The notes below the pieces were generated by a model. The model saw only the letters and a program-made list of their open reading frames with translations. It was not told where the DNA came from and did no database searches. A DNA stretch of 64,000 nucleotides from Macrostomum lignano (taxonomy: Eukaryota), in NCBI GenBank assembly GCA_002269645.1, contig NIVC01000304.1, forward strand, positions 62,001 through 126,000, in the 5' to 3' direction. Below, piece after piece: positions 1-64,000 of the stretch (its first letter is position 1; each line of letters opens with the position of its first letter). Position numbers and translations under genes: made by a program.

Positions 1-190
1 GATCCAAGCCAAGCCCGGCAGCGGGACACCCCTGCCCCCCGCTGAGAATAAGTCTAATTTAACGTTGTACACTCATTTGCTCCCCTCCACCACCCCTACT
101 TTTATAGCCCAACTCCCCCCTGTCCAAGGTTGAAACATTTCATCCCGAGCCGCGCAAAGCGAATGTACTTTCACTATAAATAAGGGTAGA
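1..190 (-). mobile_element. Possible 5' end of a Helitron-like non-autonomous element running off the window
   Basis: Minus strand reads A|TCTACCCTTATTTATAGTGAAAG, resembling the A|TC...TATA start of non-autonomous Helitrons. The other end is not in the window. Confidence 0.3.
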
Positions 191-1325
191 TAGCTAAAAG
201 AAGGAGAGTCCTGTGAAAGTCAAACACGGGGGTGTACGTGAACAGTTCGGTAATTTATGGTGGCAAGGCGCTCATTAGAGCAGGTTTGCTGGCCCCTGGG
301 TGACCTTGCTTGTAAATTAAGAAAGTGGCCTAATTCTGCGCTGCTGGACCCACCTGCTTGCTGAATTAGTCAATGCTTACTTAATTATAAGCATTGTGTG
401 CAAGTTAAATGTGAAAATTCAGAATAATTATCTGGCCTTGTCTTCAGTATCGGTTTATCTGGAAAGCTTAACTGAATTTAAATTATTAGATGGCTCACAT
501 GTAAAAGCCCTCTCTGTATGCATGTGTCTAGCCTCCATTTACTAAACTAATCAAATCAAAATCAAAAGATTTTGAAGCACAGATTGAGGCATGAGCATAT
601 AGTCTGAGCACAGATTGAACTTAGTCGGAGCATGACTTTGCTTGACTTAGCTGCAAGGTTCCGCGGGCATCCGGATGCTAATGCAGCGGGGAGGCGTCGC
701 CATAGTCGGAGCATAGATTGAGCATAGTCTGAGCACAGATTGAGCATAGTCGAAGCATAGAATGAGCACATTCCGCATATCAGTCATGTATACGAGTACA
801 TTAAGCATGCAATTTGGATCACAGGCTGACTATCTATATAGAGGGCATAAATTAATAATTGAGCATAGATAGTTAAGTAGCACAAAAATCGCTGTATATA
901 TAATAAACTCTACATGCCAAAGGCAAAGCTGTCGAACCTCTGTATTTCCATATAGACTGGTGAAATGTAACAATTACAGAGTGGTGACTAAATTAACAAA
1001 ATAATAGCTGGTGGAAAAATCAAAGCCGGACAAAACATTCTAGGAAGCGTTGTTGATTTTCCAAGAAGTAAGTAACGACTTTTCGACTATTCGACCTGTG
1101 CTTAGCAGAAAACTGAAAAAAGACAGTATAAAAACGTACAAAATCGAGAAGAGATTTTTGGAGCACAGCTAATCCCTAGATTCGAGCTAAAATAGGTCAC
1201 GAAAAATTGTGACACTCAGCAGCTATAGTTTTAAAGTAGTTATAAAAGTAGCAGAAAGTTAAAATTAATAAAAATTCACAGCAGTTTTAAATACAAGTAT
1301 CTAAATAAATAGTTTTAAACTAGCT

Positions 1326-1992
1326 CCCACGGACCCTTCAGTGGGCAGCCTCTACCCCCATCCCCACAGACCCTTCAGTGGGCAGCCTCTACCCCCATCC
1401 CCCACAGACCCTTCAGTGGGCAGCCTCTACCCCCATCCCCCACAGACCCTTCAGTGGGCAGCCTCTACCCCCATCCCCACAGACCCTTCAGTGGGCAGCC
1501 TCTACCCCCACCCCCCCACAGACCCTTCAGTGGGCAGCCTCTACCCCCTTCCCACAGACCCTTCAGTGGGCAGCCTCTACCCCCACCCCCCACAGACCCT
1601 TCAGTGGGCAGCCTCTACCCCCACCCCCCCCCACAGACCCTTCAGTGGGCAGCCTCTACCCCCATCCCCACAGACCCTTCAGTGGGCAGCCTCTACCCCC
1701 ATCCCCACAGACCCTTCAGTGGGCAGCCTCTACCCCCACCCCCCTCACAGACCCTTCAGTGGGCAGCCTCTACCCCCTTCCCACAGACCCTTCAGTGGGC
1801 AGCCTCTACCCCCACCCCCCACAGACCCTTCAGTGGGCAGCCTCTACCCCCACTCCCCCCACAGACCCTTCAGTGGGCAGCCTCTACCCCCACCCCCACA
1901 GACCCTTCAGTGGGCAGCCTCTACCCCCATCCCCCACAGACCCTTCAGTGGCAGCGTCTACCCCACCCTCACAGACCCTTCAGTGGGCAGCC
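1326..1992. repeat. ~39-nt minisatellite (CCCACAGACCCTTCAGTGGGCAGCCTCTACCCCCATCC), ~17 copies
   Basis: Direct tandem repeat with variable C-run length. It explains the three overlapping ORFs at 1341-2083. Confidence 0.95.
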
Positions 1993-2375
1993 TGCGAGTG
2001 GACAGCAAAATTTTAGTAGAAAAGCACAGCTGATAAGAGGACAGTCAAAATTATCAGGAAGACAGAAGTCAATCAGAGAATAAAAAAGCAGTTTAGGATC
2101 ATTACTACAGCAATCGTGATTGCGACATTTTCTGACCCTATTCATGCAAAAACCAGCTGACTAAACATTAAGAATCGAGGGTATAAGGAGCTAATATGTT
2201 TTCTTTTAATCACGGGATGAAGGCAAGAAAAATCCATATTTTTCAGGTAGATTTAAAAATTAATCAAGTAAAGATAAGAGAATTACAATGTTCTATACAA
2301 TCTACTGAACTACTAAGTCAGTAAAACAAACTCAGGCTCATGGCTTCCAAGACCGCGTCGGGTTTGGCTGCTCAC

Positions 2376-5789
<3,414 letters not shown>

Positions 5790-8700
5790 TCCTGATGGCG
5801 AGCTGTGTTTTGTGGCGGCTGCCAGAGCTCTGCTTGCTGTGGGTGTTTTTTGGAGATTTAATTACGAATGGCACTAGGAACTGTGTTACATATTTCTATA
5901 TATATAGGAGTGTATATATTTTTTATTACATATCAAACTACTATTTATATTACTTATTTGTAACCACAGACAATTAAAACACTAGAAAAAACTAATTTTC
6001 TAGCAATTTAATGACCATATAATTAATTTATAATGAGTTACTCGATAATAAAATTTATAAAAACAAGATGTAATTGCAAGCATGCTAAAACACATTATAC
6101 AGCTTTATGCAAAACTATTGCAGAATTTTTTGTATCTAGATATAAACCTCTAATTGGAATACTAAAAAGGACTAATATGGTGAAAAGTGCTAAAATCTTC
6201 TGGTACATTGCTTTTAAAAGCAGATAATCTTTGTATTTTATATTTTTATCGTAAACTTTAAACTACAAAATTATTTTTTTAAAACATTCCATCTTATAAA
6301 GCTTTAGGCCTAGAAACACTACAAATTGAAAGCAATTTCCTAAGTTGCATGGTAAATTTTATTTGATCACTTATTAGCTACAATCTGAATCAATGGTTGC
6401 CTCCATCAGTTTTGTCATCAGTCAGGTGTCCCAGATAAGACCAGAACTTGTACTTATGCATTCAAAAGTGAAAAATTATATATATTTTAGTATTTGTACG
6501 GTTTGCTCGAAAAAGTCTATTGCAGGACGAAAAAAATTGAAATCGATCAGAATAAACAGTACGCCAAATATGCTCAATCCGCCACTTTTCTTTAAGTTAA
6601 AATAATTAATTAGCTAATAATAATTAGTTAATTAATTAAATATTTAGCCAGCACGACACAAAGATTAGTATTACAGAAAGGCTAAAGTAAAATTGCATAA
6701 ATTGAAACGTTGATGCAAAGCCAAATAGGATCTTAGCAAATAGCATGTATGTTGCTTATTGTAACATTTACGATTTTCAAAGACATAAGTATCATATTTT
6801 TTAGTTTCTAACACCTTGTTTTACAGTTTTTTTCGAAATCCTTTGCAGTATATTTACAGGTTTTGTTTAAATGAGTGATAAACTGCAATTTGTCGTTAAC
6901 AAATTTACATCATATTAATGTGGAATCCCTAATTTTAGTATAAAATTTTTAGATTAGTTATATAGATTCGTATCAAGAAGCTCAGGATCGCTGTACTTGG
7001 CAAGGGCGTCGCCACATAGTACGGGGCAAAGCAAGAAACAAACCTCTAGCACCCAAAACGATTCATTTGGTGCGCCAGTCGAACTCATTTCATATAGCTC
7101 CAAAGTTTTAACAGACACTTTTCGTAACTTACACACATGTAACTTCTTTGTAATTGTGTGTATGTACTAGTTAATATTACGCAGCCAAAATACGTGTATA
7201 ACTTTATGCTGTTCATGGTGGATTTCGATTCTTAACTTTTTACTTGTTCATGAAACATTACATGTATTTCTTTCTACGGTGACAGTGGTTGCATATATTT
7301 TTTCCTGATTGGTACCGTGTAGATAGATGACTCGTTTAGATATCAAATTCGAAAATTTTACACCTAGCAGCACGATTAAAAATACAGCTTTTTAAGAATT
7401 CGCATTAATTTCGTTTCATAAAAACACTATTTTGATTGAAATTATAAGACCAATGCATCAAGAAATCAAATAACTAAAAATGTCGATAAAAGTAGTATTA
7501 GATAGTACAATGTGCTTTGTGAGCTACAATCGGCTTGCGCGTGTATAAAAGATCTCAAGTATAAAATTTTATTTAGATGCATTAAAATGGGAATTTAAAA
7601 AACCGCAAAGCAACACTGTGCATACGTTCCTGCGTGAATAAGACAGTGTAAAAAACATTATTTAACAATTCGCAAGGTCCAACAGCAACAGTAAAGTAGT
7701 TTTCTGTGCAAAATACAAAAATTACACCCATGCAGACGCACAAATTTGCTTTGTGAAAGAAGCAATTTGTGCGGTAAAATGTTTTAAGTAGCTAATAAGG
7801 CTGACGTTCATGCAAAACACGGAGTACAAAATTGAATAAATATAAGAAAATACATTAGACACGATAGTAATAGGCATCAAGGCCGGTATTCGTTGAGTAT
7901 GTGTTGTCTGCCACAGCTCAGCAGTTAGAATCTTCAATATATAACTAACTGTATACAACTCAAATAAACAGAAATAAATGTAAAATTATACAAAAAAGCA
8001 CTTCACACACCGTTATTTGCATAGCAGCGACGCAACTCGGTATCAACGACGCGTGTGTGAAGGCACCAATCTTAACAGGACAGCAAACAATCCTGACCAA
8101 ACAAAATTCGACAATTTACTATTAATAACAATAGTAAAATATGTTAGCAGGAAGTTACAATTTCATAGTATTATTAATGAAGCATGCTATTCACTGACAA
8201 AGAAATCCAACAGTCGGTTTGTGTACTCGTATATACGCACACAAGCATTTACATAAGCATATTACTAAGGCAATACGGCTTGGCGGGGTTGCAAACATGA
8301 ACAAAAAAAGCACTTGAAGACTTGCTGGCCTGGCTGAAAAAAGTGAGCCAGGAAAGGAAACTGTGAACAAACTAACAAAATAGAATTCCTGATGAGTAGC
8401 CTGACTGTGAAAATTTGTCTCCTCGTCCTCTCTCTGGATAATGCCTATGGGTTTAAACTAAAAAGAATTGTATACCGATATGTATCGAAGGTTATTTTAT
8501 AAAGCCCAGAGAGAGGTAGAAGCACTAGCAGGCAAATAATTTGCCCACTCAAACAGGAGAACTACAATGAGAGACACCATTTGACAAATAATACAAAAGG
8601 CTGAGAACTTGAGAAGTCATTTTTATAACAAAAAATTGACCTTCCGGAATATTCAAGTCGTTGAATATCCCGACGGTCTTGAATGCTGTCGCCCATTAAG

Positions 8701-8820
8701 TCAATAAGTCAATTGACACTCGCTGTAATAAATATGCGGAACCACAGGGACTACTCAGCACATTTGCGTATAAGCTACTTGCAGTTCAGTAGATGATTAA
8801 ACAAAACCACACTTTATTTC

Positions 8821-9120
8821 CACACAAAATCTCTACCCCCACACGCAATCCACCCAATTTTTATTGCCTTCCTCTGCTGTTCCACCTAGATCTGCTATGC
8901 ACATTATATGGACTCGTTTATTGGCCCTCTTACGCCCCGTTAACATAACCCTCCAACCACGAATCCCACACAAAATCTCTACCCCCACCCAAACCGCCCA
9001 ATTTTTATTGCCTTCCTCTGCTGTTCCATCTAGATCTGCTATGTACATTATATGGACTCGTTTATTGGCCCTCTTACGCCCCCTCAACATAACCCTCCGA
9101 CCACGAATTCCACACAAAAT
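8821..9120. repeat. Two-copy ~147-bp tandem duplication
   Basis: CACACAAAATCTCTACCCCC...TTATTGCCTTCCTCTGCTGTTCCA...TGGACTCGTTTATTGGCCCTCTTACGCCCC occurs twice head-to-tail. Confidence 0.9.
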
Positions 9121-9667
9121 AGATAGACCACGCGTTCTTCTTTGCTACTGAATTGAAAGTAGAAAAGTAATTTACAAATATGTCGAAATTTCCGGTTTCT
9201 GCTAAACTCATAATTCCAGGGGTAAAAAAACGTGGGGTATTAAGTACAAAAACTTGAAACATAGGACTTAAAAAACACGGCAAAAACTCAAGGCTTAAGG
9301 ATTAAATGAATATATGAACAAGCGTTTGCACCAAGGAAAACACAGTATGTACACAAAGTATAAGGCTAATGGCCATTGATCCAGGAGAGCAGCAATGGGC
9401 TCCGATCTGGAAGCTAATGGAAGCTCGATGAAATATTCGGCAAATCCGACAGCTCGCTTGCTTAAATGAGCTCGGCCATCGTAGGTAAATAGGCCAGGGT
9501 AATTTTTATTTATATATTTCCATACGAACCTTTCAGCGATTACGTACTACTCTCAGGGGGCAGTAGTATTTCAAGTAGAATAAAATCGAATTTAGGAAAA
9601 GAAAAAGGCACACGGGAATCTCGATTTGACGAAAGAGAAAAAGAAAACATCGTCGACTCGGCCTAAA

Positions 9668-12600
9668 TCATTCGATCTTCTCCACTTTGCCGACCACTTT
9701 GCCCTCCCAGAGCGGCAGCAGCTCGGAGTCGTCCGTCACTTCCTCGTGCACAGCGCCGCCAACTACGAATTCGTCTGAGCGCTTCTTGAAGAAGTAGCGA
9801 AAGCTGCCCTTCTTGGCTATTAGCTGCTTGAACTGGCCAAGCGTGATCTCCCTGCCAGGCCACGTGCAGCGGAACGGCACCGGCTCGCCGAATAGGAAGT
9901 ACCCGATTGTCAGCTGGCCTTGCTGCTGTTGTTGCTGCTGCTGCTGCTCCGGGCCGGTCACCGGCTCCTGCGCCGATGACACCGATATCTAGGTAAACAG
10001 GTGAGTGGTCGGGCATACTTAGCGGTTTATTTTTCCCCATACCACACAATCACCGACATTCTTTGCATTCACATCCCACACAATCAGCGACATTCTTTGC
10101 ATTCACATACCACACAATCACCGACATTCTTTGCATTCACATCCCACACAATCAGCGACATTCTTTGCATTCACATACCACACAATCACCGACATTATTT
10201 TCATTCACATACCACACAGTTACTGACATTCTTTGCATTCACATACCACACAGTTACTGACATTCTTTGCATTCACATACCACACAATCAGCGACATTCT
10301 TTGCATTCACATACCACACAATCACCGACATTATTTTCATTCACATACCACACAGTTACTGACATTCTTTGCATTCACATACCACACAATCAGCGACATT
10401 CTTTGCATTCACATACCACACAATCACCGACATTATTTTCATTCACATACCACACAGTTACTGACATTCTTTGCATTCACATACCACACAGTTACTGACA
10501 TTCTTTGCATTCACATACCACACAGTTACTGACATTCTTTGCATTCACATCCCACACAATCACCGACATTCTTTGCATTCACATCCCACACAATCACCGA
10601 CATTATTTGCATTCACATACCACACAGTTACTGACATTCTTTGCATTCACATCCCACACAATCACCGACATTCTTTGCATTCACATCCCACACAATCAGC
10701 GGCATTCTTTGCATTCACATCCCACACAATCACCGACATTATTTGCATTCACATCCCACACAACCACCGACATTCTTCCCATTCACACAAATAAGAGTAC
10801 AAACGGTCAACGCACCTTCTCCAGCCGCCGGCTCGCCTCCACAATGACATTATCTGTAAGCGGCTTGTCCATCAGCGGCATATTCGGATCGCAGGCAAAC
10901 GGCTGCCGGGGTCCGGCCTGGGCCGCCTGTTGGGCCACGTGCAAATTCAACTGACGTTGAGAGACGCCAACGGAGCCGCCGGACGCAAAGCCGGGCGCCA
11001 GAGACGGTGCTGCCGTCAGCGGCTGTGGCGGCGGCGGCCCAGGCACTGACATGGGTGGCGCCGGCATCGACAGAGAGGTCGGTAGTTGAGGGGGCACCGT
11101 TGGCGGCAGCGGTGGAGGTGCTGGTGGAAGCGTGTGCTGTCGATGCTGACTGGCCGACTGGCGGCTCCGGCCACGGCTGGACACCGTGCCGACGCCGGAA
11201 TCGGCCAGCGAGCTTGTCGACTTCGATTGGCGACAGCCAGCGGCTACGCCCGACCCGCTTTGCTCGCCGTAATGATGATGGTAGTGGTAGTGATGGACGT
11301 GCTCGGTGTCAGACCGGCTGGCCTGATGGCCGACAGCTCCGGCCGGCCCAGCCCGGTCGAACACAGTCTCCAGATGATTGTCGAGTATCTGCTCCGGATT
11401 GTGCGGCTCGGCGCCGCCAGAATTGCGAGCCAGCAGTCGCTGGGCCCACTCGGAGTTGAGCACGCCGGCGCCTGTGGGCCGCTCTGGCCGGCCGATGGCC
11501 TCGGCTAGCCGCTCTGTCCGGCCCAAATCCCGTTGAACAGCTTGCAGCTTCTCGGCCAGCTGGCGGGCGAACTCGACCGGATTGCTGGCCGCATCGCAGC
11601 CGGCTGGCCGGCTGGGCCCGCCAGCGGCGGCAGTTGCCGGCCGAGGAATGATGGCCGCCCGCGGGTCCTCCTTGTTGATATCAGCCGAGCGCCTGATTGC
11701 CCGCTGATGGCCGCGCCGGCTGAGCTGCTGCTGCTCAAAGCTACTAGAGGTGTCCGCATGCGAGACTGTGTCGTCAGTGAGGGCGTCAGATGACAAAGAC
11801 TGCAGCTCCGAGTCCTGCTTGGAGCCCGGCGCGTAGGAGGTGTGGTAGGGCAGTGCCGCCTGGCTCATACTGTAGGATTTGAAAGTTGTGGGGGGGGGGG
11901 GCAAGCGCGTGAAATCTCGCATTAAAATCTCCCATATCAATGATTTTGTACCCGCGCGCCAAACCGTGGCAGGGGATTGGCCTGATCGGGCCCTGAGGTG
12001 TGGCGCAAGCCGACCAAATGACTCTCTCTCTCTCCCTTCCCCGCCTATTAGAGACAAAAGGAGGAGCAATAGAAACAGAGAGCAGGGAGAGGCATTGTTA
12101 AACTAAAAAAAACAGCGGCAAAAAAACAAAAAGAGCTTTGAGTGAACAAAGAAACATTTTTATAGAGCCTTTCCATGGCACTGGGAAGCTCAGCCGGACA
12201 ACTGAAATGGCATTGGCCGGTGCTGATTGAGCGTTGGAAGCAGAATAAAAGCTATACATACATAATATGAAAGAAGAAGAAATTGCAATTCTGCTCAGCG
12301 CTCAGGGCGCGGCAAAAAATGAAAGCTGGTGAGAGCGGCCCGGGGGGGGAGGGGGAGGCAGGGAAAGCCAGGAGGACCCTCCCGTAACGGCTTCAATACA
12401 AAAGGCGGCGAACCAGAAAGTGAACGAGAAACAGCCGACAGACACACAGAAAGAGAAACGTTTGGTAGGCCAAACGACAGTCGGAGGCGGAACTACAAAG
12501 AGGAAGTGAGTTGCCGACTAGGGAAATTTTACAGACTGCAACCCCACTGCTTCTCAGCTGCTTTTTAACTCAAAACCAACGGAGAACAAAAGCAGACATG

Positions 12601-14735
12601 CCGATTGGGAAGCTAGCAGGTTAATCATAATACGGCCAGGTTTGAATAGCAGAAACAAGCCGTCTCAGTTTTAGTAGAAAGTCCCCCTTTTTGGCACAGA
12701 ATTCAGGCGCTGTTGCCTCTCGCCAAGCCTGTTTTTGGCTTACTAACTGAGCTGTCGGCAGAGCGGCGGCGGCATCAGTAGTGAGTAGACGGCGGCAGAG
12801 TTCAAAGGCAGCGAGGTGTATGGGAGAAGAGGAGAGAGGAGGAATAATGGGCGAGGTGAGGATAAAGTGGAAGGAGGGGAGAAGCCGCCCGAGATGACGG
12901 CTGAGGGGTGGGGGTTGAATTAGATTGCAGGGCAGGCGGATTTACCGGCACGCCCGGCGGCTCACACACAGACGCACATCACAGGCGGCGGCGGCGGCAC
13001 CACGGGCAAAGCCAGAGACCAGCAGGCTGACATAAGCACTCGCCAATTTATACTTTCGGTTTCTCCATACACAAGCTAGGCTAATCTATTGTTCTGGCGT
13101 ATTATCAAAAAATTCAGAATATTTTTCAATTAAAGCAAATAAATAGTACCCTGATTCTGTCTAGATAAGAAAATGTTCCAGAATATCACTAACTGTCAGT
13201 GTCACTAAATTGGTCACTGATATTCACTGTCACTAAATTGGTCACTGATATTCACTGTCACTAAATTGGTCACTGATATTCATTGTCACTGATATTCACT
13301 GTCACTAAATTGGTCACTGATATTCATTGTCACTGATATTCACTGTCACTGATATTCACTGTCACTGATATTCACTGTCACTAAATTGGTCACTGATATT
13401 CACTGTCACTGAAATGGTCACTGATATTCATTGTCACTAATAATCACTGTCACTAAATTGGTCACTGATATTCACTGTCACTAAATTGGTCACTGATATT
13501 CACTGTCACTAAATTGGTCACTAATAATCACTGTCACTGAATTGGTCACTGATATTCACTGTCACTGTATTGGTCACTGATATTCATTTTCACTGAATTG
13601 GTCACTGATATTCATTTTCACTGAATTGGTCACTGATATTCATTTTCACTGAATTGGTCACTGATATTCACTGTCACTAAATTGGTCACTAATAATCACT
13701 GTCACTGAATTGGTCACTGATATTCATTCTCACTAAAAAATCCATATACTAAAAATAGTTAGCTAGCTAGGAAAGTCAGTCACAAGCTCAGAATGGCCGA
13801 GCGAACTCTCACCCAGACTGCGGCCCGCCGGCAAACTCTGGCAGCGAAGCGCGGCCGCGCTGAAATCTGGTAGCGTAGAGATTCTTGATAGTCAGGTCCA
13901 GCACCGGGGCAGCTGAAGCCGACGCTGATGACACGGCTGCAACAACGCCGGCAGCTGCCGCTGGCGACGGCGAGGAACGAGAGCGGGGCACGGAACCGGC
14001 GCGTGAACCCGGACCGCCGGAGCCAGGGGCGGCGGTTGAAGCGGCCGCGGATGCTGCAGCGGTCAGCTGCTGTTGCAGTTCCCGATCCTCGTGCACAGTT
14101 GGCAGGCTGCGCGGCGTGTGCCCGGCAGGAGAGGCCGCCAGCTCAGGGCCGCTAGCCAGATAGGGCTGCCAGGCGGACCCGCTGCCAACGCAGGCCACGT
14201 AGTTGATGTACAGATCGGACTTGAGAAAGGCTGGGTACACAGTGTGGGTGAGGAATTGCACAATCTCGTCCAGGGCCGGGTCGAACAGGCCCGGATCGGC
14301 GTCCCCGGAACGGACTCGGGCCTGGATAGCGGCCCGGGTCGCGGCGCTGATTGGGACGCAGTCCTCTCTGCTCACGTATTTCTTATTGATGAGGCGGACC
14401 AGCTTCCGCGGATTATCTAAGCCTTCGAGCTGGCAGCCGGATTTTAAACCTTTAACAGCGAAATAGAAATCGAATGCGCGGGCATGCGACGGGTTCATGT
14501 CCTCCATGAACTGTTTCAGCAGTAGTACACCTTCTGGATCGTCTAGCAGATTCTGCGGGCACTCGGCCCAGCGCAGGCAGCTGTAGGCCGCGTTGAGACT
14601 CGGCGAGCCGCGCTGGCTGGCCTCGGTTGAGCCCGCGCCGCCTCTGACCGGCGTTTTGGTGCCGCCAGCGACCGCGCTATTGCCGCCGCCGCCGGAGCCC
14701 CGCCGACTGCCGGGCCCGGAGTTCGGCGTTGTCAT
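9668..14735 (-). CDS. Axin: Axin (Wnt destruction-complex scaffold), 3 exons, ~765 aa
   Basis: Exons 14735-13813, 11869-10816, 9988-9668 are phase-consistent. RGS domain: CLRWAECPQNLLDDPEG...VYPAFLKSDLYINY. Also SLPTVHED, DSELQSLSSDA, GSK3-site-like NPVEFARQLAEKLQAVQ, beta-catenin-site-like NPEQILDNHLETV, and C-terminal DIX (LTIGYFLFGEPVPF...ITLGQFKQLIAKKGSFRYFFKK...LPLWEGKVVGKVEKIE). Confidence 0.95.
10040..10790. repeat. 34-nt intronic minisatellite (CACACAATCACCGACATTCTTTGCATTCACATCC), ~22 copies
   Basis: Fills Axin intron 9989-10815. Confidence 0.95.
13190..13735. repeat. GTCACTGATATTCACT / GTCACTAAATTG compound minisatellite
   Basis: Tandem 12-16-nt subunits in Axin intron 11870-13812. 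Confidence 0.9.
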
Positions 14736-16459
14736 GGCAACCGGCTAAGGCAGCTGGTAGCCTAACTGTAACAGCTGCTGGCAGTTTGCCATGCATCACA
14801 ATAAAAGTGAACGCGTGATTGAAGCACTGAGCTGTCTAAAGTAACACACTTTTAAAGAATCGCATTTCCTAGAACACCCTTTTAACCCGTAAATCTTTCC
14901 ACTAACAGGCATGCAGTAAACATTTTAGGAAAACAGTACATGTATGTTTTGTAAGTCATATTTACCAAATATTTTTAATTCCTTAACTTCCAACCACAAA
15001 GTATCAATAGTTTATATATACGAGGGGTGTCCAGAAAGTTCTGACACTTATAACTTGGTCAGTTATATAAATATATATAATATGTGCAAAATATATGCGA
15101 CTGAAATTATTGGAAAGAAGAGCTGTGCCGCTTTACATTGACACGCTCGTACACTGGCCCAGCAAAATGCCAACACTGACGGACGCGCACCAGCCGCCAA
15201 ACTATAATATATATATAAACCTACTAAACGCGCGGACAGCACACTTTTGTCTGCGTTTTTATCATTCATTTAATCTGTCCCGGTGATTAGTCCAAGCAAA
15301 CCTTATGCGTTCAGATACCAGGGCTAAAGGAGATGGGAACAGTTGCGGCAGATTCTATACTTGATCATGGACTCCTAAATAAAGCTTTGGGTGGCGCATT
15401 CAGGACAGGGGTCGTTAGCCCAGTGGGTTAGCGCCTTCGCCGCTGCCACAAGTTAAGCAGAGATGGCTGCGGTTAGTGCGCTGATGAATACTTATAGTAT
15501 ATGAATAATATTATAAATATTGTGATTCTTGGGATTTCAAGACTTCTATAAATTGTCAAATTTGAGTAATGCTTCTGCAACTTCTGAGTTAGATGCTCGG
15601 CAGTGTAAAGGGTAGGGCAGAGATGTTGGTAGTTTATTTGATTATTTATTTTTTTACTGACTGATGCCACCTGGCGTACTGAATTTGGACTTGCATTTTC
15701 GGACGCTTAAACACACCCAGGATAAAAAAAACAAAATTTGTAAATATTGGTTGAACAAAACCGTAGTAAATCATAGCTAATAGCTAAAAAACAAAAGAAA
15801 TGCACTGCCTTATCTTGGGCAAAGGGTTCATAGAAGAGTTATGCTCTAGATAAGTATTATAGACAAGGTAAGCGCGGCAAAGTAGGCAATTTAGAGTTGC
15901 TTCCTGGCTGACTGCTTAGACAGGCGGGGTAAAATTCCCAAGATTTTAGCCCCTTCCCCCCCGGGCCATTCCTCAGTGCCTGCTATCAGTCCGTGGAGTG
16001 TGCATACACGACCCAACCCCCCTTCCCTCCAAACCTATCGCATGCCTATCGCTAGTGTCAATCAATTTCTTAGCTAAACCAGCCCCCAAACAGAAGAGAG
16101 AGGTTACCCTAGCCAAAAAGCACTTCCGTTCGATTCGTTTATTGGGGCTTGGCGCTGTTAAGAAGCCCCGACAACTAGTAGCCTATCTATCGGATCTCAA
16201 TTATTAGAGAAATACTAACATTTTGCAGAGCCGCCACCCACGCGTGCGCCACTGTTTGCGCTAACAATCTTAGCACAGGCTTTGCTGTACACAAGCAGAA
16301 ATTAACGTTAAAAGCTAATCGCTTCACAAAAGTTATGAAATTGCCCAAAACTACGCGTCTCATTTACAAAAACGTTTTGACAGATAAATAGCTGTAATTA
16401 ACTGAGTTGCCATTATAATAGTCCGTAAAACAATACAATAATGCATTTCTAATTAATAA

Positions 16460-17440
16460 CTAAACCGCATAACTATCTGAGCTGAGAACTGAAACCGCAT
16501 GACTATCTGAGCTGAGAACTGAAACAGCATGACTATCTGAGCTGAGAACTGAAACAGCATAACTATCTGAGCTGAGAACTGAAACCGCATGACTATCTGA
16601 GCTGAGAACTGAAACCGCATGACTATCTGAGCTGAAAACTGAAACCGCATGACTATCTGAGCTGAGAACTGAAACCGCATAACTATCTGAGCTGAGAACT
16701 GAAACCGCATGACTATCTGAGCTGAGAACTGAAACCGCATGACTATCTGAGCTGAGAACTGAAACCGCATGACTATCTGAGCTGAAAACTGAAACCGCAT
16801 GACTATCTGAGCTGAGAACTGAAACCGCATAACTATCTGAGCTGAGAACTGAAACCGCATGACTATCTGAGCTGAGAACTGAAACCGCATGACTATCTGA
16901 GCTGAGGACTGAAACCGCATGACTATCTGAGCTGAGAACACAAACCGCATGACTATCTGAGCTGAGAACTGAAACCGCATGACTATCTGAGCTGAGAACA
17001 CAAACCGCATGACTATCTGAGCTGAGAACTGAAACCGCAAGACTATCTGAGCTGAGAAGACAAACCGCATGACTATCTGAGCTGAGAAGACAAACCGCAA
17101 GACTATCTGAGCTGAGAACTGAAACCGCATGACTATCTGAGCTGAGAACTGAAACCGCATGACTATCTGAGCTGAGAACTGAAACCGCATGACTATCTGA
17201 GCTGAGAAGACAAACCGCAAGACTATCTGAGCTGAGAACTGAAACCGCATGACTATCTGAGCTGAGAACTGAAACCGCATGACTATCTGAGCTGAGAAGA
17301 CAAACCGCAAGACTATCTGAGCTGAGAACTGAAACCGCATGACTATCTGAGCTGAGAAGACAAACCGCATGACTATCTGAGCTGAGAACACAAACCGCAT
17401 GACTATCTGAGCTGAGAACTGAAACCGCATGACTATCTAA
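16460..17440. repeat. 30-nt minisatellite (GACTATCTGAGCTGAGAACTGAAACCGCAT), ~33 copies
   Basis: Highly homogeneous tandem array. It explains the ORFs at 16453-17446. Confidence 0.97.
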
Positions 17441-18435
17441 AGACAACGAAGATTTAAAAAATTACTGAAGATAATTTTGACAAGTCCGAAAGACAAGTCC
17501 AAGTCCGACAAGTTCCGCAGCTTTAAACGTTTAGTCATGCCATCTAATCTAGGAATGTTCTGAGTCGGAGTTTCAGTTTAAAAGAATGCACCAACACTGT
17601 AGCTTTAGCCAGACTTCCTAATCTGGCTTTGCGTACACAAAGATCTGGCCCCATCATAAAACGGGCGGGCGGCATCAAAGGTAAATAATACTAGGAGGTA
17701 CAGAGGAGCAGAGTTAGACACTGGCGGGTTAATTTTCTTTGATCTAACGCCGACACAAACTATCGGGCTGAGTTGCACTCAGGGGGGGCGACTGAGCTCA
17801 CAAAACGAGATTGACCAGACTAGAAAGTTATACTCCCGGATCAAAGGAAAAACACTTTCTATTGCAGTTAAGCCGACAAGAATCAGAAAACCAGAAGGAA
17901 ATTTGATGTCATCAAAATGCTCAATCACATGTATCTAATAATGCCAGTTACAATAGCAATGCTTTTGAAGTAGAATTCAACTGCCATGTGTATTCAAACA
18001 CTAAACTAAGAACTAAGAGCTGAGTTAAGAAGGCATCCAGCTATAAAATGGATGCCAGAATTAGCTGGGATAATTGAGGGTGTATATAGCAACCCATAGT
18101 CCTAGTCAGCTGTAGATATATAGCTACACCTGAGCTGTTGGTTGCACATCTGGCCTAATTGGGGCCTAGTGGTTAAAAAACTGGCCCAATATTATAATAT
18201 ATCTGGCCCAATTGGATTGACCAGACTAGGCCAATCCCAATCAAAGGTAAGGTAAGGTCAATTTCAATTGGGGTAAATGTAATAAAAAAATCTACTTAAT
18301 AAATAGTAGCCTTATACTATTGCTACTTGTACATACATGCGCAACCCCCTGATTAACACTGGCCATGCAACTTACTTTTTGACCAAAAATGCGACTTACC
18401 TATGAAAGAAACCCTAAAGCAAAATCAACGCTTTT

Positions 18436-18501
18436 GGGTAAACGGCAGGAGTAACTATAACTGTCTTATGAGGGCTAAAAATGCATCGTCATCTAATTAG
18501 T
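18436..18501 (+). pseudogene. Diverged orphan fragment of 28S (LSU) rRNA
   Basis: GGGTAAACGGCAGGAGTAACTATAACTGTCTTATGAGGGCTAAAAATGCATCGTCATCTAATTAGT aligns by eye to the conserved 28S core GGGTAAACGGCGGGAGTAACTATGACTCTCTTAAGGTAGCCAAATGCCTCGTCATCTAATTAGT. The flanks are not rRNA. Confidence 0.8.
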
Positions 18502-19499
18502 ACTATGTCTATAACTCTATATTCTTTGGGGTGGGCATTCTTGCAACTTACCCCTGGTCCACCACAATTTACAGTGGCCAGATTGGCCAGGTTGTCTAGC
18601 AGTTGCGCATGTATGTACTTGTATCACCAACATACTTGTTCTATATACGAGTCATATTTACTTGTAGTCATATTTACACATTATCATTTGATAATACAAT
18701 TTAGTATCAACTAACCACTGTAATATAGCATGCAATAGAAATATTGTAAAAAAGAACTTTTTCAGCTCTAATAATATATTGAGCTTTGAGCTTTGAATCT
18801 TTGTGCACTAACCACCAAAGGCTAGGCATAAATGAAATATAGAAAGAGATGAATAATCACCTGATAGAATGAATAATCTGGTCATTTTTTTATATATTTT
18901 AGAATAGAGCAATGAGTGAAAGTGTGATTTTTTTATATATGCTTAAAAATTGACAAAATTAGGATTTAGTAGATTAGTATAATCTATTAGAAAACTAATG
19001 GGAATCATAAAAATATTGCATATGAGTATATATTACATGCACTTTACTAAGTAAAAGTGGCATATTTGGCTTTTTATGAAAATGAATATTAAAAGTTAAA
19101 ACAATTAGAAAACAGACAAACATCAGTTGTAGCATCTGAATAAAAAACTAATTACCTGGCTTCTATGCAGCCATGCCTAAACTAAGTTCTGTGTATCAAA
19201 TACAATATAGCAATGAAAGTTGCAAAAAATCATAGTGCATAAACCTAGCAGTTAGGGAATTTCTACTTTATTTTTTACAGTTTAGCACAGTAAAAAATGC
19301 TAGAAAGAACTGAAAATATTGGTCTGTCTTATTAGACACTTATGCCCAATTAAGTTAACAAAGGTCTAGGCTATAAAAGACAACGAAAATCTATAAGAAT
19401 ATAGAAATTATTATAGTATAAATAGAATTCCTCTTTTGGAGGAGAAAAGGGTTTAATAACTCTTATCACTAGAATTTAATTCCCTGAAATCCATTAGCT

Positions 19500-19980
19500 T
19501 AATCCTATGACCCAAATCCCATTATCTTAATCCTTTCCAAATCTATCAGAATCCTCCCCATGAAATAGGACTCTATTAATATCCTCTCCATAAAATAGAA
19601 CTCCATTGAAATCCTCCCCATGAAGCTAAAAACCATCAATATTCACCTCTGTGAAACTTCTCTATCAAAGTCCTTTTTGCAAAATAGAAATCCTCTCTGT
19701 GAAAGTGAAAACCATCAAAATCCTCTTTGTCAAATAGAAATCCATCAAAATTCTCTCTGTGAAATAGAACTCCATCAAAATCTTCTCTGCAAAATAGAAA
19801 TCCTTTCCATGAAAGTAAAAACCATTGAAATCCTCTCCATCAAAAAGAAATCTATCAAAATTCTTTCCATAAATAGAACTTTATCAAATTCTTTTCATGA
19901 AGCTAAATTCTATCAAAATCTTCTCCATTCAACAATAATCTATTTTTAATATCATCTCTATCAAGCAAGTTGCAATTCAC
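19500..19980. repeat. Degenerate ~30-nt tandem repeat (AATCCTCTCCATGAAATAGAACTCCATCAA-like)
   Basis: Recurring AATCCTC/AAATAGAA/CCATCAAAA motifs at ~30-nt spacing. Confidence 0.7.
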
Positions 19981-21779
19981 TAATTTAATCATAATACCCA
20001 ATATCTCCATGAAATTCTAGTCCATCAAGACTTAAATTGAGATTGAGATCCAAAAGATCTTTGATTTCCATACTTTTAATAATTCAAGTTAGAGGTATCA
20101 GTGGTTAGGGTTAGAGTTAACATCATTTCATTGTTCTTTCATTTCATTGTTATCCGTAGCCTCTTTACTGGGTATTCACCTGTACATTGAACCCTATTGC
20201 CGCCACCTCCAACATGGGGGTTTTAATTGAATTATATACAGAAGACATGTCAGAAATTAAAAGAATGTTTTATCTTGAATGCTGTGCCTTTTGTTTTTAT
20301 ATATAAAGCAAGAAACTGATATCCCTAAACTCAGTGTTATAAGATATTTCTAGCAATATAAGTCTTTCCTCTTAGAGTTTAAAAATCAAAGAACAATTAG
20401 CATTTGAAATTTACCAATTTCCTGACTGCTTGCCTAAGAGGCTCATAAGTTTGTTTATTGAATTTCACTGTGTAGCTAAAACACAGGGCCAATAATAAGA
20501 CTAATTGAATCTCAACATAGTCTTATCTATCTGTTTATACTGTACAACTACTATGTACACTCAGATTAAGCCCAATCTCCCCCTATTCCTAGGGAATCAT
20601 TAAGTTTAATTGCACCCCCAACATAGGGGGGAAAGTTATTTGCCTTATATGTAGAACATAGTATATGCACCTATCCCCTAAACCCAATATATATCTATTA
20701 TATTATTATTCATTATTATACACAGCTTTATTACATACCAAGCTAAAAAAGGCTAATGTTACCATAAAATTCTAGTTTGTAGAAGACTTTCTTAGTAAGT
20801 ATAGATAGGCCATTGATAATGATATAATCTAAGACAGTGTTTATCTATACAGTACATTCATAAGAATAATTTTTGTCTTATCTATATGTAGATCTTATCT
20901 TATCTACATGTTATAAAAATTATTTCTATCTTATCCATATAATATACTAGCAAGATAGTTGCTTATCTTCCTAAATATATTATATATAAAGAATACTTAA
21001 CTTTTTATCCACAAGGCACAATGACAAAATAGTCTGTCTTATCTTCTTCTAATAGATACTGTAAGAAAAAAATTAGTTTGTTACTTACAGTTTAATTATA
21101 ATATAACAATATAGTAGCTATCTTGTCAATGCCATATGGATAAGCAAAAAATTATTCTCATAAAATTAGTACTATAAGAATAGGACAGAAATGATTCTAA
21201 TAATATATGTATCATATTATGATATATCATATATTGTATCATATCAATTAATAAAGTTAATATATATATAATATGCAAACAAACTTTACAGAAAACATGA
21301 CAGTATAAGTTTAATTTGTTTATTTAAAAGTGTTTTAACTGGTCTATTATACTTTTTGTATAAGTCAGATGTATGTATCAATATTGAGATATCCTATAAT
21401 TGACCAAATATTATATACATTAGAATCTCTGAGTCAGCAACAACTTAAAATTATAGAATCTATTTTTTGCTTCATTAATTAATTTAAACAAGCTGTTGAA
21501 ACCCGCGGATTTTGAACCCGGGGAATTCCAATACCCGGAACTACTTTTGCATGTATTCTGAAATCTAAGGCCATACACAAACAAAAACTTGTTAATAGTT
21601 AGTAGGATAGAGGTAGACATAAAATGGAGCACATTCGTGTAAAATTAGGGTTTGAGACATTGTTGGCTGGGGTACTGCGCAGAATGTCAGGCAATGTCTG
21701 TCTGACTCTAAAACATATATTGCTAAACTCTGGTCTCTCCCTGACTCTCCCTACGTCCCTTGGATCCTTTAAAATTTCT

Positions 21780-22187
21780 ATCGTCTCTTTGTTTCCTCTC
21801 ATCTCTCTCGTCCCTCGTCTCTCCTCTCTCCTCTCTCCCCTCTTCTCTCGTATCTTCCCTCATCTCTCTTCTCTTTCATCTCTCTTATCTCATCTCTTGT
21901 CTCTTCTTTTCTCTCTCCTCTCCTCTCTCCTCTCTACTTTTTCGTTTTCTCTCTCCTCTCCTCTCTCCTCTCTCTCCCTCTCCTCTCTCCTCTCACCCCC
22001 TCTTCTTTCTTATCTTCCTTCTCCTTTCTATTCTTTTCTCTCTTCTCTTAACTCTCTCCTCTACTCTCTCATCTCTCCCCTCTTCTCTTGTCTCTTCCCT
22101 CACCTCTTTTCTCTCTCGTCTTTGCTCTCTCATCTTTCCTTTCTCTTCTTTTATCTTTTCTCTCTTATCTCTTCTCATTTCTCTCTG

Positions 22188-22275
<88 letters not shown>

Positions 22276-22895
22276 GTCTTTCTCTCTTATCTCTTCTCCT
22301 CTCTCTACTCTCTCCCCTCTCCATTCTCCCCTTTCCTCTCCCCTCTCCTCACTCACTTCTCTACCTTTGTCTCTCCTCTCTCCTCTCGTCTCTGTAACCT
22401 CTCCTCTGTTCTCTCTACTTTCCCATCTTTTATCTGTTCACTCTTGTCTCTGCTCTCTCATCCCCCTCTTTAATCTGGCATCTCTGTCTTATATGTTCTC
22501 TCACCTCTCTCCTCTGTACTCTTTTCTTTCCCCTCTTTTGACTCCTCACTTTCCTTTCTCCTTTCTTCTTTTCTCTTCTCTTCCCTTTTCTATACTCTGT
22601 CTCCCTCTCTTCTCTCACTCCACTCTCCTCTATCCGTTATCTCTCATCTCTCATTCCACCTCTCATCTCTACAACCTTAGAGATGTAGAGATGTATCTTT
22701 ATCTCTTCTCTCTTCCCTGTACTCTCTCATCTCTTCTTTCACCTGTTTCCTCTCTGCTCTCCTCTCTGCTGTCTCCTCTCTCCTCTCATCTGCAGCTCTC
22801 TGCTCTCTCATCTCTACTCTCTACTCTCGCTTTTCCTCTCTCCCCTCTTCTCTCCCTCTCTCTCATCGTCATCACCCCCTCATCTCTCCTATTAT
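21780..22895. repeat. CT-rich low-complexity tract including a (CT)n microsatellite
   Basis: About 1.1 kb that is almost entirely pyrimidine, with pure (CT)n around 22190-22270. Confidence 0.95.
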
Positions 22896-22901
22896 CTTTT
22901 A

Positions 22902-23685
22902 GGCTCATTCCATATAAGATGGACATATTTGGAAAATAGAAAAAAGTCAATATTTTTGCTTGCCATTGCCTAATTAGCCTATTTTTTTACCAAATGTTTA
23001 TATTGTGCAATATATAACCTAAGAATAAAGGAATGGTAAAATGTTGGATTAGTATGTTATCAATTGGCAAAAAGTCATTTTTGTAAAAATTTGGACATTT
23101 TTTGAAGCAAAAGACATCATTAAGATTTTGTACCTTTTAAAAACAAATAGAAAGCTTTTGAAGGTTGAAACAAACTATAGATAAAAGTATAGCACTTGCA
23201 TCATCAGATAAAAGCATTGGTGACCAAATAATCTATTATATTTTTAATGTATTAGTACCTCAAAGTTACTGAATTGACAGAAAAAAATATGTTACGACCA
23301 TAATGTTACGACCATAAGGCTGCCTTTTCTTTTGTATCTTTGTTGCCTTTTGAGTTTATATATTCTAATAAAAGAGTATGATTTCTAAAGATGTTCTTAG
23401 TCAAATTTTAAAAATGTATTGCAAAATATTAAAAATGAAAAATGTTATAAGACTTTTACCTTTTAGTTTCTATATGTCAAAAATCCTGTCGTTACGACCA
23501 TAAGTGTCATTTAAGGTTTAATAGCATCTATACTAATGATGATATCTATACGAAACTCTATAAATATATTCTAGACAAAATAATCTTTCATTTAAAATAT
23601 TGGTTTAGTATATTCTATTATTAGATTTCATTTTACAAGTAAAAATAACCTGTCATGTTACGACCATGCTTATATGGAATGAGCC
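22902..23685. mobile_element. Non-autonomous DNA transposon (MITE) copy 1, 784 bp
   Basis: 17-bp TIR GGCTCATTCCATATAAG / CTTATATGGAATGAGCC, 4-bp TSD TTTA, internal GTTACGACCAT repeats. A near-identical copy lies at 49565-50350. Confidence 0.92.
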
Positions 23686-24399
23686 TTTATCTTTTCTTTT
23701 ATCCCCTCTTTCGCTTCTCTTCTCTTTGAATTGTCTATTCCTTCTTCTTTCCACTCTCATCTGCCCCTCAGCCATGAGCTGGATTCTTTATCTGGCCTTT
23801 GAGGTAAAAGTCTGCCCATCCCTGCTTGGAAAGCCAGTTTGTGAGATGTAGTACTCTCATGGTTGTTATCATGCTTTGATCACGTCATTTTTCTTGCAAA
23901 TTTGCAGCCCTGAAAGGAATTTGGGTATCTTCAGCTCCACTGCAGTCTGCATCAGTCTAACAACCAAGGAAATACACATTTCTTAGAAGGCCATTTAAAA
24001 TTTACACGGTACCTTTAAACGAAACCTAAAATTTCCATGGTGTGCCTAATTTAGTAGGGTTGTATGTATTTCATTGCATCGCATCGCCTTTTCATAAATC
24101 TTTCGCTTTTACAAACCATGCTGGTTAGTGGATTCCCTCGATTTGCCAATTGCCAATTGCCATCCACTGTTAAACTGCTGCAGAGTTTGCCAATACAGAG
24201 GGGAGGGCAGTGGTTAGAATTTCTCACTAAACTGTCATGGCTAAACGTAGCCTCTCCACTCTGGGGGTGCAGAGAAGGCTATTAAAAAGTTATTCCAAAA
24301 CACTGTACATTTGCTATGTACATTCAGTCCTATTGCCTGACCCTTCGTCTGGCTCTGGGGGAATGAGTGAGTGAGTGGCACAAACAACAGAAAAAGCAG

Positions 24400-25015
24400 A
24401 CAAACTTCACATGCTTACAGTTTCTTTTTCTGTTGAGTTACAGAGTTGAAACTTTACATTTAGATAGAGAATGAGTCAATGAAGAATTGTGTCAAGTTTG
24501 AAGTCAATCGCTTTATTTGGAGCAAACTTATGGCAGCTGAAATTTAGTCAATTTTGAAACCCTTTTACACATCTGGGCCCAGATCGGGATCGAGAAAGAG
24601 AGGCAGGCGGGCGGAGGTTGGGGTGGTTGCTACGCTGAAAAAAGCAGCCTAACTTTAAAAGTGCACAGCACCGTTCAGGATTAACTTTGAAACTCGAAAT
24701 TTTACATGATTGTTCCAAAATAGTTGAAGATTATCTGTGTCAAATTTGAAGAGAATTAGTAAAAGTGGAGCGGCGCTATGGAGGATTTAGTGAAAAAAAT
24801 CGCGCATTTTGAGCAGTTTTTTGTACTTTTAGGTAGGAAGACTTGAGTCTAGGAAATTAAAAGGTAGCCTAAGACATTCTCCGTAGTTAGTTTAGGGTGG
24901 GTGTAAAGTTTGGTGTAATTTGGTTGAGTGGTTTGGGAGTCCATAGCAATCAAAATTGTCCACACATAGACACACACACACAGACACACAGAGTTTTGAT
25001 TTTTATAGTTAGAGA
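24400..25015 (-). mobile_element. Probable Helitron-like non-autonomous element (5' part)
   Basis: Minus strand starts A|TCTCTAACTATAAAAATC followed by a (GT/GTCT) microsatellite, a layout typical of non-autonomous Helitrons. A 3' CTRR end was not located and the left boundary is approximate. Confidence 0.4.
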
Positions 25016-25407
25016 TATCCCATTTCAATAAATTATATGCTTTGCTTAATTTTCTTTGCCTTCAAATTTATTACAAAATTAATGTGCAAGTTTAAACAAA
25101 TTGTAATATAGTTTAACTAGAAAATTTTAACTATATGTGGAAATACAAATAAATACAATATTTGAGATGTTAATTATTAAATTAATTGTTAGGCCCTACT
25201 AAATTTAATTACCATAGAAATATAGTGTTGATAGTCATAAATCTGCTTTGTTACCAAAATGGCTATTATCAATCAAAGTAGGCCTAGTCATTTTTGTTAC
25301 TAAAATGGCAGTTACCAAAATGGCTATTACTAAAGTGGATTGCATTCTTTATGATTAGGCCCTATGATACAAGTTTTACTATTTTACAAGGATAAGCCAA
25401 TAATATT

Positions 25408-28182
25408 GGGTGCTGACCATTTTGGTGATAGACCACTTCGGCGAAGGCCACTTGGGCAAAAGACCATTTTGGAGAATCAACTTTGGCAAATGAAATGACC
25501 ATTTTGGCAAAGCCTGTGAAACATAACAAAACATTTGTTTAACGAAACAAGATAACAGTATGCTAGTACATACAAGTTTATCTCCTGCAAAGAAATTAAT
25601 ATCTGCTTTCTGTAATACGAGCGTATTGAGTTCATTGATCTACTTAGCTATAATAATCTTAATAAAACCAATGTGCCAAAACGCCTTAACTATTGCGAAG
25701 AGATTTTGTGTGACGTAATTGCCACATTTTGGGGACACTCGAGCTCAACAAGGCCAGCTGCCCTTTTACCTTCTGATCCGGTTGCTTCATGAAGAGGTCC
25801 ATCTGGTCTTTGTGGAGAGCTGACTATTAGAACAAGGCACTGCTTGACAAGTTGACCGAGCAGCTTTTCTCAAGCGCCAGATGAAGTTTGCTTCACTTTG
25901 GGCAAAGTATGAAACTGGTCTGTATATTGCTATGCAGCTACTGCACGCCTGTAGCAAACTGAATGTGCCGTGATCATTTCAATAATAATGAATATGTGCG
26001 ATACCCAGCAATTGACAATTCATGCTATTCATTCATGCTATACGAGCTCATATCCTATATACTAAAAATGAGTTGTCTGTATGTGGGTAGGTATGCGATA
26101 GATTTCAGAAAAAATGGCTCAACCGATTTTCTTCAAACTTGCACCATTTGATCAGAAATTTTCCTGGGACGGTATATGCATCTTGGCTAAAAAATTGCTC
26201 AATTTTAAAGGGATTAAATATTCGAAAAACCTGCTTTTTTGCAAAGGTCAAGCAGCTCTTTCGACCTAAAATTCATTGTAAGAATGCTAGAGAAAAAACT
26301 GACTGGCTGAATTCCGATTGTGATAAAGATTGCATCACAACAAGTTGAAAACAGTGCCGAAGAAATGCACACACGACTTGATTTAAATTGCGTAACCAAT
26401 ATTGCTAACTTAAATTGAGACTGATACTGGCTGACTGAGAAATTGATTATGTCATTACTTTTTACTTCAATTGACTTGCTGTAAGAATTGAATTATAAGG
26501 GCCACAATTCACGTTCTCCAATTGAAAAGAGATAGCCAAGATGCGAACAGACTGGAATGCTAATGTAGCGACCTGGGTTCGAATCTTAGTAGTGCAAAAA
26601 GATTTTTTTATCAAAACACCTTAAAAACACAACAAAACTGCTAAACATAATAGAAGCGCAATGTCAAACATAGAAGAGCCACCATGTCGAACATTAAAAA
26701 GCCAACATTTCGAATATAAAAGAGTTACCATGTCAAACATAAAATAAGCACTATGTCAAACATATATGTGACTCCATGTCAACGATTAAAAAGCCACCAT
26801 TTCAAACATAGAAGAGCCACTATGTCAAACCTAAACAAGCCACCACGTCTAACATTTAAGAGCCACCATGTCAAACATTTAAGAGCCATTATGTCAAACA
26901 TTAAAGAGCCACCTTTTTAAACAAAAAGGGACCCTATTTTAAACATAAAAGAAGTGTCATGCCAAACAAAATGGAACCATTATAAAGCTAAGGAAATTGT
27001 TGCACTAGCTACTTGTTCTCTGGTGGATGCTTGCTTTTTAAGGATGGATACTTGCTTACAGGGGGATGCTTGCTCTTGTGGGTGGAGGGTACTTGCTATC
27101 TGAGAGGGGGTTGCTAGATATCTATAAGGTATCTTTATATCCAGGTTATGCTTGCTATCAGGGGTTGCTTGCTGTCTGGGGGATGCTTGCAATCTGGGGG
27201 ATGCTTGCTATCTGGGGATGCTTGCTATCTGGGGTTGCTTGCTATCGGGGGGATGCTTGCTACCTGGGGGATGCTTGCAGTCTGGGGGATGCTTGCTATT
27301 TGGGGATCGATGCTTGAATGCTGTCTGAGGATGCTTGCTGTCTTGGGATGTTTTGTTTTTAGAGGGAATGTCTGTTGTTGTTTTTTGAAGGTTTTATTTT
27401 GCTGTCTATTTGTTATTTGTAAAGAACAAGGATTCTATCCAGATGTCCCCCATCGGGGGGCGAAGATTGCTAGTATATATATATACATGAAAGCTAAAAA
27501 ATTGTATATACTGTATACCTGCTGCTCTATATGTATATATACATGTAATTTTGAAACCAATAAAGTGCATAATGTACTAAAAGTATTATTGTTTTCCTGA
27601 TTTGAATTCAACTTTGACTTTGTTTGTAAAGCAAAATTACATGTAACTGACCATTTAGCTAGGTTTTCAATTAGAAAATAGACATTTTAAGAACATATAG
27701 CTATGTACATTTAATTTGTGCTACATGTATTTTTAAGAATATTCTTAAAACTACTCCTGTTTAAACTGAAGAAATACAGTAAAAAATCTATATCTAAAGT
27801 ACTCGGGTAAAAAAACATGCTAAACTTCCCAAGTCAACCATGTACTTGGATGACATTGTTGACTTACCAAGTTTTTAGCAATGGTTTGGTTTTTCTTAGG
27901 CTTTTCTTTTACTTAGAACAAAATTTTAAACATAAGAGTGAACTGACTATTTTGTGTTAAGAAAGTACAACAAAAGGTGATAGAAAAATTTACAATTTTA
28001 GTACTAAATTTTTAGTTGTAGTAATTAAATACTATTATAATTCAAATATGTAAAATAAAATAAATTATATTATATTGTTCACCAAAGTGGTCAATTGCAT
28101 TCGCCAAAGTGGATTCTCTGAAATGGTCTTTTGCCAAAGTGGCCTTTGCCGAAGTGGGCTTTTGCCGAAATGGACTAAAACC
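25408..28182 (+). mobile_element. Decayed Mutator-like (MULE) element
   Basis: ~110-bp imperfect TIRs built of CCACTT(C/T)GGC(A/G)AA repeats with GG...CC termini and a perfect 8-bp TSD ATAATATT (25400-25407, 28183-28190). Internal 25740-25972 reads QLPFYLLIRLLHEEVHLV..*..*..RQMKFASLWAKYETG...QLLHACSKLNVP, resembling a MULE transposase C-terminus with stops. Confidence 0.75.
26053..27473 (+). mobile_element. Non-autonomous Helitron nested in the MULE
   Basis: 5' A|TCCTATATACTAAAAATG...AACCGATTTTCTTCAAACTTG. 3' hairpin CCCCC-ATC-GGGGG then CTAG|T. Inserted between A and T with no TSD. It carries two internal minisatellites (~26660-26960, ~27040-27345). Confidence 0.75.
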
Positions 28183-29159
28183 ATAATATTTAATATAAAA
28201 ATAGGCCCTACCCTATGTCAAAAAACATATTTATCATGTTAGATTGTTAGGCCTAGTTTATAACAACAATGCTAATGCCAATGGCAATGCAACCTAGGCT
28301 CCCTATTATTAAATTAAATAGATTTTTGAAGCAATAAGACATCATGGCAAACAATAATATAAAAATTAAAAAAGACCTAGCTTTGTAACCATATTATTTT
28401 TTTAATTAAATTAGTTTGAAACTTTTATTTGGCCTTTCATTTTCAACAAGACTTGCTGATTTTGAGAATTTAATTGGTTGCGAAATATAATTTTAGTTTT
28501 TAGAAGATAACAGCTGTATTATACAGGCTCAGCCTGTATAGGCCCCTAATTCCAGACCAAAAGTATGGCCCAAGTTTTTTGGACACGGCTGAGGGGCGGG
28601 GCCAATGCCACCCAATTGGGTCCGCACTGTCATATACTATAGTCTATAGAGTGTAGTCAGCAGCGACAGTGTACATATTTAGTCCAGACATAAAGGTGAA
28701 TGATGATATGGGGTTATAAATTAATTAGAACATCCCGCAAATCTTTTCCGAGAAACATTGTTACTTTTAACATTTATATTAACAAACAAGTCAAAGTTTT
28801 TTTCGCATTTAGAGAGTAAATGATATAAAACTTTAAATAAATCCTCAGAGTATGCAATATCCAGTGTCTTCAGTGTCATTCTACATTGGCGAAGTCAGGT
28901 ACTGCTTGACCACTGCCTCCAAACCAAAGCTATTGGATGCTGCAATCCAACTCCCCTTGGTGCTCATGATTATGTAATTGAGTGGTTAAATTGAAGGGGA
29001 AAAGATCTCACTCTCATTATAGTGTAGTGTAGTCTCTTGGTTGGTCTTAGACTTTTTAGCATTGACATGTACATGTACGCATAACTGCAAACAGTTGGTT
29101 GTAAAAAATATAGTGTCTTTAATTAGAGCTACAAGGAACTGATACGTACATACACGAAC

Positions 29160-29864
29160 CAAGGACGACTTAAGTTATAGAAGGACGGGAAACCTCGTTT
29201 CTTAGAAAATTTGACGAGTAGAAGGCAGGTTTTCCCGAAAAAAATACGCCATGGAGATAGGAAGTTTTCATTTTTTCAGCACAAAAATTGCTATTGATTT
29301 TGATAGGAGGCAGATCCAGTGTTCATCTTTTGATATGTTGTGCCTTTTTTATTGCTCTATCGATATTCATAAAGCTTTTCCTTCAAAAAATTTGGATTCT
29401 ATGTAATTTTTTTTTCTACGTACATTTTCACGTGTCTTGTGCCTGAAATACATTAAAATGCCACGGCTTGGCTCTTTGGTGAGTCTATTTTATCATTCTT
29501 ACCTGACTGTGTAACAAATATTTGTAACAGAGATGATAAAATAGATTCATAAAACCAAATATTGGAGCTGTGTCATGCATTTTTGTGATTTTTAGATACA
29601 GAAAATGTATGTTAAAAAAAATTAACATAGAAATCTATTTTTCTGAACGAAAAGCTTTTCGAATATCGATAGAGCAATAAGAAAGGCACAACATATCAAA
29701 AGATGAACACTGGATCTGCCTCCTATTAAAAGCAATAGCAATTTTTGTGCTAAAAAATGAAAACTTCTTATCTCCATAGCGTATTTTTTCGGGAAAACCT
29801 GCCTTCTACTCGTCAAATTTTCTAAGAAACGAGGTTTCCCGTCCTTCTACTTAAGTCGTCCTTG
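29160..29864. mobile_element. Fold-back / long-TIR MITE, ~705 bp
   Basis: ~250-bp inverted repeats (29160-29410 vs 29615-29864) starting CAAGGACGACTTAAG. No ORF. Only a 2-bp AC flanking match. Confidence 0.85.
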
Positions 29865-31076
29865 ACTTCATGAGCATCATCATATTCATATCATATATGC
29901 ATGTACATGTATGGTCCAAAACTCTTAAATAAGGCTGCTTTTATTAAAAAAAGTTAACAAAATCTAACTTGAAATAGAAAGTTAGGTAGAGATGCTCGCT
30001 GAACAAAAAATATAAAAGAATGAGGACATACGCTTGTAAAGCTTCACAAAATCACAGGCCTATAGTTTGAATGCGCAGCTTGCAGGTGGATGAGCCATTT
30101 TGCAGCTCAAAATTTTCTAAACTCAGTGTTTGCGTACCGATCGCTTTGCCAATTAAGTTCAGTGAATTGTAGGCCGTTTACTCTGTTTTCATACCTGATT
30201 GTGCATTTATCGATAGGGACTGAGCACACTTTGTCTACTGCCCTGTACCCTTAACTCAAATATAATTATTTGCTGTTTAAGCTGCTTGACTGCATGCTTG
30301 TGTCTAAGCGCGTTGGCTTTGACTTCAAATGTTGGCGGTGTCCTTTTTCACTATTTTATAACTTGAAATATCTGAAAATTTCAAAAAATTCCGATTGGTC
30401 CCTCATGATTTCAACCTATACGAGCTTAGTCCAAAAATATTGTCAAAGAGTAATAACACTCATAAACAGTGCATCCAATTTTACACCAGTTCACGTGTAC
30501 ATGCACACGGCAAGAGGAAGTGTAATTAATCACGGAATTGCAATGATGCAGGGCAAACAGCATACGCGTATAATTATGTAGGCGAAAGTCACAGCAAAAG
30601 TCTTACAGGTACGTTATAGCTATATATATGCACAGCACAAAAACCCGTCGCATATGCGACGTTGAAGCTAGGCGCGGACTTTTACAATAGATAGCCGACG
30701 CTAGTAACGACAAGACTGCGCAAATCAGCGAAAAAAATAAATAATTAAAACAAAAATGTTTTGGTAGGTCAGCCTCCGTCTGACTAATGTAAAACTTAAA
30801 AGTGTCCATTCTCCATTAACGTTCATCGTCAGTGGGTACGTCCATAACGCGCGCAAAATGTTGAATTAGCTTCGCGAAACAGAATAAGAGCAAGAGAGAA
30901 GAAAAACGATAACAAGTGAAGCGAGTCTCTGAACAATCAAACCGCTAGCTAAGCCAAATACTATACGCGAATCAACTTGAGTGTATCGCACATGCAATAT
31001 TCGTGTATGTAGGTTACGCCTTGCTGACTGTCTGAATATTCAAATAAGAAAAGAAAGAATTTTAAAAGACACATTT

Positions 31077-34000
31077 TCAGCCAGTATATCCGCCGTTGCT
31101 GTTGCCGGCTTCAGTCGGCCTCGACTGCCGCAGATAATTTTCTGGCTGCTCATGCTGACGATACTGCTGCTGCGGCGGTGGCTGCTGACCTGCTTGCCTC
31201 TTTGGTGGATTTGCTCTACCAGAGTTTGACTCCATCGGAAAGTTCTCTCCATCTGACTGACTCCGAAAATAACACCTGTAGAGCAAGAAGCCGCTGCCAA
31301 TCAGCAGGCCAGCGCCGACAACGGAGAAGACCAAAATGAGTGCAACTGCCCAGGTTTCGAGGCCGCCTGCGTCCGGGTTCGGAGTCTCGGAAGGGAGGAT
31401 CGGAGTAGTAGGTGTAGTAGGTGCGGGTGTTGAGTCAGTGATTTCTGAATGATCGGTGGGACCTGTAGAGCTTGAGGACAAGGTAGAGTCATAATTAGTT
31501 GACTGGCCAGTCACCTGTGTTCCAGTAGAATCGGTCATCTCCGTCTGCGGCGTCGCCGTCTGTGGTGCCGTTGGTGTCTCCGTCGGTGCTTCTGTCGGTG
31601 TCGTCGGCGAGGGCGTAGGGAGGTCGTTGATGCAGTCAGGCGAGGCGACGCACGGCAGCGTCTGGTCCCAGAAGGCGCAGTCCAGTCCGCGGAGCGCGTG
31701 CTCAACGTAGTGAGGCGGCCAGCTGACGTTCCAGCCGCCGCTTCCAGAGTCGCGCAGCAGCAGCACCCGCCGGCTGTCGGCTCCGTAGGCCTCCCAGCTC
31801 ACGTTGCCGCTGTTGGCGAACTCGACGAGGCTGCGGACGAGGAAGCCCGACAGTTGGGCGCGCGCCTCGCCAAGCGGCTTGGAGGGTCTCGCAGGGCTGC
31901 CCAAGGCGTAGACGGCGTCATCCGCTGGAGTGGGAGTTAAGCGGTTGGAGGGGCTTTGGACACTTCAGTGAGAGGGAGTTAAGCGGTTGGAGGGGCTTTG
32001 GAGCACTTCAGTGAGAGGGAGTTAAGCGGTTGGCGGGGCTTTGGAGCACTTCAGTGAGTGGGAGTTAAGCAGTTGGGAGGGGGGTTTGGAGCACTTCAGT
32101 GAGTGGGAGTTAAGCGGTTGGGAGGGGGGGTTTGGAGCACTTATGTGAGTGGGAGCTAAGCGGTTGGGAGGGGGGGGGTTTGGAGCACTTCAGTGAGTGG
32201 GAGCTAAGCGGTTGACGGGGCTTTGGAGCACTTCAGTGAGTGGGAGCTAAGCGGTTGACAGGGCTTTGGAGCACTTCAGTGAGTGGGAGCTAAGCGGTTG
32301 ACGGGGCTTTGGAGCACTTCAGTGAGTGGGAGCTAAGCGGTTGACGGGGCTTTGGAGCTCTTCAGTGAGTGGGAGTTAAGCAGTTGGGAGGGGGGTTTGG
32401 AGCACTTCAGTGAGTGGGAGTTAAGCGGTTGGGAGGGGGGGGGGTTTGGAGCACTTCAGTGAGTGGGAGCTAAGCGGTTGACGGGGCTTTGGAGCACTTC
32501 AGTGAGTGGGAGCTAAGCGGTTGACGGGGCTTTGGAGCACTTCAGTGAGTGGGAGTTAAGCAGTTGGGAGGGGGGTTTGGAGCACTTCAGTGAGTGGGAG
32601 CTAAGCGGTTGACGGGGCTTTGGAGCACTTCAGTGAGTGGGAGTTAAGCAGTTGGGAGGGGGGGTTTGGAGCACTTCAGTGAGTGGGAGTTAAGCGGTTG
32701 ACGGGGCTTTGGAGCACTTCAGTGGGTGGGAGCTAAGCGGTTGACGGGGCTTTGGACACTTCAGTGAGTGGGAGCTAAGCGGTTGGCGGGGCTTTGGAGC
32801 ACTTCAGTGGGTGGGAGCTAAGCGGTTGACGGGGCTTTGGACACTTCAGTGAGTGAGAGCTAAGCGGTTGACGGGGATTTGTAGCACTTCAGTGAGAGGG
32901 AGCTAAGCGGTTGACGGGGCTTTGGAGCACTTCAGTGAGTGGCGATTTGCACTGGTTAACCAGTGCCTCAGTGCTAACCTGAGCGAGCTCATCCCACCTG
33001 CCTGGCTTCCCCGCTCCCCTCAGCCCCGCCTGCTCACAGAGGCTGGCGCCGACCAGCCGATCCCCGATTTCCTCGGCCGGCTCGGCGAGCAGGAAGCCGA
33101 AAACCTGAGCAGTGCTCAAAGCAGCCGCTCTGGCCATGAAGCTCCAGGTAGGACAGGTAAAGTGCCGATCGCCCAGCGCCCGCGACAGCAGCTGGGCCTC
33201 CTTGACGTCCCCGACGCCGGCGTCAGCGGTCGAGCTGGGGAATTCGGCGAAGCGGCGACTCGCGGCTTCCAGTCCGACCGAGGACAGCGACTCGCCGAAG
33301 CGGGGGAAGTGGCGCAGTGACTGGCCCAGGTGCTGTGGAAGGTGAGAGGAGTGACTGGCCCAGGTGCTGTGGGAGGTGAGAGGAGTGACTGGCCCAGGTG
33401 CTGTGGGAGGTGAGAGGAGTGACTGGCCCAGGTGCTGTGGGAGGTGAGAGGAGTGACTGGCCCAGGTGCTGTGGGTGGTGAGAGGAGTGACTGGCCCAGG
33501 TGCTGTGGGAGGTGAGAGGAGTGACTGGCCCAGGTGCTGTGGGAGGTGAGAGGAGTGACTGGCCCAGGTGCTGTGGGTGGTGAGAGGAGCGAGTGGCCCA
33601 GGTGCTGTGGGAGGTGAGAGGAGTGACTGGCCCAGGTGCTGTGGGAGGTGAGAGGAGTGACTGGCCCAGGTGCTGTGGGTGGTGAGAGGAGTGACTGGCC
33701 CAGGTGTTGTGGGAGGTGAGAGGAGTGACTGGCCCAGGTGCTGTGGGAGGTGAGAGGAGTGACTAGCCCAGGTGCTGTGGGTGGTGAGAGGAGTGACTGG
33801 CCCAGGTGCTGTGGGAGGTGAGAGGAGTGACTGGCCCAGGTGCTGTGGGTGGTGAGAGGAGTGACTGCCCAGGTGCTGTGGGAGGTGAGAGGAGTGCGGG
33901 ACTCAGCAGTGACTGGCCCAGGTGCTGTGGGAGGTGAGAGGAGTGCGGGACTCAGCAGTGACTGGGCCAGGTGCTGTGGGTGGTGAGAGGAGTGCAGGAC

Positions 34001-37000
34001 TCAGCAGTGACTGGCCCAGGTGCTGTAGGAGGTGAGAGGAGTGCGGGACTCAGCAGTGACTGGCCCAGGTGCTGTGGGAGGTGAGAGGAGTGCGGGACTC
34101 AGCAGTGACTGGCCCAGGTGCTGAGGGAGGTGAGAGGAGTGCGGGACTCAGCAGTGACTGGCCCAGGTGCTGTAGGAGGTGAGAGGAGTGCGGGACTCAG
34201 CAGTGACTGGCCCAGGTGCTGTAGGAGGTGAGAGGATTGCGGGACTCAGCAGTGACTGGCCCAGGTGCTGTGGGAGGTGAGAGGAGTGCGGGACTCAGCA
34301 GTGACTGGCCCAGGTGCTGTAGGAGGTGAGAGGAGTACGGGACTCAGCAGTGACTGGCCCAGGTGCTGTGGGTGGTGAGAGGAGTGCGGGACTCAGCAGT
34401 GACTGGGCCAGGTGCTGTGGGAGGTGAGAGGAGTGCGGGACTCAGCAGTGACTGGGCCAGGTGCTGTAGGAGGTGAGAGGAGTGCGGGACTCAGCAGTGA
34501 CTGGCCCAGGTGCTGTAGGAGGTGAGAGGAGTGCGGGACTCAGCAGTGACTGGGCCAGGTGCTGTGGGAGGTGAGAGGAGTGCGGGACTCAGCAGTGACT
34601 GGGCCAGGTGCTGTAGGAGGTGAGAGGAGTGCGGGACTCAGCAGTGACTGGCCCAGGTGCTGTAGGAGGTGAGAGGAGTGCGGGACTCAGCAGTGACTGG
34701 CCCAGGTGCTGTGCACCTCACCTCCAGCACGCGGTCCCGCGTCACGTTCAGGCCATCGGGCAGCAGCAGCCGCACCAGCGTGTTGCCGGGGGAGTCCACG
34801 CCGCCCAGCAGCAGCGGAACCGGCGGCAAGGCGTCCACCGACCACGGGTCGGACTTCAGGAAGTCGGCGTCCAGGGCGGGTCCGAAGGCGACGAAGGGCG
34901 GCTGGAGGCGGGCGACGTCGCGCTGGAAGTCTGCGGCCGCGCTGACGATTTCCGAGGAGGTGAGGTTGCGCAGGCAGTCCAGCAGCTCAGCGGGGGTCGA
35001 CTGGCTGCAGTTCAGGTAGCTGGCTGAGGAGTCGGAGGGGTGGATGAGCTGTGCAGTCTGGGAGATGAGTGCTGCAGCTCAGGTAGCTGGCTGAGGAGTC
35101 GGAGGGGAGGATGAGCTGTGCAGTCTGGGAGATGAGTGCTGCAGCTCAGGTAGCTGGCTGAGGAGTCGGAGGGGAGGATGAGCTGTGCAGTCTGGGAGAT
35201 GAGTGCTGCAGCTCAGGTAGCTGGCTGAGGAGTCGGAGGGGTGGCTGAGCTGTGCAGTCTGGGAGATGAGTGCTGCAGCTCAGGTAGCTGGCTGAGGAGT
35301 CGGAGGGGAGGATGAGCTGTGCAGTCTGGGAGATGAGTGCTGCAGCTCAGGTAGCTGGCTGAGGAGTCGGAGGGGAGGCTGAGCTGTGCAGTCTGGGAGA
35401 TGAGTGCTGCAGCTCAGGTAGCTGGCTGAGGAGGGGAGGGAGGATGAGCTGTGCAGTCTGGGAGATGAGTGCTGCAGCTCAGGTAGCTGGCTGAGGAGGG
35501 GAGGGGAGGATGAGCTGTGCAGTCTGGGAGATGAGTGCTGCAGCTCAGGTAGCTGGCTGAGGAGGGGAGGGGAGGATGAGCTGTGCAGTCTGGGAGATTA
35601 GTGCTGCAGCTCAGGTAGCTGGCTGAGGAGGGGAGGGGAGGATGAGCTGTGCAGTCTGGGAGATGAGTGCTGCAGCTCAGGTAGCTGGCTGAGGAGTCGG
35701 AGGGGTGGCTGAGCTGTGCAGTCTGGGAGATGAGTGCTGCAGCTCAGGTAGCTGGCTGAGGAGGGGAAGGAGGATGAGCTGTGCAGTCTGGGAGATGAGT
35801 GCTGCAGCTCAGGTAGCTGGCTGAGGAGTCGGAGGGGTGGCTGAGCTGTGCAGTCTGGGAGATGAGTGCTGCAGCTCAGGTAGCTGGCTGAGGAGTCGGA
35901 GTCGGAGGGGAGGCTGAGCTGACACCTGTGCAGTCTGGCAGATAATACTTGCGCGGACTGTGCTGAGTACAATCACAGTACTCAAAGTACTCCTAAACTG
36001 CAAGCAAGCGGGTATCTGCAGGTCTCACCTGTAAAACTTTTGTGCATCGCCCGCACTTCGTCTGGCATTGGCGACACCGCGAAGGGGGAGTTCGGCGAGC
36101 CCGACAGAAGGACGGCGCGCTGGAACTGCAGCGGCTCCGCCAGCAGGTGGAAGCCGACGGAGGCAGCGCCGGCCTCCACGCCCACCAGACTGATTTTGCT
36201 GGGGCTGCCGCCAAAAAAGCGCACGTTGTAGCGCACCCACTGGAGGGCCAGCGCCTGGTCTCGGAGGCCAAGGTTTGCGGGCACCGAGGCGTTTTGCAGC
36301 CACAGGAAGCCCAGAGCACCTGGGAATCAGCAGGCATTGCGACTGAAGCTGGCAGATCCCACCTGTGCTACTGCAGCCCGGAGCACCTCAGATCCCATCA
36401 CCTGCCATTGCTGCTGCAGCTCACCAAAGGCCTGAGCACCTCAGATCCCATCACCTGCCATTGCTGCTGCAGCTCACCAAAGGCCTGAGCACCTCAGATC
36501 CCATCACCTGCCATTGCTGCTGCAGCTCACCAAAGGCCTGAGCACCTCAGATCCCATCACCTGCCATTGCTGCTGCAGCCCACCAAAGGCCTGAGGACCT
36601 CAGATCCCATCATCTGCCATTGCTGCTGCAGCTCACCAAAGGCCTGAGCACCTCAGATCCCATCACCTGCCATTGCTGCTGCAGCTCACCAAAGGCCTGA
36701 GCACCTCAGATCCCATCACCTGCCATTGCTGCTGCAGCCCACCAAAGGCCTGAGGACCCTCTCCTCACTTACCATCTCCTCATCCTCTCCTCACCTACTC
36801 CTCACCCTCTCCTCACCCACTCCTCACCCTCTCCTCACCCTCTCTTCACCCTCTCCTCACCCTCTCCTCACCCTCTCCTCACCTTCTCCTCACCCTCTCA
36901 TCACCCACTCCTCACCCTCTCCTCCTCACCCTCTCGTCTCCCTCTCGTCACCCTCTGCTCACTTACCCTCTCCTCACCCTCTCCTCACCCACTCACCCAG

Positions 37001-40000
37001 TCTGTAGGCGACCGTCACCACCACCGCATCGACCTGGTCCAGCACGTGGCTGCCCCGCCAGCGGTCATCGAAGGCGTCGCCAGTCTGAAAGAAGCCGCCG
37101 TGAAGGAACACCAAGACGGGGAGGTCATTGACGCCCCGGTCCGAGTGCGCGGGTGTCCACAAGTTCAGGTAGAGGCAGTCCTCGGAGGTCGCGAGCGGCC
37201 CCGGCTGCGGACATGCGGGCTTCGGGCTTATCGCTAGGAAGTCCTCGCCTGCAGGGTAAAAGGAAGTCGGTCGTGGATCAACGCTTAGTTGCTAGGGCAG
37301 GACTCAATGTGGGACTCAATGTGGGACTCAATGCGGGACTCAATGCGGGACTCAATACGGGACTCAATACGGGACTCAATACGGGACTCAGTACGGGACT
37401 CAATACGGGACTCAATGCGGGACTCAATACGGGACTCAATGCGGGACTCAATGCGGGACTCAATACGGGACTCAATCCGGGACTCAATGCGGGACTCGAG
37501 GCTGGTAGCGGCAGCTCACCGAACGGATCCGCCGGCTCCGGAACAGCAAAGCGCTTCCCTCCGATGGGAGGCTTGGCGTAGGGCAGGCCGAGAAACTGCG
37601 TCATCACTTTGCCAGCGGGGGTGCGGATCGTCTGGCCGAACGTCCTGCCCAGCCCGAGAATATTCACGCTGTAGTTCCGCAGCACCGTGTTCGAGAACGG
37701 CTGCGCACCTCCTGGCGAGATTCGCGGTGGCTGAGGCGGCGGCGGAGGCTGCGGAGGAGGCGGCGAGGCGGACAGGTTGCTGGCCAGCGACATCTCGGCC
37801 GACCAGAGCGGACAGCGGCCGGGCTCGAAGGCGAAGCCGCCGCTTGTCAAATTGACGCCGGTTTTGGCGCCGAAGCGCAGGAAATCAAAGGCGCCGGCGC
37901 TGCTGGAGGGCCAGCCGGGACTGGGAGCTGAAAGAAGCAATGAAAGCGGCTCTTGTAGCAGCAACTCTGAGCAGGAATTTGAAGCAGCAACTCTGAGCAG
38001 GCATTTGAAGCAGAAACTCTGAGCAGGCATTTGAAGCAGCAACTTTGAGCAGCAACTCTGAGCAGGAATTTGAAGCAGCAACTCTGAGCAGGCATTTGAA
38101 GCAGCAACTCTGAGCAGGTATTTGAAGCAGCAACTTTGAGCAGCAACTCTGAGCAGGCATTTGAAGCAGCAACTCTGAGCAGGCATTTGAAGCAGCAACT
38201 CTGAGCAGGCATTTGAAGCAGCAACTTTGAGCAGCAACTCTGAGCAGGCATTTGAAGCAGCAACTCTGAGCAGCAACTCTGAGCAGGCATTTGAAGCAGC
38301 AACTCTGAGCAGGAATTTGAAGCAGCAACTTTGAGCAGCAACTCTGAGCAGGAATTTGAAGCAGCAACTCTGAGCAGGCATTTGAAGCAGCAACTCTGAG
38401 CAGGCATTTGAAGCAGAAACTCTGAGCAGGCATTTGAAGCAGCAACTTTGAGCAGCAACTCTGAGCAGGAATTTGAAGCAGCAACTCTGAGCAGGCATTT
38501 GAAGCAGCAACTCTGAGCAGGAATTTGAAGCAGCAACTCTGAGCAGGCATTTGAAGCAGCAACTCTGAGCAGGCATTTGAAGCAGCAACTTTGAGCAGCA
38601 ACTCTGAGCAGGCATTTGAAGCAGCAACTCTGAGCAGGCATTTGAAGCAGCAACTTTGAGCAGCAACTCTGAGCAGGCATTTGAAGCAGCAACTCTGAGC
38701 AGGCATTTGAAGCAGCAACTCTGAGCAGGCATTTGAAGCAGCAACTTTGAGCAGCAACTCTGAGCAGGCATTTGAAGCAGCAACTCTGAGCAGCAACTCT
38801 GAGCAGGCATTTGAAGCAGCAACTCTGAGCAGGAATTTGAAGCAGCAACTCTGAGCAGGCATTTGAAGCAGCAACTCTGAGCAGGAATTTGAAGCAGCAA
38901 CTCTGAGCAGGCATTTGAAGCAGCAACTCTGAGCAGGCATTTGAAGCAGCAACTCTGAGCAGGCATTTGAAGCAGCAACTCTGAGCAGGCATTTGAAGCA
39001 GCAACTCTGAGCAGGCATTTGAAGCAGCAACTTTGAGCAGCAACTCTGAGCAGGAATTTGAAGCAGCAACTCTGAGCAGGAATTTGAAGCAGCAACTCTG
39101 AGCAGGAATTTGAAGCAGCAAATCTGAGCAGGCATTTGAAGCAGCAACTCTGAGCAGGCTTTTGAAGCAGCAACTCTGAGCAGACAGTTGAAGCAGCAAC
39201 TCTGAGCAGGCATTTGAAGCAGCAACTCTGAGCAGGCATTTCAATCACACAACTGCCTGAAGAACTCACCTCCACTAGCAGTAAAATCGACCAGGTGCTG
39301 CATCATGATTCTGGACAGGCTCCTGTGCTCAGCTGAGTAGTTCGCTCGCACCAGCGGCTCTCCCAGCAGCACCTTCGCATCATTCGCCACCGACAGTGCA
39401 GCTGCGGGATCGCCATCCTCATCGTGCAGGTAGACGAACACCCGGCCTGAGCCAATCAGGTCGTTGGCGGCCTCCCAAACCGGACAGACGGCGCCAAAGT
39501 CGGACAGCGCGCGGGCCAAAATGTGGCGGACGCGGCCGCCGTAGGCGAAGTGCGGCCAGTCGGACAGAGTCAGCCGGAGGTAGCGGCGCCCGCTGACCGA
39601 GGCGTTTCGGCCGGCCGAGTGGAGGCGGGGAAACTGGCCGAACTCGCGGTCCAGGATCTGCAAAGTGGCCAGGTGGGTCAGGTGGGTGACAGCTGCAAAG
39701 TGGCCAGGTGGGTCAGGTGAGTGACAGCTGCAAAGTGGCCAGGTGGGTCAGGTGAGTGACAGCTGCAAAGTGGCCAGGTAGGTCAGGTGAGTGGCAGCTG
39801 CAGTGGCCAGGTGGGTCAGGTGAGTGACAGCTGCAGTGGCCAGGTGGGTCAGGCAGCTGCATGGCTGGAACGGCACTGCATGAAGGGATCAGGGAGCTCA
39901 GCTCAGCCCCAGCTCAGAGCAGCGCGCCACTCACGGTCTCAAATGCCGTCTGGTCGAGCGCGCCCCAGTCGGCGCCCTGCACGCGAAGCGCCAGCTCCGC

Positions 40001-40972
40001 CAGCGCCGGGCCGACGCCAGTTCGGACGCCGACCATCAGGGAGCCGTTGAAGGCGCCAGAGCGCCAGAGCGCGTCCGGCAGCAAGGAGACGTTGAAGGAC
40101 GGCGCGAACCGACCAGCGCCGTCGCCGTAGTCCCGCCGGAGCAGCGACTCAGCATCCAGCAGGTCCTTCAGCGGCTTGCTCCGCAGGCAGTCGAGCGGCA
40201 GGCGGCCTTCATCTCCGATGCCGCAGCTCAGGCTGGCAGCCAGCTGGCGGTCCAGGGCGGCGGCCACTTCGACGGAGGCCGACCAGCCTAGCGGCGCGGC
40301 GATGGAGCCGCTCATCATGACGACGCGCGAGAATCCGCCGCTTCCAACCGCGTGCAGGCCGACAGCGGCAGCGGCGGCGCCGTGGCCGGCCAGCGTCACT
40401 CGCGCCGGGTCGCCGCCGAATCGGTGCAGCTGGTCGCGCAGGAACTCCAGCGCCAGGCGCTGATCCTCAAGGCCGTTGTTCTGCCCTGCCGGCACGTTGC
40501 CAAGGACGCCGAATCGACTTCCGATGGTTGCCATGACGACACTTGTGCCGATAGCGTCGCCGACTTCGTGGCCGAGGCTGTCATTGAAGTCGGAGGAGCC
40601 GTCGAGCAGCAGCGCCAGGACGGGCAGCGGATCAGCGGGGGCAAGGTCGGGAGTTCGAATGCTGAGGCGGAGCAAGTTCTCCTCGGGGTTGGCGGCCTCC
40701 TCGCCGGTCAGCCGGCAGTCGGAGCGGCTGAAGTTGAACGGCTGCGGCTTGGCGAACCGCCTGTCGCCGATTGGCGGCTCGGCGTACGGCACCCGCAGGA
40801 AGCGGAGCAGGCGGCTGCCGAGACCGTCGGGCATCGTCAGATTGAACTCGGAGCCGACGATCGAGCAGCTTCCGATGGTCACATTGGCCTCTCCGACCGG
40901 CTGCGGCTGCCCTCGGGCCGCCGTCAGCGTCAGGGCGACGACGGCGAGTGCGGCAATGGCGGCTCGGTACAT
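31077..40972 (-). CDS. Type I membrane protein with two tandem catalytically inactive carboxyl/cholinesterase-like domains, 8 exons, ~1273 aa
   Basis: Exons 40972-39935, 39657-39270, 37927-37520, 37248-36997, 36319-36029, 35023-34722, 33332-33038, 31924-31077 (3822 nt, GT-AG, phases consistent). Signal peptide MYRAAIAALAVVALTLTAARG. Domain 1: FLRVPYAEPPIGDRRF, DQRLALEFLRDQLHRFGGDPARVTLAGHGA. Pro linker. Domain 2: FLGLPYAKPPIGGKRF, SEDCLYLNLWTP, LHGG, NLGLRDQALALQWVRYNVRFFGGSPSKISLVGVEAG, FTCP. Then a Thr/Pro stalk, TM WAVALILVFSVVGAGLLIGSGFLLY and a Q-rich tail. Confidence 0.9.
31930..32945. repeat. ~43-nt intronic minisatellite (GGGAGCTAAGCGGTTGACGGGGCTTTGGAGCACTTCAGTGAGT)
   Basis: Fills esterase-gene intron 31925-33037 and abuts the acceptor. 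Confidence 0.95.
33317..34712. repeat. 34-nt and 49-nt intronic minisatellite containing the 3' splice site
   Basis: Unit GTGACTGGCCCAGGTGCTGTGGGAGGTGAGAGGA (+/- GTGCGGGACTCAGCA). On the minus strand it reads CTCTCACCTCCCACAG|CACCTGGGCCAGTCAC. Confidence 0.95.
35013..35930. repeat. ~67-nt intronic minisatellite containing the 3' splice site
   Basis: The minus unit contains CTCCTCAG|CCAGCTACCTGAGCTGCAGC, which nearly matches the true exon start CCAGCTACCTGAACTGCAGC. Confidence 0.95.
36375..36996. repeat. 53-nt minisatellite (36375-36760) plus an ~11-nt CTCACCCTCTC array (36765-36996)
   Basis: Two arrays fill intron 36320-36996. The second repeats the donor-like GGTGAG motif on the minus strand. 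Confidence 0.9.
37300..37497. repeat. 12-nt intronic repeat (GGGACTCAAT(A/G)C)
   Basis: Lies inside intron 37249-37519, after donor G|GTGAGC at 37520. Confidence 0.9.
37955..39245. repeat. 26/15-nt intronic minisatellite (GAAGCAGCAACTCTGAGCAGGCATTT)
   Basis: Fills intron 37928-39269 and explains the Cys-rich ORFs at 37847-39275. Confidence 0.95.
39658..39860. repeat. 35-nt intronic minisatellite ending in the acceptor
   Basis: The minus unit CTGTCACTCACCTGACCCACCTGGCCACTTTGCAG ends in the same TTTGCAG used as the real acceptor at 39658. Confidence 0.9.
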
Positions 40973-42684
40973 CGATTGCGGCGTGGCCAAATAGCAACAC
41001 CAACTCTGAGTCTCGATCGCTTGGAGCTGGTGGCAACGCCCGAACCAAAAAGGGCGAAGATTTGCCGAATTCATGGGCTTTAAGCATTTTTAGCTCGGCT
41101 TTTTTAGTCCTGCGACTGGCGGGCGGCCTCTCGCACAGCAAGAATTGATAAGATTGGATCCGTGTGCCTGGCGGGGCGGGCTCGGCTCGCATAAACAAGC
41201 TCAACCCTGACATGCTCAGGCGGAATAGCTTCCGAGTTTCTTAATCGTATTGGATAAAGCCAGTGCGCTCCAAACCAAGTGCTAAGAGAGAGAGGGAGAG
41301 AGAGAGAGCCAGAGCTAACACTGCGCAAGACCAGCTAGTGTCGCTTATCTGCTTAGTAACAGGTTTGCTTTGACTGCAAAACTCAGCATGCTAAGGACAG
41401 AACAGTTTCAGTTGGAATGCTGCAGAGGCTGCAGTAGATACTACTTCTATTCGAGATATATAAGTAGCGGTTTCCGCGATATTTGCAAGAGTGCAATGAG
41501 CATCCTTGAGGCGCATTACCAGAGGTGTACAGCAGCCCTGACTGTCTAATCGTCAGACATGTGCAGTTGTACAACTTTCTGTGCTTTGAGTGTTGACCTT
41601 CATATGTCGTCAGTTAATACAATTTAAAGGTAAATGAAACATTAATAATTTGTCAATTATAAATGACTAATTTTGTCAGTCGAGATAGCAGCAAAGCAAC
41701 TGGTGCACACTTAAATAGGAGAAAAAATGGTATATATTTGAAATTTCGATTTCTTAATATAAAAATATTACTAAGGTTATAAGTTGCCATATAATCGGGA
41801 CACGTGTAGACAGACTTGATGATTAGAAGTTCGTATACAGCGAAGAGAATCATGCAGAGCAGTGCAACCAAACAGTGGGCTAGGGGGGTGCACAATAAGA
41901 TTACTTATATACTACTGTACAGAGACAGGACCAGTGAAACCTGTAAAAAATGGTTCTGTTAAAAATATGCTTTCAAACAAAAACTTGCTACACCTGTACA
42001 CAAGATGATGAGTGAGATGCTGTACAAACGGGATTAAACAATAAAAAAATTATGCAAATGGAGCATATAATGATACATACAAAACCAGAGATTGCTGTTG
42101 CCTAGGATACGAAGTCAGAGGGGCTGGCTAATGCATAATACAGTTGAAGCCAATACATGTAGGCAAGGTTGTTACCAATCGATAACAAAAATAAATAATG
42201 ATTTAATCCAAATTTCAGTTCAAACAATATTGCTACATACAAAAACAGCAATTCGGCATTCCGGTTTGTTTCTAAGAAAATTTTTTTAATAATTAACTGA
42301 CTATGCTACTGATGAAATAAGTAATCAGATTTCGATATTTTATCAATTCTTCAACATGCCAAATTAACAATAAAAATAACAAGCAAAAAATTGCCACGAA
42401 ACACCAGGCAATTTAGCGCTACATATACTACTAGTACAGCTACTAGTAAGTAGCATGTATGCATATAGCTGCAGAGGAATTGGGATGAGGCGAGCAAATG
42501 TTCAATATAAATGAAACACAGGCTGGCCAAATTTCAGAACTGACAGCCTGTGACAGAAACACAATAGCAGACTTCATCATACATTTAATAATTGCTCAAT
42601 TGCCTGCAGCTGAGAGTTACTGGTATATTGCACGCAGCATTAACTTCTGACTGCAAATACTAATCCCAAATCATTTTTACCTTT

Positions 42685-44310
42685 TGTGAATCAATCAATC
42701 AATCAATCAGTCAGTTATGAATCAATCAATCAGTCAGTTGTGAATCAATCAATCAGTCAGTTGTGAATCAATCAATCAGTCAGTTATGAATCAATCAATC
42801 AGTCAGTTATGAATCAGTCAATCAGTCAGTTGTGAATCAATCAATCAGTTGTGAATCAATCAATCAGTTGTGAATCAATCAATCAGTTGTGAATCAATCA
42901 ATCAGTTGTGAATCAATCAGTCAGTTGTGAATCAATCAATCAGTCAGTTGTGAATCAATCAATCAGTCAGTTATGAATCAATCAATCAGTCAGTTATGAA
43001 TCAATCAATCAGTTGTGAATCAATCAATCAGTCAGTCAGTTGTGAATCAATCAATCAGTTGTGAATCAATCAATCAGTCAGTCAGTTGTGAATCAATCAA
43101 TCAGTTGTGAATCAATCAATCAGTCAGTCAGTTGTGAATCAATCAATCAGTTGTGAATCAATCAATCAGTCGTGAATCAATTAATCAGTTGTGAATCAAT
43201 CAATCAATCAGTCAGTTGTGAATCAATCAATCAGTCAGTTGTGAATCAATCAATCAGTCAGTTGTGAATCAATCAGTCAGTCAGTTGTGAATCAATCAAT
43301 CAGTTGTGAATCAATCAATCAGTCAGTCAGTTGTGAATCAATCAATCAGTTGTGAATCAATCAATCAGTCGTGAATCAATTAATCAGTTGTGAATCAATC
43401 AATCAATCAGTCAGTTGTGAATCAATCAATCAGTCAGTTGTGAATCAATCAATCAGTCAGTTGTGAATCAATCAATCAGTCAGTTGTGAATCAATCAATC
43501 AGTCAGTTGTGAATCAATCAATCAGTTGTGAATCAATCAATCAATCAGTCAGTTGTGAATCAATCAATCAGTCAGTTGTGAATCAATCAATCAGTCAGTT
43601 GTGAATCAATCAATCAGTTGTGAATCAATCAATCAATCAGTCAGTTGTGAATCAATCAATCAGTTGTGAATCAATCAATCAGTCAGTCAGTTGTGAATCA
43701 ATCAATCAGTTGTGAATCAATCAATCAGTCGTGAATCAATTAATCAGTTGTGAATCAATCAATCAATCAGTCAGTTGTGAATCAATCAATCAGTCAGTTG
43801 TGAATCAATCAATCAGTCAGTTGTGAATCAATCAATCAGTCAGTTGTGAATCAATCAATCAGTTGTGAATCAATCAATCAATCAGTCAGTTGTGAATCAA
43901 TCAATCAGTCAGTTGTGAATCAATCAATCAGTCAGTTGTGAATCAATCAATCAGTTGTGAATCAATCAATCAATCAGTCAGTTGTGAATCAATCAATCAA
44001 TCAGTCAGTTGTGAATCAATCAATCAATCAGTCAGTTGTGAATCAATCAATCAATCAGTTGTGAATCAATCAATCAGTTGTGAATCAATCAATCAGTCAG
44101 TTGTGAATCAATCAATCAGTTGTGAATCAATCAATCAGTTGTGAATCAATCAATCAGTTGTGAATCAATCAATCAATCAATCAGTTGTGAATCAATCAAT
44201 CAATCAGTCAGTTGTGAATCAATCAATCAATCAGTCAGTTGTGAATCAATCAATCAATAAGTTGTGAATCTATCAATCAATTAATCAGCCGTCAATCAAT
44301 CAACCAATCA
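42685..44310. repeat. (AATC)n-based compound satellite (TGTGAATCAATCAATCAGTCAGT)
   Basis: About 1.6 kb of tandem array between the CXXC1-like gene and the esterase-like gene. Confidence 0.97.
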
Positions 44311-44460
44311 ATAATTAACTTGACCCAAAATGTGCTAAACTAACGCATTATACACAACAAGAATACGCAAAACGCATCACGCATACACAGAATCGCAGTG
44401 CTGTACAAGCTGAACTCTACAAAAACAAGGTTAAATTAAAAAACGAACAAAGCAGACAAC

Positions 44461-44821
44461 TTAAGCGGCCGCCTCCTCAGGCCAGGTAACCTTCAAATTG
44501 TCCGTGTCATCGTTCAGCGTGTAGAATGCCTGCTGCTGCTGGTGCTGCTGGATCAGCTGCTGCTGCTGGCTAAATGGCTGAGCAACTGAGGCCGACACCG
44601 ACGCGGCGGCTGACAAAGCGGCAGCAACGGCAGCAGCGGAGCTGACTGGCGATACGAGCTGGCTAACTGGTTGAGGCGACTGACGCTGCCAGCCGCCTGA
44701 GGCGTGGTGCTTGCAATAGGAGTGATCGGAGTAGCTCAGGCCGTACCTGGCAGTTAATTAATATAGTCAAAGATGCAATACGTATGCAATGATAGAACAA
44801 CATATACTTTACACTTTAAAC

Positions 44822-44886
<65 letters not shown>

Positions 44887-47136
44887 TAATAGATTGCACC
44901 TGTCCTAATGGCCAGCTGTGCAACCGACAGCTCAGCCGCAGCTATTGCAAGGCGCATCTGAAGGCTGCGTACGGCTGTTCAGTCCAAGGACTGGGGGGTC
45001 ACCACACAGCCTCAATTACCCCAGCTAATGCTGGCACCCATTTTACAGCTGGGTGAACTGAAGCAATGCAGAGTTAAGTGTCTTGCTCAAGGACACAAAT
45101 TGTTCCGAATGGGTCAGGAATCGAACCCCCGACCTTTGAGTCGTGAGTCCGGCGCTCTAACCGCTAGCCAAAAACCATTCGTAATTTTATGAGTAGAAAA
45201 TTATTGTTAATTTAAAACGCACTCTTGCTGATTATAATCTTACACTGATCATACAAAGTCATTTCAAGTCTTACGCTGACACAGCTGAATAAAAAGGTTA
45301 ATTTAATACTCTTTTCAGCTACTGACAAACATGCGCATTAACTACTGAACACTAGCTGAAATCACCGCTTCTTGGAAAGCTTCCCATAAGACTCAATGGT
45401 TTGACTGGGTGTATAATATAAGATCTATGGCCTATGGATAGAAAATGACACCCAAAAATGACTTCGGGGACGAAAAGATGTTCGCTTGCACCGCTGAAAA
45501 CTAATCCTCAGTGGTCTACGAGTATGGACAAAGATCTATGGGTTCGAGCCTTGAGCTAAGACGGCTATTGACAACAGAATTTTGAATTAGTAATGACTCA
45601 CGGCGTGCAAAACTGCGGTCGCGAAGCCGGCTGGACAACTAAAAGACCGTCGTCAACAGGCAGACGCTGGTGCTGCTGATGATGCCGCCGTTTGCGCCCC
45701 AAGTCGGCAATTGGGGCGGCTACAGCGGCGGCAGGTCTTTGCTGCTGCTGTTGCTGCAACAGAGCTGCCGGCGCAGGCGACAGTCGCTGCTGCTTCTGAT
45801 GGCCGCCGCTATAATCGTCGCGCCGACGCGGCCTGGCCCCGGCGGATAAGTAGAGAAAATATTCGTTGCTAAGCGACGCCTTGGAGGGCCGGCCTCGGCC
45901 GCGCTTCTGTATGGGAAAGGGCAGAGAGCCGAGTCGGCCGCCGAGTTTGGCCATTGTGCGGCACTGCCGGGCCAAGCAGTCCACGCTGTCCAGCTTGAAG
46001 CTCGGGTAGCGCTTCTTGGCCTGGCAGACCTCGCAGCGGCCGCAGTCCGCCTTCAGCCGACAGGCCTCGCAGTAGCCGCACCGTTTCGGGAATCGGAAAA
46101 CGCTGGTAGACGCGAAGTCGTCTTCGTCCAGCAGCGAGTTCTGGTCCTGCTCAACGTCCGACTCCATCTGCGGCGGCCGGAAACCGGACGTCTCTAGCTC
46201 GTCGTCGGTGGCCGACTCGTCCTCGGCCGGCAGGAGCATCTCCTCTTCAACGGCGATATCGTCGGCGTCAACAACAACAGCTTCGGCTTCGTCTTCGTCA
46301 ACATCGACGTCGCTAACGACAGCGCCGAGAGCGGCAGCGGCTGCGGCGGCGGCGGCGGCAGACGGGCTGGACAGCAGCGAGGGCGGATCGGGAACGACAA
46401 CAATGCCGTTGTTGCCACCACCACCGCCGCTGCCTCCACCGTCGGGGACCAGCTCGGCTGACACGTCGTCGATTGAATCGTCCAAAGCTTCATCGACTAT
46501 AGCTTCGTCGTTGGCATCGTTGCTAATTTGGCGAATCGGCGACTGCCGCGCACGTCGCCTGCCGCGCCGTCGTGCAGTGTCCGGCGACGAATCTGGCTGA
46601 GCAGGTTCTGCTCGGCGACTCTGCTGCCCGCCGCGCTGCCGGCGCTGCTGCCGCCCTGACGGCGACCCACCGCGTCCGTTCTGCAGCGTCGAAGCAGGCC
46701 CGTCTGCTTTAGAGCCGTCTTGCTGGTTCTTTACATTCCGAGCCTTTCTCCTGGTTGCAGACTCTGCTGGACTGCTGTTGCTGCTTTTAGAAGCCTCGCT
46801 GGCGTCACGCTTACGCGTGGCCGACTGTTTGCCCCTGCGCCTATGCTTGGCATCTGGCTTGCTGTTAGCGGTTGGCGATGCCGCCGGTTTGTATTGCACA
46901 GCTATGCGGCGATTTCGCTTGCGACAGGCCTCGCAATAATAAGCAACGATGCGCTCCGCCAGGCTGGCCGTGACACTGACGCAGTCGCCGTGGAACCATT
47001 CCTCGCAGCTGTCGCAGGCGATCATGAACCTGGTGCTGTCGGTAGACCGGCACAGGCAGTACACTGGCTTAGGCGGTTTAGCCGGCCTCGAACTTGTCCG
47101 AGGGGCAGCAGAGGACATGTGAACGGCTTTCTGCAT
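44461..47136 (-). CDS. CXXC1: PHD + CXXC zinc-finger protein, CXXC1/CFP1-like, 2 exons, ~606 aa
   Basis: Exons 47136-45602 and 44746-44461 (phase 2, GT-AG). N-terminal PHD PVYCLCRSTDSTRFMIACDSCEEWFHGDCV...YYCEAC, acidic region, CXXC KRCGYCEACRLKADCGRCEVCQAKKRY...CLARQC, AT-hook-like KRGRGRP. The start may extend to an acceptor near 47219. Confidence 0.75.
44822..45170 (-). mobile_element. tRNA-derived CORE-type SINE with (TTA)n tail, in the CXXC1-like intron
   Basis: Minus: A box TGGCTAGCGGTTAGAGC and B box GGTTCGATTCC. TGTGTCCTTGAGCAAGACACTTAACTCT...CAGCTGTAAAATGGG resembles the MIR/CORE domain. 3' (TTA)n tail at 44822-44890. Confidence 0.85.
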
Positions 47137-49379
47137 AGCCTTGGTCTCAACTTTTAGTCTGGGAGAGCCAGTAGGACTGCGGCGACTGCCAACGCCGCTG
47201 CGAGCTTGCTGCCTCTTCTGGGGAGTGGCGTATTAAAAATTATTAAATATGAAATGGGCAGCTTTGCCTGTCTATCTAGTAGAATCTAACTGATATGTGC
47301 TGCACCATATCCTGATAAAATTTTCTATTATTGTTTTCTATGAAGGCTTGTAATCTAATTCTATTATTACTGTTGCTAAGCCTATAACCAATAAAGTTAA
47401 AAATAAATAATGATTTACAACACAGTTAAAATCAATATCCTAAAATTATGACAGCTAATTGCTTTTAAAATATCTTTTTTAATATGCTTTGCCAATAAAA
47501 TTATTTAATAAGATCTAAAAGGTCTATAAGAATGATTGGATAATTATTTGGACAAAAACAACAAAAAATATATGTATTATTATGCATTTCTATAATTTCT
47601 AAATAGACTAAACTTTGGCAAAAACAAATGAAAATTTAAGTATTTTTCTTGACTTCATAGGGTAGCTAATTAGTTATAAACTGACATGAGTCATAGTTAT
47701 GATAATGAAGCCTTTCAAAAATTTAATTATATGAAAAAGCATCTTGTTCCTATAATGGTCAAGATTGTATATCAACTATATTAAAAACAACATTGCTGTC
47801 TACACCCCATAGTCCTGAGTATAAACTATATATGAAAGAATTTTATGCCCTGCATAATTGTAGAAGTGGTTAATAGTTTCTAGGAATATAACAGTTTGAA
47901 TCTGCGCTAATAATTCATTTTATTCTACAAAATATTCTATATATTCTACATATTCTATATATTCTCAATATTTAATATTTGTTAAAAATACACGCCTTTG
48001 AATAGTATAAATAGGAGCAGGCTGAGAAGAAGAAGAGATAACTCGTTCAATAGCTATAAGCTCAAAACGTGTTCTATAAATCGTTCTCAGATCATTGTTC
48101 ATTTCTAAGAGTATTGTAAAGAAGGTTGGAGGTTGCAATTGGGATTCATGCAAAGAGTAGTACCAAGAGTAATCGCTGTGACCCTCTAATCTCGGTAACG
48201 CCCAGACTAGAGAGAGAAAGTACATATACCAGTAAGACCGCTCAGGCCATATACTAAGAATGCTACCAGACTAATACATAAGACGCTACCAGACTAATAC
48301 ATAAAATGCTACCAGCATATCCAAATGGAATTCTAAGAAACAGTTAGAAATACCAAAGGCAGAATTTAGTATCAGCAGTATAAATTTAATAGAGGGAAAT
48401 TGAAAACCTGCTACAACTTGGTGACAACAGTGGGATAGTTGGAGGACAGAAGTAAGCCCCACGACAACTTTGGTTATAGCGGTAGGATTGTGTATCGTAT
48501 GGGAACACCCCTAGCACAACTTGGTGTCAGCGGCTGAGATTTCTAGAAAGAGGAATCAGCCCTGCGACATAATGTATATAAGAGTAGATCAAATCCACCA
48601 CATGTGTATTCATATATCAAAAGAGGGATATAAACTTTCAATGACTGCAACCAATCAATTTGGCTATTACTTGCATTTTTTAAATGATTTCAATATAATC
48701 TTTTCTATATCCAATTTTTCTTGGAAAAAATAAAAATAAAAACTTTTTTCTAGAATACAAAATTTGTAACAGGATTAAAAATGTTACTTAATATAATTTA
48801 TTTTACTCTTTACAAAAAAGTATACATGTTATATAGTTCTATCTTTTTTATACTAGACTATTTAAAAAAATTCTTTTTTATTGGTTTTTTCATTAGGTAT
48901 TTATGGCAAGGCTAGGTTTAAACTTATGCCAAAGATTTTAAATAAACCTTATAAGTAAGCAAATAGATTATAGAAACCATGGAAAAGGTAAAGATCAAGT
49001 TATATATAAATATAAGTATATCATATATTTTAATGATATTTATTTTTAATGGAATATATACAAAAATAGTTCTAAAGGTTGGAATTTAGCAGGTTCAAAA
49101 TCTGTGGGTTTCAACAGCTAGTTTTTTATAATTATAATAATTCCTTGAAAAAATGAGGAACTGCACTAAATTGATACATTTTTCAATTTTACTAAGGGCC
49201 AAATACTGGTTTTATATTAAGATACACTATTACATTAAAGTGTTTAACATGATACCAAAAATTTTGTCAAAAATACAGCCATAATATACCATTTTTGATA
49301 GAAAAGTCTCATGTGCAACAAGGTCCTAGGCAGTTTAATACACAGCAATAAGAACAACAAAGTACACTGTCAGGTGGAA

Positions 49380-51600
49380 AAAAAGCAGTGTCACAGGGCA
49401 TGCTTCAGAGCCTGGGTGCAAACAAAGGCCACACCACCAGCAGAGTCCAGGGCACCAGCGTCGGCCAGCAGGCAGTCAATGAAACGCCAAGTTTGGGCCT
49501 GGCCACACCAGTAGGGTGCCTGCAGCATTAGCAGCAGCACCTCTTGCACTAGCTGCGGGCAGTAGGCTCATTCCATATAAGATGGACATATTTGGAAAAT
49601 AGAAAAAAGTCAATATTTTTGCTTGCCATTGCCTAATTAGCCTATTTTTTTACCAAATGTTTATATTGTGCAATATATACAATCTAAGAATATAGGAATG
49701 GTAAAATGTTGGGTTAGTATGTTATCAATTGGCAAAAAGTCATTTTTGTAAAAATTTGGACATTTTTCGAAGCAAAAGACATCATTAAGATTTTGTACCT
49801 TTTAAAAACAAATAGAAAGCTTTTGAAGGTTGAAACAAACTATAGATAAAAGTATAGTACTTGCATCATCAGATAAAAGCATTGGTGACCAAATAATCTA
49901 TTATATTTTTAATGTATTAGTACCTCAAAGTTACTGAATTGACAGAAAAAAATATATTACGACCATAATGTTACGACCATAAGGCTGCCTTTTCTTTTGT
50001 ATCTTTGTTGCCTTTTGAGTTTATATATTCTAATAAAAGAGTATGATTTCTAAAGATGTTCTTAGTCAAATTTTAAAAATGTATTGCAAAATATCAAAAA
50101 TGAAAAATGTTATAAGACTTTTACCTTTTAGTTTCTATATGTCAAAAATCCTGTCGTTACGACCATAAGTGTCATTTAAGGTTTAATAGCATCTATACTA
50201 ATGATGATATCTATATGAAACTCTATAAATATATTCTAGACAAAATAATCTTTCATTTAAAATATTGGTTTAGTATATTCTATTATTAGATTTCATTTTA
50301 TAAGTAAAAATAACCTGTCATGTTACGACCATGCTTATATGGAATGAGCCAGTAGGACTTGGTGCGGATGATGTGGCCTGCCAGCTGGTCGCTGAACTTG
50401 CAGCAGTTCACTTGGATGGGCCAGGCTGGTGCGGCAATAGAGTGCCGCATTAGTGATCCACTCGTGGCTGATCTTAAAGGTGGCGCATAGCAGGCCAGCA
50501 TGCACCACATTGACTTGCTGTTTGAGCAAATCCGTCAGCATCCAGGTCTTGGCATTGTACAACAGGATGATCTCGACCACCACCTAGAACAGCGCTGCCC
50601 TCTGGCGGTCAGGTAGGGCCTTGGACTGCAGGACCACCCTCACAGAGCAAAAGGTAGCCCAAGCAAGCCCGCGGCAATGCCACAGATCTTTGCAGACGTC
50701 AGGTACCAGACTGCCAAGGAAGACGAACTGCTGACAATGCAGAAGCTCCGTTACCTGCCCACCAGCACCTTGACAGAAAATTGTGGCCTCGATGTCGCCC
50801 TGCACACAGAGCACAATGGTCTTTGTGTTGACCACCAGGGTGATGCTTGCTGCAGTGCTACTGGCACTGAGCACCCTCTATGGTCGAGGACAGCAGGGCA
50901 AGGTCATCAGCATAGCCAACCACACTGAGCCATTTCTCTAGTTGATGTTGACCCATGCGTTGCCACAGTAGGAAGCCATCTTTGTCAATGGGAAGAGCAG
51001 TTTGTAGCACCCAGTCAAGCACCAAGACAAACAGGAAGGGCACTAGAGTGTCCCCTTGGAGCACCCCAGAGGATGTCTCAAAGGAGTCCAACAGGCCATC
51101 CGGCATCATCACAGCTGCTCTTGTAGTACAGTACAATGCCATTATGGCAGAGATCAGCTGTTCTGGTACATGATATGCATGGAACACATGTGGGAGTGCA
51201 GCCCTTGCAACCAAGTTGAATGCCTTCATGAAGTTAATGAAGACAACAATCAGGTCCAACTGGCGCGTGTGTGCCTCCTCAATGATTTGGCGAAGAGCTA
51301 AGACCTGCACTAGCATACCACAATAGGGCCAAAACCCATTCTACTCAGGTCGCAGGTAGGGATCCAGTATGGGTTGCAACCACGATAGCAGCATCCGGTT
51401 GAACAACTTTGCAGCATAGGATTGCAGGCAGATGCCTTGGTGCTCATCTAGCCATGTAGTGCCCAGCTTTTTTGGAATGGCAATGATGTGCACCATGGTC
51501 CACTTGGTAAGTGTCATTTCACCACAGTTTAATACTGTATATATAGTATGCATCAAGGAGTTGGCAAAGTTCTTTTGGTATGTTTAACATAGCAGTGCTA
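49380..51600 (-). mobile_element. 5'-truncated, frameshifted non-LTR retrotransposon (RTE-type RT), interrupted by a MITE
   Basis: RT motifs GICLQSYAAKLFNRMLL, VFINFMKAFN, GVLQGDTLVPFLFVLVLD, YADDLALLS, LLYNAKTWML, AGHIIRTKSY|CPQLVQEVLLL. The frame continues across the MITE at 49565-50350. Confidence 0.92.
49565..50350. mobile_element. Non-autonomous DNA transposon (MITE) copy 2, 786 bp
   Basis: Same 17-bp TIR as 22902-23685, with 4-bp TSD AGTA (49561-49564, 50351-50354). Confidence 0.92.
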
Positions 51601-52346
51601 TATATAGGACTCTCTATAGGAAAAAGTTGTAAAATGCGGATGGCGTCCAGAGCACTTTTGAAATTTTTTTGAAGCATAGTGCGTGCATAGGCACATAAGC
51701 CCTAGCCTAGTGCCTGCATATGCACTTTCCTTTTCTATTGGCTGCTGCTCTAGCAAATAAATATATATAAAAGGGGGCCTAATACCTTTGGGCCTATACA
51801 CTTATCATTTATAATGCTTAAAGATGTTCCAAATTTTCCATTACAATTTCCCAACATTTTTTTAAAGTGAATTTATATCTTTTAAAATTCAAAAGTCAAA
51901 ATTTTGGAAGTATCTAAAAAGTGGCTAAAAATAAACTAATTTCTATTATATATAGGCCTACATATATTTTGTTATGCATAAGCAGTAAATCAAAAGTAAA
52001 AAGTGAGTATTGGTCATAATAAACTTTGTTTTTCTAAATTTGATTTTGGAAAATTTCAATTTTAATTTCAAAAAGTTCACAAATTTTGATTTTGACAAAA
52101 AATGCTATTTTGGAACATCTCTAATAATGTAGCATCCAGAGCAAAAAATTCTCATGTATACAGTGTATATTTGGTACTAGGTCTATAGCCAACAAGAACT
52201 AGGGCCTATGCAGTAGGCCTTATACTATACATCTTTTAAATAGGCTAGGGGGCCTAGGCCTAAGTAAATTATTTTGACTTGTCTAGATATAGCCTCTATC
52301 AAATTATAAACAAACTAAATAATCAATGCAATAAGACCCCTAGGGC

Positions 52347-52920
52347 CAGGGGCAGATCTAGAGGGGGGCCAAGGCCCCTCTCAGCTGCAGCCAAAAAAAA
52401 TTTGGTCATCCTTTTTACGAAGAGCTTGCGTGCACGGCAGCCGTTCACGTAAGCTCAGAATTGCGTGCACGGCGGCTATCTACCTAGTGCTTTATTTGCA
52501 TGTATGCAGCCGTACACCTAGTGTTGTAATTGCGTGCACGGCAGCCGGCAATTGGCCGGGACTGGGGCCCTTAAATCCACGCATTGGCATTGCAAACCTA
52601 ATTAAAAAATATTTTTACTATATTGTTTTATAATGTTTTATCCCCCGTACACCATGGACTGCAAATGTAATCTTAATTCATTGTTTTTTTGTTAACTTGA
52701 ATATTAATTCAAATAGTATATGACTTACTGTATAAGCCTATAAGATATAGCTCTGCCGTGCACGCAATTCTGAGCTTACGTGAACCATGAACGGCGGCCG
52801 TGCACGCAAGCTCTTCGTACTTTTTAGCCTGCTACTATGCTAGGTCTATTTTCCAATATGGGGTTGTAGTGCTTGGTATAGCTTGGCCCCCTCCTCAAAA
52901 ATTTTCTGGATCTGCACCTG
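52347..52920. mobile_element. hAT-like MITE with a nested TA-TSD MITE
   Basis: Imperfect TIR CAGGGGCAGATCTAGA / TCTGGATCTGCACCTG and 8-bp TSD CCTAGGGC / CCTATGGC (1 mismatch). Confidence 0.7.
52418..52817. mobile_element. 400-bp MITE with TA target duplication (Tc1/mariner-style)
   Basis: TIR CGAAGAGCTTGCGTGCACGGC...CACGTAAGCTCAGAATTGCGTGCACGGC mirrored at the right end. TA on both sides and repeated GCGTGCACGGC motifs. Confidence 0.85.
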
Positions 52921-55900
52921 CCTATGGCCTAGCCCTAGACTAGAGTCTAGACATAAATAAGAGATATACTAGGCCTATGCTTAGGCCTACTATAGGCTAC
53001 ATGCATGATACATAGACCTTAAATTTCTAACTGCATTGCATTGTATCTTAATTTCTCATCTCAAAAGAGTCAACAAAGTTTAAAAAGTACCCCCAGCACC
53101 TGGAAAATTTGTCTATGACATTTAATGTAATTTTTATGTAGTAGGTTTAGGTTAAGCCTAGCTGCCTAGCCCGGCCCCTTGGTCTGGAAAAAAGATAGAA
53201 AGAAAAGTAGTACTGTACTATCTGCTGTACCGTGTCTTAGTTTCTGTGCTTTATTAAATTAAAATATAGGCCCCTAATACTAAAAGGCCTATAATGTGTT
53301 AATATTTTGACTGTGGTTGACTGGTTGTTACCATTGCAAGCTCTGGACCATACTTCTGAACGTTTTCTTTTGTTTCCGATAATTCGAAGAAAAATCAGTC
53401 AAACTAATGTAATGTTTGGCCTTTTTGCTATCCAAACACACAGCTGCTGAGAAATTTTCTAGGCCATTTCAAGGGCTTTTTTGGGCTTAAATAACAAGGG
53501 ACCTATGGCTTTTTGGCTTGCAAAATTTTTAATTCCGGGTTTGAAACTCCAAATCGCATTGCAAGCATTGAGCGCGTGTCACGACTCACAATCTATCTAA
53601 CATGCAGTTATCACAGCTAGAGGAGGGTATAAACAACTTATACTCATGTTTATGGATAATACTGGTTAGGGGTCTATGCCTCTCCAATCTGGAAAACCCT
53701 CTTTGCATTAGTTTTTACCACAAATATAAATATTTGAACCCTGTACTCAGCAAGCACTACTTAAGTACATGTCTGCTGGCGTTAGAATGCTCACGTCGAT
53801 TTTTTCAGGGTCAAAGCAAACTTTTGGAATTTTTAAAAGCGCTAGAAAATATATAGTTTTACTGGATCTTTTGGAGCTGTAAAATGTTGACATTTTCGGA
53901 TACGAATAGAATCAACCTACATGTAGGTTTCTCGATCATCTCTGACTGCAACCAGAGGAACGGTAGGAACCATGCACGATACTAACATGTAACTTGACCT
54001 CGTCGATGTTACCCGATTCGGTCTTAGCGTCGTCATAAAGAAGGATGTTTGTTGATTAAGTTAACTGGTTGCTCCATTTTGGGCTTGGGGCTCCTAACGG
54101 TTGGTCCTTATACATGTAAAAGGACAGAATTGTACATGTGCTGCAAAAATTGAATTAAGAACAGAAACTAGTACGCTCGTATGTGTAATGTATTTCTTGG
54201 CGGAAAATTGCTAGGTACTAACCAAATTTCCTATTTTTTTCTAATGGCCATCTTCCCTGCACAAAGGCTTCGGGGGTATTTTCGATCAAGCTCGGGATCT
54301 TGGCTCTTGCATGTGAGTAATTAGGACTATAATTTTCATGAACTAAACAGGCATAAATTAGGGAGTTTGGAATTTGTTAACTCACAAGTCAACCATTCAG
54401 TCCCTAAAGCTGCCAGTCCATGGCCATGTAGTCAGCAGACAGTTAATTAATATCATCAGTTAAAAATCGTACTATACATTAATTGAGATGCAGCAGAGCT
54501 GGTTAGCACCCTGGGGGTGGACTGCAGTATAGCTACGCCTCAGCGGGGATGCGATCAATGCAGTAGGACAGCTGCATAAATATATCGATAATAGCTATAT
54601 TGGTTTATTTACAGTATGCAGCTAGCGCATTCACGCACCCAGTTTACCGGTGCAAAGACGAGTCAAGAGCTCGCGTCCATCGTGCTGTACCGGTCAATAT
54701 TTTATCTGCCTTTGAAGGCAGGAATTTTTATGAATTTCCTCTCTCCCTTGTCCTTGTGGTTCAGTTTTTCTAACTCAATAGACTTTTTACTGCTCAGCGA
54801 TTTATATGCAGGCTAATAAACAATCGGGCTTGACCGGGGAGTCCTCATGCATGCATGCAGATGAAATGCGAGTATCATGCGTCCACCAAAGAGACAGGGC
54901 CGGGCGCCCACTCTACGAGCGCGACTACGCTCGTATTATATCTCTCGCCGATTTGCACAGAAAGCCCTTTTAGGCGAGCTCGATAATATTTGCTCCAGTT
55001 TAATTAAACTAAATGCATGAAGCCAACTCTTAATCTAGTCAGCTAATCACTGACTACACCACGTTGTCTACTCGACTAAATTGCAACTGCCTTTTTTCAG
55101 CTGCAATGAATATTATTCATGCACGTGTACCTGAGTACCGCAAAATATTGTTTTTGATCCTTATTACCGAAGTAAGAAGCTCGAGCCGCTGCTGCAGATC
55201 CTGTATACAGACTGCCCAGATCGATGGCGTCCAGAGGAATCCAGCGGGCGGGCCACGGACCTCCCCGTGAGCTGTTCATTTATTTCTCAAGAGGTTTCGA
55301 CGAAGGACTGCAGGAGCATTGACTTTTTCCACCTCTTGGACGTACCTCTTGGACCGGCCAACCAAGAGACAGAAGCGCTAACCAAGAAACACTGGCCCCT
55401 ACCAAGAGTATAGGGGCGCCCACCAAGAGACAGGGGCGCCAAAATGAGTATTAGAATGCTGTAGTCTGGCCTGCTTCACCACAGTCAGTATGCTAACAAC
55501 ACCGATTCAAATAATAATCCATGGCGACGCCCATGCATAATCTTTTGTCTTTTTCCAAGGCGTTGCTATCATCAATTGTGCTATTGCGTATTTGCAGGTT
55601 ACATTATAGTCCCTCACCTCTGCAAATTAATGGTTTGAATAAATAATGAAAGGTTAATATGACGCGAGAATTTAAGTTAATGACCAAGGTCACGAGTGCG
55701 ACTTTTCAGGGGTCGGTGCCTACTCTCTGATTCTTCAGGGGTGTGTCTGTGTCCCTACCCAGTGCTCGTAACCTTGGTCACTAACTTAAATTCCCGCTTC
55801 ATATTAGCTGCAATGAGTGAATTGTCTATGGCCGAAACAAGACTTTTAGTTAATGACCAGCCACTAGGCAGACGTGATTTCCGTGAAGTGACATTTCGAT

Positions 55901-56055
55901 CGATTGAAAGATATAGATTTTTTCATGCGGCTACTAGTCGATGGTTCCCACCCGCAAGTGGCGTACATGGCCGAATCGAGGAGGGTCAAATACGAGCTAG
56001 CGTAATTCAGTCAGTACATCATGTGTACTAATATTGAGTGGTATTGAACGTAACC

Positions 56056-56331
56056 CCCAAGGTCGGAAAAATCAAGAGCCAGATTGAGAACCTAGAGCAC
56101 GACTTCGGGCCAGAGGAGGGGAGAGAGGAGATGGAAGAGAGATGACGAAAGGAGAGGCGAGGGAATAAATGAGAAGAGAGGAGAGGAGAGGAGGGGAGAG
56201 AGAAGAGAGCTGGGAAGAGACAAACTTTGAGCGGGCCGGATTGCTGTTGTGAAGTTTCAAAGGATCCGAGGGCCGGATAGAGAGGCTTTACAGGCCACAT
56301 GTGGTCCGCGGGCCGGAGTTGCCGACCTCTG
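56056..56331. mobile_element. Short hAT-like MITE with a GA-rich interior
   Basis: Right end GGCCACATGTGGTCCGCGGGCCGGAGTTGCCGACCTCTG is hAT-MITE-like. Left end CCCAAGGTCGGAAA is an imperfect TIR. Flanks ACGTAACC / ACGTAGCC (8 bp, 1 mismatch). Confidence 0.6.
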
Positions 56332-56867
56332 ACGTAGCCAGGTCATCTCTGCATGTACTTGAAATGAAAATAAGATCTTACATTATCTATTTAATCCTAG
56401 TCTGTGAGGCAAACTAACATGGGCTAAGTCAGAATTCGTCACTACTCGTCTGGAAATCTGGAAAGCTGCTGAGCAAAACACTCTTTAGATGGCCGAATCG
56501 ATGACGCAAAAAATATTTCGAGTTTTAATTGCAACGTTCGTCTGACAGAGAGAGCCCCCCCCCCCCCGGAACAGTCTTCCCCTTCTCACCCAAGCTCTCT
56601 AATTGTGGAGTAATCTCTCACGCAGGCTGACTGCTCAAACCATCTGCTCCGTCAGAAATCCAGGTGGAGGCAGGTGGATGCCTGCTGTCGGAGAGTTTCT
56701 AAAACCGAACAAAAACCGAGAGCGGAAATTTCGCAAATCACTGCATGATTGAACTGCCGCGCCCACCTGCTGCGTTCTGCGTCTCTCGGCTTTCAGAGTC
56801 TTACCTTCGCTGAGACTGCAGGTCCATAGGAAAGAAATTTTCCTATGGACCTGCCTGGTGCTGGTGC

Positions 56868-57197
56868 TGGCGCCCCTGGTGCTGGCGCCCCTGGTGCTGG
56901 CGCCCCTGGTGCTGGCGCCCCTGGTGCTGGCGCCCCTGGTGCTGGCGCCCCTGGTGCTGGCGCCCCTGGTGCTGGCGCCCCTGGTGCTGGCGCCCCTGGT
57001 GCTGGCGCCCCTGGTGCTGGCGCCCCTGGTGCTGGCGCCCCTGGTGCTGGCGCCCCTGGTGCTGGCGCCCCTGGTGCTGGCGCCCCTGGTGCTGGCGCCC
57101 CTGGTGCTGGCGCCCCTGGTGCTGGCGCCCCTGGTGCTGGCGCCCCTGGTGCTGGCGCCCCTGGTGCTGGCGCCCCTGGTTCTGGCGCCCCTGGTGC
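56868..57197. repeat. 15-nt perfect minisatellite (GGTGCTGGCGCCCCT), ~22 copies
   Basis: Near-perfect tandem array immediately after a 16-bp-stem hairpin at 56818-56854. Confidence 0.97.
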
Positions 57198-59478
57198 GAT
57201 CCTGACGTGAATCACAGGACAGGCTAAATCGAACTCACTGATTCTGGGCCCATCATCTTTTCACAAAGTGAAAACAAAAGCTCTTTATAATTCTAGCTTC
57301 GCGCCCAGCATTAGAGAGAGGATATTCTCACAGACTGCGCTTAAAGCAAATAACTCAAATCTATATAGTTGCAAAAATCATCTCCATAGATCCAGAGAGT
57401 GCCTTCGCACCATCCGTTCATTCATCTAGTGCGCCTCTCCTCAATCTGGAGATATGCTCTCCCAGGCAAAATTCCTTTAGCAATATTAAACTGGATTCGA
57501 GCTGGATTTCATAGTCTGGCAGAGGCTGGCATAAAATAATATATAGCTAGTGCGCTACAGCCATATATCATCCGGATAAAGGATGACAGAAGAAGCGTGG
57601 CTTTGGTGCAACCCGTCTTATTCGACAATGAGAGAGAACGGAAAAGGCGTTAGTTGAGGCATCGCAGCTGCTCAGATAGGATATTCATCCTCTTTCTTGA
57701 CTCAATGATACTATAGTGGACACGATGGACTTTTACTTGGGCGCCAGGATTGTGTAAAATTTTATTTAAGGATAATCCGTGTATTTAAAAGTAGCTATGG
57801 TTATCTAAATTACATGCATTGTTTCGCATAAAATTGGCATCCACGTAGGGTAACCCGGCGTGATGCTCCTCATCAACTTTAACGCCAAAAGTTCGCTGCG
57901 AACTAAGCCAAGCAACAGCTTAATGCAGGATGAATTCGATTCATGGGGTGTACCAAGGCCCCCTGGCTTTTTGATCAGGCATGCACGCACTCTGCACCTG
58001 CTAATAATTTGCACGACAAGCCTCCGATTTCCGAGCACGAACTCCATCCGCAGCCCGCGCACGGCATCGAATCGCGGGGACTTTTGAAAAAACCAGTTTC
58101 GACTTTGCTCTGATATTTGAGCAATAATTAATTTCTATAGAGTATCCAGAGCAATTATTTATTAAAAGCGAACAGTTCATAACGCAGAAACTTTTTACAA
58201 AGAAGAGACACAGAAGAGGAGAGAGCCCAGGTATTTACATTCTGAGCAGCGCTAATTTGTGTTCATCATCTCACGGGCCTGTCAAAATTATTTCCATATC
58301 ATCTGTTCTCCGTGCTTTTTACTCATTGCAGGCAGAGAGGATGAGCAGGGGAGCCCAGGAGGATGCTGCTCAGACTGATGATGGCTCACGAGGAAGCTCG
58401 GCTCTAGAGCTGAGGGACTCACTCGAGAGGAGAATATAGAAAAAGCCACTCGGAGAGATTTCACGAAGGACTAATGCCCAAAAAAACCTGGCTCACCGAG
58501 AGCTGCATCAAGATTGCTCACTGCCAGTCATTCATCACTGCAGCACACACAGTATTACTGTAGCACGGGCAGAAATGGCCTTGCCAGCGGCAGCAGCATG
58601 CCTGATTAATCGCTCTGCAAGGGATGGTCGGGCGGTTCGCGATCTCCGCCATTACAGCCAGCTTGGACCGTCATTTCCGCTGTTGACAGAGCGAGAGAGA
58701 CGAACCAGAAGAATCCCTGGCCCGGGATGCGCGGGAAGGGACTTTGAATGACCCAAGCCGGAGAGTTCTGGATTGAAAAGCTTGGCCGAGAAACAACAGG
58801 TCAAAATATCCGGCTGGCACTGGTCACGCGCCGCAGTGATTCATCAGTGCCAAGTGAAAGCAATTTCAATTTGTTTGGCATGCTTGGCAGGACTCAAGAA
58901 ACAACAGAGGTCTCAAATGTTGAGTCACCCTTCAATTTTGTTTAATTTAGAAGCGGTCTGGCTTTTAGTTGCCGTCTGGCACACAATTATTTATTTATTT
59001 GTCAATTAATTGATCGACTTGAATAACACAACACAATTTCACACAATTGGAAACTAGAACTTTCACAGAACAAGACATGCACCTTCACTAGTTAAAAAGC
59101 TTCACAAACTAGAAACTTCGTGTCGTGAGAAAGTTGTTGCACTTTCAGAAAAGACTGTTCACTCGCTATAACTTTAACTCCGTAGACAATCTTAGCAACC
59201 AGTTCTATGAATTATGAATTTCACTTTCAATCACGGAGGAAAACAGTTCGAGATTCGAGACGTCTGGGGAAATTTCTAGTTTCTAATTTAGTTTATGAAA
59301 TGTCTGTTTGACTAAGTTTCTGGTTCGTGAAACTTTTTAAAGCGAATCCTGAATGCGGTGAGTTAATACCTACTATGTTGTTACTGATCTGTCCAGAGGA
59401 ATGGAGAGAGTTGAATAGTCAACTTGCAGTAACAGCAAAACTACAGAATAACTCTAAGGAAATGTTAGAACTCAACTT

Positions 59479-59985
59479 TCAAAGCTCCGTAACTTCGTAG
59501 TGCCGTTGAACTTGTTCCCGATGCAGCTCGCGCAGCTCTATCTGTTCCTCAGTTTCTACAGTTGGCAGCTGTCTGTACTGCAGTGGCTGCCGCGCCAGAT
59601 GCTGCTGCTGGTTATGCTGCTGATTCGCGCGAGTCGGCGACTTCGTAGCGTTGATTGTCTCCTCGTTCGAGTCTCTCTGGCCGCCAGCCTGGGCCGGGGC
59701 GCGTCGGCAGAGCAGCTGCTTGGCCACCTGCAGGAAGGTCGGGTTGGACACCAGGTAGATGAAGATGTTCATAGACGAGTCCAGGGTGATCAGCATGTTG
59801 GACCACTTCGACAGAGTCACTTCGGTGGACTTTGACAGGGCCTTGAAAGCGAATAGCAGTTTGGAGAAGAAGGCGGGCATCTCCAGCACAAAGAAGGTCA
59901 ATGCTAGCATGATGATCAGCTTGTCAGTGCCGGACTTGCGCCGAAGGTTGTGCGACTCGCGGAACCTCTGCCGGGCCCACAGGAC
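59479..59985 (-). CDS. Last exon (TM6-TM7 and tail) of a rhodopsin-class, probably peptide, GPCR
   Basis: Acceptor CCTTCACCCCAG| at 59985, then VLWARQRFRESHNLRRKSGTDKLIIMLALTFFVLEMPAFF (TM6) ... NMLITLDSSMNIFIYLVSNPTFLQVAKQLLC (TM7 N-x-F-I-Y plus helix 8). Upstream exons were not found in the window. Confidence 0.85.
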   Translation of the reverse strand, partial: VLWARQRFRESHNLRRKSGTDKLIIMLALTFFVLEMPAFFSKLLFAFKALSKSTEVTLSKWSNMLITLDSSMNIFIYLVSNPTFLQVAKQLLCRRAPAQAGGQRDSNEETINATKSPTRANQQHNQQQHLARQPLQYRQLPTVETEEQIELRELHREQVQRHYEVTEL

Positions 59986-60884
59986 CTGGGGTGAAGGATA
60001 GCGAAGATATTATAGAATGTGTTTACATAGAAATACGCACGCTTCACTGGCACGGCGCACCCCACAGTGACTATAGCCTGGCCATCAAAATTGAGATGGG
60101 AGCTGCTCCCTTTAAAATATCGCTAGAAAAAGTTCTTCAATCACGCGGACTACGTGATCCCTCCTGGGATCCTCCAAGATGGAAATCCTTGGCTGCGCCA
60201 CTGGGACAAGAAGGCTATTATTACTCGTACATCTTGTACAGTGCTGAGACTGTGGAAGGTGGCAACGCCATGTTGGAATTCGGATTTTGTAGTCACAGTC
60301 TATTAATAGATTTTTGATAGATTAATTAATTTGCCACTACGTGACTTTATTAGAAGTTTGCAGTAGTTAATGTGCAATAGTGCATTGATTTCTAGGCAAA
60401 TGTGTTTATAAATACGTTCGTTTAGCATTTTGCAGTCAGTTTGAACCCAGGAGCAGTTGACTTAATCCATCCAGACAGAAGAATTTCAATGAGTCAAACG
60501 ACTGACTGTTTAATCCCGAATCTCTCGCACGCCCAGTAGAGTCAGGTTGTGAAACAGCCGAGATGAAAATGAAGTTCAGATGAAAATTCAAGACAGGAGC
60601 GGAGTTTTACCCGAAAAAATATCAGCTAGAGGGTCTCGGACAGCCGGACGGCCGAACGGTCAGCTCTCTCCACTGGCGACAAACATTTTTCTAAGCCGGG
60701 TCATGCAGTAGTCAATGCTAACTAGATTAACTGAATCTCCCCTTGAGTTAGGCTTTCCCGACCCCTCACCTTTCGGTGTGAATATTGCTGCTGGGGACTC
60801 AGGTCCAGTATCACGCGGCTCGCATGGAATTCCCATCTCCGTTTGTTTTTTATGGAAACATCTGGAGCTGTCAGCATGTCTATA

Positions 60885-63830
60885 CAAATCCTGTGAATCT
60901 AGACAAATCCTGCCGAATCTAGACAAATCCTGCCGAATCTAGACAAATCCTGTGAATCTAGACAAATCCTGCCGAATCTAGACAAATCCTGCCGAATCTA
61001 GACAAATCCTGTGAATCTAGACAAATCCTGCCGAATCTAGACAAATCCTGCCGAATCTAGACAAATCCTGCCGAATCTAGACAAATCCTGCCGAATCTAG
61101 ACAAATCCTGCAGAATCTAGACAAATCCTGACGAATCTATACAAATCCTGACGAATCTAGACAAATCCTGCAGAATCTAGACAAATCCTGCAGAATCTAG
61201 ACAAATCCTGCCGAATCTAGACAAATCCTGCCAAATCTAGACAAATCCTGACGAATCTAGACAAATCCTGCAGAATCTAGACAAATCCTGACGAATCTAG
61301 ACAAATCCTGCCGAATCTAGACAAATCCTGCCGAATCTAGACAAATCCTGCCGAATCTAGACAAATCCTGCCGAATCTAGACAAATCCTGCCGAATCTAG
61401 ACAAATCCTGACGAATCTAGACAAATCCTGCAGAATCTAGACAAATCCTCCCGAATCTAGACAAATCCTGACGAATCTAAACAGATGATGCCGAATCTAG
61501 ACAAATCCTGACGAATCTAGACAAATCCTGCAGAATCTAGACAAATCCTGCAGAATCTAGACAAATCCTGCCGAATCTAGACAAATCCTGCCGAATCTAG
61601 ACAAATCCTGCAGAATCTAGACAAATCCTGCCGAATCTAGACAAATCCTGTCGAATCTAGACAAATCCTGCCGAATCTAGACAAATCCTGCCGAATCTAG
61701 ACAAATCCTGCCGAATCTAGACAAATCCTGACGAATCTAGACAAATCCTGACGAATCTAGACAAATCCTGTCGAATCTAGACAAATCCTGCCGAATCTAG
61801 ACAAATCCTGCCGAATCTAGACAAACCCTGCCGAATCTAGACAAATCCTGCCGAATCTAGATAAATCCTGCCGAATCTAGACAAATCCTGCCGAATCTAG
61901 ACAAATCCTGCCGAATCTAGACAAATCCTCCCGAATCTAGACAAATCCTGACGAATCTAAACAGATGATGCCGAATCTAGACAAATCCTGACGAATCTAA
62001 ACAGATGATGCCGAATCTAGACAAATCCTGACGAATCTAGACAAATCCTGCAGAATCTAGACAAATCCTGCCGAATCTAGACAAATCCTGCAGAATCTAG
62101 ACAAATCCTGACGAATCTAGACAAATCCTGCAGAATCCAGACAAATCCTGCCGAATCTAGACAAATCCTGCAGAATCTAGACAAATCCTGCCGAATCTAG
62201 ACAAATCCTGCCGAATCTAGACAAATCCTGCCGAATCTAGACAAATCCTGCCGAATCTAGACAAATCCTGTCGAATCTAGACAAATCCTGCCGAATCTAG
62301 ACAAATCCTGCCGAATCTAGACAAATCCTGCCGAATCTAGACAAATCCTGACGAATCTAGACAAATCCTGACGAATCTAGACAAATCCTGACGAATCTAG
62401 ACAAATCCTGACGAATCTAGACAAATCCTGCAGAATCTAGACAAATCCTGACGAATCTAGACAAATCCTGTCGAATCTAGACAAATCCTGCCGAATCTAG
62501 ACAAATCCTGCCGAATCTAGACAAACCCTGCCGAATCTAGACAAATCCTGCCGAATCTAGATAAATCCTGCCGAATCTAGACAAATCCTGCCGAATCTAG
62601 ACAAATCCTGCCGAATCTAGACAAATCCTCCCGAATCTAGACAAATCCTGACGAATCTAAACAGATGATGCCGAATCTAGACAAATCCTGACGAATCTAA
62701 ACAGATGATGCCGAATCTAGACAAATCCTGACGAATCTAGACAAATCCTGCAGAATCTAGACAAATCCTGCCGAATCTAGACAAATCCTGCAGAATCTAG
62801 ACAAAATCCTGACGAATCTAGACAAATCCTGCAGAATCCAGACAAATCCTGCCGAATCTAGACAAATCCTGCAGAATCTAGACAAATCCTGCCGAATCTA
62901 GACAAATCCTGCCGAATCTAGACAAATCCTGCCGAATCTAGACAAATCCTGCCGAATCTAGACAAATCCTGTCGAATCTAGACAAATCCTGCCGAATCTA
63001 GACAAATCCTGCCGAATCTAGACAAATCCTGCCGAATCTAGACAAATCCTGACGAATCTAGACAAATCCTGACGAATCTAGACAAATCCTGACGAATCTA
63101 GACAAATCCTGACGAATCTAGACAAATCCTGCAGAATCTAGACAAATCCTGACGAATCTAGACAAATCCTGACGAATCTAGACAAATCCTGCAGAATCTA
63201 GACAAATCCTGCCGAATCTAGACAAATCCTGACGAATCTAGATAAATCCTGCAGAATCTAGACAAATCCTGCCGAATCTAGACAAATCCTGACGAATCTA
63301 GACAAATCCTGCCGAATCTAGACAAATCCTGCCGAATCTAGACAAATCCTGCCGAATCTAGACAAATCCTGCAGAATCTAGACAAATCCTGCAGAATCTA
63401 GACAAATCCTGCCGAATCTAGACAAATCCTGCCGAATCTAGACAAATCCTGCCGAATCTAGATAAATCCTGCCGAATCTAGACAAATCCTGTCGAATCTA
63501 GACAAATCCTGCCGAATCTAGATAAATCCTGTCGAATCTAGACAAATCCTGCCGAATCTAGACAAACCCTGCCGAATCTATACAAATCCTGCAGAATCTA
63601 GACAAATCCTGTCGAATCTAGACAAATCCTGCCGAATCTAGACAAATCCTGCCGAATCTAGACAAACCCTGCCGAATCTAGACAAATCCTGCCGAATCTA
63701 GATAAATCCTGCCGAATCTAGACAAATCCTGCCGAATCTAGACAAACCCTGCCGAATCTAGATAAATCATGCCGAATCTAGACAAATCCAAACCATTATA
63801 AACAAATCCTGCAGAATCTAGACAAATCCA
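60885..63830. repeat. 20-nt satellite (GAATCTAGACAAATCCTGCC), ~145 copies
   Basis: About 3 kb of tandem array, probably in the GPCR intron. Confidence 0.98.
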
Positions 63831-64000
63831 AACAAATCCAAGCTGACATTATTTTCTGCTTTGAAGCTGGCTCAACAGTTTTTACTTTTACCCCGACTGC
63901 TTGCACGGAAGAAGCGAATGCGCGCAATTAGAAGCAATTTCAGAAATTATCCTCCCCCTTAGATTCCCGAAAATTTCTTTAAAGCCAGTACATTTTTATT

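Follow-up and report, generated by a model that had tools for sequence, protein, structure and literature searches.

A Macrostomum lignano gene predicted to encode a membrane-anchored glycoprotein with two tandem non-catalytic cholinesterase-like domains

In the flatworm Macrostomum lignano we identified a gene that is probably transcribed and encodes a type I glycoprotein of about 1230-1273 aa, in which two tandem COesterase domains without catalytic function may serve as binding modules at the cell surface. The gene lies on the minus strand of the window, a stretch of 64,000 nucleotides of contig NIVC01000304.1 to which all positions refer; an Rfam scan of this 64-kb window gave no match. 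Rebuilding the locus from the sequence yielded eight exons between 40972 and 31077 that join into an ORF of 3822 nt, corresponding to 1273 aa. Every intron is of the GT...AG type, the phases are consistent across the model and the stop codon is located at 31079-31077, which bears out the phase-consistent eight-exon gene described in an earlier note on this DNA. The protein consists of a signal peptide, a first COesterase domain (D1), a Pro linker, a second COesterase domain (D2), a Ser/Thr/Pro stalk, a transmembrane (TM) helix and a tail of 66 aa.

Exon 1 (39935..40972, minus strand as all following features) contains the start codon and encodes the signal peptide (aa 1-21) as well as two thirds of D1 from its N-terminus onwards, with the dead nucleophile elbow GHGAA at 40387-40373 and the acid position VRTGVG at 40027-40010. 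D1 continues in exon 2 (39270..39657), where the His position reads SVAN--DAK (39393-39373), and ends in exon 3 (37520..37927) with GRCPLWS. The same exon holds the Pro-rich linker of 24 aa, ASPPPPQPPPPPQPPRISPGGAQP (37769-37698), and the N-terminus of D2, FLGLPYAKPP. Exon 4 (36997..37248) encodes the shortened omega loop C624-C636, EDCLYLN and the oxyanion-hole region HGGFF of D2. It is followed by exon 5 (36029..36319) with the nucleophile elbow GVEAG (36182-36168), in which Glu takes the place of Ser, and by exon 6 (34722..35023) with the acid position GGVDSPG (34805-34785), in which Pro replaces Glu. Exon 7 (33038..33332) covers D2 as far as GASL with Leu at the His position, and exon 8 (31077..31924) comprises the C-terminus of D2, the stalk (31619-31353), the TM helix (31352-31278) and the cytoplasmic tail (31277-31080, 66 aa) before the stop codon. 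The seven introns span 31925..39934 (277, 1342, 271, 677, 1005, 1389 and 1113 nt) and each is largely occupied by a minisatellite of its own, the periods ranging from 11 to 67 bp. The exon 6 acceptor in use is the last of nine identical copies within the minisatellite of intron 5.

A Pfam COesterase scan, for which two hits had been expected, returned two full-length PF00135 domains, and only COesterase and overlapping hydrolase families were matched. D1 scores 156.8 bits (E 1e-45, profile positions 24-486 of 515) and D2 299.7 bits (E 6e-89, positions 9-501 of 515) at a gathering cut-off of 27, so that the two-domain match is not a matter of chance. The motifs reported previously were found again, GHGAA at aa 196-200, GVEAG at aa 742-746 and GASLSDD at aa 988-994 across the exon 7/8 junction. 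When the domains are aligned with AChE/BChE by HMMER, the triad positions are changed from S to G, E to V and H to N in D1, and from S to E, E to P and H to L in D2. For D2 this was also obtained by an HMM-column read-out; for D1 the automated read-out shifts the acid and His columns by at least one residue and gives E and V in the window copy, and no placement of the D1 alignment produces a Ser-acid-His triad. With all six triad residues replaced, the claim that both domains are catalytically dead is upheld, and proper alignment to AChE/BChE, which might have restored a triad, restores none in D1 or D2. The nucleophile substitutions and the exchange of His for Leu in D2 are also present in both homeologous copies and in older paralogs. 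Residual catalysis via the Glu at the nucleophile position of D2 was rejected, since its His and acid positions are lost as well. Moreover, the omega loop of D2 is reduced from 26 to 11 residues, and the AChE segment ...GTEMWNP... with the choline-binding Trp falls opposite a gap. D1 has no omega loop, and the disulfide of this loop is lost as the second Cys of the first loop is missing. The Cys positions of the second and third disulfide loops of AChE/BChE are kept in both domains; the pairing suggested by the alignment would be 250-262 and 404-514 in D1, and 624-636 (the shortened first loop), 798-809 and 953-1074 in D2. As judged from the sequence, both domains are non-catalytic and the protein is not an active carboxyl- or cholinesterase.

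Two collinear loci, about 98% identical, are present in the assembly Mlig_3_7, and their collinearity with the window extends over about 36 kb. Seven of seven splice junctions are kept in these homeologous loci at an exon identity of 95-99.7%. The donor of exon 1 (GACC/gtgagt) is the same in both, and the junctions of exon 3 are used identically in their transcript-based models. Their products, BOX15_Mlig025559g1/g3 (PAA63626.1, PAA79323.1; UniProt A0A267EQ91, A0A267FZZ8), show 94% protein identity at 100% coverage and share the seven introns and the order D1-linker-D2-stalk-TM-tail with the window gene. They and the sister genes Mlig005467g1/Mlig007046g1 (PAA63630.1, PAA79327.1), which have another stalk, another TM helix and a tail of 25 aa, are either homeologous to the window gene or recent duplicates of it. 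The protein collection does not contain the window copy itself. In GenBank the products of Mlig025559, Mlig005467 and Mlig007046 are named only 'hypothetical protein', and these identifiers were not found in paper texts or in the searchable supplementary tables of four M. lignano papers. In M. lignano the gene is part of an expanded family, with at least five near-identical copies (PAA63626.1, PAA79323.1 and others carry two PF00135 hits) as well as older paralogs. Diverged paralogs of 30-42% identity keep the order D1-D2 and the dead motifs GHG.. in D1 and G-x-[E/D]-A-G in D2; layout and motifs are shared by A0A1I8I8B3, A0A1I8G704, PAA63630.1 and PAA79327.1. Among paralogs the linker varies from 24 aa, Pro-rich, to about 35 and about 55 aa. 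Other M. lignano models shorter than 1200 aa either have no D2 C-terminus or are frameshifted.

The GenBank annotation of Mlig_3_7 originates from a genome-guided RNA-seq assembly with StringTie/TACO/TBONE (PMC5730564), and the homeologous loci are therefore transcribed. This transcript support comes from homeologs of about 98% identity, and RNA-seq reads multi-map between such copies. Two neighbouring esterase genes might have been joined by mistake; among the multi-COesterase models of the databases there are many such fusions, which contain internal signal peptides, for example Lineus XP_064631732. Here, however, a single exon (37927-37520) runs in frame and without a stop codon from the last part of D1 through the linker into the beginning of D2, as the earlier note had argued against two adjacent genes. 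No internal hydrophobic segment appears in the hydropathy profile, and D1 and D2 are joined in the same way, in one ORF, by the RNA-seq-derived models of two other loci. We therefore regard the fusion as real and rejected a joining artefact, which is extremely improbable.

In the hydropathy profile there are only two hydrophobic segments, with peaks at aa 1-19 and about 1180-1207. They correspond to the N-terminal signal and to a TM helix at aa ~1183-1207, in agreement with the single-pass type I topology proposed before. All 17 of the 17 N-X-S/T sequons are located in the ectodomain, and the stalk consists of 61% S/T/P. The C-terminus reads ...NGGYTG with a final Gly that is not hydrophobic; the absence of a PDZ-type C-terminus was thus noted correctly, and we found no known signalling or anchoring motif and no recognisable PDZ ligand in the cytoplasmic tail. 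Exon 8 contains an optional in-frame, exitron-like intron at 31386..31514 (CAG/GTGACT...TTCCGAG/ACT) corresponding to 43 aa of the stalk. Both homeologous loci have transcript-derived models from which it is spliced out, and its length in the three loci (129, 120 and 129 nt) is always a multiple of three. The deposited BOX15_Mlig025559g1/g3 models are without these 43 aa, and the deposited full-length homeolog is 1232 aa long. Since the homeolog models remove this piece of 129 nt, the number of coding exons in the mature mRNA may be nine, or the stalk may exist in two isoforms. The eight-exon ORF stands, but the exon count of the earlier note may have to be extended.

Among the three recent copies D1 has a dN/dS of 0.12-0.30, indicating purifying selection, and the tail is nearly invariant. 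For D2 the ratio is 0.74-1.2, calculated from only 6.5-10.5 synonymous versus 22.5 non-synonymous changes; on these few changes D2 may be relaxed or diversifying. Such values would also be expected if the gene were a redundant, decaying member of an amplified family in a neopolyploid genome, with D2 drifting towards a functionless pseudogene. The number of near-identical copies and older paralogs fits such a decay, as do the large recent duplications which two reports describe for the M. lignano genome (PMC5730564; PMC10733133). However, the 3.8-kb ORF and 14 of 14 splice sites are intact in each of the three independent loci, purifying selection acts on D1 and the tail, D2-type domains with G-x-[E/D]-A-G are still present in old paralogs of 32-42% identity, and the homeologous loci are transcribed according to the annotation source. 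Decay of the gene is hence quite unlikely.

In comparison with known proteins, AChE/BChE are the best PDB sequence matches (D2 186 bits, D1 117 bits) and the best structural matches of D2 of an AlphaFold2 model of a paralog (TM ~0.8). They differ in possessing an intact triad and an omega loop with the choline-binding Trp, whereas the M. lignano protein has neither and is TM-anchored. Neuroligins resemble it in a non-catalytic COesterase-fold ectodomain, a Ser/Thr-rich stalk and one TM helix in type I orientation; neurotactin, gliotactin and glutactin resemble it in the non-catalytic COesterase-fold ectodomain. All four have one such domain, whereas the M. lignano protein has two, and the PDZ-binding C-terminus of neuroligins is not found in it (GGYTG). 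With its non-catalytic cholinesterase-like ectodomain and membrane anchor it has the features of cholinesterase-like adhesion molecules. Orthology to neuroligin was rejected, since AChE-like proteins score higher (185-208 bits versus 99 bits for a neuroligin-like weevil protein), the M. lignano clade does not group with neuroligin-like sequences in a neighbour-joining (NJ) tree and two domains are present.

In NJ trees the D1-types group with 96%, the D2-types with 95% and all M. lignano domains together with 95% bootstrap support; after Dayhoff recoding the values are 81, 91 and 78. From these domain trees we infer that D1 and D2 arose by internal domain duplication in the flatworm lineage and that the whole two-domain gene was duplicated afterwards. 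Word-indexed searches and a search of representative proteins recovered no orthologs beyond M. lignano, and the argument for long-term constraint therefore rests on paralogs within the species. The representative-protein search used an 894-aa UniProt model of the same family as query. Nearly all entries retrieved by the word-indexed searches, whether queried with the full protein or with D1 by itself, were from M. lignano, so that these searches are uninformative on other Macrostomum species.

Proteins with a signal, two COesterase domains and a TM helix are predicted in sea urchins, starfish, hemichordates, a nemertean and a bivalve, all 'uncharacterized'. Both nucleophiles are lost in Diadema XP_071500051, Lytechinus XP_054767789 and Lineus XP_064622620; Acanthaster XP_022079595/XP_022100211, Saccoglossus XP_006825066 and Glandiceps XP_077983973 combine an active with a dead domain, Mactra KAL4226755 has two active domains and Styela XP_077968891 has four domains. 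These proteins share the overall layout but are not orthologous. Common ancestry with the echinoderm and hemichordate two-domain proteins was rejected, since pairing of the M. lignano D1 with the ambulacrarian D1, or of the D2 domains, has 0% bootstrap support and D1 and D2 of M. lignano are more closely related to each other than to any other domain (95%). The best non-flatworm matches of both domains are generic AChE-like proteins. The trees thus point to convergent tandem duplication in the flatworm and the other invertebrates. Literature phrase searches found no paper describing a tandem cholinesterase-like or COesterase family. The earlier remark that no characterised family with this layout is known therefore stands, but its rarity was overstated. 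Double-domain orthologs that are already described, which would speak against novelty, were encountered only in the weak form of unannotated database entries.

For structure prediction we used as AlphaFold2 target a paralog of 42% identity to the window protein, together with an alignment of 43 two-domain proteins from other animals and two M. lignano homeolog models. Both domains were predicted with a pLDDT of 80-97, the linker had low confidence and pTM was 0.59. With an alignment of single-domain homologs D1 of the paralog fell below a pLDDT of 50, because every homolog aligned to D2. Given the low-confidence linker and a pTM of only 0.59, the paralog model does not support a fixed D1-D2 packing. 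Cholinesterase-like domains such as those of cholinesterase and neuroligin dimerise via a four-helix bundle of alpha3(7,8)/alpha10 (PMC5943944), and D1 and D2 might pack in the same way, as the earlier note proposed, to form a receptor that is a covalent 'single-chain dimer'. A linker of 24-55 aa is long enough in principle, and several independent origins of membrane proteins with two COesterase domains would fit an advantage of a fixed dimer. On the other hand, linker length and composition vary among paralogs, and the paralog model is without confident inter-domain geometry, although pLDDT and pTM weigh little in either direction. We consider such packing possible but doubtful. Somewhat more speculative still, and in our view unlikely, is that the tandem dead domains represent a covalent pseudo-dimer and a new class of surface recognition receptors, invented separately in flatworms, ambulacrarians, nemerteans and molluscs because a cholinesterase-type dimer fixed within a single chain would offer a novel composite surface for binding.

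The recruitment of an enzyme fold to protein binding is a textbook theme, exemplified by neuroligin, neurotactin, gliotactin and the ChEL domain of thyroglobulin. To our knowledge, all characterised non-catalytic cholinesterase-like proteins have a single domain and act as non-covalent dimers. By analogy with the four examples, the M. lignano protein would sit at the cell surface, where its two tandem non-catalytic domains, joined by the flexible Pro-rich linker of 24 aa, may bind proteins or ligands in adhesion, recognition or scaffolding instead of acting as an enzyme. The Ser/Thr/Pro stalk, of the O-glycosylation type, would keep the domains clear of the membrane, and the chain ends in a short Gln/Pro-rich tail lacking a recognisable PDZ ligand. 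Alternatively, the ectodomain could mainly be a shed or secreted non-catalytic binder, such as an ester or amine sink, or a folding or dimerisation module. The C-terminal ChEL of thyroglobulin is non-catalytic and serves as a chaperone or dimerisation module (PMC5943944). Thyroglobulin, however, is secreted, contains many TG repeats and has one ChEL domain at its end, and Pfam detects no TG repeats in the M. lignano protein. The acidic residue at the nucleophile position of D2 is kept in all paralogs and could bind a cation, stalk length varies via the optional intron, and a sister gene swaps stalk, TM helix and tail. Nevertheless, both domains have lost the omega-loop segment that forms the choline-binding site, the protein has a TM helix and a conserved tail, and no cleavage site or cargo domain was identified in it; Pfam matches only COesterase. 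We therefore hold a shed or purely structural ectodomain to be very unlikely and favour, by analogy, a role in adhesion or ligand binding.

The immediate significance is modest, since the gene is lineage-specific and close copies are already deposited. RNAi is routine in M. lignano. Together with established transgenesis (PMC5730564) this makes the function testable in the animal itself. The gene indicates that an animal can hold two dead cholinesterase-like domains in one chain and expand this arrangement into a gene family. The same layout appears to have arisen independently in several invertebrate phyla and is apparently undescribed in the literature. If D1 and D2 pack like a cholinesterase dimer, these proteins would be natural single-chain dimers and useful for studying how binding surfaces are built.

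When the minus strand was translated in three frames from 31.0 to 41.2 kb of the window, eight coding blocks appeared with repeat-filled sequence between them. Each exon boundary was read directly in the DNA, placing exon 1 at 40972-39935, exon 2 at 39657-39270, exon 3 at 37927-37520, exon 4 at 37248-36997, exon 5 at 36319-36029, exon 6 at 35023-34722, exon 7 at 33332-33038 and exon 8 at 31924-31077, all on the minus strand. All introns of the gene start with GTGAG and end with a pyrimidine-rich tract and AG. Phases agree throughout, and the spliced coding sequence comprises 3822 nt (1273 aa). The rebuilt coordinates are the same as those of the earlier note, including its key exon at 37927-37520. 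The fusion of two domains in one ORF claimed there was recovered as well, as this exon carries the C-terminus of the first COesterase domain (D1, GRCPLWS), a 24-aa Pro-rich linker and the N-terminus of the second (D2, FLGLPYAKPP) in a single open frame.

The exact protein is absent from the protein collection searched. The deposited M. lignano matches to the full protein, with 94% identity and 100% coverage, are BOX15_Mlig025559g1 (PAA63626.1, 1234 aa) and g3 (PAA79323.1, 1232 aa), both named 'hypothetical protein'. All eight exons are present in both homeologous loci of GCA_002269645.1 (Mlig_3_7) at 95-99.7% nucleotide identity and with identical splice-site contexts. Since both loci align collinearly with the window across about 36 kb (94-98% identity), upstream PHD/zf-CXXC gene included, the window represents a third homeologous or allelic copy in a recently duplicated genome. 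This neighbouring gene, a CFP1/CXXC1-like gene with a PHD finger and zf-CXXC (45598-47136, minus strand), is found on the same strand about 4.6 kb upstream, and both homeologous loci retain it in synteny. Mlig_3_7 was annotated in GenBank from a genome-guided RNA-seq transcriptome assembly using StringTie, TACO and TBONE (PMC5730564). Therefore, the one-ORF join of D1 and D2 in the homeologs is transcript-derived and not an ab initio prediction; this support comes from the homeologs, and short reads multi-map among the 98% identical copies. An artefactual fusion of genes is essentially excluded.

The eight exons of the earlier note were all found, but the stalk contains an extra in-frame intron, so that the number may be nine. 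The deposited homeolog models lack 43 aa of the stalk although the DNA is present in both loci, and the transcript-based homeolog models both annotate the corresponding piece of the last exon (31514-31386, minus strand) as an intron. All three loci share its borders, CAG/GTGACT and TTCCGAG/ACT, and its length (129, 120 and 129 nt) is in each case a multiple of three. The piece is thus an additional in-frame, coding-capable intron, because of which the gene may have nine exons or else two stalk isoforms; we regard it as a candidate for an exitron or for an isoform differing in stalk length.

Minisatellites with periods of 11-67 bp, a different one in each case, make up most of each of the seven introns (31925-39934), and the splice site itself falls inside several of the repeat units. 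In intron 5 the acceptor is present, along with the opening 10 nt of exon 6, in nine exact copies; acceptor-like sites number 32 in intron 6, and cactttgcag occurs four times in intron 1. Donor-like GTGAG motifs number 23 in intron 4. Of these repeated sites, the in-frame product results only from the acceptor that comes last or the donor that comes first. The repeat families are the same in all three loci with very different copy numbers (intron 2: 1342, 81 and 263 nt; intron 5: 1005, 746 and 137 nt), and despite this the exons of the window remain 95-99.7% identical to those of both homeologs. Large minisatellite or low-complexity arrays are also found elsewhere in the window (1341-2083, 10001-10954, 16453-17446, 21600-22940 and 56793-57215), where they show up as long spurious ORFs in several frames. 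These arrays fit the tandem-repeat content of 15% reported for the M. lignano genome (PMC5730564). The GC content of the window is strongly bimodal, with about 0.55-0.63 in genes and repeat-filled introns versus about 0.31-0.38 in intergenic sequence. Besides, the minus strand carries an exon for an RGS domain (13809-14735; PF00615, E 3e-14), an adjoining 420-aa ORF with no Pfam match (10807-12069) that may belong to the same gene, and a reverse-transcriptase fragment (50858-51316; RVT_1, E 6e-10), a retroelement remnant.

The protein belongs to the COesterase fold. As the earlier note had expected, Pfam detected two full-length COesterase domains (D1 with 157 bits, D2 with 300 bits) and, overlapping hydrolase families aside, no other domain. 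D1 and D2 share only 29% identity. Hydropathy analysis identified exactly two hydrophobic segments, aa 1-19 and about 1180-1207. The ectodomain carries every one of the 17 N-glycosylation sequons and all but one of the 15 cysteines. The stalk comprises 89 aa with about 61% Ser/Thr/Pro, and the cytoplasmic tail of 66 aa ends in GGYTG, without a PDZ ligand, as previously noted.

The catalytic positions were assigned from HMMER alignments to solved AChE and BChE structures. In D2 the nucleophile motif GESAG is changed to GVEAG (Ser to Glu), the acid (...DEG...) to GGVDSPG (Glu to Pro) and the His motif GVPHGYE to GASLSDD (His to Leu). In D1 the corresponding sequences are GHGAA (Ser to Gly), VRTGVG (Glu to Val) and SVAN--DAK (His to Asn with two residues deleted). 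An automated HMM-column read-out agreed for D2 and for the D1 nucleophile and placed the D1 acid and His columns slightly shifted; neither approach restored a triad in D1 under any column placement. Moreover, D2 has a gap opposite the AChE segment with the choline-binding Trp and only 11 residues between the first cysteine pair (26 in AChE), and D1 lacks this cysteine loop together with the second cysteine of the pair. Since the triad residues are replaced and the choline-binding segment or loop is missing, neither domain can be a conventional esterase, and the cholinesterase gorge is kept in neither. The two dead domains of the earlier note were thus confirmed.

We searched 1.84 billion representative proteins exhaustively with phmmer, using as query an 894-aa UniProt model of the same family, and the best D1-type matches were from M. 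lignano only. They include A0A1I8I8B3 (1013 aa, 42% identity), which has the same D1-linker-D2-stalk order, and a frameshifted version of it. Also among them is A0A1I8G704 (3380 aa, UniProt), in which three or more D1-D2 units follow one another, carrying the dead motifs GHG.. and G-x-[E/D]-A-G; it is probably several tandem two-domain genes fused by the predictor, or else a giant multi-domain protein. A sister gene outside the window, on the two Mlig_3_7 contigs that also carry the homeologs, NIVC01001827.1 and NIVC01000640.1 (PAA63630.1, Mlig005467g1; PAA79327.1, Mlig007046g1), encodes an ectodomain with at least 90% identity, but its stalk, TM helix and tail (25 aa) are entirely different, which suggests that the membrane-proximal part was swapped as a module. 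Across the paralogs G-H-G is kept in D1 and G-x-[E/D]-A-G in D2. Therefore, both nucleophiles had been lost before the family diversified, with a conserved acidic residue at the D2 position.

In an all-against-all BLAST by domain, D1 paired with D1 and D2 with D2 among the paralogs, followed by generic AChE-like proteins. A neighbour-joining tree (48 sequences, 502 columns), which is no definitive phylogeny, grouped the D1-types with 96%, the D2-types with 95% and all eight M. lignano domains with 95% bootstrap. Amino-acid composition as the cause of this grouping was ruled out, since the groups survived Dayhoff-6 recoding (81%, 91% and 78%, respectively) and a less GC-biased paralog still grouped with the window domains. 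The trees are most simply explained by an internal duplication of the domain in the flatworm lineage, after which the whole two-domain gene would have been duplicated. Nei-Gojobori dN/dS among the three near-identical copies was 0.12-0.30 in D1, 0-0.33 in the combined stalk, TM and tail and 0.74-1.2 in D2, the last being noisy because of few changes (6.5-10.5 synonymous, 22.5 non-synonymous). The D2 value could reflect relaxation or diversification. A redundant copy that is drifting is a less likely, rival reading of the gene; that full-length D2-type domains persist in paralogs of 32-42% identity speaks against simple decay.

Domain packing was modelled on the paralog A0A1I8I8B3 in place of the window protein. 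With an alignment of single-domain homologs D2 was confident, superposing on BChE/AChE with a target-normalised TM of about 0.8, but D1 was not. A second alignment, of 43 two-domain proteins from other animals and two M. lignano homeolog models, brought both domains to pLDDT 80-97, so that the model confirms D1 as a complete alpha/beta-hydrolase domain. The linker remained at 35-58 and pTM at 0.59, and the model gave no confident fixed D1-D2 geometry. A single-chain pseudo-dimer of D1 and D2, proposed earlier as a possible mimic of the cholinesterase dimer, would refine the main account more than replace it. The linker and pTM values and the varying linker length among paralogs (24, about 35 and about 55 aa) lean against a rigid arrangement, although the signal is weak.

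The layout is not confined to flatworms. Among 274 COesterase-matching proteins, mainly the best 150 representative matches plus matches of the word-indexed searches, 61 had at least two long COesterase domains, many being fused tandem genes with internal signal peptides. The clean signal-COE-COE-TM subset comprises dead-dead (Diadema XP_071500051, Lytechinus XP_054767789, Lineus XP_064622620), active-dead (Acanthaster XP_022079595 and XP_022100211, Saccoglossus XP_006825066, Glandiceps XP_077983973) and active-active proteins (Mactra KAL4226755) and one with four COE domains (Styela XP_077968891), all named 'uncharacterized' or 'hypothetical'. In the echinoderm and hemichordate proteins d1 paired with d1 and d2 with d2 in BLAST; the neighbour-joining tree did not recover these clades (24% and 4% bootstrap). 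Membership of the window protein in an ambulacrarian two-domain family was rejected, as neither BLAST nor the tree (0% bootstrap) linked those domains specifically to the flatworm ones. The layout is thus both recurrent and convergent. The earlier statement that no characterised family is known holds insofar as our literature searches found no paper describing this layout, but the layout is already visible in databases, unannotated, in several invertebrates. On a marine metagenome contig of Tara Oceans, probably eukaryotic (ERZ976255 k127_1732594, 1554-6435), back-to-back ORFs encode three or more COesterase domains, of which the first two have active-type nucleophile elbows (GTSAG, GESAG).

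The window protein is no cholinesterase because triad and gorge are lost, nor is it a neuroligin, given its two domains, its lack of a PDZ motif and its closer resemblance to AChE/BChE. In mode of working the cholinesterase-like adhesion molecules, a model for non-enzymatic binding (PMC5943944), would be nearest, although the window protein, unlike any characterised member, has two dead domains. The gene, its architecture, loss of catalysis, topology and family conservation are near-certain. A shed binder or chaperone-like module is a less likely rival to a non-enzymatic binding role at the cell surface, and that role by itself we rate at roughly even chances; the overall account, architecture and binding role taken together, we regard as moderately probable. 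Close copies of the protein have already been deposited without functional annotation. By analogy with cholinesterase-like adhesion molecules, the window protein may be a cell-surface, non-enzymatic binding protein, in which a glycosylated stalk would hold two esterase-fold modules above a short tail without a PDZ ligand.
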